From the NCBI GenBank assembly GCA_964464595.1, contig CAYXGW010000003.1, positions 20,964-84,963 on the forward strand: a stretch of 64,000 nt of DNA, read 5' to 3'. The position numbers and the translations under genes are program-made. Within the stretch, counting starts at the first letter, position 1. Each line of letters begins with the position of its first letter. The notes below the pieces were generated by a model, which made no database searches, was not told the DNA's origin, and saw only the letters and a list, made by a program, of their open reading frames with translations. The stretch is from an uncultured Deferribacteres bacterium (GTDB lineage Bacteria > Zhuqueibacterota > JdFR-76 > DREG01). Below are positions 1-64,000 of the stretch, one piece after another.

Positions 1-33
1 TGTCATGATCAACCTTTTCTTTAAATTCAAGTG

Positions 34-729
34 TCAATGCATTAAAACCCATAATATAATGTTGGTTCCCATTTTCAGAGCAGCCTCACGAATTTGTGGA
101 GGATCTTTATGGACTGCGGGATCTACCCAACCATCCGAAATGTTAGTGTTTACAGTATAATATACAACCATTTGTCCATCATAAAAAAGCCCGTATGCTC
201 TGGGTGGACCGCCATCATGTTCATGAATTTTGGGCGGACCATTAGTAAATTCAAAATGGGTTCTGTAGATTTCATGGTTAAACGGCAACTCAACAAATTC
301 ATAATCCGGGAAAACCTTTTTCATCTCCGTACGAAAGAATTTGTCCATGCCGTAATCATCATCGGCATATAAGAATCCACCATGTGTAAGATATTCCCGC
401 AACCTTCTTACTTCAACTTCAGTTAACCGAATCCTTCCGTGGCCGGTTATAAAAAGAATAGGAAAAGAAAAGAGTTTTTCATCTGACAATGAAATTTTTA
501 CCTCATCATTCCGGACAAAAATTCCGGTCTCTTTTTCTATATAAGACAATAAATTGGGTACTGCAGACGGATCATTATACCAATCACCACCGCCGCTGTA
601 TTTGAGTCTGGCTATAGTTAATCTACCCTCGTTAATGTTCTGCGCAAAGCTTAATTCTGTAATAACAGTTAGAATTAAAGTTAATATTAAAATGGTTCTA
701 AGATATTGTGAATTAAATAGCTTATACAT
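34..729 (-). CDS. Secreted DUF4159-like protein of unknown function (N-terminal signal peptide)
   Basis: 231-aa ORF. Hydrophobic N-terminus ILILTLILTVITELSFAQ. Central motif GHGRIRLTEVEVRRLREYLTHGGFLYADDDYG recalled as typical of the DUF4159 family. No catalytic motif recognised. Confidence 0.5.
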   Translation of the reverse strand: MYKLFNSQYLRTILILTLILTVITELSFAQNINEGRLTIARLKYSGGGDWYNDPSAVPNLLSYIEKETGIFVRNDEVKISLSDEKLFSFPILFITGHGRIRLTEVEVRRLREYLTHGGFLYADDDYGMDKFFRTEMKKVFPDYEFVELPFNHEIYRTHFEFTNGPPKIHEHDGGPPRAYGLFYDGQMVVYYTVNTNISDGWVDPAVHKDPPQIREAALKMGTNIILWVLMH

Positions 730-750
730 TTTATTTCTTCAAAAATATAA

Positions 751-1251
751 CTAAAAAACTTTGTATCCAATCATCACAATCATTACAATTGCAACAATGA
801 ATTTCAGGAATCTTCCTGTTATCGCGCCAAGGAATGCACCCCAGCCAGCTTTCTTCGCTTTATCAGCATCCTTAAAACGAAAATATTCAAAAAGGAACGC
901 ACCCAGGAAAACTCCAACAAAAGCACCAAAAATAGTGCCAAGTATTGGAGAAATCGCTGTTCCCCAAATTGCGCCAAAAATTCCGCCGATTATAGAACCC
1001 CAAATTCCCCATGCTGAAGAACCATATTTTTTGGCAGCTGCTGCACCCAAAAAAAACTCTAATAATTCTACAACAATGGATATGCCAAGGAGTAACCCGA
1101 GAAATTGCCCTGTGATTTCACTAAACTGGGTTACCAGTCCTAATATCAACGCGCTTGCAACGATTATGAACGTTCCGGCAAATCCAAGTGGGATAACAAT
1201 CAAACCGATCAACAATCCCAACACAAAAAATATCCAACCAATAATTTCCAT
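751..1251 (-). CDS. Small Gly-rich integral membrane protein, DUF456-like
   Basis: 166 aa, about 4 predicted TM segments rich in G/A/I (GWGAFLGAITG, GSIIGGIFGAIWG), resembles the DUF456 family. Function unknown. Confidence 0.4.
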   Translation of the reverse strand: MEIIGWIFFVLGLLIGLIVIPLGFAGTFIIVASALILGLVTQFSEITGQFLGLLLGISIVVELLEFFLGAAAAKKYGSSAWGIWGSIIGGIFGAIWGTAISPILGTIFGAFVGVFLGAFLFEYFRFKDADKAKKAGWGAFLGAITGRFLKFIVAIVMIVMIGYKVF

Positions 1252-1335
1252 TTATCGCTTTTTGATTTTTGAATTAAATTAGATTTTATACTTTTAGTAA
1301 ATTGCCTCTTTTTCCTAAAACACGCAACAGATATT

Positions 1336-1380
1336 CACTTTTAAAAACGAAAAAGGCTCCCATGTGTCAGAGGAAGCCTT
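1336..1380 (-). terminator. Rho-independent terminator downstream of the SurA-like/mfd gene string (minus strand)
   Basis: Hairpin AAGGCTCC(1353-1360)/GGAAGCCTT(1372-1380). Read on the minus strand it is followed by TTTTTCGTTTTTAAAAG (complement of 1338-1352). Lies just past the stop of ORF 1425..2714. Confidence 0.55.
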
Positions 1381-1424
1381 GTGAATACAATAGTCACTTA
1401 ATTTATCTAATAAGAAATCATTTT

Positions 1425-2714
1425 CTAATTTACCCGCTCTTTAAGTTCTATATAAATTTGGGTTTTTAAATCTTCTACCCATTCTTGCATTTTTTTACTG
1501 CGTTTCTGGTTAAGTGCAAATTGCTCTAGTTGCTGCCAATCATCTTCTAAATTTAATCTACCGCCCTCACGTTTTTCATTTAAACGAATGATAAAATATC
1601 CAAATTCAGTCAAAAAAGGTTGGCTTACTCCTCCAATTTCAAGGCCATCTAGCGCTTTTTTGAATTCCGGTATTTGTAAGCCTTCAACCTCAAACCATCC
1701 AAGGTCGCCGCCATTATCTTTAGAAGTTGCATCATGGGAATGTTTCTTGGCCATTTTAATGAAATCGTCTTCTGTTTGAATACTATCCAAGATCGCAGTT
1801 AGAAATTCTCTCGTCTTCCCGGCGTCACTACTGCCCGCTTTTAATTGAATGAGTATATGGCGAACATTGATCCTCTCTCCTCTTTTCTCAATCAGCTTAA
1901 TAATATGAAATCCAAATTTTGTTTCAATTATATCTGAAATATCTCCAGGTTTTAACTTAAAGGCCGCTTCTTCAAATTCATGAACAAAGTCTCCTCGTTG
2001 AATCAACCCTAATTCTCCCCCGGCAGAAACCGAACCCGGGTCATCCGAATACTGCTTAGCCAGTGTAGTAAAATCTTCCCCGTTTACAATTCTTCTACGT
2101 ATATCTGAGATTTTGTTAAAGGCATCTTCTTTGCCCTTGCCACCTGCGCGAACTTCTCGCAGCAGTACTCGAATATGCACCATTTCTTGTATGTCCGGCA
2201 AACTGTCTTGCATTGTTCTAAAAAAAATCTCAACATCCTGTCTTGTTATTGTGATTTTTTGAGCAAACATTTGCTGCGTCCTTTCAACCATGAGGCGATT
2301 CTTAACATCCTCCTGGAATTGCCTTTTGATTTTTCCAATTGGCATATCAAAATATTCTTCTACCTTTGATTCTGAACCCAGTTGTTGGGTCCATTGTTGA
2401 ATCTGGTTGCTTAGGACTTCATCCACTTGCTGGTCTTCAACAATAACCGTGTCTTCTTTCGCTTTGGTTAATAATACCTTCTGTGTTATCAAATTTTCCA
2501 AAGTCCTTTTTCTAAGTTCATCAAACTTTTCTGTTTCTTTTTGAATGTCAATTTTTAATTGTAAGGCCAATTGAATGGTAAATTGGGTAAGTTCCGAATG
2601 CAGAATAATTTCATCGCCGACAATCGCTGCAATTCCATCTAAAAGTTTGTCCTGGGCGATTGAATGGTTTACGAAAAACGAAAACAAACATACAAATAGG
2701 GTAATACGTTTCAT
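1425..2714 (-). CDS. surA: Periplasmic chaperone and peptidyl-prolyl isomerase SurA-like (two parvulin domains)
   Basis: 429 aa with signal peptide MKRITLFVCLFSFFVNHSIAQ. Two PpiC-type parvulin domains (GGELGLIQRGDFVHEFEEAAFKLKPGDISDIIETKFGFHIIKL; GGDLGWFEVEGLQIPEFKKALDGLEIGGVSQPFLTEFGYFIIRL). N-terminal SurA-like chaperone region. Confidence 0.75.
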   Translation of the reverse strand: MKRITLFVCLFSFFVNHSIAQDKLLDGIAAIVGDEIILHSELTQFTIQLALQLKIDIQKETEKFDELRKRTLENLITQKVLLTKAKEDTVIVEDQQVDEVLSNQIQQWTQQLGSESKVEEYFDMPIGKIKRQFQEDVKNRLMVERTQQMFAQKITITRQDVEIFFRTMQDSLPDIQEMVHIRVLLREVRAGGKGKEDAFNKISDIRRRIVNGEDFTTLAKQYSDDPGSVSAGGELGLIQRGDFVHEFEEAAFKLKPGDISDIIETKFGFHIIKLIEKRGERINVRHILIQLKAGSSDAGKTREFLTAILDSIQTEDDFIKMAKKHSHDATSKDNGGDLGWFEVEGLQIPEFKKALDGLEIGGVSQPFLTEFGYFIIRLNEKREGGRLNLEDDWQQLEQFALNQKRSKKMQEWVEDLKTQIYIELKERVN

Positions 2715-3604
2715 AAAGATCCTTCAAGCTTTTTTATGGTTGTATCTGGTGCAATTTCTTTATCTAGTGTTGCCAGATTTAATTCAATTTTCTTGTTACT
2801 CTTAAGCGAAACCATTAGTTCCTTAAATCTTTCACGATACCTTTTTTCACGCAACCGCTGAATGATTTGATTTTTAACAAGTTCAATATCACGGAAACTA
2901 CCCGCCTTGTGTTTCTCAACCAATTGATACAAAATATGCCCCCCCTCTCCTGCAACTGGTCCAATAAAACTCCCGGTTTGTTGGCGAGCAATGTTTCTTT
3001 GTAGGGAAAAAATTACATTTTCAATTGGAATATAACCGCTGTCCCATTGATTATTGAAAATGTTTTCCGGATAGTTTTTCTGGATAACACTTTCAATCGT
3101 TTCTCCATTGTTTAGTGCAGCTTTAACCGTCTGTCCTGTCTGTCTGTCTTTACAAATCAAATAGTAATATCTAAATTCTGCATAATCTCTTTGAAAACCA
3201 GCTTGATTTTCTTGATAGTATTTAGCTATATCTTGTTCTGTAATTGCCTGTAAATTCGATATCTTGTCTTCGATATAGTAACTGATTACCAAGTCTCGCT
3301 TCAATTTTTGTAATTCATCCTGAATAAAGGGACGTTTATCAATTCCTTCAGATAGAGCTGATTGGTAAATTACTTCATTATCAATCCAGCGATAAACATA
3401 AGATTGCAAATAATCTGTGCTTATCAATTCTGAACTATTATTTCCCAGTTGATTCTTTATCTCTTTAAGTGTCAATGGCGTGTTTCCAACTTGAGCGACC
3501 GTCGGGCTTGTGTCGACAGGTTTTGTGCATTTCAAAAACAACAGACTCATTGAAATTACAAGTATTGATTTGAACTTATTAATAATACTATTATTCATTT
3601 TCAT
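2711..3604 (-). CDS. SurA/PpiD-like secreted protein with a degenerate parvulin-like domain
   Basis: 297 aa, signal peptide. C-terminal region GYIPIENVIFSLQRNIARQQTGSFIGPVAGEGGHILYQLVEKH resembles a parvulin fold but lacks the GG-LG motif. Overlaps the stop of the upstream paralog by 4 nt (coupled). Confidence 0.5.
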   Translation of the reverse strand: MKMNNSIINKFKSILVISMSLLFLKCTKPVDTSPTVAQVGNTPLTLKEIKNQLGNNSSELISTDYLQSYVYRWIDNEVIYQSALSEGIDKRPFIQDELQKLKRDLVISYYIEDKISNLQAITEQDIAKYYQENQAGFQRDYAEFRYYYLICKDRQTGQTVKAALNNGETIESVIQKNYPENIFNNQWDSGYIPIENVIFSLQRNIARQQTGSFIGPVAGEGGHILYQLVEKHKAGSFRDIELVKNQIIQRLREKRYRERFKELMVSLKSNKKIELNLATLDKEIAPDTTIKKLEGSL

Positions 3605-3612
3605 CTTTGTAC

Positions 3613-5385
3613 TTAATAATTCTGTGTTAGCGCACGTTCCAGTACTTTTTCATAGACACGTACACGAACGATATCATGTATCTTTTTTTCCCATTTTTCC
3701 TGGTTTATTTTTCGTAAATCTCTTACCACATCAGAACGCACCTTTGTTTTTATTTGTGAAAATGGTTGCATTTGTTCTTTTTCGTTGCTTAAAACCCTAA
3801 AAATTGAGTATCCATTATCCAATTTTAGCGGACCCGCAATTTTCCCCAGGCTTAATCCTATGGCCATTTTACCCAATTCTCCAAAACTATTTTCAGTAAG
3901 ATAACCAAGATTGCCTTTTTTGTTTTTAGACCTGGCCCTGGTATTATATTTTCCTGCCAATACGTCAAAATTATTTCCAGCCATTGCCAGTTGATAAATC
4001 ATTTGAGCTTCGGTAGAATCCTTAACAAAAATTTCTTGAACTTCCGCTTTTGCGGGAATTTTATATTTTTCCGGCTGATTATTGTAAAATTCTTCCGCCA
4101 TTTCATCCGTAATCGTTTGAATTTTATTAATATAATTATTCTGTAAATGTCTGGTTATAATTTGAGAAACCTGGCGATCCAATTGTCTTCGGTAATTTGG
4201 CATATCAAGGTAGCCACGACTGGTACCAATCTCCGAAGTTAAATCATATCTTATGTTGTCCTGTAAATATTTTGTCACCATTTCGACGGTACGTATCTCC
4301 CGGGGTCTTGGAGCACGTTGCTGTTTGTACATCAATTCAAAAAAATCGATCATTGTTTTTGTTTCGTTATCATATTGAGCAAGTGGAAGTAAACGCAATT
4401 CGTATGACACCCATGAATAATCCGGAGTTTCCACTCCATAGTTTTCCAGCAATAACGAATCATTGGGTGATGTTGAAATAAAAGTGAGCAATTTTTGAAT
4501 GTTATCATCAAAAAAAATAACATTATGTTTCCTGTCCAATTCTTGATTGAACTTTTCGAATTCCTCCATTACGCTTTTTCTTTTTCGATTAAACAGATTT
4601 CGCACAATAGCAGTTCTTTCAATCTCATATGGTTTTTGCAAAACCTGCCGCTTTTCGGTAACCTGAATAACATGAATACCCTTGGAAGTAATAATTGGTT
4701 TGGGATAGATTTGATATTTCCCGGATTTTAGCACTGCGGTCATAAATTCATTGTCCATGTAACCCCATTTCAAAAAACCGAGATCTCCCCCCTTTTTCGA
4801 AGTAAATTCATCCTTTGAATAGTTTCCGGCAAGTTCAGTAAAATCGCTACCTGATCGTAGCTGCCGTATAATTCCAGCTGCTTTTTGGATAACTTTTGTG
4901 AGAGAGTCAGAATCATCCTTTGGGGGTAGATCTAAAAGAATATGTCGAACCCTTACTTCTTTATCAGAGTAATCATAAAATTCCAGAATCTCTTTTTCTT
5001 TTATGATTTTGAACATAACAAACTGCTCCAATGCAGCTACGTATGCCGCCTGCAATCTCGCTTGCTCGACCCGATCTTTCACTTCCGGGAGTTTATCTAT
5101 ATCCATTTGTTTGGCAAACATTAGTTTCATTTTTCTATTGATCATTTTATTAAGAAACTTTTGCTTGTCATCTTGTGAAGCATTTTGAAGAGTTCGAATT
5201 GAATTTGCCTCCAGATATTCTCTTTCAAATTGATCAAGACTTATCAAAATATTCCCAGCCCTGGCTACAATTTGTGTTTTTTTCGAATTGCATCCGGAAA
5301 ACATTCCGATGAACACACTTAAAATGACCAACAATTTCCAATTCTTTTTCATACGACGATTGTATACAAAATTCCAATTATACAT
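3613..5385 (-). CDS. PpiC-type peptidyl-prolyl cis-trans isomerase, putative lipoprotein, two parvulin domains (PpiD/SurA-like)
   Basis: 590 aa. Candidate lipobox FSGC after MKKNWKLLVILSVFIGM (true start may be the internal Met). Parvulin motifs KKGGDLGFLKWGYMDNEFMTAVLKSG...GIHVIQV and KKGNLGYLTENSFGELGKMAIGLSLGKIAGPLKLDNGYSIFRV. Confidence 0.7.
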   Translation of the reverse strand: MYNWNFVYNRRMKKNWKLLVILSVFIGMFSGCNSKKTQIVARAGNILISLDQFEREYLEANSIRTLQNASQDDKQKFLNKMINRKMKLMFAKQMDIDKLPEVKDRVEQARLQAAYVAALEQFVMFKIIKEKEILEFYDYSDKEVRVRHILLDLPPKDDSDSLTKVIQKAAGIIRQLRSGSDFTELAGNYSKDEFTSKKGGDLGFLKWGYMDNEFMTAVLKSGKYQIYPKPIITSKGIHVIQVTEKRQVLQKPYEIERTAIVRNLFNRKRKSVMEEFEKFNQELDRKHNVIFFDDNIQKLLTFISTSPNDSLLLENYGVETPDYSWVSYELRLLPLAQYDNETKTMIDFFELMYKQQRAPRPREIRTVEMVTKYLQDNIRYDLTSEIGTSRGYLDMPNYRRQLDRQVSQIITRHLQNNYINKIQTITDEMAEEFYNNQPEKYKIPAKAEVQEIFVKDSTEAQMIYQLAMAGNNFDVLAGKYNTRARSKNKKGNLGYLTENSFGELGKMAIGLSLGKIAGPLKLDNGYSIFRVLSNEKEQMQPFSQIKTKVRSDVVRDLRKINQEKWEKKIHDIVRVRVYEKVLERALTQNY

Positions 5386-5388
5386 AAA

Positions 5389-8300
5389 TCATCCTGCCTG
5401 TTGTTCCAACTTATTAAAAAATTCTTTCGTATAATTTAGTGACGTTTCGTCTGTGCTTCTTAATTGAAATTTAAAACCAAATTTCTTCCCATGCAAAAAT
5501 TGTAGCTTTTCCGGTGAAGATTTCTGAATTAGAGAAAGAATCTGTTGAAGTGATTTTTGCTTTATATTAGTGTAGTAACTAACTGAAAAATAAGCAGTTA
5601 GGGTGTGATTTCTAATTTTAAACTTATCGATTCCCAGCGATGCGCAGAGTTGTCTTAGCCTGGTTATCTCAAGAAGAGTACGGACAGTTTTAGGCAATTG
5701 ACCAAAACGATCCCTTAGTTCTTCATCCAATTCAAATAAATCCTCTTTTGATTTGGATAAGTTTAATCGTTGATAGATATTTATTCTTTCAAAATCAATT
5801 GAGATATAATCATCAGGAATATAAGCGTCAAAATCAACATCAATAACAATATCTTTTAAAAGTCCGTTTTCTGCAATTTCTATCTTTTCATCCTTTAGAT
5901 TCGAAATTGACTCTTCGAGTAATTTACAATAAAGATCAAATCCGATCACATTTATAAACCCGCTTTGGTCTGAACCCAACAGGTTACCCGCGCCTCGGAT
6001 TTCCAAATCTTTCATAGCAATTTGCAAGCCGGCTCCCAGCTCAAAATGTTCTTCAATAATCTGGAGCCGTTTGAGTGCATTCGCTGTAAGGTACTTAATT
6101 GGAGGAACTAAAAAGTAGGCAAATGCCTGCCGGTTGGACCTGCCTACTCTTCCTTTAATTTGGTAGAGCTGCGCCAAACCAAGTTTGTCGGCTCGATTTA
6201 CAATCAAAGTATTCACATTCGGCAAATCCAGTCCTGATTCAATTATCATGGTACAAATGAGGCAATCATATTTTTTTTCGACAAACTCTGTCATCACGTT
6301 CTCAAGTTCATGAGGAGACATTTGCCCATGAGCGACGCCTACTCTTATTTCCGGGACTAATTTTAAAACAAGGTTTTCCATTGAATGTATCGACCGCACA
6401 GCATTGTGAACCAGGAAGACTTGTCCGCCGCGATAAATTTCCTCCAAAATAGCATCCTTAATAATTTTTTTATCAAATGGCGAAACCTGAGAAATCACAG
6501 GCAACCTTTCATTGGGTGGCGTATTAATAACAGACATGTCGCGGCTACCCACCATAGAAAAATACAAAGTTCGTGGGATTGGGGTTGCGGACAATGATAA
6601 AACATCCACAAGCTTATGTATTGATTTTAACTTTTCCTTTTGCTTAACACCAAATCGATGTTCTTCGTCGATGATAAATAGCCCTAGATTCTTAAATTCG
6701 ACGTCTTTTGAGAGAAGACGATGCGTTCCGATAACAATATCTAATTTACCGGATTTTAATTTTTCTATTTCTTTTTTCTGTTCTTTGGTCGTTTTAAACC
6801 TGGATAGCAAACCAACTTCTACAGGATATCGAGAAAGCCGCTCGTAAAAAGTACTATAATGTTGTTGAGCAAGCACTGTTGTCGGTACCAGAATGGCAAC
6901 CTGTTTTCCATCCAAAACCGCTTTAAACGCTGCTCGCAATGCAACTTCGGTTTTACCAAACCCAACATCCCCACAGATCAATCGATCCATGGGAGCTCCG
7001 GATTCCATATCTTTTTTAACTTCTTCTATTGTGCTTAGTTGATCTGGTGTTTCATCATATAAAAATGATGCTTCCAATTCCTTCTGCCATAACGAATCAG
7101 TAGAAAAAGCAAACCCCTCTTTCGCTTTTCGGGTTGCATACAATTGAAGCAAATCCTTTGCCATTTTTTCAACCGCTTTTCGTGTCCTCTCTTTTACCTT
7201 TTCCCAATCCTTGCCGCCTAACTGGTTCAATTGAGGCACCATTCCTTCCGCCCCGGAATATTTACTGATCCTCCATAATTGATCAATGTGAACAAATAGT
7301 AAATCGCCATCTCGATAACGAATTTTCAAACATTCCCTTTCCGCATTAGCCACCGTTATTTTTTGCAGTCCGGCATATCTGCCAATCCCATGATCAACAT
7401 GAACGACTAAATCAGACGGAGATAATGTGTTCAACTTCGAGATCGGCGTCCCACCCCGATATTTGCCCCAGTTTCGCTTGCGTGGTATACGACCAAATAA
7501 ATCTTTTTCCGTTATAACAAATACACCTTCGTTTGCATATTGAAATCCGCTATGAAGAACCGCCTGGCCAATGTGAATGTATTGTTCCAATTCTTGAAGA
7601 AGGTCGTGCATGCGTTCTACTTCAAATTTTTCTTCCAGCAATAGAAAAACATCTGCCGATTTTCCGTCACAAAATTTGTCAATATCTTTTCGCAATTCCC
7701 GAATATTGCCACGATAATCATTCATGCTGAGCATTCGAAAATGGATATCAACTTGGTTTTGTGAGCCAAGATGAGGATGAAGAATTGACTTGAATTTTTC
7801 AAATTTCACTTGCATTTTTTGCCATTGTTTGTTGATTTCTTCTGCCTGCCATTCTTGAATACTCTCATCCCTATCCATCGGCTTTTTCAACTCCATGAAT
7901 TCCCGTTCAAATAATTCAGGTTGATCTAAAAGTAAAATGGCTTTTTCAGGCAATAAATCCAAAAGATCATTTTGTGATTCAGCATATTGTCCATTATTCT
8001 TGCTGGGAGGTGGCAAAATCGAAAACCGTTGAATTTTCACTTTTGATCTTTGAGTAGTGACATCGAAAATTCGGATAGTGTCTACAACATCGCCAAAAAA
8101 TTCGATTCGAACAGGAGAAACAGATTCAAAAGCAAACACGTCAATCAATCCTCCCCTTACACTAAATTCGCCTACACTGCTAACTAGGTCGGTTCTTTCA
8201 TATCCGAATTCGACCAATTCCTCCATCAAAAACTCAAGTTCATATTCCTGACTGGTCTCTAAAACGATCCTTTGACTTTGCAAGCTGACAGATCCTGGAA

Positions 8301-8682
8301 TTTTTTCCGAAATCGCAGAAATTGTTGTCACAATCTTATTAGGGGCCCCGTCTAGAAGTTGGTTAATTGTGTTTAACTGAAGACCTATTTGTTCATGGGG
8401 AATGCTTATTCTTTGCTTACTTTTTTTTCTCGAAGGAAAATAAAGGATGTTTTCGCTTCCGGAAATTGAAGTTAAGTCGCCCCATATTTCTTCGGCTCGT
8501 TCGTGATCAGAAGTAATTATAACTATTTGATTAAGGCCTTCGGTAACCAAATAATCCGTGAAAAAAGAAACGGATGCTCCCTTTAAACCACCAATTATTG
8601 TTTTGTGGTTTCTGCTAATCACTTTAATGGCTTGATTAAACTGGGCTGAATTATATAAAGTTTTTTTAATTCTCCGGAACAA
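5389..8682 (-). CDS. mfd: Transcription-repair coupling factor Mfd
   Basis: 1097 aa. UvrB-homology N-terminus, RNAP-interaction domain, SF2 helicase motifs (GDVGFGKTEVALRAAFKAV Walker A, IIDEEHRFGV DEEH box), TRG motif region. Length typical for Mfd. Confidence 0.95.
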   Translation of the reverse strand: MFRRIKKTLYNSAQFNQAIKVISRNHKTIIGGLKGASVSFFTDYLVTEGLNQIVIITSDHERAEEIWGDLTSISGSENILYFPSRKKSKQRISIPHEQIGLQLNTINQLLDGAPNKIVTTISAISEKIPGSVSLQSQRIVLETSQEYELEFLMEELVEFGYERTDLVSSVGEFSVRGGLIDVFAFESVSPVRIEFFGDVVDTIRIFDVTTQRSKVKIQRFSILPPPSKNNGQYAESQNDLLDLLPEKAILLLDQPELFEREFMELKKPMDRDESIQEWQAEEINKQWQKMQVKFEKFKSILHPHLGSQNQVDIHFRMLSMNDYRGNIRELRKDIDKFCDGKSADVFLLLEEKFEVERMHDLLQELEQYIHIGQAVLHSGFQYANEGVFVITEKDLFGRIPRKRNWGKYRGGTPISKLNTLSPSDLVVHVDHGIGRYAGLQKITVANAERECLKIRYRDGDLLFVHIDQLWRISKYSGAEGMVPQLNQLGGKDWEKVKERTRKAVEKMAKDLLQLYATRKAKEGFAFSTDSLWQKELEASFLYDETPDQLSTIEEVKKDMESGAPMDRLICGDVGFGKTEVALRAAFKAVLDGKQVAILVPTTVLAQQHYSTFYERLSRYPVEVGLLSRFKTTKEQKKEIEKLKSGKLDIVIGTHRLLSKDVEFKNLGLFIIDEEHRFGVKQKEKLKSIHKLVDVLSLSATPIPRTLYFSMVGSRDMSVINTPPNERLPVISQVSPFDKKIIKDAILEEIYRGGQVFLVHNAVRSIHSMENLVLKLVPEIRVGVAHGQMSPHELENVMTEFVEKKYDCLICTMIIESGLDLPNVNTLIVNRADKLGLAQLYQIKGRVGRSNRQAFAYFLVPPIKYLTANALKRLQIIEEHFELGAGLQIAMKDLEIRGAGNLLGSDQSGFINVIGFDLYCKLLEESISNLKDEKIEIAENGLLKDIVIDVDFDAYIPDDYISIDFERINIYQRLNLSKSKEDLFELDEELRDRFGQLPKTVRTLLEITRLRQLCASLGIDKFKIRNHTLTAYFSVSYYTNIKQKSLQQILSLIQKSSPEKLQFLHGKKFGFKFQLRSTDETSLNYTKEFFNKLEQQAG

Positions 8683-8688
8683 GGCAGA

Positions 8689-9618
8689 TCAACCTTTTTG
8701 TTTTCCGACCAAATTGATTGCTTTTTTTACAAAGCCGTCTGATTGGGTTAGCCGTTTTTTCGCCTCGGCTTTTCCTGTTTCGGTTAACAACATCACAATT
8801 GCTGTTTTAACATGCCCATCCGCTTCATAAAGAATTTTTTCCGCCTCTTGGTAGCCAACTCCTGTTACAATCATGATGGTTCTTTTCGACCGTTCTTCCA
8901 GCTTTTTACTGTTCATTTGCAGGTCAACCATCATGTTTTCATAAACTTTCCCAATCTGTATCATTGATGTGGTTGTGATCATATTTAATACTAACTTTTG
9001 CGCTGTTCCCGCTTTCATCCGTGTAGAGCCCATTATCACTTCGGGCCCAACAACGGGGCAAATGGCAACGTCAACAGCAAGTTTAACCTCTTCCCTTTTA
9101 TTACAAGTTACAAAAATGGTCTTTGCGCCTATGCTTTTAGCATATTCAATTCCGGCAATAACGTATGGGGTTCGTTTGCTGGCTGAAATGCCACAAACAA
9201 CATCCTTCCCTCTCAAATTTTTTCTTTGGAGATCTACTTTTGCATCATCCTTTCGATCTTCCGATCCTTCTTGTGATTTCACCAATGCACTATAACCACC
9301 CGCAATAATTCCTTGCACCATTTCCGGCGGGGTGCCATAGGTGGGGGGGCATTCGGAGGCATCTAAAACACCAAGTCTACCACTTGTTCCCGCACCGATG
9401 TAAATTAACCTGCCGCCATTTTTAAAAGCATCGACAACAAGTTCCACCGCTTTTTTAATGTATGGAATTTCATTCTCAATAACGGCGAAGATGCCCTTGT
9501 CTTCAAAATTGATAATCCTTAAAATGTTTTCAATGGATTCTTCATCGATTTTCATCGATAGCGGATTTCTAGCTTCCGTTGTGAGTCCCGCCAACTCGTT
9601 GTAGACTTCGTTTTTCAC
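8689..9618 (-). CDS. murQ: N-acetylmuramic acid 6-phosphate etherase MurQ (SIS domain)
   Basis: 309 aa. SIS-domain motifs IYIGAGTSGRLGVLDASECPPTYG and GISASKRTPYV; length and motifs as in MurQ. Confidence 0.8.
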   Translation of the reverse strand: MKNEVYNELAGLTTEARNPLSMKIDEESIENILRIINFEDKGIFAVIENEIPYIKKAVELVVDAFKNGGRLIYIGAGTSGRLGVLDASECPPTYGTPPEMVQGIIAGGYSALVKSQEGSEDRKDDAKVDLQRKNLRGKDVVCGISASKRTPYVIAGIEYAKSIGAKTIFVTCNKREEVKLAVDVAICPVVGPEVIMGSTRMKAGTAQKLVLNMITTTSMIQIGKVYENMMVDLQMNSKKLEERSKRTIMIVTGVGYQEAEKILYEADGHVKTAIVMLLTETGKAEAKKRLTQSDGFVKKAINLVGKQKG

Positions 9619-9621
9619 ACT

Positions 9622-10344
9622 TTAAACCTTGCTTACTTTTTGAATAATAATTATCCTGCGTTCTTGCTTTTCGGGTTTGTCCATCAAATTAATAGGCGTT
9701 TCGTATTTAAAAATTTTATTTGAAAAAGGAATCTTTGTTAAATGATCTCTTTTCAGATCTGTCATTTCCTGTTCTAATTGATCACCTTTAAAAGTAATGA
9801 GCTTACCTTTATTTTGAAGCAATTCATTCACCCATTTAAAAAGCTTAGTTAATGATGCGACGGCTCTTGCTAAAACTAAAGGATAGCGTTCCTTATGATA
9901 ATTTTGAACGTTAAGTTCTTCTATACGATTTGGAAAAATCGTAATATTTAGTCCCAATTCTTGGGATACCTCTTTCAAAAAAATTGCCTTTTTCTTCTTG
10001 GATTCAACCAAAACAAGCTCAACATACGGAAACAAAATCGATATAGGAATACCAGGAAAACCTGCCCCGCTACCTAAATCCATAACCGGGGATTTTATCA
10101 TTTTTTCGACATTGATTGTCCAAGAAATGGATTCCAAGATATGTCGTTCAACCAATCTGTTTGAATCGTACTGCGAAAAAAGATTGATTTTTTGATTCCA
10201 CAAAAACAAGAGTTCTAAATAGGTTTTAAATTGATCTCTTTGTTTGGATGATAGATTAATATTTAAAAGCTCCGTTCCTCTGTCAAACGCCTCTAATTGG
10301 CTCTTTACAAGCAAAGACTCTTTCATTTGTTCCACGTGAAACAT
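9622..10344 (-). CDS. rsmG: 16S rRNA m7G527 methyltransferase RsmG (GidB)
   Basis: 240 aa. SAM-binding motif VMDLGSGAGFPGIPISILFP. Conserved position next to mnmG. Confidence 0.9.
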   Translation of the reverse strand: MFHVEQMKESLLVKSQLEAFDRGTELLNINLSSKQRDQFKTYLELLFLWNQKINLFSQYDSNRLVERHILESISWTINVEKMIKSPVMDLGSGAGFPGIPISILFPYVELVLVESKKKKAIFLKEVSQELGLNITIFPNRIEELNVQNYHKERYPLVLARAVASLTKLFKWVNELLQNKGKLITFKGDQLEQEMTDLKRDHLTKIPFSNKIFKYETPINLMDKPEKQERRIIIIQKVSKV

Positions 10345-10364
10345 ATTACAAAAAACAATGTCCG

Positions 10365-12281
10365 CTACGAAACAATTGTTTCTTCTGTCGAGGATTTCGA
10401 TCTCATCGTACTTTTTGCCAGATAAATCATCAACACTGAAATATCGGATGGAGTGACGCCTGAAATTCGAGAAGCTTGTCCCAAAGATCTTGGGCGATAT
10501 TGTGAAAGCTTTTCAACAGATTCTGCCGATAGCGCATTAACTTCCCCATAAAGTATTGAATCCGGAATAAAGTACTTTTCAAGATTCTTAAATTTGTTCA
10601 CCATAGTTTCTTGACGGCGGATATAGCCTTCATATTTAATATCAATTCCAACTTGCTCTTCGACCTCTTCTTTTAATCGCTCATCAGGAATTTCTATTTT
10701 GAAAAAATGCTTCAATGCGGTCAATGGTATTTCCGGCCTTTTTAATAACTGGTTTAACGATTCTGATTGAGAAATTGGTGAGGAATTATATTTTTTGAAA
10801 ATCTCTTCCATTTCACCGGGACTGACTTTTATTCCAACAGATTGATTTATCATTTCTTTAATCAGTTTTTGTTTTAAGAGTATCCTTTCTAAAACATGAC
10901 TCGGAAGTAAATTATACTTTTGAGCATATTTAAGCAGCCGTATATCTGCATTGTCTTGCCGTAATAGCAGTCGGTATTCGGCTCTTGACGTAAACATTCG
11001 ATATGGCTCCTGGGGACATTGAGTAACCAGATCATCGATTAAAACCCCGATGTACGCATCGGAACGCTCCAGAACAAGAGGCTCTTCGCTCCGAATTTTT
11101 AACACCGCATTAATTCCCGCCATGATTCCCTGGGCACCAGCCTCTTCATACCCGGATGTGCCGTTAACCTGCCCGGCAAAATACAATCCTTCAATTCTCT
11201 TCGTTTCCAAGGTTAGTTTGATTTGATCAGTCGGGAAAAAATCATATTCAACGGCATACCCCAGGCGAGTGACTTCAGCATTTTCTAAACCGGGAACTGT
11301 GCGGAGCGCTCGAACCTGAACGTCTTCCGGAAGGCTCGTCGAAAATCCATTCACATACATTTCTGTGGTTCCTCTTCCCTCCGGCTCAAGAAAAAGTTGA
11401 TGGGATTCTTTGTCGCTAAACCTCACAATTTTATCTTCAATCGAGGGGCAATAACGAGGTCCTACGCCATTGATTAGACCTGTAAAAATAGGAGACTCAT
11501 TAAGTCCTGTGCGTAAGACCTCATGAGTTTCCTGGGTTGTGTATGTCAAATAACAGGGTAATTGTTCGAGCTCCAGACTCTCTGTTTGATAGGAAAATGG
11601 CGGAGGCGGATTGTCTCCCGGTTGCACTTCCATTTTGTCGAAATTCACCGTGGAGCCATCTATCCTTGGGGGGGTTCCGGTCTTATGCCGACCTAATCGA
11701 AATCCCAAAGATTCGTGGTCAGATGAAACACCTTTTGCGGCTTCTTCTCCGGCCCTTCCGCCTTCAATCGGAGAAAGTCCTGTGTACATTTTGCCATTTA
11801 AAAATGTTCCTGCAGTTAGTATTACAGCCCTGGCCAAAATTACAGTACCGGATTTTAATCTAATTCCTGCAACTTTACGATCTTTTACATAAAGGCCGTC
11901 TACCATCATTTGCTTAAGATGCAAATTCTGTTGGTGCTCTATTGTGAGACGCATTTGCCAGGCATATTCTTTTCGATCACACTGTGCTCTCGGCGCCCGA
12001 ACAGCAGGTCCCTTGGATTTATTCAGCATACGAAATTGAATCCCCGTTTTATCCGTGTTGCGTGCCATCTCACCACCCAGGGCATCTATTTCGCGAATAA
12101 GATGTCCTTTTGCCAATCCCCCCATCGCCGGGTTACAGGACATCTGTCCAACAGTAAAAATATTCATCGTTGCCAGCAATGTTTTGGCTTCCATTTTGGC
12201 GGCAATTAAAGCTGCTTCACAGCCTGCATGTCCCGCCCCAACAACAATTACATCATATGGATCGTAAACAGATTTTATCAT
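10365..12281 (-). CDS. mnmG: tRNA uridine-5-carboxymethylaminomethyl synthesis enzyme MnmG (GidA)
   Basis: 638 aa. N-terminal FAD-binding motif YDVIVVGAGHAGCEAALIAAKMEAKTLL, MnmG family signature throughout. Confidence 0.95.
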   Translation of the reverse strand: MIKSVYDPYDVIVVGAGHAGCEAALIAAKMEAKTLLATMNIFTVGQMSCNPAMGGLAKGHLIREIDALGGEMARNTDKTGIQFRMLNKSKGPAVRAPRAQCDRKEYAWQMRLTIEHQQNLHLKQMMVDGLYVKDRKVAGIRLKSGTVILARAVILTAGTFLNGKMYTGLSPIEGGRAGEEAAKGVSSDHESLGFRLGRHKTGTPPRIDGSTVNFDKMEVQPGDNPPPPFSYQTESLELEQLPCYLTYTTQETHEVLRTGLNESPIFTGLINGVGPRYCPSIEDKIVRFSDKESHQLFLEPEGRGTTEMYVNGFSTSLPEDVQVRALRTVPGLENAEVTRLGYAVEYDFFPTDQIKLTLETKRIEGLYFAGQVNGTSGYEEAGAQGIMAGINAVLKIRSEEPLVLERSDAYIGVLIDDLVTQCPQEPYRMFTSRAEYRLLLRQDNADIRLLKYAQKYNLLPSHVLERILLKQKLIKEMINQSVGIKVSPGEMEEIFKKYNSSPISQSESLNQLLKRPEIPLTALKHFFKIEIPDERLKEEVEEQVGIDIKYEGYIRRQETMVNKFKNLEKYFIPDSILYGEVNALSAESVEKLSQYRPRSLGQASRISGVTPSDISVLMIYLAKSTMRSKSSTEETIVS

Positions 12282-12325
12282 TCATTTCTCCAAGAACCCT
12301 TTGTTCTTTTGTTTCACGTGAAACA

Positions 12326-13735
12326 TTATTTACCTATACAAAAATTGTCAAATATAAAATGTAAAATGTCATCAGGCGTTTTTTTTCCAATAATCTCTCC
12401 TATGGAATCTAAAGCTTCTCGTACGTCAACCGCAATAAATTCATTACTGATTCCATTCTCGACGCTTGCTTTTGCCATTTCCAAATTTTGTACGGCGCCT
12501 CGCAATGAGTTACGATGTCGTAAATTCGTAATTAATTCATCCTGCCTTTCTTCTTGGTTTCCATTTGACGGAATTAAATAAGTTGTAAGAGCGTCGTGCA
12601 AATTCAATAATCCTTTATTGCTAACAGCAGATACTGTGATGGTCTTACATTCCGGAAACACATTGTCATGAGAAGAATCTGGCACCATATCGCTTTTATT
12701 CCATATTACAATAACCCCCGTTGTAAACTCTTTGGTTTTTTCGGTAGCTATTTCCTGAATTTTATTTAGAATAATTTGATCTTCTTCTCTAAAACCTGTC
12801 GTTAAGTCCAATATAAACAATATTAAGTCTGCATCTCTAAGATGAGACTCAGCAATTTCTATTCCCTTTTTCTCGATTTTTTCATCGGACTTCCGCATTC
12901 CAGCCGTATCAATTAAGCGAAAAAGAGCACCTCCAATATCAAGTTCTGCTTCTAGCGCATCACGCGTTGTACCGGGAGTGGAGTCAACGATTGCTCGTTC
13001 AAAACCAAGTAAGGCATTAAATAAACTGGATTTACCAACATTCGGTTTACCGACAATGATCGTTCTAATTCCTTCATGAATCATCCTTCCACGCTGGTAC
13101 GTCCCTAAAAGGGCGGTTATATTTTCTATTAATTTGTCAACCTGGTTAACGACTTGTTGCTTTGGAATAATTACTATACCTTCTTCCGAAAAGTCCAGCT
13201 CCAACTCCAGATTGGCCAATAACTCAAGTATGTTGTTTTGTAATTCTTTAATCTGGTCCGAAAAACCACCCTGTAATTGACGCATCGCATAACGAACACC
13301 CTGCCGGGTTTTTGCGTGTATCAGGTCTGCTACTGATTCCGCTTGTGCAAGATCCATTCTACCGTTGACAAAAGCTCGCTTGGTAAATTCTCCCGGATCT
13401 GCTAATCGCGCTCCTTCATGAAGGATAGATTCCAAAATTAATCCCGCCAGATATTGACCTCCATGACATCCTATTTCTATTAAATTCTCACCGGTATAAC
13501 TATTGGGGCCCCTGAACAATGTTACAACCACTTGATCGATTTTTTCTCCCCCGGGTTTATCGAGAAAATAGCCTACTCGTGCATTGTGAGATTCATCAGC
13601 ACCAAACCACTTCTTATAAAAAAACAACGGCTTTATAAGTTCTAACGTTTGCGGACCGCTTACTCGAACAACAGCAAGACCTCCCTCTCCGGAAGGCGTT
13701 GAAATTGCAGCAATTGTATCAGTAAATAAACTCAT
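12326..13735 (-). CDS. mnmE: tRNA modification GTPase MnmE (TrmE)
   Basis: 469 aa. G-domain motifs GKPNVGKSSLFNALLG, DTAGMR, NKSD. C-terminal CIGK tetrapeptide characteristic of MnmE. Confidence 0.95.
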   Translation of the reverse strand: MSLFTDTIAAISTPSGEGGLAVVRVSGPQTLELIKPLFFYKKWFGADESHNARVGYFLDKPGGEKIDQVVVTLFRGPNSYTGENLIEIGCHGGQYLAGLILESILHEGARLADPGEFTKRAFVNGRMDLAQAESVADLIHAKTRQGVRYAMRQLQGGFSDQIKELQNNILELLANLELELDFSEEGIVIIPKQQVVNQVDKLIENITALLGTYQRGRMIHEGIRTIIVGKPNVGKSSLFNALLGFERAIVDSTPGTTRDALEAELDIGGALFRLIDTAGMRKSDEKIEKKGIEIAESHLRDADLILFILDLTTGFREEDQIILNKIQEIATEKTKEFTTGVIVIWNKSDMVPDSSHDNVFPECKTITVSAVSNKGLLNLHDALTTYLIPSNGNQEERQDELITNLRHRNSLRGAVQNLEMAKASVENGISNEFIAVDVREALDSIGEIIGKKTPDDILHFIFDNFCIGK

Positions 13736-13908
13736 GCTTAAATTAAGGGTTATTGAAAAATTCGGAAAGAAATAATCATAATCATATTTGATTGAATCAT
13801 AACGTATTGTTCTTCCTCAAGTTAAACTACCATTTGATTCCTCTCCGGTAGTAAAAGTAAGCTTTTTCGACAAACCCCATTTCAAAAAACAAAACTATTA
13901 ATTCTATA

Positions 13909-15711
13909 CTATCTTCTCTTTTTCTTGTTACGAACCGGTTTTTTCTCAACTGGTTTAAGTTGAATTGCGTCTGTTTTTACAAATTTCTGTTGCAGAATCG
14001 TAAGAAAATTAAACAGAGTATAGTATAAATTCAGCCCAGAAGGAAAGGTATTAAAAAGCAGCAAAAAGAAAACCGGCATAAAATACAGCATCATTTTTTG
14101 TCGAGGGTCTGACATAGTACTTTTTTGCTGTAAAAACATCGATAATGCCATCACAATCGGGAGTACGGTTACATGGTTCCCATAGATTGGCAGAGAAAAT
14201 GGTAGCATAAAAATAGTATCCGGTTTCGATAGGTCTGAAATCCACCAAATAAATTCCGCTCCTCGTAGTTCAATCGTCGATCGAAAAACAATAAATAAAC
14301 CAATCAAAAGCGGCATTTGAAGTAACATCGGCAGACAGCCTCCCAGGGGATTGACCCCGTGGTCTTTGTATAACTTCATCATTTCTTTATTTAACCGCTG
14401 GGAATCTCCCTTATACTTCTCTCTCAACTCAGTCATTAATGGCTGAACCAACTGCATCTTTTTCATCGAAGTATAGCTCTTGTGTGTTAACGGGTATAAA
14501 ATTATTTTTATCAAAATCGAAAAGATAATAATAACAATGCCATAGTTTGAAATATAATTATGTAAGAACTTTAGAGATTTTAAGATCAAAATACTGAAGG
14601 GTCTGAATAAACTTTCGTAAATTCCGGAATTCATAATTAACTCTTCAAGCTCAAAATTTACCGCTTTAAGTTTATTATATTCAATGGGACCCAAATATAA
14701 ACTGAAACTATTCAACTGATTGGTCCCTGCCGCAAAGGGCATATTTATGGCAAAATTGTAATGCGTGTATTCTTCCTCTGGTGTTAATGGAAATTGACTC
14801 CAATAACTGATGCTTCTTCCCTTGACATCAATTGGGGCTATAGCTGCACAAAAATATTTTGTTCTTAATGACGCCCAATGTACTGTTCCGGTTACTTCCT
14901 TTGTTTCGATTCCTCTTTCGTTGTCATCTATTTCAAAATCTTGTAAGTCATCTCCAAGGTAAGCATAAACTTTGTTCTTGTCTAAATCATCACGCAAAGG
15001 ATCTTCCGTCGGCAGCAAGCTGGAATCCCATCGCAAACGGTAGCTTTTATCGATAGCCAAATTGGCAAATCCTTCTAACTTTAACTCCAAATCAAAGTCA
15101 TATCGATTTCCATAAAAGGTGAATTTCTTTTCAATTGACTTTCCGTCGGGAAAATCCAGTCGATAACTGATACTAAATAGATCGTTTTCGTCTTCCAAAA
15201 AAACAGTTTGTCCCGTTCTTGGAGTATGTATAATCGATGAATACACATAGTTATCAAATTGTACTGACTCTTGACTTAGAATCATCCCAACACCCGGAAC
15301 TCCCACTTCTGTATTTGGAACAAGGTTTACATAATTGCTATCAGCATCAAAGTAAGTGTTTAATTTCCATTGGATAATTCCACCCCCCTTATTTGATATT
15401 TTTGCATCAAATAAATTGGAAACAATATTTATCACTTCCACCCGCTCTTCGGTTCCCAATGTTGAAAACTTATTTACAACTTCCTTGTCTAACGTTTCCC
15501 TTTCAGCTGGAGTTGTTATGCTTTGACTTTCTGTTAATGATTCCTCTGCTTCTTTTGCGGGACCGGGTCTTTCAATAATTTCTTCATCAAAGGAGGACTC
15601 TTCAGGAATGTTTTGGGGTACTGTGTAAACTATTCGTTTATACGTTTCTGTTTGCGTAAATATAATAATCAATCCAACCAGGACAATCGCAATAATCGTT
15701 TTCTTATCCAT
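13909..15711 (-). CDS. yidC: Membrane protein insertase YidC (long periplasmic-domain type)
   Basis: 600 aa. N-terminal TM, large periplasmic domain, C-terminal 5-TM core with conserved Oxa1/YidC motifs (GGCLPMLLQMP), basic C-tail KKPVRNKKKRR. Confidence 0.9.
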   Translation of the reverse strand: MDKKTIIAIVLVGLIIIFTQTETYKRIVYTVPQNIPEESSFDEEIIERPGPAKEAEESLTESQSITTPAERETLDKEVVNKFSTLGTEERVEVINIVSNLFDAKISNKGGGIIQWKLNTYFDADSNYVNLVPNTEVGVPGVGMILSQESVQFDNYVYSSIIHTPRTGQTVFLEDENDLFSISYRLDFPDGKSIEKKFTFYGNRYDFDLELKLEGFANLAIDKSYRLRWDSSLLPTEDPLRDDLDKNKVYAYLGDDLQDFEIDDNERGIETKEVTGTVHWASLRTKYFCAAIAPIDVKGRSISYWSQFPLTPEEEYTHYNFAINMPFAAGTNQLNSFSLYLGPIEYNKLKAVNFELEELIMNSGIYESLFRPFSILILKSLKFLHNYISNYGIVIIIFSILIKIILYPLTHKSYTSMKKMQLVQPLMTELREKYKGDSQRLNKEMMKLYKDHGVNPLGGCLPMLLQMPLLIGLFIVFRSTIELRGAEFIWWISDLSKPDTIFMLPFSLPIYGNHVTVLPIVMALSMFLQQKSTMSDPRQKMMLYFMPVFFLLLFNTFPSGLNLYYTLFNFLTILQQKFVKTDAIQLKPVEKKPVRNKKKRR

Positions 15712-15720
15712 AATTTTGTC

Positions 15721-15954
15721 TTATGACCTTCTTAATTTAATTTCTTCAACAGGATCATACCCGCCTTTAACCAACGGGTTACAGCGTAATACTCTCCAAA
15801 CAGTTAGTAGAATTGCACGGAAAAAAGTATGTTTTTGAAAGGCTTGAATGGTATATTCTGAACAAGATGGATAAAATCTACATGTGGGTGGAAACAATGG
15901 AGAAATTGCCGCTTGATATAAACGAATAAAAAAAACAATAATCTTCTTAATCAT
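15721..15954 (-). CDS. yidD: Membrane protein insertion efficiency factor YidD
   Basis: 77 aa, conserved CRFYPSCSEY motif. Position between rnpA and yidC. Confidence 0.85.
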   Translation of the reverse strand: MIKKIIVFFIRLYQAAISPLFPPTCRFYPSCSEYTIQAFQKHTFFRAILLTVWRVLRCNPLVKGGYDPVEEIKLRRS

Positions 15955-16324
15955 TTCCTTTTATTTTTTGAACAATTTGCAAAATATCATTTTTCATATC
16001 GTTATAAGCAGGCATAGATTCAAAATATTTACAATAGATCAACCATACCCCGAATGAAAAATATTCTTTGTTTGTTCTATAAATCTCCTTCATTATTCTC
16101 TTTGCTCTATTCCTATCTACCGCCTTCTTATACTTTTTGGAAACAAAAAACCCAACTTTTCTCGTTTTTCTTTCAAGATAAAACAGCGTAATTAAATTAC
16201 CAGATTTTTTAATTCCTAAATCAAACGCTGTTTGTATCTCTTTTTTTCCACGTACTATTTCGTGTTTTTCTAAAGTATTTCTAATTACCAACTTTCTTTT
16301 TCTATTTTGGACCAAATTCATCAC
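15947..16324 (-). CDS. rnpA: RNase P protein component RnpA
   Basis: 125 aa basic protein between rpmH and yidD. Conserved synteny rpmH-rnpA-yidD-yidC. Exact start uncertain (overlaps rpmH 3-prime end). Confidence 0.8.
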
Positions 16325-16457
16325 TAACTGATAATTTTTTCCTTTCCTTTGCGCGTCTTCTCTTTAATATGTCCCGGCCGCCTCGAGTACTCATTCTCTC
16401 TCTAAACCCATGAACATTTTTCCTCTTTCTATTACTAGGTTGATAAGTTCTTTTCAT
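16299..16457 (-). CDS. rpmH: 50S ribosomal protein L34
   Basis: Not in the ORF track (52 aa). Manual translation of the minus strand from ATG at 16455-16457 gives [51 protein letters not shown], matching the L34 consensus (MKRTFQPS..RKR..HGFRARM...GR.VL.RRRAKGRK.L). Confidence 0.85.
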
Positions 16458-16783
16458 CAATACTCCTTATGCCCTGTTTTACTTAAGATTAGCTTCAAAA
16501 AATAGATAAGAATATAAAATACAGCTAACACAAAAATCAAGTTTTTTTTAAACTTAAAAGAATTTTACAATCTAAATATTTTTTTTCTATACTCAATTGA
16601 CTTTTACTTAAACAATCCTTATTTTCGTTAAAATTTATAGAATAGTTTTTATGTTGATAATATGTTGATAACCAATTTTATTATTATTTATAATTCAATA
16701 TATTAAATATTTGATTGTTTTATATACTTCTATTAATGAACAAGATAGGCTAATTTTAATCATCAAAAAAAGGGACTTTCTTA
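16458..16783. promoter_or_regulatory. Candidate oriC left arm and dnaA promoter region (AT-rich, DnaA-box-like repeats)
   Basis: 326-bp very AT-rich non-coding stretch between the divergent rpmH and dnaA genes. Tandem 11-mers TATGTTGATAA at 16650-16660 and 16661-16671 (core TGTTGATAA is the reverse complement of TTATCAACA, one mismatch from the DnaA-box consensus TTATCCACA). Confidence 0.55.
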
Positions 16784-18145
16784 ATGCCGGAAGTTTATGA
16801 AAGTATAGAAGAAACATGGAATAAATGTCTTGCTGAAATTGAAAAAAAGATACCTCCGCAAACATTTTCCACATGGTTTAAACCCATTGTTCCATTAAGA
16901 CTTCATGATTCAAAACTAATAATCCAGGTTCCAAGTCGATTTCACTACGAGTGGATTGAAGAACATTATAATGACCTCTTTAATAATGTATTTCTTGACG
17001 TATTTGGTTTTGTTCCATCAATAAACTATACCATTGCTTTAATGGAAAATTCATTTCCTGGTGTTAACAATTATCAGGAAAAACCAACGATCACAAACGG
17101 GTTGTCCATGCCGACAAACACACGGCTAAATGCACGTTATACATTTGATAATTTCGTAGAAGGAAATAGCAATCAATTTGCAAAAGCAGCTTCATTAGCT
17201 GTAGCCGAAGCTCCGGGAAAAACAACATTTAATCCTCTTTTAATTTATGGTGGTGTTGGGTTGGGAAAAACACACCTTACGCAGGCAATTGGTAACTTTG
17301 CTGTGGAGAATGGCAAAGCGCGTAAAATTCGATATATATCCAGTGAAAAATTTACCTTAGATTTTATTACTTCAATTCAAAATAATAGCACGACAAAATT
17401 TAGTAAACTATACAGAAATGTTGATCTGTTATTGGTTGATGATATACAATTTTTTACGAGTAAGGAAAGAACCCAGGAAGAATTTTTTCATACTTTTAAT
17501 GAGCTTCAGCAAAAAGGAAAACAAATCGTATTATCTTGTGATCGACCTCCCTCTGAACTTAAGGGACTGGAAGAAAGACTGATTTCTCGTTTTACATCTG
17601 GACTAATAGTAGACGTTCAAGTTCCTGATTTTGAAACCAGGATGGCTATTTTACAAAGAAAAGCGGAACAAGATAATATTGAAATAGATAATGATATTAT
17701 CGTATTTATAGCAACGAACATTACTTCAAATATCAGGGAGTTGGAAGGCGCCTTGATAAAGCTGCTTGCTCACGCATCACTCAATGATAAAGACTTTTCT
17801 TTAGATATAGCAAAACAAGTATTAAGAGATATTATTAAGAAAAAAAATACTCCTTTAACTATCGAAATGATTCAACGTGTTATTTCTGATTATTTTAGTA
17901 TTAAAGAAGATTTAATAAGAGCAAAAACCAGGAAAAAAGAGATTGTACTAGCAAGACAATTATCTATGTTTCTTTCTAAAGAATTAACAAATTATGCATT
18001 AAAAACTATCGGGTTGCATTTTGGCGGAAGGGATCATAGTACAGTAATCCATGCTTGCCAAAATATTGAAAAGAAAATAATAAATGATAAACAATTTTCA
18101 CAGGAAGTTGAAAAAGTAAAAAGAAAAATTGAATTATCTACTTAA
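16784..18145 (+). CDS. dnaA: Chromosomal replication initiator protein DnaA
   Basis: 453 aa. AAA+ motifs NPLLIYGGVGLGKTHL (Walker A), LLLVDDIQF (Walker B). C-terminal DnaA-box-binding domain (LSMFLSKELTNYALKTIGLHFGGRDHSTVIHACQ). Confidence 0.97.
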   Translation: MPEVYESIEETWNKCLAEIEKKIPPQTFSTWFKPIVPLRLHDSKLIIQVPSRFHYEWIEEHYNDLFNNVFLDVFGFVPSINYTIALMENSFPGVNNYQEKPTITNGLSMPTNTRLNARYTFDNFVEGNSNQFAKAASLAVAEAPGKTTFNPLLIYGGVGLGKTHLTQAIGNFAVENGKARKIRYISSEKFTLDFITSIQNNSTTKFSKLYRNVDLLLVDDIQFFTSKERTQEEFFHTFNELQQKGKQIVLSCDRPPSELKGLEERLISRFTSGLIVDVQVPDFETRMAILQRKAEQDNIEIDNDIIVFIATNITSNIRELEGALIKLLAHASLNDKDFSLDIAKQVLRDIIKKKNTPLTIEMIQRVISDYFSIKEDLIRAKTRKKEIVLARQLSMFLSKELTNYALKTIGLHFGGRDHSTVIHACQNIEKKIINDKQFSQEVEKVKRKIELST

Positions 18146-18742
18146 TCTGAATAAATCAAAAAAATTTATTAATGAAATACATTATGATTTAACAATTTGA
18201 TTTAGGATCATTCTAATTAAAAATCGATAAGAAAAACAATTCCTTGTTCGTTAAGGCTATTAATTTTTTTATTATATCCTCCCCTGAATATTGTAAGAAT
18301 ATAAATTTTAAAATGAAACAATAATTTCATTTATAAAATTTTATACACATTGAAATGTTTATATCTACTATTTTATATGTTGATAAATAAAAAAGAAAAA
18401 AAAGTTAATATATAAAAATTTAAATAAAAACCATTTTTGCACATTTATTAGGAGAATATTAACTTGTTATCCACAATAAATTTTAATAAATAAATATGTA
18501 AATATATAGTTATCAATAATTTATGAATACTTAAATAATGTTTATAAACATATCCACAGTACTATTATAATAAATTAATAAAAATATATAAATATATATA
18601 AAATACTTAAAACTCTTATGCATGAAATGAATGAAAATAGTTTGAAATTAAATCTTATTATCGATACTTTAAAAGGTTTTATATTTACTTAATATCTTAA
18701 TTTAAAAATAATTTTAAAAGACAATTTATTCTGGAGGATAAA
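18146..18742. promoter_or_regulatory. Candidate oriC right arm with DnaA boxes and DNA unwinding element (dnaA-dnaN intergenic)
   Basis: 597-bp non-coding gap, unusually long for a dnaA-dnaN gap and extremely AT-rich. Perfect DnaA box TTATCCACA at 18467-18475. ATATCCACA at 18550-18558. TTATCAATA at 18510-18518. Third copy of TATGTTGATAA at 18376-18386. AT-only palindromic tract AAATATATATAAATATATATAAA at 18581-18603 immediately upstream of dnaN. Confidence 0.65.
18467..18475 (+). promoter_or_regulatory. Consensus DnaA box TTATCCACA
   Basis: Exact 9/9 match to the DnaA-box consensus, read directly from the sequence. Confidence 0.7.
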
Positions 18743-19933
18743 ATGAAATTTTCTGTAGCGCGAAACACAATTTATAAAGCGCTTCAAAAAATTATTGGAG
18801 TTGTGCCTGTTAAAACAACGTCTCCAATATTAACAAATATTTTGTTTGAATTAGAAGACAACCATTTAAAATTAACAGCAACTGACTTAGAAATTTTAAC
18901 TTCAACTTCTTTAGAGGTCAATGGAGAAGAAAATGGTGTCATTTGCATTCCTGCAAAATTTTTAAATGAAATTATTAGAGAATTGGGAAATGAAGAAATT
19001 CGTTTTGAACAGGAGGACGGATACAGAATTAAACTTAGCACGGATAGAGGTGAATTTAGAATTGTTGGAGATCCTGGTGCTGATTTTCCGTTAATGCCTG
19101 TTGAAGAAAATATGAAAGGGTTTGAAATAGAAGAACAGCAAATCCACAGAATGATAGAAAAAACTATTTTTGCTGTTTCTATGGATGAATTGCGTGCAGC
19201 ATTGATGGGTGTTTTATTTCAAATTTCATCAAATGAGTTAAGATTGGTCGGTACGGATGGCCATAGATTGTCTCGAATAATAAAGAGAAATTTTAGGTAT
19301 GATGGGGAGGACACAGAGTTTATTGTACCTACAAAAGCTTTGTCTCTGTTAAATAAAAATATTGAACAATCAGGAGGTAATGTTAAGATAGAATTTAGCA
19401 AAAATTATGTGGTTTTTGAATTGGAGTATATTCGAGTATACTCACGTTTAGTGGAAAGTGAATATCCGGATTATGACGGAGTTATTCCAAAAAACAATAC
19501 AAAACAATTAGTATTAAATACGGATTTTTTAATTGCTAGTATTCGCCGTGTTTCTATTTTTTCGAGTACTTTAACCCACCAAATTCAAATATCTTTGGAA
19601 AGTAATAAAGTTGAAGTTTCATCTCAGGATATTGATGTTGGCGGCGAAGGCCGGGAAGACTTAGATGGAGAATTTGAAGGAGATCCTTTAGATATTGCAT
19701 TTAACTCTCAATATTTTTTGGATGTTTTAAAACATGTTGATACGGAACAAACCAGAATTTTATTGGACACTTCCATTACTGCTACAATGATCTTGCCAAT
19801 GCAGCAAAAAGAAAATGAAGATTTACTTATGTTGCTAATGCCTGTTAGATTAAATGAATATTATGAAACAGAAAATTCTGCTGAAAACAAAAAATCCACT
19901 ATAGATGAAAGTAGTTTTTCCGTTTCTGACTAA
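18743..19933 (+). CDS. dnaN: DNA polymerase III beta sliding clamp DnaN
   Basis: 396 aa, three-domain clamp pattern, conserved position after dnaA. SD GGAGG 6 nt upstream. About 20-25 aa acidic/Ser-rich C-terminal tail beyond the usual clamp end. Confidence 0.95.
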   Translation: MKFSVARNTIYKALQKIIGVVPVKTTSPILTNILFELEDNHLKLTATDLEILTSTSLEVNGEENGVICIPAKFLNEIIRELGNEEIRFEQEDGYRIKLSTDRGEFRIVGDPGADFPLMPVEENMKGFEIEEQQIHRMIEKTIFAVSMDELRAALMGVLFQISSNELRLVGTDGHRLSRIIKRNFRYDGEDTEFIVPTKALSLLNKNIEQSGGNVKIEFSKNYVVFELEYIRVYSRLVESEYPDYDGVIPKNNTKQLVLNTDFLIASIRRVSIFSSTLTHQIQISLESNKVEVSSQDIDVGGEGREDLDGEFEGDPLDIAFNSQYFLDVLKHVDTEQTRILLDTSITATMILPMQQKENEDLLMLLMPVRLNEYYETENSAENKKSTIDESSFSVSD

Positions 19934-19935
19934 CG

Positions 19936-21078
19936 GTGCGTTTATTGATTATAAGGAATATAGATGTTGAAAATTTCAGAAATTTTTCCAGCAGAAAATA
20001 TGCTTTTTGTGAATCTATAAATGTTGTTTATGGTTTAAACGGGTATGGAAAATCTAATTTGTTGGAAGCTATTTCCGTTGTTTGTTTGAGTAAAAGTTTT
20101 CGTACACGAAACGATGCCAATTTAATTAAATTTCAAAAAGACAATTTTAGATTAACAGCAAACATTTATTTAGATAGTGGTATAGAAAAAAACATTCAGA
20201 TTTATTATGATACAAATTTGGGAAAACAAATTAGAATTGATCATTCTAAAATTAACTCATTGTCTGAATTGGTTGGATCTTTTCCGATTGTAATTTTATC
20301 CCCGGAAGATGATTCTATAACTTCTGGCCCGCCGTTTGAGCGAAGAAGATTTATAAATCTCGTATTGTCCCAACTTGATAAAGATTATTTTAAACTTTTA
20401 CAAGAATATGTTCGGATTTTGAAACAACGAAATAGAATTTTGCAGGATGCGAAAAAAAGCAGGTATAAATTTTTAGAGAAAATTGAACCATGGGATGAAG
20501 AATTGTTTTACAAATCGAAAGCCATTACGCTGAAGAGAAAAGAATTTTTGAAAGATTTAGAATTATATGCAATCCCAATTCACAAAGAAATAACCTCGTA
20601 CGTTGAAAATTTTACTATTAGCTATAAACCAAATTTTGATCTCGATTTGAAAGATTACCAGGATTTTATAGATGTATTGGAAAAAAAAAGAAATTTGGAG
20701 ATAATCAGGGGAAGTACAATTATGGGCCCCCATCTGGATGAAATAACTTTTTTTATTGATGAACATGAAGTTCGTAAATATGGATCCAGAGGCCAGCATC
20801 GTTGTTGTTTATTGTCATTGAAAATTGCAGAGTTTAAAATTTTAAGGGACAAGAAACTTGAAAATCCTATATTTTTATTAGATGATGTTTATAGTGAAAT
20901 TGACGAAATAAGGGAAAAAGCAGTTACGGAATATTTTTTGGAACTAAAGCAAATTTTCTTGTCTACTCATCAAAGTGATATTAGCCTTGAACTCAAACCC
21001 ATTTACAATAAAAAAATTGAATATATCAACATTCAAAGCGATTCTTTTGAGGATAAAGTTTTGGAACGGGATAATTAG
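19936..21078 (+). CDS. recF: DNA replication and repair protein RecF
   Basis: 380 aa. N-terminal NFRNF motif, Walker A GLNGYGKSNLLEAI, C-terminal Walker B/signature region LLDDVYSEID. Synteny dnaA-dnaN-recF-gyrB. Confidence 0.92.
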   Translation: MRLLIIRNIDVENFRNFSSRKYAFCESINVVYGLNGYGKSNLLEAISVVCLSKSFRTRNDANLIKFQKDNFRLTANIYLDSGIEKNIQIYYDTNLGKQIRIDHSKINSLSELVGSFPIVILSPEDDSITSGPPFERRRFINLVLSQLDKDYFKLLQEYVRILKQRNRILQDAKKSRYKFLEKIEPWDEELFYKSKAITLKRKEFLKDLELYAIPIHKEITSYVENFTISYKPNFDLDLKDYQDFIDVLEKKRNLEIIRGSTIMGPHLDEITFFIDEHEVRKYGSRGQHRCCLLSLKIAEFKILRDKKLENPIFLLDDVYSEIDEIREKAVTEYFLELKQIFLSTHQSDISLELKPIYNKKIEYINIQSDSFEDKVLERDN

Positions 21079-21371
21079 TGATGAGCCAAAATAATTTTTC
21101 TGCAATTAGTGATATCATTAAAAATATTATTAAAAAGCACGAACTGGAAATAATTGTTCTCGAAGAACAGACAGTAAAGGAATGGAAGAATGTTGTAGGC
21201 AAAAGAATTTCAAAAGTAACCAAAGCGATCAAAGTCTCCGATGGAAAATTATTTGTTCAAGTACTAAGCAGCGGCTGGCGTACAGAGCTTATGCTACTTA
21301 GATCGGAGATCAAGAAAAATATTAATGACAACGTTGGAAGTGATTATTTAAAAGATATTATTTTCGTTTAA
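21078..21371 (+). CDS. DUF721 (DciA-like) small protein
   Basis: 97 aa. Motif EWKNVVGKRISKVTKAIKVSDGKLFVQVLSSGWRTEL matches the DUF721 pattern (W..VG..IA..T.P..L..G.L.V.V.SSAW..EL). Conserved recF-gyrB location as for DUF721 ORFs in many phyla. Start GTG 21078 or ATG 21081; overlaps the recF stop. Confidence 0.6.
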   Translation: MMSQNNFSAISDIIKNIIKKHELEIIVLEEQTVKEWKNVVGKRISKVTKAIKVSDGKLFVQVLSSGWRTELMLLRSEIKKNINDNVGSDYLKDIIFV

Positions 21372-21385
21372 CGAAAGGAAAATAA

Positions 21386-23323
<1,938 letters not shown>

Positions 23324-23356
23324 CAATAAAGAATTACTGGAGATTTTAGATAAATA

Positions 23357-25789
23357 ATGTCTGAAAATAGAAATAGAGTCATTCCGGTTTATATCGAAGA
23401 AGAGATGAAAAAATCTTATTTGGATTATTCGATGTCCGTAATTGTTGCCCGAGCGCTGCCGGACGTTCGTGATGGACTGAAACCGGTACATAGGCGAGTT
23501 TTATATGGGATGAGAGACTTGGGTTTAACCCCGGATAAAGCTTATAAAAAAAGTGCAAGGATTGTTGGTGAGGTTCTGGGAAAGTACCACCCCCATGGCG
23601 ATACAGCAGTTTATGACAGCATGGTACGAATGGTACAAGATTTTTCTCTTCGTTATCCACTGGTTGATGGTCAAGGAAACTTTGGTTCCGTAGACGGCGA
23701 TTCACCGGCGGCAATGCGGTATACCGAAGCTAGATTATCGAAGATCGCGATGGAGATTTTGCGTGATCTTGAAAAAAACACAGTTAAATTTATTCCGAAT
23801 TTTGATGAATCCTTAGAAGAACCGACAGTTTTACCATCGGTCTTGCCAAATTTACTTGTGAATGGAGCAACCGGTATTGCTGTCGGAATGGCCACAAATA
23901 TTCCGCCTCATAATTTAAACGAAATTATCGATGGATTAATCATTTTAATAGATGAACCGGAAGCCGGCTTAGATCGTTTAATGACAGCTATTCAAGGACC
24001 GGATTTTCCAACAGCGGCGATTATTTATGGAAGCAGGGAATTAAAGCAAATTTATGAAACAGGCCAGGGTAGGGTCATTTTGCGGGCACGGGCTAATGTT
24101 GAAACAAATAAAAGCGGTAAAGAAAGTATTATTGTAACCGAGTTGCCCTTCCAGGTGAATAAAGCAAGATTGCAAGAGAAAATAGCCCATTTGATTCAGA
24201 CGAAAAAAGTTGAAGGAATTAGTGATATCAGGGACGAATCGGATCGCGATGGAATGCGCGTTGTCCTGGATTTAAAGCGGGACGCAGTAGCAGAAGTCGT
24301 GCTAAATCAACTATATAAACATACACAAATGCAAACGACATTTGGGGTGAATCTTCTTGCGTTGGTAAACGGCCAACCCAAGACCCTTAATTTACATGAA
24401 GCGTTACAACATTTTATTGATTTCCGCCATGACATAGTAGTAAAAAGAACACAATTTGACCTGGAGAAAGCTGAAAAGCGAGCCCATATTTTGGAGGGTT
24501 TGAAAATCGCATTAGACAATATTGATGCGATCATTGCACTCATTAAAAAATCTAAAAATCCAGCGGTTGCAAAAGAAAATTTAATGGAGCAATTTAAGCT
24601 ATCTGAAATTCAGGCACAGGCAATATTAGACATGCGTTTACAGAGATTGACCGGCCTGGAAAGAAAGAAAATTGAAGATGAATACTTGGAGATAATAAAA
24701 CTGATTGCATATTTGAAAAGTATTTTGGAAAGCAAAGCATTAAGAATGAACATTATTAAAGACGAACTTTTAGAACTAAAAGATAGATTTGGCGATGATA
24801 GACGAACCGAGATTTTCCACACTGTTGAAGAATTTGACCTGGAAGATTTGATTGCCGAAGAGGATATGGTCGTTACGATTTCTCACGGCGGTTTTATTAA
24901 ACGATTCCCGGTTACCGGTTATAGACGGCAAATCCGGGGAGGTAAAGGCTCTACAGGTGCGTCCAATACGGAAGAAGATTTTGTCGAGCAATTGTTCGTG
25001 GCATCCACTCATCACTACGTTCTGTTCTTTACGACAGAGGGACGGTGTTATTGGCAAAAAGTTTATGATATTCCTCAATCAGGTCGGGCAACCAAGGGAC
25101 GGGCCATTGTAAATTTACTGCAACTGAATAAGAACGAATTTGTTCGAGCAGCCATTACAGTGAGACAGTTTGATGATCAACACAGTATCGTTTTTGCCAC
25201 AAAGAAAGGTATTATTAAGAAAACCAAATTAAGCGCCTTCAGTAAACCTCGTCGTGGGGGTATTGCCGCTATTACCATTCGAGAAGAGGATCAGCTGATC
25301 GATGCAAAAATGACAGACGGAACACAGGAAATTATCCTGGCCACCAGAAGAGGCAAAGCCGTAAGATTTGCCGAAAAAGAAGTTCGAAATATGGGCCGAA
25401 CCGCTGCAGGTGTAAAGGGAGTAAATTTAGCTTCGGGCGATCATGTGATTGGAATGGTAACCGTCATGCGCGGAGCGACTCTTCTTGTAGTGTCTGAAAA
25501 TGGCTATGGAAAACGAAGCAATGTGCCCGATTACCGAATTACTCGTCGTGGCGGAAAAGGTGTAATTGCTGTTAAAACCACGGAAAAAATAGGGAAGCTG
25601 GTTTCAATTCGTTGTGTCTACGAAACGGAAGATTTGATGATTATTACATCTAATGGTCTCGTCATACGTTTACCGATCAGGACTATTCCGATTATTGGCA
25701 GAAACACACAGGGTGTTCGACTTATCAGGCTAAACGTGGGAGATAAAGTGGCTGATGTTGCCGCTTTAATGGAAGGTGAGGAGAGTTAG
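23357..25789 (+). CDS. gyrA: DNA gyrase subunit A
   Basis: 810 aa. N-terminal motif [24 protein letters not shown], active-site region [11 protein letters not shown]-terminal beta-pinwheel repeats. Confidence 0.97.
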
Positions 25790-25884
25790 GCGGGTAAAGG
25801 TATTTCAGGAACTGAGATTTTGACCCAAGAGTTTCGCTATGAATAAACATACGCTGATTATTTTGAAGACTTGTTGTTTCTATT

Positions 25885-28563
25885 TTAAAATTGAAAGCCT
25901 AAATCAAAAGAAAATTCTTTTCTATTATTTGAATTTCCACCATAGCTGAAGGAAAAGACACCCAGTAGTGAATCGAAAGAAATTTTACCGCCAATTCCCG
26001 TTATAACGTCCTCGGCCACAATTTGATCCCTACTGTCATTCCATATTGCACCCAAATCGTATCGCAAAGAAAAATAAGTGTCAATCGGTATTTTACCAGG
26101 CATAAAATAGCGCAATTCCAAATTCGCTCGGATTAATCTCCGGCCGCGAACTTCATTTAGACGAAATCCATAAAATTGATCATTGTTTCCCATATCGAAA
26201 AATTCCGGGAAGGGTGTTGTATTCTCTGCGACGGCCCATACGATTTTTGGACTAATGGTCCATCGCCTTAAAAAACTATAGTAAGATTCGAACCGGGAAT
26301 AGAGTTTAAAAAACGATTTTCGATTACCAAAAAATTCAGGAGACATTTTATAATAAAATAGATTGTATCTCCCTTTTTTGGGAAAGGGCAATTTGTCAAG
26401 AGAGTCAACAATCCACTGTAACTTTAAACTAACCAGGTTGTCTTCGTACTCAGGAAAACCAAATCCAAACACAGGCTTAAACCGAATTTTTTCAACGTTG
26501 AATTCAGTTGACAAGAGGCCATCTCTCCTTAACTGTTTTCCAAATGAAGCACGAAGTCCGGTGTGTTGTTCTTTATATTCACCGGAAAGATTTCCTTGTG
26601 AAAAGGCATTCAACCGTTTTTGAAAATAATAATTATGGAATTGAAATGAAAAATCTGAGTTGAAGATTTGATCAAACTGAATTTCAATATCTCCGGAAAA
26701 ATACCTTTTTCCGGCAATACCTCCGATCTTAATTTGATTACCAAGTCCGAAAAGATTGTCATCGAGCCATTGAAAAAGAGATTGAAAACCGAAATCCTTA
26801 CTGAAATTATAACTCAAATTTACTAAAGTTGAGGGTCTTTCTCCAACGCGTAAATTTAGATAAAGTTTATCATTACGCCAGGTATATTCAGGTTGAACAC
26901 GATCAAAAAGTCCTAATCCGTAAAGATTTGCTACCCCATTAAGGGACAAAGAGTTACGAAAATAATCACCACTTTTCAAACCGTATTCCTTCAGAATAAT
27001 GGAAGAATGAGTTCTCTTGTTTCCGAACAAATCTACGGATTCGATTTTTCCTTCATCAATATAGATGGAAAGAATGCCCGAAGAATGGTAAAAAGTTTCC
27101 TTATAGATTCTGGCTAATGGAAAATCATTTTTTCGATAAAGTTTTAAAATATTTTCACGATCCAGCTGCCATGCGTGTATATTGAACGACTTACCCTTTT
27201 TGTTTCTCATTATCGAAGTGAGAAGACTATCTGACAGTTGCTGATTGTTGGTAAATGTTATTTTTTCCAAAATAGGATAAAATGTAACGAAGATTTCTAC
27301 GGCATTTGAATCTACTTCCACACCATATACGGAATTCACAAGACCGGAATTATATAGAGTTTGGAATGTATCTAAGATTTTGTTTTTTTCTACTGAGATC
27401 CCTACTTCTGGTAAAAAACCATTTTTCTGGAAATTGTGTCGGCCGTCAACAGTGATGTTGGCAATGTAATATTTTTTGTCCAGAAAATTTTCAGTTCTTA
27501 GGATGTTTTGAATCGCCTTTTTAATTATTCCGATAGATTTCCGGCATGCATCAATACCTGCTTGGTAAACAACTTCGAGACTATCGAAATCCGTATTGGT
27601 ACGATTCCTTAGATTAGGTGTTACCACGATATCCGATTCTTTTTTTGCTTTGTCTTTCTGGCTGACTTGCATTATGGTTGTTACCTGGTCGGCCAATTGC
27701 CAGGGTAAAAGAATTTCTTCTTTTGGTCGAAGAGGAGAAGTCGTATCGATAGAAATGATCAAATCGGGGTCAAAATCTTCTATTCCAGAAACGGGGATGT
27801 TTGCTAAAACGCCGCCATCCACAAGAAGGAAGGTATCTATCGAAACCGGAGAGAACAATAATGGAATAGCCGAACTTGCCAACATCACTTGGGCAAGATC
27901 TCCACGATCAAAAAAAACAATTTTTCCACGAATTAAATCAGTTGCGACAGAACGGAATGGTATTTTCAGGTTATCATAATTATTTGTCGCATGATATGGC
28001 GCATCGAGAACCAACTGGTAAAGTTGATTATACATTTTTTGGCCAGGAGAAATTGCCGGGGGTATATATGGCTTTGTACCCTTTAAACGAATTTGCAGCA
28101 AGTGACGGTTTTCGGATTGTTTTTTTGAGAAAAGTAGGCTTGTTCTCTGTGGTTTATCTTCGATGATTTCTTGCCAAAGAATACTGCTCAACTGTAGCCA
28201 AATTTCGTCAGCCGAGTACCCTGAAGCAAAGAGTCCTCCCACAATACTACCCATACTTGTTCCGGCAATATAATGAATCGTGATATTGTTTTCTTCAAGA
28301 ACTTTTAATATACCGATGTGAGCAATACCCCGTGCGCCCCCCCCGCTAAGAACCAACGCAACTGTTGGTTCTAAATTTCTATAACGAGGAAAAAGTAACT
28401 CCGTTTGCAAGATTTTAGAATTGGCAGGCAATAAAATTATATTGGATTGAAATGCAGCCACATCGGTGGTGTGAAAGAGAAAGATAATCCCTAAAAGTAT
28501 TAACCTAACCAAAAAACAAAGTTTCTGCTGGGCTAAAGGAAATATTTTGATTGTTGAAAGCAA
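25885..28563 (-). CDS. Patatin-like phospholipase fused to POTRA/Omp85 (bacterial surface antigen) outer-membrane barrel
   Basis: 892 aa. Signal peptide. Patatin motifs LVLSGGGARGIAHIGILKVLEE (oxyanion/Gly-rich) and GTSMGSIVGG (GxSxG nucleophile), DGG. Long C-terminal beta-strand-rich region ending in aromatic terminal residue (..LGFQF). Architecture as in PlpD-like type Vd proteins. Confidence 0.75.
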   Translation of the reverse strand: MLSTIKIFPLAQQKLCFLVRLILLGIIFLFHTTDVAAFQSNIILLPANSKILQTELLFPRYRNLEPTVALVLSGGGARGIAHIGILKVLEENNITIHYIAGTSMGSIVGGLFASGYSADEIWLQLSSILWQEIIEDKPQRTSLLFSKKQSENRHLLQIRLKGTKPYIPPAISPGQKMYNQLYQLVLDAPYHATNNYDNLKIPFRSVATDLIRGKIVFFDRGDLAQVMLASSAIPLLFSPVSIDTFLLVDGGVLANIPVSGIEDFDPDLIISIDTTSPLRPKEEILLPWQLADQVTTIMQVSQKDKAKKESDIVVTPNLRNRTNTDFDSLEVVYQAGIDACRKSIGIIKKAIQNILRTENFLDKKYYIANITVDGRHNFQKNGFLPEVGISVEKNKILDTFQTLYNSGLVNSVYGVEVDSNAVEIFVTFYPILEKITFTNNQQLSDSLLTSIMRNKKGKSFNIHAWQLDRENILKLYRKNDFPLARIYKETFYHSSGILSIYIDEGKIESVDLFGNKRTHSSIILKEYGLKSGDYFRNSLSLNGVANLYGLGLFDRVQPEYTWRNDKLYLNLRVGERPSTLVNLSYNFSKDFGFQSLFQWLDDNLFGLGNQIKIGGIAGKRYFSGDIEIQFDQIFNSDFSFQFHNYYFQKRLNAFSQGNLSGEYKEQHTGLRASFGKQLRRDGLLSTEFNVEKIRFKPVFGFGFPEYEDNLVSLKLQWIVDSLDKLPFPKKGRYNLFYYKMSPEFFGNRKSFFKLYSRFESYYSFLRRWTISPKIVWAVAENTTPFPEFFDMGNNDQFYGFRLNEVRGRRLIRANLELRYFMPGKIPIDTYFSLRYDLGAIWNDSRDQIVAEDVITGIGGKISFDSLLGVFSFSYGGNSNNRKEFSFDLGFQF

Positions 28564-28637
28564 TAGTATACCAGTTGAATTGATTTAGATTAATTCTTAA
28601 TTTTGTAACGAAACAACATAAAATTCAACAGATTTCT

Positions 28638-29207
28638 ATGAATATAATCGAATCCGGTGTTAACAAGCCGCTAAAACTATTAATCCTTTCCAGTCTAATG
28701 GCTGCATTAACGGCAGTGGGTGCTCAAATCCGTATTCCAATGTTTCCGGTTCCCTTTACGTTGCAAACTTTATTTGTATTATTGTCGGGGAATTTATTGG
28801 GCGCCAAATGGGGTGGCTACAGCATGTTGTTATATCTCGCATTGGGATTAATGGGATTTCCGGTCTTTGCTGGAACATCAGGTTTGGGGGTTGCATTTAC
28901 ACCTACATTTGGGTATTTACTCTCGTTTCCAATATGCGCCTATTGGGTCGGCAAAAGAATGGCCAGAAAAAACGGGTACAAAAAGAGCTTTACGAAGATT
29001 TTTATGATTAATGTTATTGGGCAGATTTGGATTTTTGCTTTGGGAGTTTCTTATTTATGGTTAATTTCAAATCTATATTTGGGGGATCACTTCCCACTAG
29101 AAAAAGCATTGATGGCAGGTTTTGTTTTGTTTATACCGGGAGTATTGATAAAAGTAACAATTGCAGCCTGGATAACCAATCATATGCAAAAAGGACAATT
29201 AATTTAG
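28638..29207 (+). CDS. bioY: Biotin transporter BioY (ECF transporter S component)
   Basis: 189 aa, 5-6 TM. Motifs IRIPMFPVPFTLQTLFVLLSGNLLG and GFPVFAGTSGLGV typical of BioY. Confidence 0.8.
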   Translation: MNIIESGVNKPLKLLILSSLMAALTAVGAQIRIPMFPVPFTLQTLFVLLSGNLLGAKWGGYSMLLYLALGLMGFPVFAGTSGLGVAFTPTFGYLLSFPICAYWVGKRMARKNGYKKSFTKIFMINVIGQIWIFALGVSYLWLISNLYLGDHFPLEKALMAGFVLFIPGVLIKVTIAAWITNHMQKGQLI

Positions 29208-29248
29208 CTTCCATCTTAACTTCAAAGAATTATCTAGATTAGAGTAAT

Positions 29249-30226
29249 ATGAAATATTTAATCGGAATCGATGGCGGAGGAACTAAAACAAAAGCTGTGT
29301 TAAGTGATCTGGACGGTAAAATAATCTGTACTACAGAAACGGGTGTATCTAATGTATTAATTGTTGGGGAAAGCGGCGTCAAAGAAGTTTGTGCGAAAAT
29401 TCTTACGATTTTTATTGACAAACAAAAACTCAAACCGAACGAAATTATATATTGGTCACTTGGGCTTGCGGGGGCAGGACGGGAATCAGACCAAGAAAGA
29501 GCTCAAAATGGGGTGGAGTCGTTAGGATTTGAAGACAAGGTTCTTGTAACCAGTGATGCACATGCCGCATTGGTCGGGGCATTTGCTGGAAGGGAAGGTA
29601 TCATAATTATATCTGGAACCGGATCAATCTGTTTTGGGGTAAACGACTCAGGTCAATTATTTCGATCCGGAGGATGGGGCCATTTATTGGGTGACGAAGG
29701 AAGCGGCTATTTTATTGGCCGACATGCAGTAATAGCTGCACTGAAAGATTATGATCAACGGGGACCATCGACAAAATTACGCAGGTCCTTGGAAAATCAT
29801 TTTAAAGTAGACTCCATACATGAGATAATTTCGAAAATCTATCAAGCGAAAGAAGGAGCAAAAGTAGAGATTGCCAATATTGCTCCGTTGGTATTTCACA
29901 AAACGGTTTCAGACGATCAAATCGCAAACGAGATCATCTCGCGTGCAATCGATGAATTAGGGAAGTTAATACTTTCGATAGCAAAGCAAATGGGAAAATT
30001 AGAAGGCTCAATAGAAATTGCAACTGTTGGCTCAATTTTTATTCAGAAGGCAATTATATTGCCCCAATTGAAATCTTACCTTGGTAAGTATTTTAAATTT
30101 ATTAATATTCATGAACCAGAATTAGAACCTGTCCGGGGTGCGATTTTATTGGGATTAAAGAAATTAAAGATTCAAGTAACGGAGGAAATTTTGTCTAATT
30201 TGAAATTATCCAATGAAATGGTTTGA
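29249..30226 (+). CDS. BadF/BadG/BcrA/BcrD-type ATPase, putative MurNAc/GlcNAc kinase (MurK-like)
   Basis: 325 aa. N-terminal phosphate-1 motif LIGIDGGGTKTK, ASKHA-fold pattern. Overlaps the anmK start by 14 nt, suggesting an operon with the anhydro-MurNAc kinase. Confidence 0.65.
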   Translation: MKYLIGIDGGGTKTKAVLSDLDGKIICTTETGVSNVLIVGESGVKEVCAKILTIFIDKQKLKPNEIIYWSLGLAGAGRESDQERAQNGVESLGFEDKVLVTSDAHAALVGAFAGREGIIIISGTGSICFGVNDSGQLFRSGGWGHLLGDEGSGYFIGRHAVIAALKDYDQRGPSTKLRRSLENHFKVDSIHEIISKIYQAKEGAKVEIANIAPLVFHKTVSDDQIANEIISRAIDELGKLILSIAKQMGKLEGSIEIATVGSIFIQKAIILPQLKSYLGKYFKFINIHEPELEPVRGAILLGLKKLKIQVTEEILSNLKLSNEMV

Positions 30227-31406
30227 GAATTTCAAAAACAAAAAAACTGTTCATGCCATTGGATTAATTTCCGGCACCTCTATCGATGGCCTTGACATGG
30301 TTCATCTTCGGATCGAGTCATCTTCAAAAGGACCTCCCGGGTTTGAAGTTCTCTCATTTGATACAAAAACATATCCACGGAAAATAAAGGAATTAATTCT
30401 TAGGAATTCGTTTCCGAACAAAAGTTCATTAGAAGACATTTGTCGATTAAATTTTGAACTTGGTTTTCTCTTTTCGAACTATCTGTTAGAGTTTCTCGAA
30501 AACAAAAAGATAAATCCCGAAATTATTGATTTTATCGGATCTCACGGACACACTCTTATCCACTTGCCAAAAAGAGGGGAAGTAAAGCAGCACAAAGCCG
30601 GAACGTTACAAGTTGGTGATCCTGCGATTATTGCTAACAAGAGTGGAATTTTAACAGTGGGAGATTTTCGAATTGCAGACATGGCTTTGGATGGTGAGGG
30701 CGCGCCGCTTGTTCCTTTTTTTGACGCTTTATATTTTACTCACCCTCAAAAGAACAGGATAATTTTGAATATTGGTGGCATTGCTAATATTACCTCACTG
30801 CCGGCAAATGTCGAATCTGGAAACGTCATAGCTTTTGATACAGGTCCGGGAAATGTTTTGATTGACTATTTCGCAAATCACTATTTTAAAATACCATTTG
30901 ACAAGGATGGCAAAATAGCAAAATCAGGTAATATCCAAGACGACTTATTAGAGGTGCTCCAGGATGATCCATTTTTTCGCAAAAATCCGCCCAAATCAAC
31001 TGGCAAAGAATTGTTCTTGTCGACATTTTTGGAAAAAACACTGGACAGGATAGAAAAGAAAACAATCATTCATCAGGATGTATTGGCCACAGTTACCGAG
31101 TTTACAGCAAAAACAATCAGTTACGCGGTTAATAATTTGCTAAAACAAAAAAATTGGAATGAAATAATCAGTAGCGGTGGGGGGGTGAAGAACCAATTTT
31201 TAATGAAGAGGCTACAGAGTTATTTTTCGGACTCCGAGATTTTAACTTCAGAAATTCTTGGAATTGATCCAGATAGTAAAGAAGCTGTCTGCTTTGCAAT
31301 TCTTGCGTATTTTACATTATTGGGAAAACCGGGTAATTTACCTTCAGCTACCGGAGCTCGAGCGCATACTAGATTGGGGAAGATTTGTTTGCCGCCTTTA
31401 AAGTGA
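30213..31406 (+). CDS. anmK: Anhydro-N-acetylmuramic acid kinase AnmK
   Basis: 397 aa. N-terminal AIGLISGTSIDGLDMV motif and overall AnmK family pattern (..GSHGHTL.H.P...TLQVGDPAIIA..). Confidence 0.85.
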   Translation: MKWFENFKNKKTVHAIGLISGTSIDGLDMVHLRIESSSKGPPGFEVLSFDTKTYPRKIKELILRNSFPNKSSLEDICRLNFELGFLFSNYLLEFLENKKINPEIIDFIGSHGHTLIHLPKRGEVKQHKAGTLQVGDPAIIANKSGILTVGDFRIADMALDGEGAPLVPFFDALYFTHPQKNRIILNIGGIANITSLPANVESGNVIAFDTGPGNVLIDYFANHYFKIPFDKDGKIAKSGNIQDDLLEVLQDDPFFRKNPPKSTGKELFLSTFLEKTLDRIEKKTIIHQDVLATVTEFTAKTISYAVNNLLKQKNWNEIISSGGGVKNQFLMKRLQSYFSDSEILTSEILGIDPDSKEAVCFAILAYFTLLGKPGNLPSATGARAHTRLGKICLPPLK

Positions 31407-31550
31407 AGCGTATTGCAACCATCATCCATAACCTTTTGTTGGATATTTTTTAAGTAAACCGCTATTTTCTAGGTTTGCAATTTACGATTAAAAGAGGACA
31501 AAGAAGCCCTGGAATTTTGATTTAAATAAGTTGAAGAAGTATATATTTTT

Positions 31551-32726
31551 TTGATTTTAATGAGTATGCAAAACGCAAAATTAATAAACACACTAATATT
31601 AATATTGACATTTTTCGCCTTTTTTTCGTTTCATTCCAAGGCCCAGGAGAAAAATCAAAACTCCCGCCTGGAAGCCATACGATTGGAACTTAACAAAGAC
31701 CGGCAAAAGCTGCAAGATCAGAAACTTAAAGAAATGTCAACTTTAGAACAGCTGCAGGAAACAGACCGGGAAATCAATTTGATGCATAAGTTTATCCGGC
31801 AGCTAAAGCAAGAAGAAATTAAATTAAAACGAAGCCTCACCACCAACAATAAAGAACTTCTGGGTTTACAAGGTGAATTCAAAACACAAAAAGCATTATT
31901 TTCCAGGCGGATGGTTAATTTCTATAAACGAAGGAAACTTGGTGATCTGGAGGTTTTGCTGACAGCAAAGTCTTTTAACCAGGTTCTTGTTTGGATGAAG
32001 TATATGCAAAAAATTACAGAAGCCGACAAACGTCGCTTGCAAAGCGTACAGAATAAAAAGCAAGATATCGAACATACGAAGAAACTAAATAAAGTTAAGT
32101 TAGAAGCCCATGAAAAGATTCTAGCTGAAAAAAACACAGAAGAATCCAGACTTCAATCGAAAAAAAAAGATAAAGAAAAGATCCTTGCAAAAGTTCGCAA
32201 TGATACCCGATTCATTGCCCAAAGAATAGAAGAATATAAGCTTGCAGCTAAGGAAATTGAGCGGCTTCTGGTGAGAGATTCCGTTTTGCCCCCACTTACA
32301 GGCAGAAATTTTGCATCGACAAAAGGAAATCTTTATTGGCCGGTCAACGGTAAAATAATTAAGCGATTTGGCCGTATTAAAAACCCGGTAACCAATACTT
32401 ATTATCAAAATGAAGGCATAGATATTCGAGCCCAGGTTGGTGACGAAGTCCGTGTTATATTTCCAGGAGTGGTAAGCGTAATCACTTGGTTGCGTGGGCG
32501 CGGTAATGTCGTTATAGTCAGACATGTTGGCAATTACTATACGGTTTATACCCATCTTTCCGAGATATCGGCGGGATATGGCCAGAGGGTCTCTTCTGGA
32601 GATTTAATTGGAAGGGTTGGTGAATCCGATTCCGGTCCGATGCTTCATTTTGAAATCCGGCAAAGCGATCAGCCCATCAATCCTGTAACATGGCTGACGA
32701 AAGACAGACGTATCGTATCGCGTTAA
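31551..32726 (+). CDS. M23 family metallopeptidase with N-terminal coiled coil (EnvC-like murein hydrolase activator)
   Basis: 391 aa. Signal peptide. About 230 aa coiled-coil region rich in K/E/Q/L. C-terminal LytM/M23 domain (NEGIDIRAQVGDEVRVIFPGVV...GNVVIVRHVGNYYTVYTHL...GDLIGRVGESDSGPMLHFEIR). Confidence 0.8.
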   Translation: MILMSMQNAKLINTLILILTFFAFFSFHSKAQEKNQNSRLEAIRLELNKDRQKLQDQKLKEMSTLEQLQETDREINLMHKFIRQLKQEEIKLKRSLTTNNKELLGLQGEFKTQKALFSRRMVNFYKRRKLGDLEVLLTAKSFNQVLVWMKYMQKITEADKRRLQSVQNKKQDIEHTKKLNKVKLEAHEKILAEKNTEESRLQSKKKDKEKILAKVRNDTRFIAQRIEEYKLAAKEIERLLVRDSVLPPLTGRNFASTKGNLYWPVNGKIIKRFGRIKNPVTNTYYQNEGIDIRAQVGDEVRVIFPGVVSVITWLRGRGNVVIVRHVGNYYTVYTHLSEISAGYGQRVSSGDLIGRVGESDSGPMLHFEIRQSDQPINPVTWLTKDRRIVSR

Positions 32727-32744
32727 TTTTAAAAGAATAATATA

Positions 32745-33902
32745 ATGAGTGATTTATTCGGAAATATTCCTGTTGAAGAAAAAAACATAACTGCATCAGA
32801 TGACTCTGAAAACAGAATAGATTTCGGTTCGGTTATTGGACAAAGCAGGGTAAAAGCCATCCTTACAAGAATCATTGAAAACAATCGATTGGCTAATTCC
32901 TTTTTATTTTTCGGACCGGAAGGATGCGGTAAGATTGCGACCGCCATAGAATTCGCAAAAGCTATCAATTGTTTGGCGGATGCAAAAAAGCCATGTCAGA
33001 ATTGTAGCGCATGCAGACAAATCGGATCGCTAACACACCCCGATTTCAAGTTTGTCTTTTCCGGCCCCAAAAACCTGGCAGAAAAAGATATAATTGAACA
33101 TGTACAAAAAATTTCAAAAAATCCGTATCTTTCTGCTGCTTATTTATCAAATTCGGAAATATTGATAGACCAGATCCGTGAATTAAAAAAATTGGCCAGT
33201 TTTAAAAGATACAATGCAAAAACGAAAGTGTTTATTATATCCGAGGCGGAGAAGATGAGGATGGAAGCAGCAAATTCCTTGTTGAAATTACTTGAAGAAC
33301 CACCCGAAAGCCTCACTTTAATTTTGACCACATCAAGGTTAGACCAGGTATTACCGACAATCAGTTCCCGCTGCCAGATGATCAAATTTTCACCATTGAG
33401 CAGAGACGAAATCAAAGAAAAATGTTTAGAACTTGGGATTGGCGAACAGCAGAGTTCAGTAATTTCCAGATTATCCATTGGCAACTTCAGAAAAGCTATG
33501 GATCTAACTCGAATCAATTTTCAGCAGCTGCGTGATGAAGCCGGGCAGTTATTGCTAGCTGCAAAACAAACGGATATTATTAAGAAATTCCAATTAATCG
33601 GTGAACTCACACGAGGGAAAAACCGTGGCGAAATAAAGGAACTTTTCCTAAGTGCAATAAGTTTATTGCGAGATGTTCAGATATTGAGTGCTCAAACCGG
33701 CTCGTTAAATGATTTGTTATTCAATGCTGATCAACCGAAAAAGCTCGATCAACTACTCAATATTTTTAATTCAAGCAACATTTCAACAGCCCTGGACAAG
33801 ACAGAGTATTATATTGAACTCGTGGATAGAAATATCTACATTAACCTTATTTTTATCAATTACTTAAATGACTTAAGTGAACTTCTGCAAAGTGCAGCAT
33901 AG
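32745..33902 (+). CDS. holB: DNA polymerase III delta-prime subunit HolB
   Basis: 385 aa. AAA+ clamp-loader motifs FLFFGPEGCGKIATAIEFAKAINC. Zn-module cysteines CQNCSACRQ. SRC motif (TISSRCQMIKF). Confidence 0.8.
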   Translation: MSDLFGNIPVEEKNITASDDSENRIDFGSVIGQSRVKAILTRIIENNRLANSFLFFGPEGCGKIATAIEFAKAINCLADAKKPCQNCSACRQIGSLTHPDFKFVFSGPKNLAEKDIIEHVQKISKNPYLSAAYLSNSEILIDQIRELKKLASFKRYNAKTKVFIISEAEKMRMEAANSLLKLLEEPPESLTLILTTSRLDQVLPTISSRCQMIKFSPLSRDEIKEKCLELGIGEQQSSVISRLSIGNFRKAMDLTRINFQQLRDEAGQLLLAAKQTDIIKKFQLIGELTRGKNRGEIKELFLSAISLLRDVQILSAQTGSLNDLLFNADQPKKLDQLLNIFNSSNISTALDKTEYYIELVDRNIYINLIFINYLNDLSELLQSAA

Positions 33903-33926
33903 TTATTTTATTCGAAATCGAAAACA

Positions 33927-35996
33927 ATGACCAAAGCTACAACAAATAAGAGAATTTTAGTCACAAGCGCCTTACCTTATGCAAACGGTCCGCTTCATAT
34001 TGGCCAGATTGCCGGAGCCTATTTACCAGCAGACATTTATGTTCGATATCAGAGGCTAAAAGGCCAGGAGATCATATTTATTTGTGGGACAGATGAACAT
34101 GGTGTACCGATTACTATCACAGCGGATAAAAAGGGTATTACACCACAAGAGGTTGTAGACTTTTATCATCAGAACCATAAAGTGGCTTTCGAGCAGTTTG
34201 GCATCAGTTTCGATAATTTTTCGCGAACTTCGCTAAGGATTCATCATCGGACATCCCAGGAAATATTTTTACAATTGTACAGAAACAACAATTTAATTAC
34301 CAAAACGGAAAAGCAGTTTTATTGTGAACACTGTAAGCGATTTCTAGCGGATCGTTATGTTGAGGGGGTGTGTCCAAATTGCGGAAAGGAAGGGGCAAGA
34401 GGGGACCAATGTGAATCTTGCGGCACTTGGCTGGAACCCATGCAATTAATAGATCCGCATTGTGCTATCTGCGGGGAAACGCCGGTTATTCGGGAAACCA
34501 CACATTGGTACTTGCCCTTGGGTAAATTTCAGGATAAAATTCAAACATGGATAAATTCAAAAAGCCATTGGAAAAACAATGTGATAAATTACTGCAATGG
34601 CTGGTTTGAAAAGGGATTGGAAGATCGGGCAATCACCCGCGATCTGGATTGGGGAATACCGGTTCCGCTTAAGAATATGAAAGAAAAAGTGTTGTATGTC
34701 TGGTTCGAGGCTACTATCGGGTATATTTCTGCTACAAAGGAATGGGCCAAGAAAATCGGAAATCCTGGAAAATGGAAAGACTATTGGATCAATCAAAACA
34801 CCAAATTGGTTCATTTTATCGGGAAAGATAATATAGTTTTTCATGCCATCTTTTGGCCAATTGTTTTAATGCAGCGCGGAGAATACGTCTTGCCTGCCGA
34901 GATTCCGGCAAACGAATTCTTGAATATTGCCGGTAGTAAAATTTCTACCAGTCGAAACTATGCGATCTGGCTGGATGATTATTTAACCAGGTTTCCGCCG
35001 GATCCCTTGCGCTATTCGTTGATCTCGCTTTTACCAGAAACCAAAGATTCTGATTTTTCTTGGAAGGACTTTCAATCCAGATACAACTTTGAACTGGCGG
35101 ATATACTCGGTAATTTTGTTCATAGAACATTAACTTTTGTCGAAAAATATTTTTCCGGGCGAGTTCCAATTCGTTCAGAGTTGGACGAACTGGATAAACA
35201 GGCTATAGCAGCAATGAAAGAATTACCCGTTAAAGTTGGAGAATATGTAGAGAAGTTTCAATTTCGTCCAGCTGCAAAAGCTATGATGGATTTGGCCCGG
35301 TTTGCAAATAAGTATTTTAATGACAAACAGCCATGGTTTACAAGACGGGAAGATCCGGCGAGTTGTGCAACCACCTTGAATTTATGCTTGGAACTCACAA
35401 GGGCATTAGCTATAGTCGGCAGCCCGTTTATTCCATTTAGTGCTGCTCGAATTTGGCAAATGATGAATTTAAACGGAGTAATTGAGAAACAAAATTGGGA
35501 CGATCTTGGTGAATTAAAGTTACGAACGGGACATTTACTGGGCCGCACCCAAATCCTCTTTCCTAAAATTTCAGACGAAGTTATTGAAAAAGAAATCGAA
35601 CGATTGGCTCAAACCGCTACGGGAGAAGAAGAACCCAAAGGCGCAATTGAAAAAACAAAGGAAAAACTGATGGAATTTATCTCATATGAAGATTTCAGTA
35701 AATTGGATTTAAAAGTCGCAAAAATACTTGAAGTAGAAAAAGTTGAAAATACCGATAGGTTACTGCGAATCCAGATTGATCTGGGATCAGAAAAACGTCA
35801 GCTCGTTGCCGGGTTGGCAAAGGCATATTCGCCGGAGGAGATGGTTGGAAAACACATCGTCGTAATAGCGAACCTGGAGCCGGCTGTTATCAGAGGCGTT
35901 GAGTCTAAGGGAATGCTTTTGGCTGCCTCAAGCGAAGACAATATTTCTCTGCTAACGTTAGACCGCGATATAGAACCGGGATCAAAAGTTAAATAG
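33927..35996 (+). CDS. metG: Methionine--tRNA ligase MetG with C-terminal tRNA-binding (EMAP/Trbp111-like) domain
   Basis: 689 aa. Class I HIGH motif (PYANGPLHIGQIAG) and KMSKS-type motif (GSKISTSRN). Zn knuckles CEHCKRF...CPNCG...CESCG. C-terminal OB-fold tRNA-binding domain. Confidence 0.95.
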   Translation: MTKATTNKRILVTSALPYANGPLHIGQIAGAYLPADIYVRYQRLKGQEIIFICGTDEHGVPITITADKKGITPQEVVDFYHQNHKVAFEQFGISFDNFSRTSLRIHHRTSQEIFLQLYRNNNLITKTEKQFYCEHCKRFLADRYVEGVCPNCGKEGARGDQCESCGTWLEPMQLIDPHCAICGETPVIRETTHWYLPLGKFQDKIQTWINSKSHWKNNVINYCNGWFEKGLEDRAITRDLDWGIPVPLKNMKEKVLYVWFEATIGYISATKEWAKKIGNPGKWKDYWINQNTKLVHFIGKDNIVFHAIFWPIVLMQRGEYVLPAEIPANEFLNIAGSKISTSRNYAIWLDDYLTRFPPDPLRYSLISLLPETKDSDFSWKDFQSRYNFELADILGNFVHRTLTFVEKYFSGRVPIRSELDELDKQAIAAMKELPVKVGEYVEKFQFRPAAKAMMDLARFANKYFNDKQPWFTRREDPASCATTLNLCLELTRALAIVGSPFIPFSAARIWQMMNLNGVIEKQNWDDLGELKLRTGHLLGRTQILFPKISDEVIEKEIERLAQTATGEEEPKGAIEKTKEKLMEFISYEDFSKLDLKVAKILEVEKVENTDRLLRIQIDLGSEKRQLVAGLAKAYSPEEMVGKHIVVIANLEPAVIRGVESKGMLLAASSEDNISLLTLDRDIEPGSKVK

Positions 35997-36766
35997 TGCT
36001 CATTGATTCACACTGTCATCTAACTTTAGAAGATTTTCAAAAAGATCTAGATGAAGTAATCTCGCGGGCAGAAGACTCCGGAATCGGTAAGATAATCGTC
36101 CCGGGTCTTGATCTCCAAACCAGCCGGTATGCCATTGAGCTTGCGGAAAGATATGGATCGGTTTATGCTGCAATCGGCACACATCCGCAAGATTCTAAAA
36201 GCTACAACAGAAATCAAATGGATCAATTTGAAAAATTAGCGGATCATGATAAAGTGGTAGCGATTGGCGAAATAGGATTGGATTACTATTGGGATTACGC
36301 TCCCAAGGAAGTACAAAAACAAATATTTAAGGAATTTTTGGAGCTGGCCAAAGATACAAAAATACCCGTGATCATTCACAACCGTGAGGCATATGCCGAT
36401 TTGATTGATTGTGTGAGAGAAAAACAATTTGAAAATGTAACAGGCGTGTTTCATTGCTTTTCCGAAGATGAAAAATCAGCCAGGGAAGTATTAGATTTGG
36501 GATTTTCAGTATCATTTACAGGAACGGTAACATTTAAAAACTCCAAAACAGCAGAGCTTTCAAAAGCTGTTCAGCTAAGCGACCAGTTATTGGAAACAGA
36601 TGCACCTTTTATGGCGCCGGTTCCATATCGAGGCAAAAGAAACGAACCAAGCTTTGTAAAAGACATTGCCCAGAAACAAGCTGAATTTAGAAATATAACC
36701 GTGGAAGAAGTTGGACGTATAACGACTGAACATGCATTTCGTTTGTTTCCTAAATTAAAAAACTGA
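35996..36766 (+). CDS. tatD: TatD family metal-dependent hydrolase (DNase)
   Basis: 256 aa. N-terminal LIDSHCHL motif, conserved His/Asp/Glu ligand pattern (AIGEIGLDYY, HCFS, ETDAPF). Conserved position after metG. Confidence 0.85.
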   Translation: MLIDSHCHLTLEDFQKDLDEVISRAEDSGIGKIIVPGLDLQTSRYAIELAERYGSVYAAIGTHPQDSKSYNRNQMDQFEKLADHDKVVAIGEIGLDYYWDYAPKEVQKQIFKEFLELAKDTKIPVIIHNREAYADLIDCVREKQFENVTGVFHCFSEDEKSAREVLDLGFSVSFTGTVTFKNSKTAELSKAVQLSDQLLETDAPFMAPVPYRGKRNEPSFVKDIAQKQAEFRNITVEEVGRITTEHAFRLFPKLKN

Positions 36767-36795
36767 AAGTATGTTTTAAACTATGGAATCAGCAG

Positions 36796-37590
36796 ATGGA
36801 GAATATCTTCCCCCAAAAATCACTGGGTCAAAATTTTCTTATAGATAGGAATATAGCTAACAAGATCATTTCATTACTTGATATTTCTCCGAATGATGTA
36901 CTCATTGAAATTGGACCAGGAAAAGGAATCCTGACCCAATTTTTTTTTGAATTCAAGAATACGGTATATGCAATCGAGATAGATAAACGATGTGTTGAAT
37001 ATCTTATTGATAAATTAAAAAAGTCTTCCCATATAAATATTATTCATCACAATTTTTTAGATTGGACTTTGGAAAAACAGAAATTTGTGAAAAAAGATTT
37101 AAAGTGGGTGGGAAATTTACCTTATCATATCACAAGCCCCGTATTGTTTAAATTGATTGATTTATATCCACAAGTAAGTAAAGCTGTTTTCATGGTTCAG
37201 AGAGAAGTAGCGGAAAGAATAGTCGCGTCTCATGGAAATAAAGATTATGGTATTTTATCCGTAATGGTTCAAACATTTTATTCTGTGAAAAAGCGGTTTA
37301 ATGTCTCGAATAGTGTGTTTAGCCCCAAACCAAGAGTGGATTCTGCAGTGATTTCTCTTGAATGCCGCAAAAATGTTGATCTTGGTTGTGAGTTACAAAC
37401 CTATAAGCATGTGGTTAAGAAAGCATTCAACCAGAGAAGAAAACTGTTGACAAATTCTCTTAAAACCCTTTTTTCCCAAGAAGATTTTGAAAAACAACCA
37501 TTTGAATTTCATCGTAGAGCCGAGGAGGTTCCAGTAAAAGAATGGAAAATACTGAGCCAACACTTGCACCAAAAGATGATCCAAAATTAA
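36796..37590 (+). CDS. rsmA: 16S rRNA (adenine1518/1519-N6)-dimethyltransferase RsmA (KsgA)
   Basis: 264 aa. Motifs LGQNFLID, EIGPGKGILT (SAM binding), NLPYHITSP. Confidence 0.9.
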   Translation: MENIFPQKSLGQNFLIDRNIANKIISLLDISPNDVLIEIGPGKGILTQFFFEFKNTVYAIEIDKRCVEYLIDKLKKSSHINIIHHNFLDWTLEKQKFVKKDLKWVGNLPYHITSPVLFKLIDLYPQVSKAVFMVQREVAERIVASHGNKDYGILSVMVQTFYSVKKRFNVSNSVFSPKPRVDSAVISLECRKNVDLGCELQTYKHVVKKAFNQRRKLLTNSLKTLFSQEDFEKQPFEFHRRAEEVPVKEWKILSQHLHQKMIQN

Positions 37591-38942
37591 GTCTTGGGTG
37601 GATCGAATCAACCCTTGATGATTTAAAGGATTTGATTGGTTCAAAGGCTGACGGATTCATTTTAAACATCGCAAAAGACTTGCATCCTTCGGATATTGCT
37701 GAATTATCGCGGCACCTAAATAGGGACGAGCGAACGTATTTATTAAATCTTCTTGACCCTGAAGTTGTTTCCGAAACACTAATCGAATTGAGCCCTCCGA
37801 TGCAATCCGAATATTTAGCTCAAGCAGACACGGCCAGAATCTCAGAAGTTGTTGAGGAGATGGATTCTGATGATGCAGCAGATTTTATCAGTGGCCTGAA
37901 GGAAGAAGTTGCTGAGAAAATTCTTGATTCCATTGACAAAGAAGATTCCGCAGAAGTCCGGGAACTTCTTTTGCACGAAGAAGATACTGCCGGCGGAATC
38001 ATGGCTAAAGAATTCGTTGCGGTGAGTAAAGAACTGACTGTAGATCAGGCAATTCAGAAGATTCGAAGAATGACTGAAGAAGTCGATGAAATTTATAATG
38101 TTTTTGCGATCGACGAATATAAGGTGCTAAATGGGGTTGTTCCACTGCAAAAACTATTATTGGCCCGGCCAGGTGTAAAAGTTCAACATATTATGAATGA
38201 AGATGTTATTTCCGTTTGTACAAGCGTCGATCAGGAGAAAGTTGCGAGGTTGTTCAAGAAATATGATTTGATTTCTATCCCGGTTGTTGACGATCAAATG
38301 AAACTGGTAGGACGAATAACCATTGATGACATTGTTGATGTGATTGAAGATGAAGCGAGCGAAGATGTTCAGAAAATAGCCGGTATTACAGATATTGACA
38401 TTCAGGAGACCTCTACACTACGTATCACAGGTGCTCGATTGCCTTGGTTAGCGATTTCCTTTGTGGGAGAAATTGTCACAGGAATATTGATGAGCCAGTT
38501 TCAATCGTCTCTAACACGTGCGATTCAGATTGCATTTTTAGTTCCTCTTGTTATGGCGATAGGCGGAAATGTCGGAAACCAGTCAGCAATTGTTATCATT
38601 CGTGGATTAACCACCGGCGAAATTGGCATATTGGAAACAGGCAGAAGGATGCGTAAGGAATTGTGGGTTGCAATGCTACTGGGTTTTTCACTTGCACTGG
38701 GGATTTTTTTAATCTCCGGTTTTTGGTTTGATGATTTTAGATTGGGGTTTGTTATTGCTCTCGCATTGGTTGTTGTCGTTATTAATGCGGCTCTTACAGG
38801 AACGATTCTTCCGTTTGTGTTAAAAAGGCTCGATATTGACCCGGCAATAGCAACAAGCCCACTTATTACCACAAGTAATGATATTTTAGGCTTGCTTATT
38901 TATTTTGGCATGATCACAATCTACTTAACCCGATTTAGTTAA
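37542..38942 (+). CDS. mgtE: Magnesium transporter MgtE
   Basis: 466 aa. MgtE N-domain (acidic helical repeats), tandem CBS domains, C-terminal 5-TM pore domain with GNVGNQ motif region. Annotated start overlaps the rsmA 3-prime end by 49 nt; a downstream in-frame start is possible. Confidence 0.88.
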   Translation: MENTEPTLAPKDDPKLSLGWIESTLDDLKDLIGSKADGFILNIAKDLHPSDIAELSRHLNRDERTYLLNLLDPEVVSETLIELSPPMQSEYLAQADTARISEVVEEMDSDDAADFISGLKEEVAEKILDSIDKEDSAEVRELLLHEEDTAGGIMAKEFVAVSKELTVDQAIQKIRRMTEEVDEIYNVFAIDEYKVLNGVVPLQKLLLARPGVKVQHIMNEDVISVCTSVDQEKVARLFKKYDLISIPVVDDQMKLVGRITIDDIVDVIEDEASEDVQKIAGITDIDIQETSTLRITGARLPWLAISFVGEIVTGILMSQFQSSLTRAIQIAFLVPLVMAIGGNVGNQSAIVIIRGLTTGEIGILETGRRMRKELWVAMLLGFSLALGIFLISGFWFDDFRLGFVIALALVVVVINAALTGTILPFVLKRLDIDPAIATSPLITTSNDILGLLIYFGMITIYLTRFS

Positions 38943-38949
38943 TGATTTT

Positions 38950-39735
38950 ATGAGCATCGTTAAAACAGACGGTATTATTATTCGGTCACAAGATTACCTT
39001 GAATCCAGCAAAATAGTGACTTGCTATACCAAAGATTATGGAAAAGTTGCTTTGATTGCAAAAGGAGCTCGTCGCCCTAAAAGTAAATTTGGCGGTGCCA
39101 TAGATCTTTTACATCAAGTTCAACTGGTTTATTACTTCAAAGAAAACAGAGAGCTACAAACTCTTTCCCAAGCGGATATTCTTAAGTCATTTCATTATTT
39201 TTCAATTGATATCTCACGGTTTTCTTTAGCTTTAGCTACTGCGGAGATCATCAATCAATTAGAAATGAAAGAGCATCCAAACCCTCAACTATATTCATAT
39301 TTTGTGGAAACAATCACATCAATCGAGAGAGCCAAAACCCCGGAATTAATTCTGTATCAATTTGTTTGGCGTTGGTTGGAAACTTCTGGATTTAGGCCGA
39401 AACTTCGACGCTGTTTAAAATGTGGACAATTCCCGGTCGGCGAAACCGTGAGATTCAAGTTTTCACTTGGTGGTTATTATTGTTCGAATTGTAATTTTGG
39501 TACTGAAGGATTTATACAAATTTCAAAAGAATGTATCCATTTGTTGTTGGAATTACGTGATTTCTCCCCAATTCAACTAGTCGACAAAAGAATAAAAGAG
39601 GCGACCCTAAGAGAAGTAAAACATATTATATGGCGATTTTTACAACATCATGTTGAGGGAATAAAAGAGTTAAAAACACTGAGGTTTTTAAAAAAAATAT
39701 CTAGTTCAAATGAAAAAAGAGTAGGAGCTGTTTGA
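38950..39735 (+). CDS. recO: DNA repair protein RecO
   Basis: 261 aa. N-terminal OB-fold pattern (DGIIIRSQDYLESSKIVTCYTKDYGKVALIAKGARRPKSKFG), C-terminal Cys4 zinc motif (CLKCGQ...CSNC). Confidence 0.85.
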   Translation: MSIVKTDGIIIRSQDYLESSKIVTCYTKDYGKVALIAKGARRPKSKFGGAIDLLHQVQLVYYFKENRELQTLSQADILKSFHYFSIDISRFSLALATAEIINQLEMKEHPNPQLYSYFVETITSIERAKTPELILYQFVWRWLETSGFRPKLRRCLKCGQFPVGETVRFKFSLGGYYCSNCNFGTEGFIQISKECIHLLLELRDFSPIQLVDKRIKEATLREVKHIIWRFLQHHVEGIKELKTLRFLKKISSSNEKRVGAV

Positions 39736-41055
39736 ATGTCAGCAAAAAAAAGTGAAACGGTAATGGACAAATTGGTTTCGTTATGTAAAAGACGGGGATT
39801 TATTTTTCAATCAAGTGAAATTTATGGAGGTATTAACAGCTGTTGGGATTACGGCCCGATGGGCATAGAATTGAAAAAGAACATCAAAGAATTTTGGTGG
39901 AAAGCCATGGTTTCTTCCAGGCAAGATATTGAAGGATTGGATGCCAGCATTTTAATGCATCCTAAAATATGGGAGGCATCCGGACATCTTGATAGCTTTA
40001 CCGACCCTATGGTAGATTGCAAAAAGTGTAAAAAGCGTTTTCGAGAAGACCAGGTGGAAGGAGAAAAATGTCCGAACTGTGGTGGAGAACTGACGGATAC
40101 TCGCCAATTCAATTTGATGTTTAAAACAAATATTGGTCCCGTGGAAGATAGTTCAAGCATTATTTACCTGCGTCCGGAAACGGCCCAGGGGATATATGTT
40201 AATTTTGTGAATGTGCAAAAATCGTCCAGGCAAAAAATACCTTTCGGAATCGGCCAAATCGGCAAAGCCTTTCGCAATGAAATTACTCCGGGGAATTTCA
40301 TTTTTCGCACGCGTGAATTTGAACAAATGGAAATGCAATATTTTGTTAAACCGCAGGACGACCAGGACTGGATGGATTATTGGAAGAAGGAACGCATGGC
40401 CTGGTATGTAAGTTTGGGAATTACTGAAAGCAAATTGAGATTTCATGAACATGGTACAGACGAGCTTGCTCATTATGCCAAAGCGGCCTTTGATATCGAA
40501 TATGAATTCCCCTTCGGCTGGCAAGAGCTTGAGGGAATTCATAATCGAACAGATTTTGACTTAAAACAGCATATCGAATTTTCAGGGAAAGATTTGTCCT
40601 ATTTTAATGAAGCGACTCGTGACCGTTTTATTCCATTTATTATAGAAACTTCTGCAGGATGTGACCGAACATTACTGACAACACTTATCGATGCATACCG
40701 GGAAGAGGAAGTGAAGGGAGATAAGAGAGTTTTGCTGAAATTATCTCCTCACATTTCCCCAATAAAAGTAGGTGTTTTTCCCCTTGTTAAAAAAGACGGC
40801 ATGCCTGAAATAGCCCGAAAAATTACAGACTCATTAAGAAATCATACAACAGTTTTTTATGATGAATCAGGGGCGGTTGGCCGCAGATATAGACGGCAAG
40901 ATGAAATAGGAACTCCTTACTGTGTAACAGTTGACACGGAGTCTATTGAAAACCAAACAGTTACAGTTAGAGATCGGGATACGATGGTGCAAATAAGGGT
41001 AGATATTAATCAATTGAATGAGTTTTTTAAAGATAAATTATCCAAATTACAATAA
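39736..41055 (+). CDS. glyQS: Glycine--tRNA ligase (alpha2 dimeric GlyQS type)
   Basis: 439 aa. Class II aaRS motifs ([25 protein letters not shown] motif 2 region; [22 protein letters not shown] motif 3), C-terminal anticodon-binding domain. Confidence 0.9.
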
Positions 41056-41098
41056 AAAAAGCCTGACCCGATTTTCGAATCAGGCTTTTAATTTTTTC
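41054..41098. terminator. Bidirectional rho-independent terminator between the convergent glyQS and ORF 41108..42400
   Basis: Stem AAAGCCTGA(41058-41066)/TCAGGCTTT(41080-41088), 13-nt loop. Flanked by an A-run (41054-41060) upstream and TAATTTTTTCTTT downstream. Confidence 0.75.
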
Positions 41099-41107
41099 TT
41101 TAAAGGA

Positions 41108-42400
41108 TCATGAAATAATTCTTCGTTGAACTTTTTGTAAGTAGCTAGACGCTTTAGCGGATAGTCTGCTGGAGGGATATTTTTGTAAGAATTCTCCGAA
41201 TATCTGCGCAGCTTTGTTGTTTTCTCCAATGTTGTATAAGCATCGTCCTTCCATATACATTGCGTAATCTAATTTAAATGAGTTTTTATAAGCACTTACT
41301 TTTGTAAAAGACTTTAACGCCTCGCCATAATTTTTCAATGCGAAATAAGATTCGCCGATCCAATAAGCAAAGTTGCTAGCGAGTGCATGATTGGAATTTC
41401 TTTCCAGGAGATCGGACAAACCTATGATAACAGCATTGTAATTTCGATCGTTAAAATTTGCAAGAGCCACGTCATATTTTTGTTTTATTAGAGGTGTAGC
41501 AGATTTATTCAACTCAGTAGGTGAAGTTTGGACTATTAGAGTTTCTGGCTGTTTTAAAGGTTGTATTTCAGGTTTTGCTTCTGGAGAGGTGTCTCTTAAT
41601 TCAGCAATTTGGGTTTCCAATTTACTAATATTATTATCTTTATCGTTTATTATGGTAACAAGTTGGTTTATTCGATTTGTTTTTTGCGCAATTTCTGTTT
41701 CTAACTGGTCAATGAGAGACTGAAGTTTTATCATATCTTGATAAATATCGGTATTTTGAGGTTGTGATGTTGCTTCAGGTAAAACTGCGTCGGCAATCAC
41801 ATCAGAGGGCATAATTTCCTGTTTTTTCTCATATTTCTTTTTATTAAAATTAAAAGCCAGTCCAGTTTGAAAACTAATAAAACCATCGTTGAAAAAGCCG
41901 CCATCTATTCCGTTAACCATATCATTTTTTAAATACCGGAAATCACCGGAAATCAAAAGAGACAAACTAGGATTAACTGCAATATTCATTCCTAAACCAC
42001 CAATAAGGAGGCTTACAAATTTTGAATTATAATTATTCGGAGTTCCGACATTTTTGATATTCACTAGTCCTATTCCGGCTTGTAAAAATGGAAAAGTAGG
42101 CGAGTCTTTTAAAGCATAGCTACCTATCAACTCAATAGGAACCATGGCTGTTTTGAAAGTGCTTCCGTTAATTACAGCTTTCATCTCTCCATAACCTGTT
42201 TGAAATTTCATAGTAAGCCTAGGAGAAAACTGATAAAAAGTATAAGCTTCGAATTTTGGTCTTAAACCGGTATCAGTTATTGGTGAATCTCCAAACAAAA
42301 AATTCTGTCCAAGGTTCATACCAACACCTTTGTTTGATTGACCGTATAAATTTCCTACAACAACTAAAAATATGGTTGATATAAATGCTAACTTTCTCAT
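41108..42400 (-). CDS. Outer-membrane beta-barrel protein fused to a coiled-coil and C-terminal TPR (CpoB/YbgF-like) domain
   Basis: 430 aa. Signal peptide MRKLAFISTIFLVVVGNLYGQ. About 180 aa of alternating-hydrophobic beta-strand segments resembling OmpA-like/porin-like barrels (FEAYTFYQF, GLGMNIAVNPSLSLLISGDFRY). Heptad coiled coil (LQSLIDQLETEIAQKTNRINQLVTIINDKDNNISKLETQIAELR). TPR-like C-terminus (YDVALANFNDRNYNAVIIGLSDLLERNSN...YWIGESYFALKNYGEALKSFTKV). Confidence 0.5.
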   Translation of the reverse strand: MRKLAFISTIFLVVVGNLYGQSNKGVGMNLGQNFLFGDSPITDTGLRPKFEAYTFYQFSPRLTMKFQTGYGEMKAVINGSTFKTAMVPIELIGSYALKDSPTFPFLQAGIGLVNIKNVGTPNNYNSKFVSLLIGGLGMNIAVNPSLSLLISGDFRYLKNDMVNGIDGGFFNDGFISFQTGLAFNFNKKKYEKKQEIMPSDVIADAVLPEATSQPQNTDIYQDMIKLQSLIDQLETEIAQKTNRINQLVTIINDKDNNISKLETQIAELRDTSPEAKPEIQPLKQPETLIVQTSPTELNKSATPLIKQKYDVALANFNDRNYNAVIIGLSDLLERNSNHALASNFAYWIGESYFALKNYGEALKSFTKVSAYKNSFKLDYAMYMEGRCLYNIGENNKAAQIFGEFLQKYPSSRLSAKASSYLQKVQRRIIS

Positions 42401-42653
42401 ATTAACTCCTTAAAACTATTTGGTTGCATATTATTCATTTATTCTAGACCTTATCCCATTATGTCTGAACTGGTTACAACTTCTTACAATATGTGTACCA
42501 AAAACACTAGAATCAAGTAAAACGATTTATTTGGTTGGAATGTAGGTAGTTATATGAATTCACAAGTTAACATTTTCTTGAATTCTGTTTCATTATTTGT
42601 TACATAATAACACAACTGGATTTGTATAGTACAACAACACTAAGGAGAACGGC

Positions 42654-44042
42654 ATGAAATTTTTATTTTCATTTGTGTTACTAACCTCTTTAGGATGGCA
42701 CAGTTTAATTGAAGCTCAGGAAATCAAAGGCAATTTGGGATTTGGAGGGTATGCTTCTGGTGTGAAAATGATTTTGGGTGATGTAGACCATAGTACGATA
42801 GATCAATGGGGTGGTATATCAATTTCTTATGGAATATCTGAAAAATTATACCTTAAGTTTAATGGTGCATATGGTTGGGTTTATCCTCGCGATTCGAAGG
42901 GTTCTCAATTCGAGCCACAGGGTAGTTTTAAAACGTTACTTTATCCGGTAACATTAAGCATAGATTGGTTGCCAAATCCCAATAAAAGTTTCCGTCCTTT
43001 TCTTACATTTGGTGGTGGTATTTTGAATTGGGATGTTCGGGATATGAGAGGGACAGAATCTGTTTGGGATCAGGGTGAGAGCATTAATGGAAGCACAACG
43101 AATGTATCCGTTTTAGGTGGAGTCGGAGTTGAAAAAATTATATCAGCTGGAATTAGTACATCATTATTTGCCAGAATTCATTATTTACTAAAAGGTAATG
43201 AAGATACAATTGGAACGGGAGATGACAATCGAGCCGTTGCAGAAGTGGGAATAGGGCTTACGTTTTTTAATAATCCCAACCAGGATTCCGATGGAGATGG
43301 TGTTTTAGATCGGTGGGACCTTTGTATCGATGCGGCAGAAGATTATGATAACTACAAAGATTTAGATGGTTGTCCGGATTTAGATAATGATGAAGACGGA
43401 ATAATCGATAAAAGTGATAGTTGTCCGGACTTGCCTGAAGATTTGGATGGATTCCAAGACGAAGATGGTTGTCCTGACATCGACGATGATGGGGACGGAA
43501 TATCTGATCTTAGGGATAAATGCCCTAAAAGGGCGGAAGATATGGATAATTTTCAAGACGATGATGGTTGCCCGGATCCAGATAATGATGCGGATGGTAT
43601 CGAAGATGATATGGATAAATGTCCAAACGAAGCAGAGAATAGGAATGGATTTGAAGATGGTGATGGTTGTCCTGAAGAAAAACCTGAAATTTTGATCAAA
43701 GAAACGCCAATTATTCTAAAGGGTGTTAATTTTGAAAGTGGAAGTTCCCGGCTTACATCTGCTTCATTCAGCGCTCTTGATAGGGTTTTTCAAACTCTTA
43801 CAGATCATCAGGATATTAGGATCGAAATCCGTGGTTACACAGATAGCTCGGGTGAATGGACTGCCAATCTAAAACTTTCACAGCTAAGAGCAGATGTTAT
43901 AAAACTTTATTTTATTAAAAAGGGAATTGTAGCGGAAAGGGTGAGAGCAGTTGGGTATGGAGAATCAAATCCAATTGCTTCAAATATGTTTCCTGAAGGC
44001 AGGGCAGACAACAGAAGAATTGAATTTGCCCAAATGAAATGA
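42654..44042 (+). CDS. OmpA-family outer membrane protein with thrombospondin type 3 (TSP3) calcium-binding repeats (Pal/OmpA-like)
   Basis: 462 aa. Signal peptide. N-terminal beta-barrel. About 9 Asp-rich TSP3 repeats (DSDGDGVLD, DLDGCPD, DEDGCPD, DDDGDGISD...). C-terminal OmpA_C peptidoglycan-binding domain (IRIEIRGYTDSSG...NLKLSQLRADVIKLYFIKKGI...GYGESNPIASN...NRRIEF). Confidence 0.85.
   Translation: MKFLFSFVLLTSLGWHSLIEAQEIKGNLGFGGYASGVKMILGDVDHSTIDQWGGISISYGISEKLYLKFNGAYGWVYPRDSKGSQFEPQGSFKTLLYPVTLSIDWLPNPNKSFRPFLTFGGGILNWDVRDMRGTESVWDQGESINGSTTNVSVLGGVGVEKIISAGISTSLFARIHYLLKGNEDTIGTGDDNRAVAEVGIGLTFFNNPNQDSDGDGVLDRWDLCIDAAEDYDNYKDLDGCPDLDNDEDGIIDKSDSCPDLPEDLDGFQDEDGCPDIDDDGDGISDLRDKCPKRAEDMDNFQDDDGCPDPDNDADGIEDDMDKCPNEAENRNGFEDGDGCPEEKPEILIKETPIILKGVNFESGSSRLTSASFSALDRVFQTLTDHQDIRIEIRGYTDSSGEWTANLKLSQLRADVIKLYFIKKGIVAERVRAVGYGESNPIASNMFPEGRADNRRIEFAQMK
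43284..43680 (+). repeat. In-frame tandem coding repeats encoding TSP3 Asp-rich calcium-binding motifs
   Basis: Recurrent GATGGTTGTCC[T/G]GA and GATGA[T/C]GATGG units within ORF 42654..44042. They also generate the spurious overlapping +2-frame ORF 43414..43695. Confidence 0.7.
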
Positions 44043-44216
44043 GTTAAATTTGTTTGGCCAGCGAGTAATTCAGCGCAATTTAAATTCTCTTACTACTAGA
44101 ATATCAAATAAATAGCAATAAACGGTAGAAACGGTCTTTCCTTTTTAGCTAAAACATCCTTAAAAAAGGAGGGACGTTTTGATCTTGAGGGATGGGGTTG
44201 TAGGAAGTACATTGCC

Positions 44217-44245
44217 TTGACATTTCGTCAATTCTTTCATATCAT
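44217..44245 (+). promoter_or_regulatory. Sigma70-type promoter upstream of the pcd-lat operon
   Basis: TTGACA (44217-44222), 17-nt spacer, TATCAT (44240-44245), about 60 nt upstream of ATG 44307. Lies in a 264-bp leader. Confidence 0.5.
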
Positions 44246-44306
44246 TTGTGATTATATATTTTATTGATAATATTGTGTTGCAATATTTGTAATAAGGTGA
44301 GAATAA

Positions 44307-45794
44307 ATGAATAAACGGTTCAAAAATTTTATTGACGGTGAGTGGGTGGACTCCTGTTCAGGGGAAACTTTTGAAAACAGAAATCCGGCTAATTGGGATG
44401 AAGTAGTCGGTGTTTTTCCTAATTCAAATGAAGAGGATGTTAATAAAGCGGTTAAGGCTGCAAAGAAAGCTTTTGATAGTTGGCGGTTAGTGCCCGCTCC
44501 CGAAAGAGGGGAGATCATGAAAAAAGCCGGCGATATTATGTCTGCCAGAAAGGAAGAGATTTCCAGGCTAATGACTCGTGAGATGGGAAAAATATTGGCC
44601 GAAACCAGAGGAGATACACAAGAGGGAATAGACACAGCTTATTATGCCTTTGGTGAAAGTCGACGTTTGTTTGGCCACACAGTTCCATCAGAGTTACCCA
44701 ATAAATTTAATATGACTACCCGGATCCCAATTGGCGTGGCAGGGATCATTTCACCCTGGAATTTTCCTATGGCAATACCAACGTGGAAAATTTTTCCTGC
44801 ATTAACTTGTGGGAATACGGTTGTTTTTAAACCGGCTTCAGATACGCCAGCAACAGCGACTCTTTTTGTTGAGATTCTGGTAGACGCGGGAGTTCCTCCT
44901 CATGCTCTCAATTTAGTGCATGGAACCGGATCACAAGTTGGCAATCCCATTGTGAATCATCCCGATATTAATTTGATTTCTTTTACCGGTTCAACAAAAG
45001 TTGGGAAATCCATAAATCAACATGCCGGCTCTCAATTAAAACGCGTTTCACTGGAATTGGGTGGAAAAAATGGTCAAATTGTTATGGCAGATGCCAATCA
45101 GGAATTAGCTCTTGAAGGTGTTTTGTGGGGAGCATTTGGAACAACCGGACAACGTTGTACTGCCACAAGTAGACTAATTCTGGATGAGAAAATTCACGAT
45201 GAGTTTCTAGAGATGCTTGTAAAGTGTACAAATAACCTAGAGCTTGGCGATGGCCTTGATGAGTTTGTCGAAGTAGGTCCTCTTATCAATCAATCTCAGG
45301 TTGAAATTATTAGTGAGTATGTTGAAATTGGAAAAAACGAAGGTGCCAAATTGCTTTGCGGAGGAGAATCAGCAAATCATGGAAGTTTAGCAAGTGGATG
45401 GTTCTACAAACCGACAATATTTTCAGATGTTTCCAGGGAAATGAGAATAGCCAAGGAAGAAATCTTTGGGCCAGTTTTATCTGTTATAAAAGTTTCATCG
45501 CTCGATGAAGGTGTTGATGTTCTGAATGATTCGACATATGGTCTTTCTTCTTCGGTTTATACAAAAGACATAAATTCAGCATACAAAGCGATGAGAGACA
45601 TAGAAGCCGGAATTACGTACATTAATGGCCCTACGATTGGTGCGGAATGCCACATGCCTTTCGGCGGTGTAAAGGCAACAGGCAATGGCCACAGAGAAGG
45701 CGGCTGGCAGGTTTACGAATTTTTTTCAGAAGTAAAAACATGTTATGTGGACTTCAGCAATAAATTGCAAAGAGCCCAAATTGATAATCGATAA
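44307..45794 (+). CDS. pcd: Aldehyde dehydrogenase, antiquitin (ALDH7)-like; probable piperideine-6-carboxylate / alpha-aminoadipic semialdehyde dehydrogenase
   Basis: 495 aa. ALDH motifs (ELGGKNG; catalytic Cys region FGTTGQRCTATSRLIL close to the ALDH7A1 GTAGQRCTT.RRL pattern; EEIFGPV). Immediately upstream of lysine 6-aminotransferase. Confidence 0.7.
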   Translation: MNKRFKNFIDGEWVDSCSGETFENRNPANWDEVVGVFPNSNEEDVNKAVKAAKKAFDSWRLVPAPERGEIMKKAGDIMSARKEEISRLMTREMGKILAETRGDTQEGIDTAYYAFGESRRLFGHTVPSELPNKFNMTTRIPIGVAGIISPWNFPMAIPTWKIFPALTCGNTVVFKPASDTPATATLFVEILVDAGVPPHALNLVHGTGSQVGNPIVNHPDINLISFTGSTKVGKSINQHAGSQLKRVSLELGGKNGQIVMADANQELALEGVLWGAFGTTGQRCTATSRLILDEKIHDEFLEMLVKCTNNLELGDGLDEFVEVGPLINQSQVEIISEYVEIGKNEGAKLLCGGESANHGSLASGWFYKPTIFSDVSREMRIAKEEIFGPVLSVIKVSSLDEGVDVLNDSTYGLSSSVYTKDINSAYKAMRDIEAGITYINGPTIGAECHMPFGGVKATGNGHREGGWQVYEFFSEVKTCYVDFSNKLQRAQIDNR

Positions 45795-45838
45795 ATATAA
45801 AAAGACAGGCGCATCAAATCTGTTCTTAGGAGAGAGTA

Positions 45839-47167
45839 ATGGAAATTAAGCCGTCCGAAGTAATGAGTGTTTTAAGTAAGCACATGTTGGTAGATGGCTA
45901 TGACTTAGTAGTCGATTTAAAAAACAGTTGCGGCAATTATCTTGTAGAAGCCCGCAGTGGCGATCGTTATTTGGATTTTTTTACTTTTTTTGCAAGTAAT
46001 CCATTGGGATTTAACCACCCCCAAATGTGTAAGCCGGATGTTCAGTTAAAGCTTGCGTGGGCAGCAACTCAGAAGCCCTCCAACTCTGATTTTTATACAA
46101 CAGAACTCGCGGAATTTGTAGAAACGTTTTTTGAAAAAGCTTTACCAAAAGATGTCTTCAAATATATTTTTCTAATTTCCGGTGGCGCTCTTGCTGTTGA
46201 AAATTCATTAAAAACTGCATTCGATTGGAAAATAAGGAAGAACTTTGCCAAGGGTTATAAAGAAGAGCGTGGATTAAAAATTCTACATTTTAAACAAGCG
46301 TTCCATGGCAGAAGTGGATATACTCTCTCCATAACGGACACTGCAGATCCACGTAAAACCATGTATTTTGCCAAATTCAATTGGCCCAGAGTACTAAATC
46401 CTAAAATCACTTTTCCAATGAATGATGAAAATAAGAACAAGGTGATACAGCTTGAAAAAGAAAGTATAAATCAGATTAAGAACGCGATACAAGAAAACAC
46501 GGATGACATTGCTGCAATTATCATAGAGCCGATCCAAGGAGAAGGAGGAGACAACCATTTTCGCAAGGAGTTTTTTGAAAGTCTGCGACAAATATGTGAT
46601 CAAAATGATATTTTATTGATTTTTGACGAAATTCAATCCGGTGCCGGAATTACCGGGATGTGGTGGACTTTTGAACACTTTGGCGTAGAGCCGGATATTA
46701 TGTGTTTTGGTAAAAAGACACAGGTTTGTGGAATTGTTGTATCCCAAAGAATCGATGACGTAGAAGGCCATGTGTTTCAGGAGTCGGGCAGGATAAATTC
46801 AACCTGGGGCGGTAACTTTGTTGATATCGTTCGCAGCAAAAAGTATATAGAGATCATAACTCAAGATAATCTGGTTGAAAACGCTGCGATTCAAGGAAAA
46901 TATTTTCTTAATAAATTAAGAAATCTGGTTGGTAATTTTCCAGATCTAGTTTCAAATGTTCGTGGTAGAGGTCTGTTTTTAGCTTTCGAATTATCGTCAC
47001 AGGAATTACGAGATAAAATTATAAACGAAACGTTTTCCCAAAAAATGGTGATTCTAAAAAGCGGTATAAAATCGATACGATTTCGTCCATCTCTAATAAT
47101 CTCGGAAAATGAAATCGATGAAGGAATCGAAGTATTAACAAAATCTATTCATGCTGTTTTAAGTTAA
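45839..47167 (+). CDS. lat: L-lysine 6-(epsilon)-aminotransferase (class III PLP aminotransferase)
   Basis: 442 aa. Long collinear matches to the remembered Mycobacterium tuberculosis LAT sequence: MLVDGYDLVVDL..YLVEA..G.RYLDFFTFFAS, KPSNSDFYT, GGALAVENSLKTAFDWK, GRSGYTLSITDT, EPIQGEGGDNHFR.EFF, LLIFDEIQSG.G.TG, GKKTQVCGI, NSTWGGN. Confidence 0.85.
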   Translation: MEIKPSEVMSVLSKHMLVDGYDLVVDLKNSCGNYLVEARSGDRYLDFFTFFASNPLGFNHPQMCKPDVQLKLAWAATQKPSNSDFYTTELAEFVETFFEKALPKDVFKYIFLISGGALAVENSLKTAFDWKIRKNFAKGYKEERGLKILHFKQAFHGRSGYTLSITDTADPRKTMYFAKFNWPRVLNPKITFPMNDENKNKVIQLEKESINQIKNAIQENTDDIAAIIIEPIQGEGGDNHFRKEFFESLRQICDQNDILLIFDEIQSGAGITGMWWTFEHFGVEPDIMCFGKKTQVCGIVVSQRIDDVEGHVFQESGRINSTWGGNFVDIVRSKKYIEIITQDNLVENAAIQGKYFLNKLRNLVGNFPDLVSNVRGRGLFLAFELSSQELRDKIINETFSQKMVILKSGIKSIRFRPSLIISENEIDEGIEVLTKSIHAVLS

Positions 47168-47170
47168 TGG

Positions 47171-47860
47171 ATGGAATCCGGGACTCTCTACATTGTTAGT
47201 ACGCCAATCGGGAATTTGGGTGATATTACATATCGTGCAGTAGATGTTCTTTCAAAAGTTGATTTGATTGCTGCAGAAGATACAAGAACCAGTCGCGTGC
47301 TTTTAAATCATTATCAGATTTCGACGAAAGTTACAAGTTTTCATTCTTATAACCAGGTCAAGAAAACGCCGAATCTAATTAAGAAGCTTATGAGCAATGA
47401 GAATATTGCAGTAATCACTGACGCCGGTACACCTGGAATTTCAGATCCGGCGTATTATCTTATAAATCATGCAATTGAGAAAAATATACAGATAATTCCG
47501 GCTCCTGGCGCATCAGCGCTACTTACTGCATTAGTCGTTTCCGGATTGCCGATGAATCGATTTGTGTTCGAAGGATTTCTACCGGTGAAAAAAGGGCGCA
47601 AGTCAAGGCTCGTTCAATTGACTGAGGAAAAACGGACAATTGTATTATTTGAGTCTCGCCATCGGTTATTGAAAACGTTGAAAGAATTATTTGAATATTT
47701 AGGCAATCGTAACTTGGTTATTGCCCGGGAATTAACTAAATTGTATGAAGAAGTAAATCGAACGACTATAGGAAATGCAATTGAAACATACGAACAGAGG
47801 ATTAATAAAGGCGAGTTCGTTTTAGTTGTTCAAGGAAGGTCAAAACGAAGATGGGTTTAG
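47171..47860 (+). CDS. rsmI: 16S rRNA (cytidine1402-2-prime-O)-methyltransferase RsmI
   Basis: 229 aa. Tetrapyrrole-methylase-fold motifs GTLYIVSTPIGNLGDITYRAVDVL and IAAEDTR. Confidence 0.85.
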   Translation: MESGTLYIVSTPIGNLGDITYRAVDVLSKVDLIAAEDTRTSRVLLNHYQISTKVTSFHSYNQVKKTPNLIKKLMSNENIAVITDAGTPGISDPAYYLINHAIEKNIQIIPAPGASALLTALVVSGLPMNRFVFEGFLPVKKGRKSRLVQLTEEKRTIVLFESRHRLLKTLKELFEYLGNRNLVIARELTKLYEEVNRTTIGNAIETYEQRINKGEFVLVVQGRSKRRWV

Positions 47861-48516
47861 TGTTGGAAAAGATTAAAATAGATTCGATAAAAAATATTCG
47901 AAATTCGATTCAGATTGTAGTTCTAAAGATAATTGAACCGCTAGGCGATTTTCTTGTTCGGTTAAATATCAATCCGAATGCCTTTACAACCGCTGGGTTT
48001 AGTATTAGTGTTTTTGCCGGATATTCTTTTGCGACCGGTTCCCTCAGATTAGGAGGCATTTTTGTTTTTCTTTCGGGATTATTCGACATTCTGGATGGGA
48101 AGATAGCGCGCGCATCAAACCAGGTTACTCGTTTTGGGGCATTATATGACTCAACGTTGGATAGATATGCAGAAATGTTTGTTTACTTTGGGATTGCATA
48201 TTATTTCATTTCTCAAGATATGTTTATATCATCTTTGGCAAGTTGTATCGCTTTAGGTGGATCTGTGATGGTAAGCTATGTTCGGGCACGAGCTGAAGGA
48301 CTGGGGTTTTCTTGTAAAGTTGGAATTTTCCAAAGGCCGGAAAGAATAGCCACAATGGGTACGGCGGCACTCATTCATGAATATGCATTGTCCGTAGGGA
48401 TGGTCGTACTTGCGATAATGACGAATTTTACTGCTTTCCAGAGAATTTATTACATTTATAGCCAGGAAAACGGGAAGAAAGATGATATCATTGATGACTT
48501 TGACAAAATGGGTTGA
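47851..48516 (+). CDS. CDP-alcohol phosphatidyltransferase family protein (candidate phosphatidylinositol-phosphate synthase)
   Basis: 221 aa, multi-TM. CDP-OH-P motif region GLFDILDGKIAR...GALYDSTLDRYAE (D-G-x2-A-R...G-x3-D-x3-D). Overlaps the rsmI stop by 10 nt. Directly precedes an inositol-3-phosphate synthase gene. Confidence 0.7.
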   Translation: MGLVLEKIKIDSIKNIRNSIQIVVLKIIEPLGDFLVRLNINPNAFTTAGFSISVFAGYSFATGSLRLGGIFVFLSGLFDILDGKIARASNQVTRFGALYDSTLDRYAEMFVYFGIAYYFISQDMFISSLASCIALGGSVMVSYVRARAEGLGFSCKVGIFQRPERIATMGTAALIHEYALSVGMVVLAIMTNFTAFQRIYYIYSQENGKKDDIIDDFDKMG

Positions 48517-48541
48517 TACGGTTTAGGCGAAAAGACGAATC

Positions 48542-49879
48542 TTGAAAAAAAATGTGGAGGTTGAGATGACAAATAGGGCCGATATTAAACCCATTGAAGG
48601 CAAGCTTGGGATTATGTTGGTAGGATTAGGGGCAGTCAGTACCACTTTTATTGCCGGTGTGGAGAACATGAAAAAAGGATTAGCCAAGCCGATAGGATCT
48701 CTTACACAAATGGGAGCCATTCGGTTAGGAAAACGAACCGAAAACAAAAATCCGCTAATTAAAGATATTGTTCCATTATATGGCCTTAATGATTTAGTAA
48801 TTACCTCTTGGGATATTTTTGAAGATAATGCATATCAAGCCGCTTTAAAAGCAGGTGTATTGGAGCGTAATCATTTGGATTCTGTTAAAGACGAGCTAGA
48901 ATCCATAAAACCGCAAAAGGCTGTTTTTAACCAGGATTATGTTAAAAAATTATCCGGGATTCATGTAAAGGTTGGAAAGTCCAAACGAGATTTAGCCAAC
49001 CAATTGATGGATGATATTCAAACGTTTAAGGAAATGCACAAACTAAGAGATGTTGTGATGATCTGGTGCGCCAGCACCGAAATTTTCATCAAGGCTGGGG
49101 CAATTCACCAATCATTAGAGGCTTTCGAAAAAGCCATAGATACAAACCATCCTGAAATTGCTCCAAGTATGCTTTATGCTTATGCAGCGCTGCAATGCGG
49201 GGTTCCGTTTATTAATGGCGCGCCGAATTTATCTGTAGATTTTCCTGCAATGTTCCAGCTTGCCGACATGAAAAATGTACCAATCGCAGGAAAGGATTTT
49301 AAGACCGGCCAAACCCTTATGAAAACAATATTAGCGCCAGGTCTTAAAGCCAGGTTACTTGGATTATCCGGGTGGTTTTCAACCAACATTCTCGGCAACC
49401 GGGATGGTGAAGTCTTGGACGATCCGGAGTCGTTTAAAACAAAAGAAGAAAGCAAACTCTCTGTCCTTGAATATATTCTTCAACCGGAAGTATACCCGGA
49501 TCTGTACAAAGATTTTTATCATAAAGTTCGGATAAATTATTATCCACCCCGGGGAGACAATAAAGAAGGCTGGGATAATATAGATATTTTTGGCTGGATG
49601 GGATATCCTATGCAAATTAAGGTAGATTTCCTTTGCCGGGATAGTATTTTGGCAGCGCCGATAGTTTTGGATCTTGTCCTTTTTATGAATTTAGCTCAAC
49701 GGGCGGGTATGAAAGGGATTCAAGAATGGCTTTCATTTTATCTCAAAAGTCCGATGTGTTTACCCGAATTATACCCGGAACACGATCTTTTTATACAGCA
49801 TATGAAATTGAAAAATACTCTCAGGCATTTAATGGGCGAAGAGCAAATTACGCATCTTGGTTTAGATTATTATCAATAA
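48542..49879 (+). CDS. ino1: myo-Inositol-3-phosphate synthase (MIPS) family
   Basis: 445 aa. N-terminal Rossmann motif GIMLVGLGAVSTTFIAGV, MIWCASTE motif and overall pattern matching archaeal/bacterial MIPS (remembered A. fulgidus sequence GLVGA.G.VSTT ... VASTE). Confidence 0.8.
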   Translation: MKKNVEVEMTNRADIKPIEGKLGIMLVGLGAVSTTFIAGVENMKKGLAKPIGSLTQMGAIRLGKRTENKNPLIKDIVPLYGLNDLVITSWDIFEDNAYQAALKAGVLERNHLDSVKDELESIKPQKAVFNQDYVKKLSGIHVKVGKSKRDLANQLMDDIQTFKEMHKLRDVVMIWCASTEIFIKAGAIHQSLEAFEKAIDTNHPEIAPSMLYAYAALQCGVPFINGAPNLSVDFPAMFQLADMKNVPIAGKDFKTGQTLMKTILAPGLKARLLGLSGWFSTNILGNRDGEVLDDPESFKTKEESKLSVLEYILQPEVYPDLYKDFYHKVRINYYPPRGDNKEGWDNIDIFGWMGYPMQIKVDFLCRDSILAAPIVLDLVLFMNLAQRAGMKGIQEWLSFYLKSPMCLPELYPEHDLFIQHMKLKNTLRHLMGEEQITHLGLDYYQ

Positions 49880-49922
49880 TTTGTTACTAAACCGTCAACA
49901 TATTCCTCTACCTCATTAACCA

Positions 49923-51260
49923 ATGAGAACGAGCTCACCGCTAAAGGATATTTTAAAAACTTCGTTGCCTGCGATTGTCGATTTATCTTCTCAAACAATC
50001 ATGTGGACAATCGAATTTATTCTAGTAGGTATGATTAGTGCAGCTGCCTTAGCTGGTGTCGGGATGGCTATCCAGATCATCATATTATTTTTTGTACTTC
50101 TTTTGACTTTCGTTGTGGGTAGTTCTTTAATCATCAATCGTCATTTGGGAGCCAACAATACCTGGGAAGCCAACCACATAATGGCCCAGGCACTTTTCAT
50201 GGGTATCATTATTTCGATATTAACAGGGCTCATATGGTACTTCGGCGCAACATTGCTCTTTAATTTAATTCGAGAAAATGAACCCCTTGCCAAGCAGGCA
50301 GGAGTTCAATACCTGCAAATTCTATCAGTATTTGCTCCTCTAATTATCACAAACTTTATCGCTGTCGGAATTATTCGCGGAGCCGGAGATACGAAAATAT
50401 CTATGACCTTGAATTTAATCATCAACACCCTTAATTTAATATTAGCGCCAATCTTAATATTCGGTTGGTTTGGGTTTCCCCGAATGGAGGTCCGTGGGGC
50501 CGCCTATGCTGTGGCCATTGCTCATTCCATAGGTTTCTTTCTCACGATATATATATTACGTTCAAGAAAAAGCCGGCTATTTCTTTCATTTCGGGAAATT
50601 ACAACACCGAACCTTCAAAGTTTTAAAAGGCTCTTTAAAATTGGTTTACCAATAACTGGTGAACAATTACCCTTTGCAATTGGCCAAATGGTTATCACGA
50701 TTTATGTTGCGCCATTAGGAATTTCATTTCTAGCAGCCCACCAAGTTTTTATGCGAATACAGGCAGTTCTCTCCATGGTTTTTATGGGATTTAGCTTAGG
50801 CGCGATGACGTTGGTGGGGCAGAACATTGGCGCTAATGAACACCAGCGAGCAGAACAAACCGGCAAAACAGCTGTCTATGTATCTTTAGTTTTTGTCCTT
50901 TTGATAGTTTTTTGTATTATAATATTAGGCGAGTCACTCATCAAAATATTTACAGATGATCCAACAGTCATTCAAATGGCAATGAGTATTATCGTCATTT
51001 TCGCATTGATTCAAATCCCAAAGGCGTTGAATACGGTTCTGGGTGGAATTCTTCGGGGTGCGGGAGAACTTAAATGGCTAATGTTTCTTTCAATGGTTTC
51101 TGTGATCGTCATGGAAATCAGCGCAACGGGGATTGCTACAATTATATTTAGCTTTTCGCTTCGGGGAATTTGGATTGTTCTGTGTATTGATGAAATGATT
51201 AGGGTGTTACTGAACTATTGGCGATTTCATGGGGGTAAGTGGAAATTGATTGATGTATAA
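49923..51260 (+). CDS. MATE family efflux transporter
   Basis: 445 aa, 12 predicted TM, duplicated 6-TM MATE pattern (GAGDTKISMT in the first half; RGAGELKWL in the second). Confidence 0.85.
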   Translation: MRTSSPLKDILKTSLPAIVDLSSQTIMWTIEFILVGMISAAALAGVGMAIQIIILFFVLLLTFVVGSSLIINRHLGANNTWEANHIMAQALFMGIIISILTGLIWYFGATLLFNLIRENEPLAKQAGVQYLQILSVFAPLIITNFIAVGIIRGAGDTKISMTLNLIINTLNLILAPILIFGWFGFPRMEVRGAAYAVAIAHSIGFFLTIYILRSRKSRLFLSFREITTPNLQSFKRLFKIGLPITGEQLPFAIGQMVITIYVAPLGISFLAAHQVFMRIQAVLSMVFMGFSLGAMTLVGQNIGANEHQRAEQTGKTAVYVSLVFVLLIVFCIIILGESLIKIFTDDPTVIQMAMSIIVIFALIQIPKALNTVLGGILRGAGELKWLMFLSMVSVIVMEISATGIATIIFSFSLRGIWIVLCIDEMIRVLLNYWRFHGGKWKLIDV

Positions 51261-51272
51261 TGGAAAGGCTGT

Positions 51273-51923
51273 ATGAAACCCAGCAAAGGACGATTGATTA
51301 GTTTTGAAGGAATTGATTTCTGCGGGAAATCCGTTCAGGCTGAACTATTGTATAAAAAAATTGAAGAAAGTTTTGATATTAAGGATTGCTCTGTATGTCT
51401 GTTTCGAGAACCAGGAGGATCAATAATTTCAGAGCTTATTCGAGAAATTTTATTGGACCGATCATTAACGATGATGAATTCTTACACGGAACTGCTATTA
51501 TACTCGGCTTCACGATCTCAGTTAATTGCAGAAAAAATCATTCCAGAACTTAATCGGGGTTCAATCGTAATTTGTGATCGGTTTTTTGATTCGACCGTAG
51601 CTTATCAAGGTTATGGAAGAAGTATTGAACTAGACAAAATCAAAATGGCAAATCATATTGCAACACATGGCGTAAAACCCAATATTACTTTAATTATCGA
51701 TGTGGAGCCACAATTAGCCGCAAATCGTCAGCAAAAAGCTGGTTTAAACCGTGATCGATTGGAGAATGAAAAGCTGTCATTTCATCAAAAAGTACGGGTA
51801 GGATACTTACAACTTGCCGTAAATGAGCCTGATCGGGTAAAAATAATTGATGGAAATGATAAAATAGAGGAAATTTCAAAAAAAGTTTGGCAACTTATAG
51901 AATCAGATTTAAGGAACACTTAA
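51273..51923 (+). CDS. tmk: Thymidylate kinase
   Basis: 216 aa. P-loop ISFEGIDFCGKS, DRFFDSTVAYQG motif, lid region. Confidence 0.9.
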   Translation: MKPSKGRLISFEGIDFCGKSVQAELLYKKIEESFDIKDCSVCLFREPGGSIISELIREILLDRSLTMMNSYTELLLYSASRSQLIAEKIIPELNRGSIVICDRFFDSTVAYQGYGRSIELDKIKMANHIATHGVKPNITLIIDVEPQLAANRQQKAGLNRDRLENEKLSFHQKVRVGYLQLAVNEPDRVKIIDGNDKIEEISKKVWQLIESDLRNT

Positions 51924-51956
51924 TAAATTAGTGCTTGATCGAAAATAACCTGACTG

Positions 51957-51990
51957 TAATTCCTGCATGTTTTTAACAGGAATTATTTTG
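51957..51990 (+). terminator. Rho-independent terminator after tmk
   Basis: 9-bp stem TAATTCCTG(51957-51965)/CAGGAATTA(51977-51985), 11-nt loop, then TTTTG. Confidence 0.55.
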
Positions 51991-52074
51991 AACCAAGGCC
52001 GTCGTTATTCGAGTTTTCGTTCAAACAATAATTAAACGAACCTATATTATTCGAAATACTGTTTCGGAGGAATT

Positions 52075-53751
52075 ATGAGTAAAAAAACTCAACCTTATGT
52101 TATTATCATCCTTATTTTGGTTGCAATTACTTTTAGTGGTTGGCTGGCAAATTCTTCGACTACAATGGATCCCGATCTCTATGTGACACTCAAGAAAAAC
52201 ATGACGCTTTTCAAGCGTATTTATGAGGAGATATCATTTCGCTACGTCGATGAGGTTGATCCGGAAGCTTTCATAAGAGCCGGAATTGAAGGGATGACCA
52301 GTCGCCTCGATCCGTATACTAATTTTGTGGAGCAGGAAGAAAATGCCAATCTCCGTACCGTAACAGAAGGAAAATACGGTGGCGTGGGAATGACGATTAG
52401 CAAAAGAGGGAGATTAACAGTTGTTGTTGAACCACCATATGAAGACGATCCCGCAGGGAAAGCAGATATTCATGAAGGAGATGTGCTCATCGAAGTTGAG
52501 GGAAAGGACACAGAAGATCTTTCTCTTTCTGAAATTGCACAATTGTTACGGGGAAAGCCAGGTACATCTGTAAGATTAATAGCAAAGCGATCTGGAGAAG
52601 CAGATCCTCTTGAATTTAGATTAGTACGAGCCATGATAGTCGTTCATGATGTTTCGTATGCAGACATTATAAAGGATGATATCGGATATATCCGTTTAAC
52701 CCGATTTTCCAGGTATGCTGCTGATCAGCTTGAAGAAGCCTTGAATGAACTAAAAGCTAAAAACATGAAAGGATTAATTTTCGATTTAAGGAATAATCCT
52801 GGCGGCTTATTGAATTCTGCTGTTAATGTAGCAGACCTGTTCTTACCAAAGGGAGAGCTCGTCGTTTATACAAAAGGTCGCTCGGAGCGATCAAATATGA
52901 AGTATCATTCACCGAACGAGCCCGTTCTACCTGATATGCCTATGGTTATCCTGGTAAATGGGTTTTCAGCGTCAGCTTCGGAAATTGTTGCTGGCGCCAT
53001 TCAGGATTTGGATCGTGGATTAATCATTGGGTCAAGAACTTTTGGAAAAGGTTTAGTGCAAACAGTTGTTCCTTTTTCTCGAAACACAGCATTACGACTT
53101 ACAACTGCAAAATACTATGTTCCCAGCGGTAGATTGATTCAAAATCTGTCCCGTTTAAATAGAGATAGCCACATATTTAGCAATCAGGATTCCGAACTAA
53201 TTTCTGATTCATCAGAAAAAGGCAAAAAAGAATTCCGCACTAAATCCGGAAGGATCGTATATGGCGGCGGAGGTATAAAACCGGATATAGAATTTGACCC
53301 CGAGATATTATCCAGTTATGAAAGAGCCTTAATTCGACAATCCATGTTTTTTAATTTTGCAATATCGCGCTCCGGAAGTTTTTCTGAAACATCGGGCATA
53401 AGTGATCAATTATTGGCTGAATTTAGAAAATATATAGATGAAAATGAATTTACTTTCGATCTGGAAGGAGAAGAAGGAATTAAAAACCTTGAAAAAATAT
53501 TTGCAGAAAATAACTTTAGAGAACTTGAAGATCAACTGATTTCAATGCGTGAATCGTTAAATCAAATCAAAAACAATCAATTTGAAGTACACAGAGACTT
53601 TATCCAAAAGAATCTAAGAAAAGAGATTGCCGCAAAGTTAAATGGGTCGCGTGGTCAGGTTGAATCCAATCTTGAAGAAGATCATATTTTTCAAACTGCA
53701 TTTGAAGTGTTGACCAATCCGACGGAATATTCAATGAAACTTGGAAAATAG
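52075..53751 (+). CDS. S41 family C-terminal processing (tail-specific) peptidase with PDZ domain
   Basis: 558 aa. N-terminal TM/signal. PDZ region (GDVLIEVEGKDTEDLSLSEIAQLLRGKPGTSVRL). S41 catalytic region (GLIFDLRNNPGGLLNSAVNVADLF; NGFSASASEIVAGA; FGKGLVQT). Confidence 0.85.
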   Translation: MSKKTQPYVIIILILVAITFSGWLANSSTTMDPDLYVTLKKNMTLFKRIYEEISFRYVDEVDPEAFIRAGIEGMTSRLDPYTNFVEQEENANLRTVTEGKYGGVGMTISKRGRLTVVVEPPYEDDPAGKADIHEGDVLIEVEGKDTEDLSLSEIAQLLRGKPGTSVRLIAKRSGEADPLEFRLVRAMIVVHDVSYADIIKDDIGYIRLTRFSRYAADQLEEALNELKAKNMKGLIFDLRNNPGGLLNSAVNVADLFLPKGELVVYTKGRSERSNMKYHSPNEPVLPDMPMVILVNGFSASASEIVAGAIQDLDRGLIIGSRTFGKGLVQTVVPFSRNTALRLTTAKYYVPSGRLIQNLSRLNRDSHIFSNQDSELISDSSEKGKKEFRTKSGRIVYGGGGIKPDIEFDPEILSSYERALIRQSMFFNFAISRSGSFSETSGISDQLLAEFRKYIDENEFTFDLEGEEGIKNLEKIFAENNFRELEDQLISMRESLNQIKNNQFEVHRDFIQKNLRKEIAAKLNGSRGQVESNLEEDHIFQTAFEVLTNPTEYSMKLGK

Positions 53752-53997
53752 AAGCTTTCGTTAATTTCTGATTTTCCTTTTTTAAACGGCCGTCTTGAAA
53801 TTGGTTCTCAGTAGTATATTGTAAAGGAAGGTTAAAAAACCCAACTTTTTTGGGGCTCATGTAAAAAAGTGATTTACAGGGGGTTGCAGGAGTTGAGTTA
53901 AAAGTAGAAAAATATGTTTTTATTTAAGATTTTAGAAAAGATTCAGTCGAGTCTTTAATTAAGATTTTATAACGAATGATAATAAGTTAAGGAGCAA

Positions 53998-56715
53998 TTG
54001 ATGTCTATTAAAATGGTATACTCCTTTGGCGATCGCAAAGCTGAAGGCAAAACTGAAATGAAAAGTTTGTTGGGAGGAAAAGGAGCAAACTTAGCTGAAA
54101 TGAGTAACATGGGAATTCGGGTTCCTGCTGGTTTTACAATTACAACCGAGGTTTGCAAATTGTACTATGCAAACGATCGTCAATATCCCCAGGAGTTAGA
54201 AGCCCAGGTTAAGGAAGCCATTTTGGATGTTGAAAAAAGCATGGGTGCAAAATTTAATGATTCAACCAACCCGCTTTTGCTATCGGTCAGATCAGGTGCA
54301 CGGGATTCGATGCCGGGGATGATGGACACTGTCTTAAACATTGGCTTAAATGATGTAAGCGTTCAGGGGATTATTAATCAATCCAACAACGAACGCTTTG
54401 CCTGGGATTCTTATCGTCGATTTGTTCAGATGTATGGCGATGTCGTTATGGATTTGAAGCCGGAATCAAAAGAAAAAGAGGATCCGTTTGAAAGTATAAT
54501 CGATGAAATGAAAGTTGATCGTGGTGTTAAACTGGATGCAGATCTTACAGCAGCTGACTTAAAAGAAATGGTTATCCTGTTTAAAAATGCCATTAAAGAA
54601 AAGAAAGGAGCCGATTTCCCAACGGATCCCTGGGAACAGTTATGGGGATCCATCGGCGCGGTTTTTAATTCCTGGATGAACCAAAGAGCGATCACTTATC
54701 GAAAACTTAATGGTATCCCCGCTGAATGGGGAACAGCCGTTAATGTTCAGGCGATGGTTTTTGGAAATATGGGTGATGATTGTGTAACCGGCGTTGCTTT
54801 TACTCGTGATCCGGCTACAGGCGAGAATTCGTTTTTTGGAGAATATTTAATAAATGCGCAGGGTGAAGATGTGGTAGCAGGAATTCGAACACCTCAACAA
54901 ATCACAAAAAAACAGAGTCAAGAAACAGCCATTCAATGCGATATGCCGGAAGAGATCAGGAAAGAAAAAGCTTTGTCATTAGAAGAATATATGCCGGAAG
55001 CGTACGAGGACTTGGTTGGAATATACAAAAATCTGGATCATCATTACCGTGATATGCAAGACATTGAGTTTACAATTCAACGAAACAAATTGTGGATGCT
55101 TCAAACCAGGAATGGCAAAAGGACTGCAGAGGCAGCTGTTCGAATTGCAGTGGAAATGGTAGATGAAGGATTAATCACTCGCGATGAAGCGGTAATGAGA
55201 ATTGAACCCAACCAACTCGAGCATCTTTTACACCCGCAATTTGATCCTGAAGCGAAAAAAAATGTAGTTGCTAAAGGATTACCTGCATCGCCGGGTGCTG
55301 CAACGGGCAGGGTTGTGTTTCATGCCGATGAGGCGGAGGAGTGGGTGGAACGAGGAGAAAAAGTCATCCTGGTTCGAATCGAAACCTCACCGGAGGATAT
55401 TGGCGGCATGCATGTAGCCAATGGAATTTTAACATCCCGAGGGGGCATGACTTCTCATGCTGCTGTTGTAGCGCGTGGAATGGGCACTTGTTGTGTAGCA
55501 GGTGTTGGCGTTCTAAACATAAGTTACTCGAATCGAGAAATCCGAATTGGTGACCTCGTAATTAAAGAGGGCGATAATATTTCTTTAAATGGAACCACGG
55601 GTGAGGTTATGACCGGAAAGGTAGCGACGATTGAATCTGAGCTGTCCGGAAATTTTGGCAGGTTGATGGAATGGGCAGATGGTATCCGCAAATTGAATGT
55701 TCGCACCAATGCAGATACGCCAAATGATTCCGAAGTGGCTCGGAATTTCGGTGCAGAAGGAATTGGACTTTGTCGAACAGAGCACATGTTTTTTGAAGGG
55801 GATCGTATAAAAGCGGTTCGGGAAATGATTTTAGCCGATGATGAGGCGGGGCGTCGCTCTGCGCTCGACAAACTGCTTCCTATGCAGAAAGGTGATTTTT
55901 ACGGAATCTTAAAAGCAATGGAAGATTTGCCGGTAACCATTCGTACGCTTGATCCACCGTTGCATGAATTCTTACCTCACGAAGAAAAGCAACAGCAAGA
56001 GATGGCGAACGAAATGGGTGTTTCGTTAGAAGATGTGAGGAACAAAGTTGAAAGCCTTAGCGAGTTCAATCCAATGTTAGGCCATCGAGGTTGCCGCCTG
56101 GGCATTGTTTACCCGGAAATAACTGAAATGCAAGTTCATGCAATAATTGCAGCTACGTGTGAATTGGTAAAAGAAGGGATCAATGTTTACCCGGAAATTA
56201 TGATCCCTCTCATTGGAACCAAAGAAGAATTGATCCACCAGCGGGAAGTTACCGAGAAAGTTGCCAAAAGGGTTCAAGAAGAATACGGTACAGAGGTTAA
56301 TTATTCAATTGGAACAATGATCGAAATTCCCCGGGCAGTTCTCACGGCAGACAAGATTGCCGAAGTTGCTGATTTCTTTTCTTTTGGAACAAACGATCTA
56401 ACCCAGCTTACTTATGGGTACAGCAGGGATGATGCAGGGATATTTTTGGCAGCGTACCAGGAGATGAATATTCTTCCGGAGGATCCGTTTCAGGTATTGG
56501 ATCAGGAAGGAGTCGGAGAACTTGTCAAGATGGGTGTGGATAGAGGTAGATCTACCAAGCCTGATCTTAAAATCGGAATATGCGGAGAACATGGAGGAGA
56601 GCCGAAATCCGTTGAATTTTGCCACAAAGTGGGTATGGATTATGTTAGTTGTTCACCGTACCGGGTGCCGATTGCCAGGTTAGCAGCTGCACAAGCGGTA
56701 TTAAAAGAAAAGTAG
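53998..56715 (+). CDS. ppdK: Pyruvate, phosphate dikinase
   Basis: 905 aa. ATP-grasp N-domain. Central phosphohistidine domain [22 protein letters not shown]-terminal PEP-utilising TIM barrel ([10 protein letters not shown]; CGEHGGEP). Confidence 0.95.
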
Positions 56716-56862
56716 AATGTCTTTGCGATGAGATAAAAAACGCTTTCAAAGTTCTGAAAAGAAAAGCATAAAACAACTAAAGGAAGTTTGTGACGATCCG
56801 ACATATTTGTAGCTATCACAATTTCCCTCAGCTCAAAACCGAAAGGAGCAAAGTCGAGAAAT

Positions 56863-57516
56863 ATGTTTAATGTATTCTGCGATTTTGATGGCACAATTAG
56901 CCTCAATGATGTAGGAAACGAGTTCTTTACCATATTCACAAATGGAAAAGCCAAAAGTTTTGTCGATTTATGGAAAGCAGGCAAGATAGATTCAAAGGAG
57001 ATGTATCTCCACTCGGTTGAGCAGATAAATATTTCCCGGGATCAATTGTCTGAATTCGTAAACAGTCAAAAAATCGATCCGTTTTTTTTCGATTTTGTCA
57101 AGCAGTGTGAAGCCGGTTCCAACCAGGTTAGAATTGTTAGTGATGGAATGGATTTTTATATACAACCATTATTATCACGAAACGAATTAGACTACTTAAT
57201 CGTATACTCCAATAAACTATTCTGGAGTAATGGCAAATTAAAAGCAGAGTTTCCCTATTATAAATGGTCGTGTGGTAAATGTGCAAATTGCAAGGGATAT
57301 CATCTTCGCCGGTTTAAGGAACCAGGTAATGAATTGATACTAATAGGAGATGGATTATCAGATGTTTGTGCAGTAAAGGAAGCCGATATAATTTTTGCCA
57401 AAAACGACCTTGCCAAACATTGTGTAAAAAATGAAATTGAATTTATTGAGTACCGAAATTTTTCTGATATCATTGATCAATTTAATAAAAAAGTAAACCT
57501 TAAAAAAGGAGGTTAA
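56863..57516 (+). CDS. HAD-superfamily phosphatase, MtnX-like (2-hydroxy-3-keto-5-methylthiopentenyl-1-phosphate phosphatase family)
   Basis: 217 aa. HAD motif I CDFDGTIS, motif II SDGMDFYIQPLL, motif IV IGDGLSDVCAVKEADIIFAK. Cys cluster WSCGKCANCKGY as in B. subtilis MtnX (remembered). Confidence 0.6.
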   Translation: MFNVFCDFDGTISLNDVGNEFFTIFTNGKAKSFVDLWKAGKIDSKEMYLHSVEQINISRDQLSEFVNSQKIDPFFFDFVKQCEAGSNQVRIVSDGMDFYIQPLLSRNELDYLIVYSNKLFWSNGKLKAEFPYYKWSCGKCANCKGYHLRRFKEPGNELILIGDGLSDVCAVKEADIIFAKNDLAKHCVKNEIEFIEYRNFSDIIDQFNKKVNLKKGG

Positions 57517-57518
57517 TA

Positions 57519-57872
57519 ATGGCTGCAAAAGTTTGGGAAGATATTAAAAAAGGGGTTGAGGATTCGATTACATTTGCAACGGAAAAGACCAAAGAGTTCA
57601 CAGCAATTAGCAAGTTAAAATTGGCCATATCCGGATTGAAAAGAAAAACTGATGGTAAGTTCAAAGAGCTTGGCAAATACGTTTATGGGAAAATAGTAGA
57701 AGGTAAAGTCTCTGAATTGGAAAAAGATGAAAGCGTAAAGGAACTAATTACAGATATCAATTCCCTGAAAGATGAATTAAAAACAAAAGAACAAGAGCTA
57801 GAAGATGTCGGCAAAAAGGACGTAAAAGTTGAAGAAGTGATCGTTGCAGAGGAAGATGTAATCGAGTCTTAG
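57519..57872 (+). CDS. Hypothetical small acidic coiled-coil protein
   Basis: 117 aa, K/E-rich (ELEKDESVKELITDINSLKDELKTKEQELEDVGKK). No recognisable domain. ATG 2 nt after the stop of the preceding phosphatase gene, with GGAGG inside that gene's 3-prime end (translational coupling). Confidence 0.35.
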   Translation: MAAKVWEDIKKGVEDSITFATEKTKEFTAISKLKLAISGLKRKTDGKFKELGKYVYGKIVEGKVSELEKDESVKELITDINSLKDELKTKEQELEDVGKKDVKVEEVIVAEEDVIES

Positions 57873-57900
57873 TCACTTTATATATAGTTCTTTAGATATT

Positions 57901-57941
57901 AAAAAGCGGTTGACACTTAATTTTTTCAACCGCTTTTTCTT
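57901..57941. terminator. Strong bidirectional rho-independent terminator
   Basis: Stem AAAAAGCGGTTGA(57901-57913)/TCAACCGCTTTTT(57926-57938) with a 12-nt loop. A-run on the left arm and T-run on the right arm make it functional in both orientations. Confidence 0.8.
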
Positions 57942-58067
57942 TATAGCATAATTTTATCCTCTTAAAGCGCAACTAGCGGCTCCCGCTTTCTATTGAATTT
58001 CCTAACGAATTCAATTAAATTAAACCATATTAAAATAATAAGTTAGCGACTCTTTTTTAGGAGTTTT

Positions 58068-59420
58068 ATGCAAGATTTGTTTGAAAAACAAGACCCTCTA
58101 GATTCGTCTAAAAAGCCTACCGGGCCGTTGGCAGATCGTGTCCGTCCTCAAAACTTAAATCAGATTGTAGGACAAAAGCATATTTTGGGTGAAGATAAAA
58201 TTCTCTACAAAGCAATAAAGAGTGATCAATTGTTTTCTATGATTTTTTGGGGACCTCCAGGTGTCGGGAAAACCACCCTTGCAAGAGTAATCGCAAACGA
58301 AACCAAAAGCTCGTTTTATTCCTTAAGCGCAGTTACCGCTGGGGTAAAAGAGGTTCGCAAAGTATTGGAGCAAGCTAGAATCAACTTAAATCGATTACAG
58401 AAGAAATCTATTCTTTTTATAGACGAAATCCATCGTTTCAACAAAGCGCAGCAAGATGTTTTATTGCATGAAGTTGAAGATGGAATGATCATTTTAATCG
58501 GGGCGACGACTGAAAATCCGTCATTCGAAGTGAATTCACCACTTTTATCCCGTTGCTGGGTTTTACAAATATTTCAACTGGAAGCAAATGAAATCCGGGA
58601 GATTATTGACAATGCACTATTATCAGATCAAAGATTGAACAAACTTCAAATAGATTTTCCGGATAACAGTATCGAATTATTGATTCGGATGTCATCCGGA
58701 GATGCAAGAGTCTCACTAAACGCTCTCGAATTGGCTGTTTCCATGAGCGGGAAAAGTGATGGAAATGAAGTTAAAATAACAAATGAAATACTGCAGCAAG
58801 CTTTTCAAAGCCGGTCATTATATTACGATAAAAATGCCGCTTATCATTATGATGTCATTTCTGCATTTATTAAAAGCCTCCGTGGTTCTGATCCCGACGC
58901 TGCGCTTCATTGGTTGGCGCGAATGATTGATGCCGGGGAGAAACCTGAATTTATCGCACGGCGAATGATCATTCTTGCATCCGAAGATATTGGCAACGCT
59001 GATCCCCAGGCGATCGTGGTTGCTACTTCGGGATTTACAGCCGTCACTTACATTGGAATGCCTGAAGCGAAATTGGTGCTTGCCCAAGTGGCTACTTATC
59101 TGGCATCGGCGCCGAAGAGTAATGCTTCTTATTTAGCCATTCAGACAGCACTGGAAGATGTGAAAACCCATGAGCAATTGGCAGTTCCGTTACATTTACT
59201 GAATGCACCGACACCCCTGATGAAAACAGCCGGCTATGGAGAAGATTATAAATATCCTCACAATTTTGAAGATAATTTTACTAACCAGGAATATCTACCG
59301 AAGGAACTTTCAGATAGAATTTATTATCACCCCTCCAACAATGGTTATGAAAAGCAGGTAAACGAATATTTAATACATCTTTGGCAAAAACGAAGAAACA
59401 AGAATGCAGGAGAAAAGTAG
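58068..59420 (+). CDS. rarA: Replication-associated recombination protein A (RarA/MgsA, AAA+ ATPase)
   Basis: 450 aa. Walker A MIFWGPPGVGKTTLARVIAN, Walker B ILFIDEIHRFNKAQQD, sensor SRC (LLSRCWV). C-terminal MgsA helical domains. Confidence 0.9.
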   Translation: MQDLFEKQDPLDSSKKPTGPLADRVRPQNLNQIVGQKHILGEDKILYKAIKSDQLFSMIFWGPPGVGKTTLARVIANETKSSFYSLSAVTAGVKEVRKVLEQARINLNRLQKKSILFIDEIHRFNKAQQDVLLHEVEDGMIILIGATTENPSFEVNSPLLSRCWVLQIFQLEANEIREIIDNALLSDQRLNKLQIDFPDNSIELLIRMSSGDARVSLNALELAVSMSGKSDGNEVKITNEILQQAFQSRSLYYDKNAAYHYDVISAFIKSLRGSDPDAALHWLARMIDAGEKPEFIARRMIILASEDIGNADPQAIVVATSGFTAVTYIGMPEAKLVLAQVATYLASAPKSNASYLAIQTALEDVKTHEQLAVPLHLLNAPTPLMKTAGYGEDYKYPHNFEDNFTNQEYLPKELSDRIYYHPSNNGYEKQVNEYLIHLWQKRRNKNAGEK

Positions 59421-60360
59421 AATATTGAAGAAATCTATTGGCGTTGACATTGGTGGCACAAATTTAAAGACAGCGATTGTTATGGAATCTGGCGAATATG
59501 AACATTTATTCTACAGGGATACCGAAGCAAGAAAAGGCCCAAAGCAAATAATCCAAAATTTAAAAATGGAAATAAGGAAGCTCCTGGATCTTAATAATAA
59601 CATTATCGGAATTGGTATCGGATGCGCCGGTCAGGTAAAAGTTGGAACCGGGGAGGTGTATGACCCCCCTAATTTACCTAATTGGCACAAGGAAAATTTA
59701 AAAGAAATCATAGAAAAAGAATTTGGTTTAACAACTTTTGTGGACAATGATGGAACGGTTGCTGCATTTGCAGAGAGTTTATTTGGAGCTGGTCGTGACT
59801 CAAATTATTTTATGCTGGTAGTTCTTGGTACTGGAGTCGGAGCCGGATTGGTTTTCAATAAGAAGATTTACCATGGTTCAATTGGTATAGCCGGAGAATT
59901 TGGGCATTTTACAGTGAATTTTGATGGACCCAAATGCAAGTGCGGCCAAAATGGATGCATCGAAAGATATATTGGTTCCAAATGGATTGTGGAACAAGCG
60001 AATCAAATGATTTCGCAAAATCCAAAATCCAAATTGAAGGAACTGCTTGTGGATGAATGGACTCCGAAAAAAATATCGGATTTTGCAAACGCCGGTGATA
60101 AGTTATGCATTCAAGTCATGAATAATGTGGGCACGCATTTGGGGATTGCTTTGGGTTCCGTAATCAATTTATTAAACCTGGATATGATAGCAATTGGAGG
60201 AGGTATTTCCAATGCCGGTTCGGTATTGTTTGATCCAATGAAAAAATCCCTGCAAAAACATTCTATGTCAATGCCACAATCTATGGTCGAAATTAGAAGA
60301 GCTGAGCTCGGAGAGTACGCCGGAATTATCGGGGCAGGATCGATGGTTTTTGCAAATTAA
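59404..60360 (+). CDS. ROK family sugar kinase (glucokinase-like)
   Basis: 318 aa. N-terminal IGVDIGGTNLKTAIV. ROK zinc motif CKCGQNGCIERY and GHF motif (GIAGEFGHF). Overlaps the rarA stop by 17 nt. Confidence 0.8.
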   Translation: MQEKSRILKKSIGVDIGGTNLKTAIVMESGEYEHLFYRDTEARKGPKQIIQNLKMEIRKLLDLNNNIIGIGIGCAGQVKVGTGEVYDPPNLPNWHKENLKEIIEKEFGLTTFVDNDGTVAAFAESLFGAGRDSNYFMLVVLGTGVGAGLVFNKKIYHGSIGIAGEFGHFTVNFDGPKCKCGQNGCIERYIGSKWIVEQANQMISQNPKSKLKELLVDEWTPKKISDFANAGDKLCIQVMNNVGTHLGIALGSVINLLNLDMIAIGGGISNAGSVLFDPMKKSLQKHSMSMPQSMVEIRRAELGEYAGIIGAGSMVFAN

Positions 60361-60366
60361 TCGATC

Positions 60367-62940
60367 ATGAAGTGGATCTCTTACATCATTCTATTGCAGA
60401 TCGGAGGTTCTTTATCTGCGCAAACGCCCCCTGATACATTACGCAATTATACATATACGGAACAACCGGATATCGATACTACAATTGATTATCGTGCGCA
60501 TAATGTCAATATTGAAGGAGCTTCCCAAATAACTCGCTTGTCTGGCAACGCTGAAGTAAAGTACCAAGGGATGCAATTAAATGCTGGATTAATAACAATC
60601 GATTGGAAGCTGAACACCCTTATTGCCGAACCGATGTTGGACACAGTTGCTACCGCGGGCAAAAATGGCGGTGAACCGAAATGGGTCGGCTACCCGGTAT
60701 TTATTGAGAATGGCCAGGAAATGGTAGGCGAAAAGATCGTCTATAATTTCATCACCCAAAAGGGTCGGGTCACAAAAGGGCGTACTAAATTTGAAGAGGG
60801 GTACTATATCGGATCAACAGTGAAAATTAATACGAAAGATGAAATTTTTGTGAAGGGTGGAAAATTTAGTACCTGCAGTTTACCGGATCCGCACTTTTAT
60901 TTTAAAAGTAATAAGATGAAAATGATTCCTCAAGATCGGGTGATTGCGAAGCCGATCGTGCTGTATATTCGTGGAATTCCCCTGATGGCTTTGCCATATG
61001 GTGTCTTTCCGAATAACAAAGGCAGGCACTCAGGAATATTGGTTCCCCGTTATGGCCAGAGTTCTTTTGAGGGAAGATATCTTCGTGGACTTGGTTATTA
61101 CTGGGCTGCAAGCCAGTACTGGGATACAAGAATAGAATTAGATTTTTTTGAAAAAACCGGTATCATGGTGCATTCAACCACAAATTATGCTCTGCGCTAT
61201 TTGTTAAATGGGTCCATATCAGGATCGATTGTACGTAAGAATTTTGGTACACAAAAGGAGCGGCGCTGGGACGTTAGTTTCAGACACTCTCAAACGATTT
61301 CGCCAACAATGAGAATCAGTGCCGGTGGTTCTTTTGTGAGTGATGCGAGTTACTATCAGGACTTCAGTGCTAATCGCGAGCAAAGACTTACAAGACAAAT
61401 TCGCTCGAATGCAACCTTAACCAAGAGTTGGCCTAAGAGCCGAAACAGCCTGACGGTTAATTTATCCCGCAGCCAATTTCTAGACACAAATAATTTCACC
61501 GAAACGTTTCCCCAGGTAAATTTTCGACATGGCCAAGAACCTCTGGTCAATTTATTTCGGTCAAAGAAGAATTCATCAAGCCCTTCAAGTGAAAAGAGAT
61601 GGTTTGAAAACATTTATTTTTCCTACAACAACCAGATGATAAACCGGCGGTCAAAAACTCGCTCAATTAAAGAGAGTACTATCGTTCAAACCGATACCTC
61701 GTTTACTCAGAACGACACTACCTTTAATATCGACAAATTCGCTGGAGTTGAGCATAACCTCAGTTTTTCTGCGCCATTACGATTGTTTAAGTATTTCTCA
61801 TTTTCTCAAAATCTCAGGTATGAAGAGATCTGGCAAGATCGTAAAAAAGAGTATTTTTTGGATGAAGAAACCAATACAATAAACTCTCGTGAAGAAAATG
61901 GATTTTCAGTCAGGCGAACATTTAGTACTAGTATTAGCGCAAACACCAAGTTATATGGTATGTTCCAAACCAGTAAGTGGGGAGGTGTTTCGATTCGACA
62001 TGTTATGACCCCCAATATTTCCTTTCAATTTCAACCTGATTTTTCCAATCCGGATTATGGTTATTACCAGGAAGTTCAGGATTCATCTGGCAATATTGTC
62101 AGGAAAGACCGGTTTAGCGGCAGCTTCTTTGGTTCAACACCATTTTTTGGACAGAAAAGTATTGCATTGAGTTTGCATAATTTATTTCAAATGAAAACCG
62201 GAAGCGGAGAAAATGAAAAGAAATTTGATTTATTTAGCTATAGTTTATCCACGAGTCACAATTTCAAATTAGACTCTTTGAATTGGTCTGGTATTTCATC
62301 CAATCTCAGGGTAAGTCCCAGCCGAATATTTAATTTAACATTAAGCATGGGGCACACACTCTACAAATATGAAATGAATGGCCAGGTCAATAAATTCTTG
62401 TATAAAGAAAACCCCTGGAAACCGGTGCGATTAACGAATATTAATATTTCCTCTTCCTTAAGATTGGATAATAAAACATTTGGTTCTGGCAAACGAGAAA
62501 CGACAACAACAGTAGATTCCGTTGCAGGGGATTTGCTGGATCGAACACAACCCACTAGAAACCGCTTTGAAAATGCAGGGGAGATCCGCCTAGCAGGAAA
62601 AATACCATGGCAGGCTAATTTTTCTTTCAGCTATCAAGTGTCAAAGTTCAATCCGAACGTTTCCTCAAAAACAATTTGGCTGAATATGCGCGGTAACATG
62701 CAGTTGACAAAAAATTGGCGCATAAATTATAATGCAAGATATGATCTTAAAAAACAGATTATGGTTGCCCAGGATATATCCATTTATCGAGATTTGCACT
62801 GTTGGGAGGCGAGTTTTTCATGGACACCAACTGGACCCTACAAGCGATTTTACTTCAAGATTAATATCAAGGCCAGTTTATTGAGTGATATTAAATTAGA
62901 AAAGCGCAGCGGCCGCTCGACGATTTATGGTTACCAATGA
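60367..62940 (+). CDS. LptD/OstA-like outer-membrane LPS-assembly protein
   Basis: 857 aa. Signal peptide. N-terminal OstA-like beta-jellyroll region (NVNIEGASQITRLSGNAEVKYQGMQLNAGLITIDW). Long C-terminal beta-strand-rich barrel. Assignment by architecture only. Confidence 0.55.
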   Translation: MKWISYIILLQIGGSLSAQTPPDTLRNYTYTEQPDIDTTIDYRAHNVNIEGASQITRLSGNAEVKYQGMQLNAGLITIDWKLNTLIAEPMLDTVATAGKNGGEPKWVGYPVFIENGQEMVGEKIVYNFITQKGRVTKGRTKFEEGYYIGSTVKINTKDEIFVKGGKFSTCSLPDPHFYFKSNKMKMIPQDRVIAKPIVLYIRGIPLMALPYGVFPNNKGRHSGILVPRYGQSSFEGRYLRGLGYYWAASQYWDTRIELDFFEKTGIMVHSTTNYALRYLLNGSISGSIVRKNFGTQKERRWDVSFRHSQTISPTMRISAGGSFVSDASYYQDFSANREQRLTRQIRSNATLTKSWPKSRNSLTVNLSRSQFLDTNNFTETFPQVNFRHGQEPLVNLFRSKKNSSSPSSEKRWFENIYFSYNNQMINRRSKTRSIKESTIVQTDTSFTQNDTTFNIDKFAGVEHNLSFSAPLRLFKYFSFSQNLRYEEIWQDRKKEYFLDEETNTINSREENGFSVRRTFSTSISANTKLYGMFQTSKWGGVSIRHVMTPNISFQFQPDFSNPDYGYYQEVQDSSGNIVRKDRFSGSFFGSTPFFGQKSIALSLHNLFQMKTGSGENEKKFDLFSYSLSTSHNFKLDSLNWSGISSNLRVSPSRIFNLTLSMGHTLYKYEMNGQVNKFLYKENPWKPVRLTNINISSSLRLDNKTFGSGKRETTTTVDSVAGDLLDRTQPTRNRFENAGEIRLAGKIPWQANFSFSYQVSKFNPNVSSKTIWLNMRGNMQLTKNWRINYNARYDLKKQIMVAQDISIYRDLHCWEASFSWTPTGPYKRFYFKINIKASLLSDIKLEKRSGRSTIYGYQ

Positions 62941-63127
62941 TCGAAGTTTTTGTGAAAGCACTTTTAACTGCGGATTAACGGACTATCACAGATCAAAAAA
63001 ATCGATAAATGTCATTTAGGAGGATGTGTTCTCAGCCCGTCGAAGGGAATAAATTATTAACATCATGAAAGCTGCTATTTTTTAACAATCTGCTTGCAGA
63101 AAAACATCATAGAATACCAGCTTGTAA

Positions 63128-63730
63128 CTACCTCCCCGAACCCTGCCGTATATGATGGACGTAACCCTTTTCTTTTAAAATCCTTTTCAATATTTCCCGG
63201 GCTCGGAAAATTCTAGCTTTAACAGTTCCAATTGGAATTTCCAGAGTTTCACTAATTTCTTCGTAAGATTTATCATCCCGATGCCGCATGTTAATAACGG
63301 TTTTATATTTTCCAGGTAAATCTTCCACGGCATCTAAAATGATAGAAGTATGTTCGCTAGCGATTGTAAAGCTTTCGGGGCTATAGCTATCATCGGGATA
63401 ATCTCGCTGCACGGCGCCATCCTTTGTTTGGATAGGCGTATCAAGAGAATATGTGCGGAGTTTCTTCTTCCTTAATGTGTCGATGCAATGATTTGTCGCT
63501 ATTTTAAACAACCAGGTAGAAAAAGCAAATTCTTCGTTAAAGGATGCCAACGCATTATAGGCTTTGATAAATGTTTCTTGAACAATATCTTCGGTAACTT
63601 GCGGGTTTTCGATCATTCGGTAAACCAGATTGTAAACGCTTTGACGATATCTTTTCATGAGCTCGTCATATGCATGATCTTCGCCAGCCAGCACTCTATG
63701 AATTAATAGTCGATCAATTTCCTGAATCAA
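63128..63730 (-). CDS. ECF-type RNA polymerase sigma factor (sigma-24/RpoE-like)
   Basis: 200 aa. Sigma70 region 2 (YRQSVYNLVYRMIENPQVTEDIVQETFIKAYNAL) and region 4 HTH (YEEISETLEIPIGTVKARIFRAREIL). Confidence 0.85.
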   Translation of the reverse strand: MIQEIDRLLIHRVLAGEDHAYDELMKRYRQSVYNLVYRMIENPQVTEDIVQETFIKAYNALASFNEEFAFSTWLFKIATNHCIDTLRKKKLRTYSLDTPIQTKDGAVQRDYPDDSYSPESFTIASEHTSIILDAVEDLPGKYKTVINMRHRDDKSYEEISETLEIPIGTVKARIFRAREILKRILKEKGYVHHIRQGSGR

Positions 63731-63867
63731 AACACACTCAATTGAATGATAATAATTCCATTAAAGTAAAGTATATTCATGATTATATCAAGCGTATTAT
63801 AGCAAATTACTTGCATAAACTGAGCTTTTGTCTTATCCTTTTTTTACGAATTCCTAATGGAGATATA

Positions 63868-64000
63868 TTGAAGGCTATTGGAGTTGATATAATAGAAATT
63901 GAACGAATTCAGCTGATGACCAATAAATATGGTCTGCGTTTTTTGCGTAAGATTTTTACAGAACGAGAATTGGATTACTGCAGGCTTTCCGATGGTAGCT
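63868..64000 (+). CDS. acpS: Holo-[acyl-carrier-protein] synthase AcpS (5-prime partial, runs off window end)
   Basis: Not in the ORF track. Manual translation from TTG 63868 gives (M)KAIGVDIIEIERIQLMTNKYGLRFLRKIFTERELDYC.., matching the AcpS N-terminus (IGIDIVEI.RI .. FT..E..Y). GGAG at 63859-63862 as SD. Confidence 0.55.
   Translation, partial: MKAIGVDIIEIERIQLMTNKYGLRFLRKIFTERELDYCRLSDGS

Follow-up and report, generated by a model that had tools for sequence, protein, structure and literature searches.

The open reading frame (ORF) at positions 41108..42400 of the minus strand probably encodes, judging from structural models and homology, a periplasmic adaptor of the CpoB/YbgF kind whose N terminus forms an 8-stranded, OmpA-like β-barrel that fixes it permanently in the outer membrane (OM). 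This protein, hereafter the target, belongs to a family that joins a barrel, a coiled coil, and a tetratricopeptide repeat (TPR) domain in one chain. The family is uncharacterized and is not annotated as such, although it occurs widely in KSB1, in Calditrichota, and in uncultured phyla related to them.

The window, that is, the whole 64-kb stretch of DNA that was analyzed, covers a chromosomal origin region harboring the genes for YidC, DnaA, DnaN, RecF, GyrB, and GyrA, with a turn of the GC skew near 16 to 18 kb. The target ORF is intact, starts with ATG, and encodes 430 amino acids (aa); a Shine-Dalgarno sequence, GGAG, precedes the start codon by 6 nt. It is flanked by the glycyl-tRNA synthetase (GlyRS) gene on one side and by an OmpA-type gene on the other. 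A strong hairpin terminator, found on the minus strand at 41057-41089 and made of a 15-bp stem and a T-run, separates the target from the convergent GlyRS gene, and the target gene therefore looks monocistronic. On the other side, a 253-bp intergenic region (42401..42653) lies between the target and the divergent gene at 42654..44042 on the plus strand. The 430-aa ATG frame, the spacer, and the divergent gene all match what had been described in an earlier interpretation made without database searches (the sequence-only reading). That reading had also assigned a shared divergent promoter to the spacer. While the divergent arrangement is real, sigma-70-like matches between 40900 and 44400 were no commoner than in shuffled sequences (15 versus 12.7 ± 3.2), so that what stands is only an intergenic region. 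The annotated ORFs of the window include no tolQRAB or pal gene, and an Rfam search of the window returned no match.

The structure of the target was modeled twice with AlphaFold2 (AF2), using an alignment of 8 homologs and then one of 74, and the same layout was obtained both times, with a mean pLDDT of 86.5 for the larger alignment. Barrel, coiled coil, and TPR domain were all modeled. The protein starts with a Sec/SPase-I signal peptide (42341..42400, minus strand; aa 1 to 20, MRKLAFISTIFLVVVGNLYG, followed by Q), which AF2 renders as a helix at residues 2 to 16 and which ends in NLYG before that Q, without a lipobox cysteine. It is followed by the OmpA-like barrel (41846..42340, minus strand; aa 21 to 185), in which DSSP assigned eight long strands within residues 24 to 184, modeled with a pLDDT of 90 to 98. 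The signal peptide and the β-strand N-terminal domain of about 180 aa that had been noticed in the sequence are thus recovered as a predicted SPase-I signal and a predicted barrel. Several of the barrel strands show alternating hydrophobicity, short and long loops alternate, and the final strand ends in GLAFNF, with an aromatic last residue, as is expected of a substrate of BAM. Since the number of strands is even, both ends of the barrel would lie on the same side of the membrane, and together with the Sec signal this is predicted to place the rest of the protein, coiled coil and TPR domain, in the periplasm.

Downstream of the barrel, a disordered linker rich in K, E, and P (41747..41845, minus strand; aa 186 to 218; pLDDT below 50 at 192 to 216), with low conservation, leads to a heptad coiled coil of 53 residues (41588..41746, minus strand; aa 219 to 271), modeled as one unbroken helix with a pLDDT of about 90. 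In a heptad scan, the register was perfect for 7.5 heptads, the a positions being occupied by M, I, I, I, I, I, I and the d positions by I, L, L, K, L, K, L, L. The coiled coil would be about 8 nm long. By the classical rules for coiled coils, isoleucine at a and leucine at d favor dimers rather than trimers of the CpoB type; for the target, this composition is not decisive on the oligomeric state. The coiled coil is followed by another disordered linker, rich in P, E, and Q (41507..41587, minus strand; aa 272 to 298; pLDDT below 50 at 275 to 296). Conservation along the protein is lowest in these two linkers, above all in the second one (4 to 48% identity). The C terminus is a TPR domain of the YbgF/CpoB type (41111..41506, minus strand; aa 299 to 430), with three TPRs and a capping helix, in which AF2 places seven helices between residues 299 and 429.

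When the model was compared with the PDB by Foldseek, the top matches fell into two classes, one for the N-terminal and one for the C-terminal domain. Those of the N-terminal domain were all 8-stranded OM barrels, each with a probability of 1.0. The transmembrane domain of OmpA was found with E values of 3e-10 to 4e-10, NspA with a TMt of 0.68, and the N-terminal barrel of OprF with a TMt of 0.66, along with OmpW, OmpX, and Ail. At the sequence level, PF13505 (OMP_b-brl) was matched by 59 of the 74 aligned family members (best E value, 1.3e-12); the window protein itself had no PF13505 match at an E value of 0.01 or below and no match to any Pfam barrel model. As modeled, the N-terminal domain is an 8-stranded barrel of the OM type, and its insertion into the membrane is predicted. 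It shares with the barrels of OmpA, OprF, and NspA the fold, the number of strands, a signal peptide, and the aromatic end of the last strand. Like OmpA, the target carries a periplasmic C-terminal extension; unlike the OmpA_C peptidoglycan (PG)-binding domain that is the passenger of OmpA, however, this extension consists of a coiled coil and TPRs.

The TPR domain of the target is closest to YbgF/CpoB by both sequence and fold, with scores below the curated cutoffs. The tol_pal_ybgF model TIGR02795 matched the target with 60.4 bits (E value, 2.5e-16) over 114 of its 119 profile positions, against a curated cutoff of 90.1 bits, and the CpoB model PRK10803 was collinear with residues 216 to 418, with 36 bits against a cutoff of 383 bits. 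Both models were matched by all 74 family members, with best E values of 8e-28 and 4e-20, respectively. When the family profile was compared with the PDB, YbgF (2xev; 4.6e-21) and Escherichia coli CpoB (6g5s; 7.4e-21) were the best natural sequences, ahead of BamD (6e-17 to 6.5e-16), and Foldseek superimposed the TPR domain on Xanthomonas campestris YbgF (2xev) with a TMt of 0.92, an rmsd of 1.2 Å, and 27% identity, again ahead of BamD. These four comparisons bear out the assignment of a coiled coil with a CpoB/YbgF-like TPR domain that had been made from the sequence.

The coiled coil gave a different picture. The model of the YbgF trimerization domain, PF16331 (TolA_bind_tri), gave no significant match; it was absent from the 25 best of the 32 Pfam matches of the target (E value of 1 or below) and from the 25 families commonest among the matches of the 74 members. 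The PDB profile search did not find a chain of the YbgF N-terminal domain, such as 2xdj, which we take to be its trimerizing coiled coil. The target thus resembles CpoB/YbgF in being secreted and in having a coiled coil followed by a domain of three TPRs. It differs from them by the additional 165-aa integral OM barrel that precedes the coiled coil, by a coiled coil without detectable homology to theirs, and by scores that stay under the curated cutoffs. Furthermore, CpoB/YbgF is encoded with tolQRAB-pal-cpoB, whereas the target lies outside any tol-pal context.

Some of these matches could be read differently. BamD was found by both Foldseek and the PDB sequence searches, PF13525 (YfiO) was matched by 72 of the 74 members, and TIGR03302 was matched by all 74, with 34 bits for the target (cutoff, 81.4), so one might see in the target a BamD-like accessory of OM protein biogenesis in which a barrel replaces the lipid anchor. 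We find this improbable: YbgF/CpoB performed better in every test (60 versus 34 bits, 5e-21 versus 6e-17, and a TMt of 0.92 versus 0.44 to 0.56), BamD has five TPRs where the target has three, BamD lacks a coiled coil, and the target lacks a lipobox. Still less credit can be given to a role as a type 9 secretion system (T9SS) accessory combining a PorG-like 8-stranded barrel with PorW/PorE-like TPRs. The NCBIfam models for T9SS PorG and PorW/SprE were weakly matched by 44 and 57 of the 74 members, respectively, and a FlgD_ig/T9SS-type protein is encoded two to four genes upstream in eight of the fused loci. However, the window protein matches neither model at an E value of 1e-3 or below, such matches are those expected of any small barrel or TPR, and no core T9SS genes are adjacent in the window. 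The CHU_0125 model was also weakly matched, by 23 of the 74 members. The T9SS protein PorE is itself a fusion lipoprotein of CpoB, TolB, and Pal (PMC12204202). In PorE as in the target, both from the FCB group, CpoB-like TPRs are combined with further envelope modules in a chain that has an OM anchor, but PorE is a lipoprotein with β-propeller, carboxypeptidase-like, and OmpA_C domains, whereas the target has neither a propeller nor a PG-binding domain and is anchored by a barrel.

A sequencing frameshift that joined a barrel gene to a cpoB-like lipoprotein gene would be the least probable origin of the architecture. In three loci (L052, L058, and L065), a short cpoB-like gene is indeed preceded, at a distance of 17 to 44 bp and in the same orientation, by a barrel gene. 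However, the target ORF is uninterrupted, contains neither a signal peptide nor a lipobox in its interior, and has counterparts with the same single-ORF architecture in about 50 independent assemblies and many 50%-identity clusters. Conservation of the unbroken frame in full-length homologs and at these roughly 50 loci thus led us to reject a frameshift or misassembly.

The sequence-only reading had seen in the target and its divergent neighbor a compact pair for envelope tethering, with the neighbor as a Pal analog. The neighbor (42654..44042; 462 aa) has a signal peptide with the cut placed between IEA and Q, a barrel at about residues 32 to 209, TSP3 repeats, and an OmpA_C domain at residues 346 to 462. 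Its description as an OmpA-family protein with TSP3 repeats was correct, with a Pfam OmpA match of 7.9e-20 and TSP_3 in four stretches, whereas its likening to Pal was not. Pal is a protein of about 170 aa consisting of a lipoprotein signal and OmpA_C, and the neighbor is far from this: its SPase-I signal has no lipobox cysteine, and it scored 53 bits with the Pal model TIGR02802 (cutoff, 125 bits). Lacking a lipobox and having a barrel of its own, it is a tether of the OmpA type and not of the Pal type.

Could the two proteins nevertheless form a dedicated two-gene unit, analogous to Pal and CpoB, in which the TPR domain docks on, or regulates, the PG-bound OmpA-like partner? Their genes are divergent and 253 bp apart, and their barrels are homologous: an HMM of the target-family barrel matched residues 32 to 209 of the neighbor with an E value of 1e-13, and BLASTP aligned the two proteins with an E value of 2e-4. 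The OmpA-TSP3 gene lies beside the target gene in five genomes, the window, L002, L004, L010, and L011, including two in which the target has only 36% (L010) and 32% (L011) identity. In L011, both genes and the downstream GlyRS-RecO-MgtE block are kept, but other genes are found upstream of the OmpA gene. On the other hand, all five genomes belong to one clade, and L002, L004, and L010 are syntenic with the window over the whole locus of about 20 kb, so that the adjacency of the two genes carries little information. The target is the gene with the lowest or nearly the lowest identity in each syntenic block (36% in L010, against a median of 58%). Furthermore, in L008 and L009, whose homologs are 44% identical to the target, the next gene upstream is that of an aminotransferase and the locus lacks both the Aldedh and the OmpA gene, and no OmpA_C gene was found near the fused gene in L005, L006, L007, or about 40 more distant fused loci. 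The two genes are thus neighbors in five genomes of one clade, and the OmpA-TSP3 gene is missing from beside the fused gene in L008 and all more distant members, so that co-conservation does not demonstrably go beyond shared synteny. The adjacency is most simply explained as inherited synteny, and the neighbor is not a lipoprotein; we therefore regard a dedicated pair as unlikely.

The wider context of the family offers no other candidate. Among 89 related loci, none had an adjacent Pal-type OmpA_C gene, and the only Pal, OmpA_C, or Tol genes near cpoB-like loci were the OmpA-TSP3 genes of the window clade and one MotB-like protein. Across 51 loci with a fused gene, the commonest neighbor (20 loci) encodes a protein of about 175 aa that lacks a signal peptide and matches no Pfam family; others encode Der GTPase, an alcohol dehydrogenase, a response regulator, and TatC. 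These neighbors are not envelope specific, none of them is informative, and no conserved envelope partner was found beside the fused gene at these loci.

The barrel-anchored CpoB-like architecture itself, by comparison with the pair, reaches far. A word-indexed search returned only about nine full-length relatives, whereas an exhaustive profile search of 1.84 billion representatives returned 43,706 matches at an E value of 1e-3 or below, 1,365 of them at 1e-30 or below. About 85 of the best 150 matches, which are representatives of 50%-identity clusters, were single-stretch, full-length proteins of 385 to 510 aa. HMMs of the separate domains, derived from the first alignment, detected a barrel followed by TPRs in 100 retrieved sequences, mostly cluster representatives from these best 150, and 79 of the 100 also had a coiled-coil match and ordinary signal peptides. 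Full-length homologs with 29 to 83% identity contain all the domains in the same order. A scan of GTDB genomes added 80 loci, 42 of them with a fused ORF, which together with nine loci found earlier gave the 51 fused loci. The MAGs that carry them are labeled KSB1, Calditrichota, Zhuqueibacter, Neomarinimicrobiota, "Deferribacteres," "Cytophagia," or unclassified, and several assemblies encode two fused paralogs, several a fused and a short form together. The architecture is therefore not lineage specific, although the pair had been proposed to be so, and since it is widespread, it represents a new anchoring variant of CpoB/YbgF and not a one-off oddity. The earlier view of the fusion as out of the ordinary was borne out insofar as the combination is neither annotated nor described: an 82%-identical protein is annotated as [quoted passage not shown] a 44%-identical relative is named "TolA-binding protein" in IMG, a literature search found no description of a barrel-fused CpoB, and neither the barrel-fused form nor these phyla are mentioned in PMC12204202.

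The remaining 38 loci of the scan encode only a short protein of 230 to 340 aa made of the coiled coil and the TPR domain. A cysteine directly after an uncharged h-region, as in lipoproteins, is present in 33 of 36 complete short homologs and in one of 47 complete fused homologs, where it falls inside the h-region. Since these short forms from the same phyla are lipoprotein-like, the barrel looks like an alternative to lipid as the OM anchor of the coiled-coil and TPR module. This is in good agreement with the report that 82% of nonproteobacterial CpoB proteins are OM lipoproteins (PMC12204202). Indeed, these lipoproteins and the short forms of KSB1 and Calditrichota consist of the same module as the fused proteins, and the short forms are presumably also held in the OM by their N terminus. 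What differs is the anchor, which is an acylated cysteine in the former and a β-barrel in the fused form. The view of CpoB as a soluble periplasmic protein, from which the sequence-only reading had started, consequently holds for Proteobacteria, while outside them CpoB is mostly an OM lipoprotein (PMC12204202); OM anchoring is thus normal, and only the type of anchor used by the target is unusual.

An NJ tree of the TPR domains, which is without bootstrap and is indicative only, put most of the fused forms together, in a group of 45 fused entries and five "short" ones (several of these five being fragments cut off by a contig end or a gene with a frameshift), and placed the other short forms in separate clades. 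One of these clades lies directly downstream of the PBP2 (mrdA)-RodA genes (seven loci), and the short forms of another group are encoded between RecN and DnaE. From such surroundings, a link between the wider family and peptidoglycan synthesis may be suspected. In L052, L058, and L065, the barrel gene mentioned above is located between RodA and the short gene and encodes a protein of about 400 aa whose barrel is homologous to that of the target (HMM E values of 1e-12 to 6e-19). This arrangement suggests a possible origin of the fusion from adjacent genes.

CpoB/YbgF binds TolA and modulates PBP1B-LpoB, and in E. coli, CpoB links constriction of the OM to peptidoglycan synthesis. By analogy, the barrel of the target would insert into the OM and the coiled coil may oligomerize the protein, as in E. 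coli CpoB. The linkers, the first of which has about 30 residues, could let the TPR domain hang from the OM across the PG layer. There, the domain would have as its partner a TolA-like transducer, a PG synthase, or both, as for E. coli CpoB, and such binding might couple the behavior of the OM to growth or constriction of the cell wall. CpoB reportedly began as an OM lipoprotein. With a barrel, the CpoB-like target would hardly be able to move within the OM, which runs counter to the trend that has been proposed for Proteobacteria (PMC12204202).

A bolder proposal, which we put forward tentatively and hold to be doubtful, is that barrel-anchored CpoB constitutes a distinct and ancient class: an immobile, OM-integral adaptor that would reach through the peptidoglycan on stalks of coiled coil and linkers to control PG synthases of the inner membrane, in an Lpo-like manner, or a TolA/TonB-like transducer, in phyla where cpoB-like genes are uncoupled from tol-pal. 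Capture of a neighboring barrel gene, like the one directly upstream of the short gene in L052, L058, and L065, may have given rise to its barrel.

For annotation, the gain would be to replace "tetratricopeptide repeat protein" by "OMP-barrel-anchored CpoB-like protein." If the bolder proposal is true, all three periplasmic components of Tol-Pal (TolB, Pal, and CpoB) would have relatives fused to OM protein barrels, which bears on the origin of the system. The barrel would be a third solution, after the soluble and the lipid-anchored forms, to the anchoring of the CpoB module, and a protein for which mobility presumably matters would here be expected in an immobile version. The family may also help in studying how the envelope is coordinated in uncultured phyla related to the FCB group, in which cpoB-like genes lie outside tol-pal operons and some of them beside PBP2-RodA.

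When the window was compared with five related genome loci (L002, L004, L010, L011, and L008), the gene encoding the barrel-coiled coil-TPR fusion proved to be the fastest-diverging gene of the syntenic block, or nearly so. Against L010, its product was only 36% identical, versus a block median of 58%, and across the same five comparisons conservation was almost nil in both of its linkers.

Both the fusion protein and its divergently encoded OmpA-type neighbor carry a glutamine directly after the predicted signal peptide (LYG/Q at 42338-42343 and IEA/Q at 42714-42719, respectively). By a crude regular expression, [ASG]Q was found shortly past the hydrophobic region of the signal peptide in 60 of the 74 members of the family alignment. 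The glutamine of the two proteins and of the family resembles the "Q-rule" of Bacteroidetes, a rule that, according to PMC5837995, is not shared by the FCB group as a whole.

Immediately upstream of the fused gene and on the same strand, 20 of the 51 loci with a single-ORF fusion harbor a gene for a conserved protein of about 175 residues (for instance, L017, 9184-9834, and L024, 9372-9911; 18 other loci). This protein lacks a signal peptide and matches no Pfam family, and its gene is not present in the window version of the locus.

In the window, the gene at 25885-28563 (minus strand) encodes an 892-residue protein that joins a Patatin phospholipase to POTRA and an Omp85 barrel, an architecture that is PlpD-like. 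A run of periplasmic chaperone-like genes adjoins Mfd at 1425-5385 (minus strand) and encodes, all on that strand, a 429-residue protein with SurA_N and two PPIase domains, a 297-residue ORF matching no Pfam family, and a 590-residue multi-PPIase protein. The window also contains the chromosomal replication origin region at 13909-25789, with YidC (13909-15711, minus strand), DnaA (16784-18145), DnaN, RecF, GyrB, and GyrA. The cumulative GC skew is lowest at about 16 to 18 kb, and an AT-rich stretch at 18 to 20 kb has a GC content of 27%.

One clade of short, lipoprotein-like coiled coil-TPR (CpoB-like) genes has PBP2 (mrdA) and RodA (mrdB) directly upstream in place of tol-pal (loci L058, L061, L065, L069, L080, L083, and L086). 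At L058 (8454-9671), L065 (8577-9722), and L052 (124-1326), a gene for a barrel protein of about 400 residues is flanked by RodA on one side and by the short lipoprotein cpoB-like gene on the other. Besides a signal peptide, these three proteins carry a PF13505 barrel (homologous to that of the fusion protein), a TSP3-like acidic motif, and an unassigned domain of about 150 residues, and their C-terminal hydrophobic helix terminates in RKQK/E. Such a transmembrane-like C-terminal helix on a barrel protein is an odd combination.
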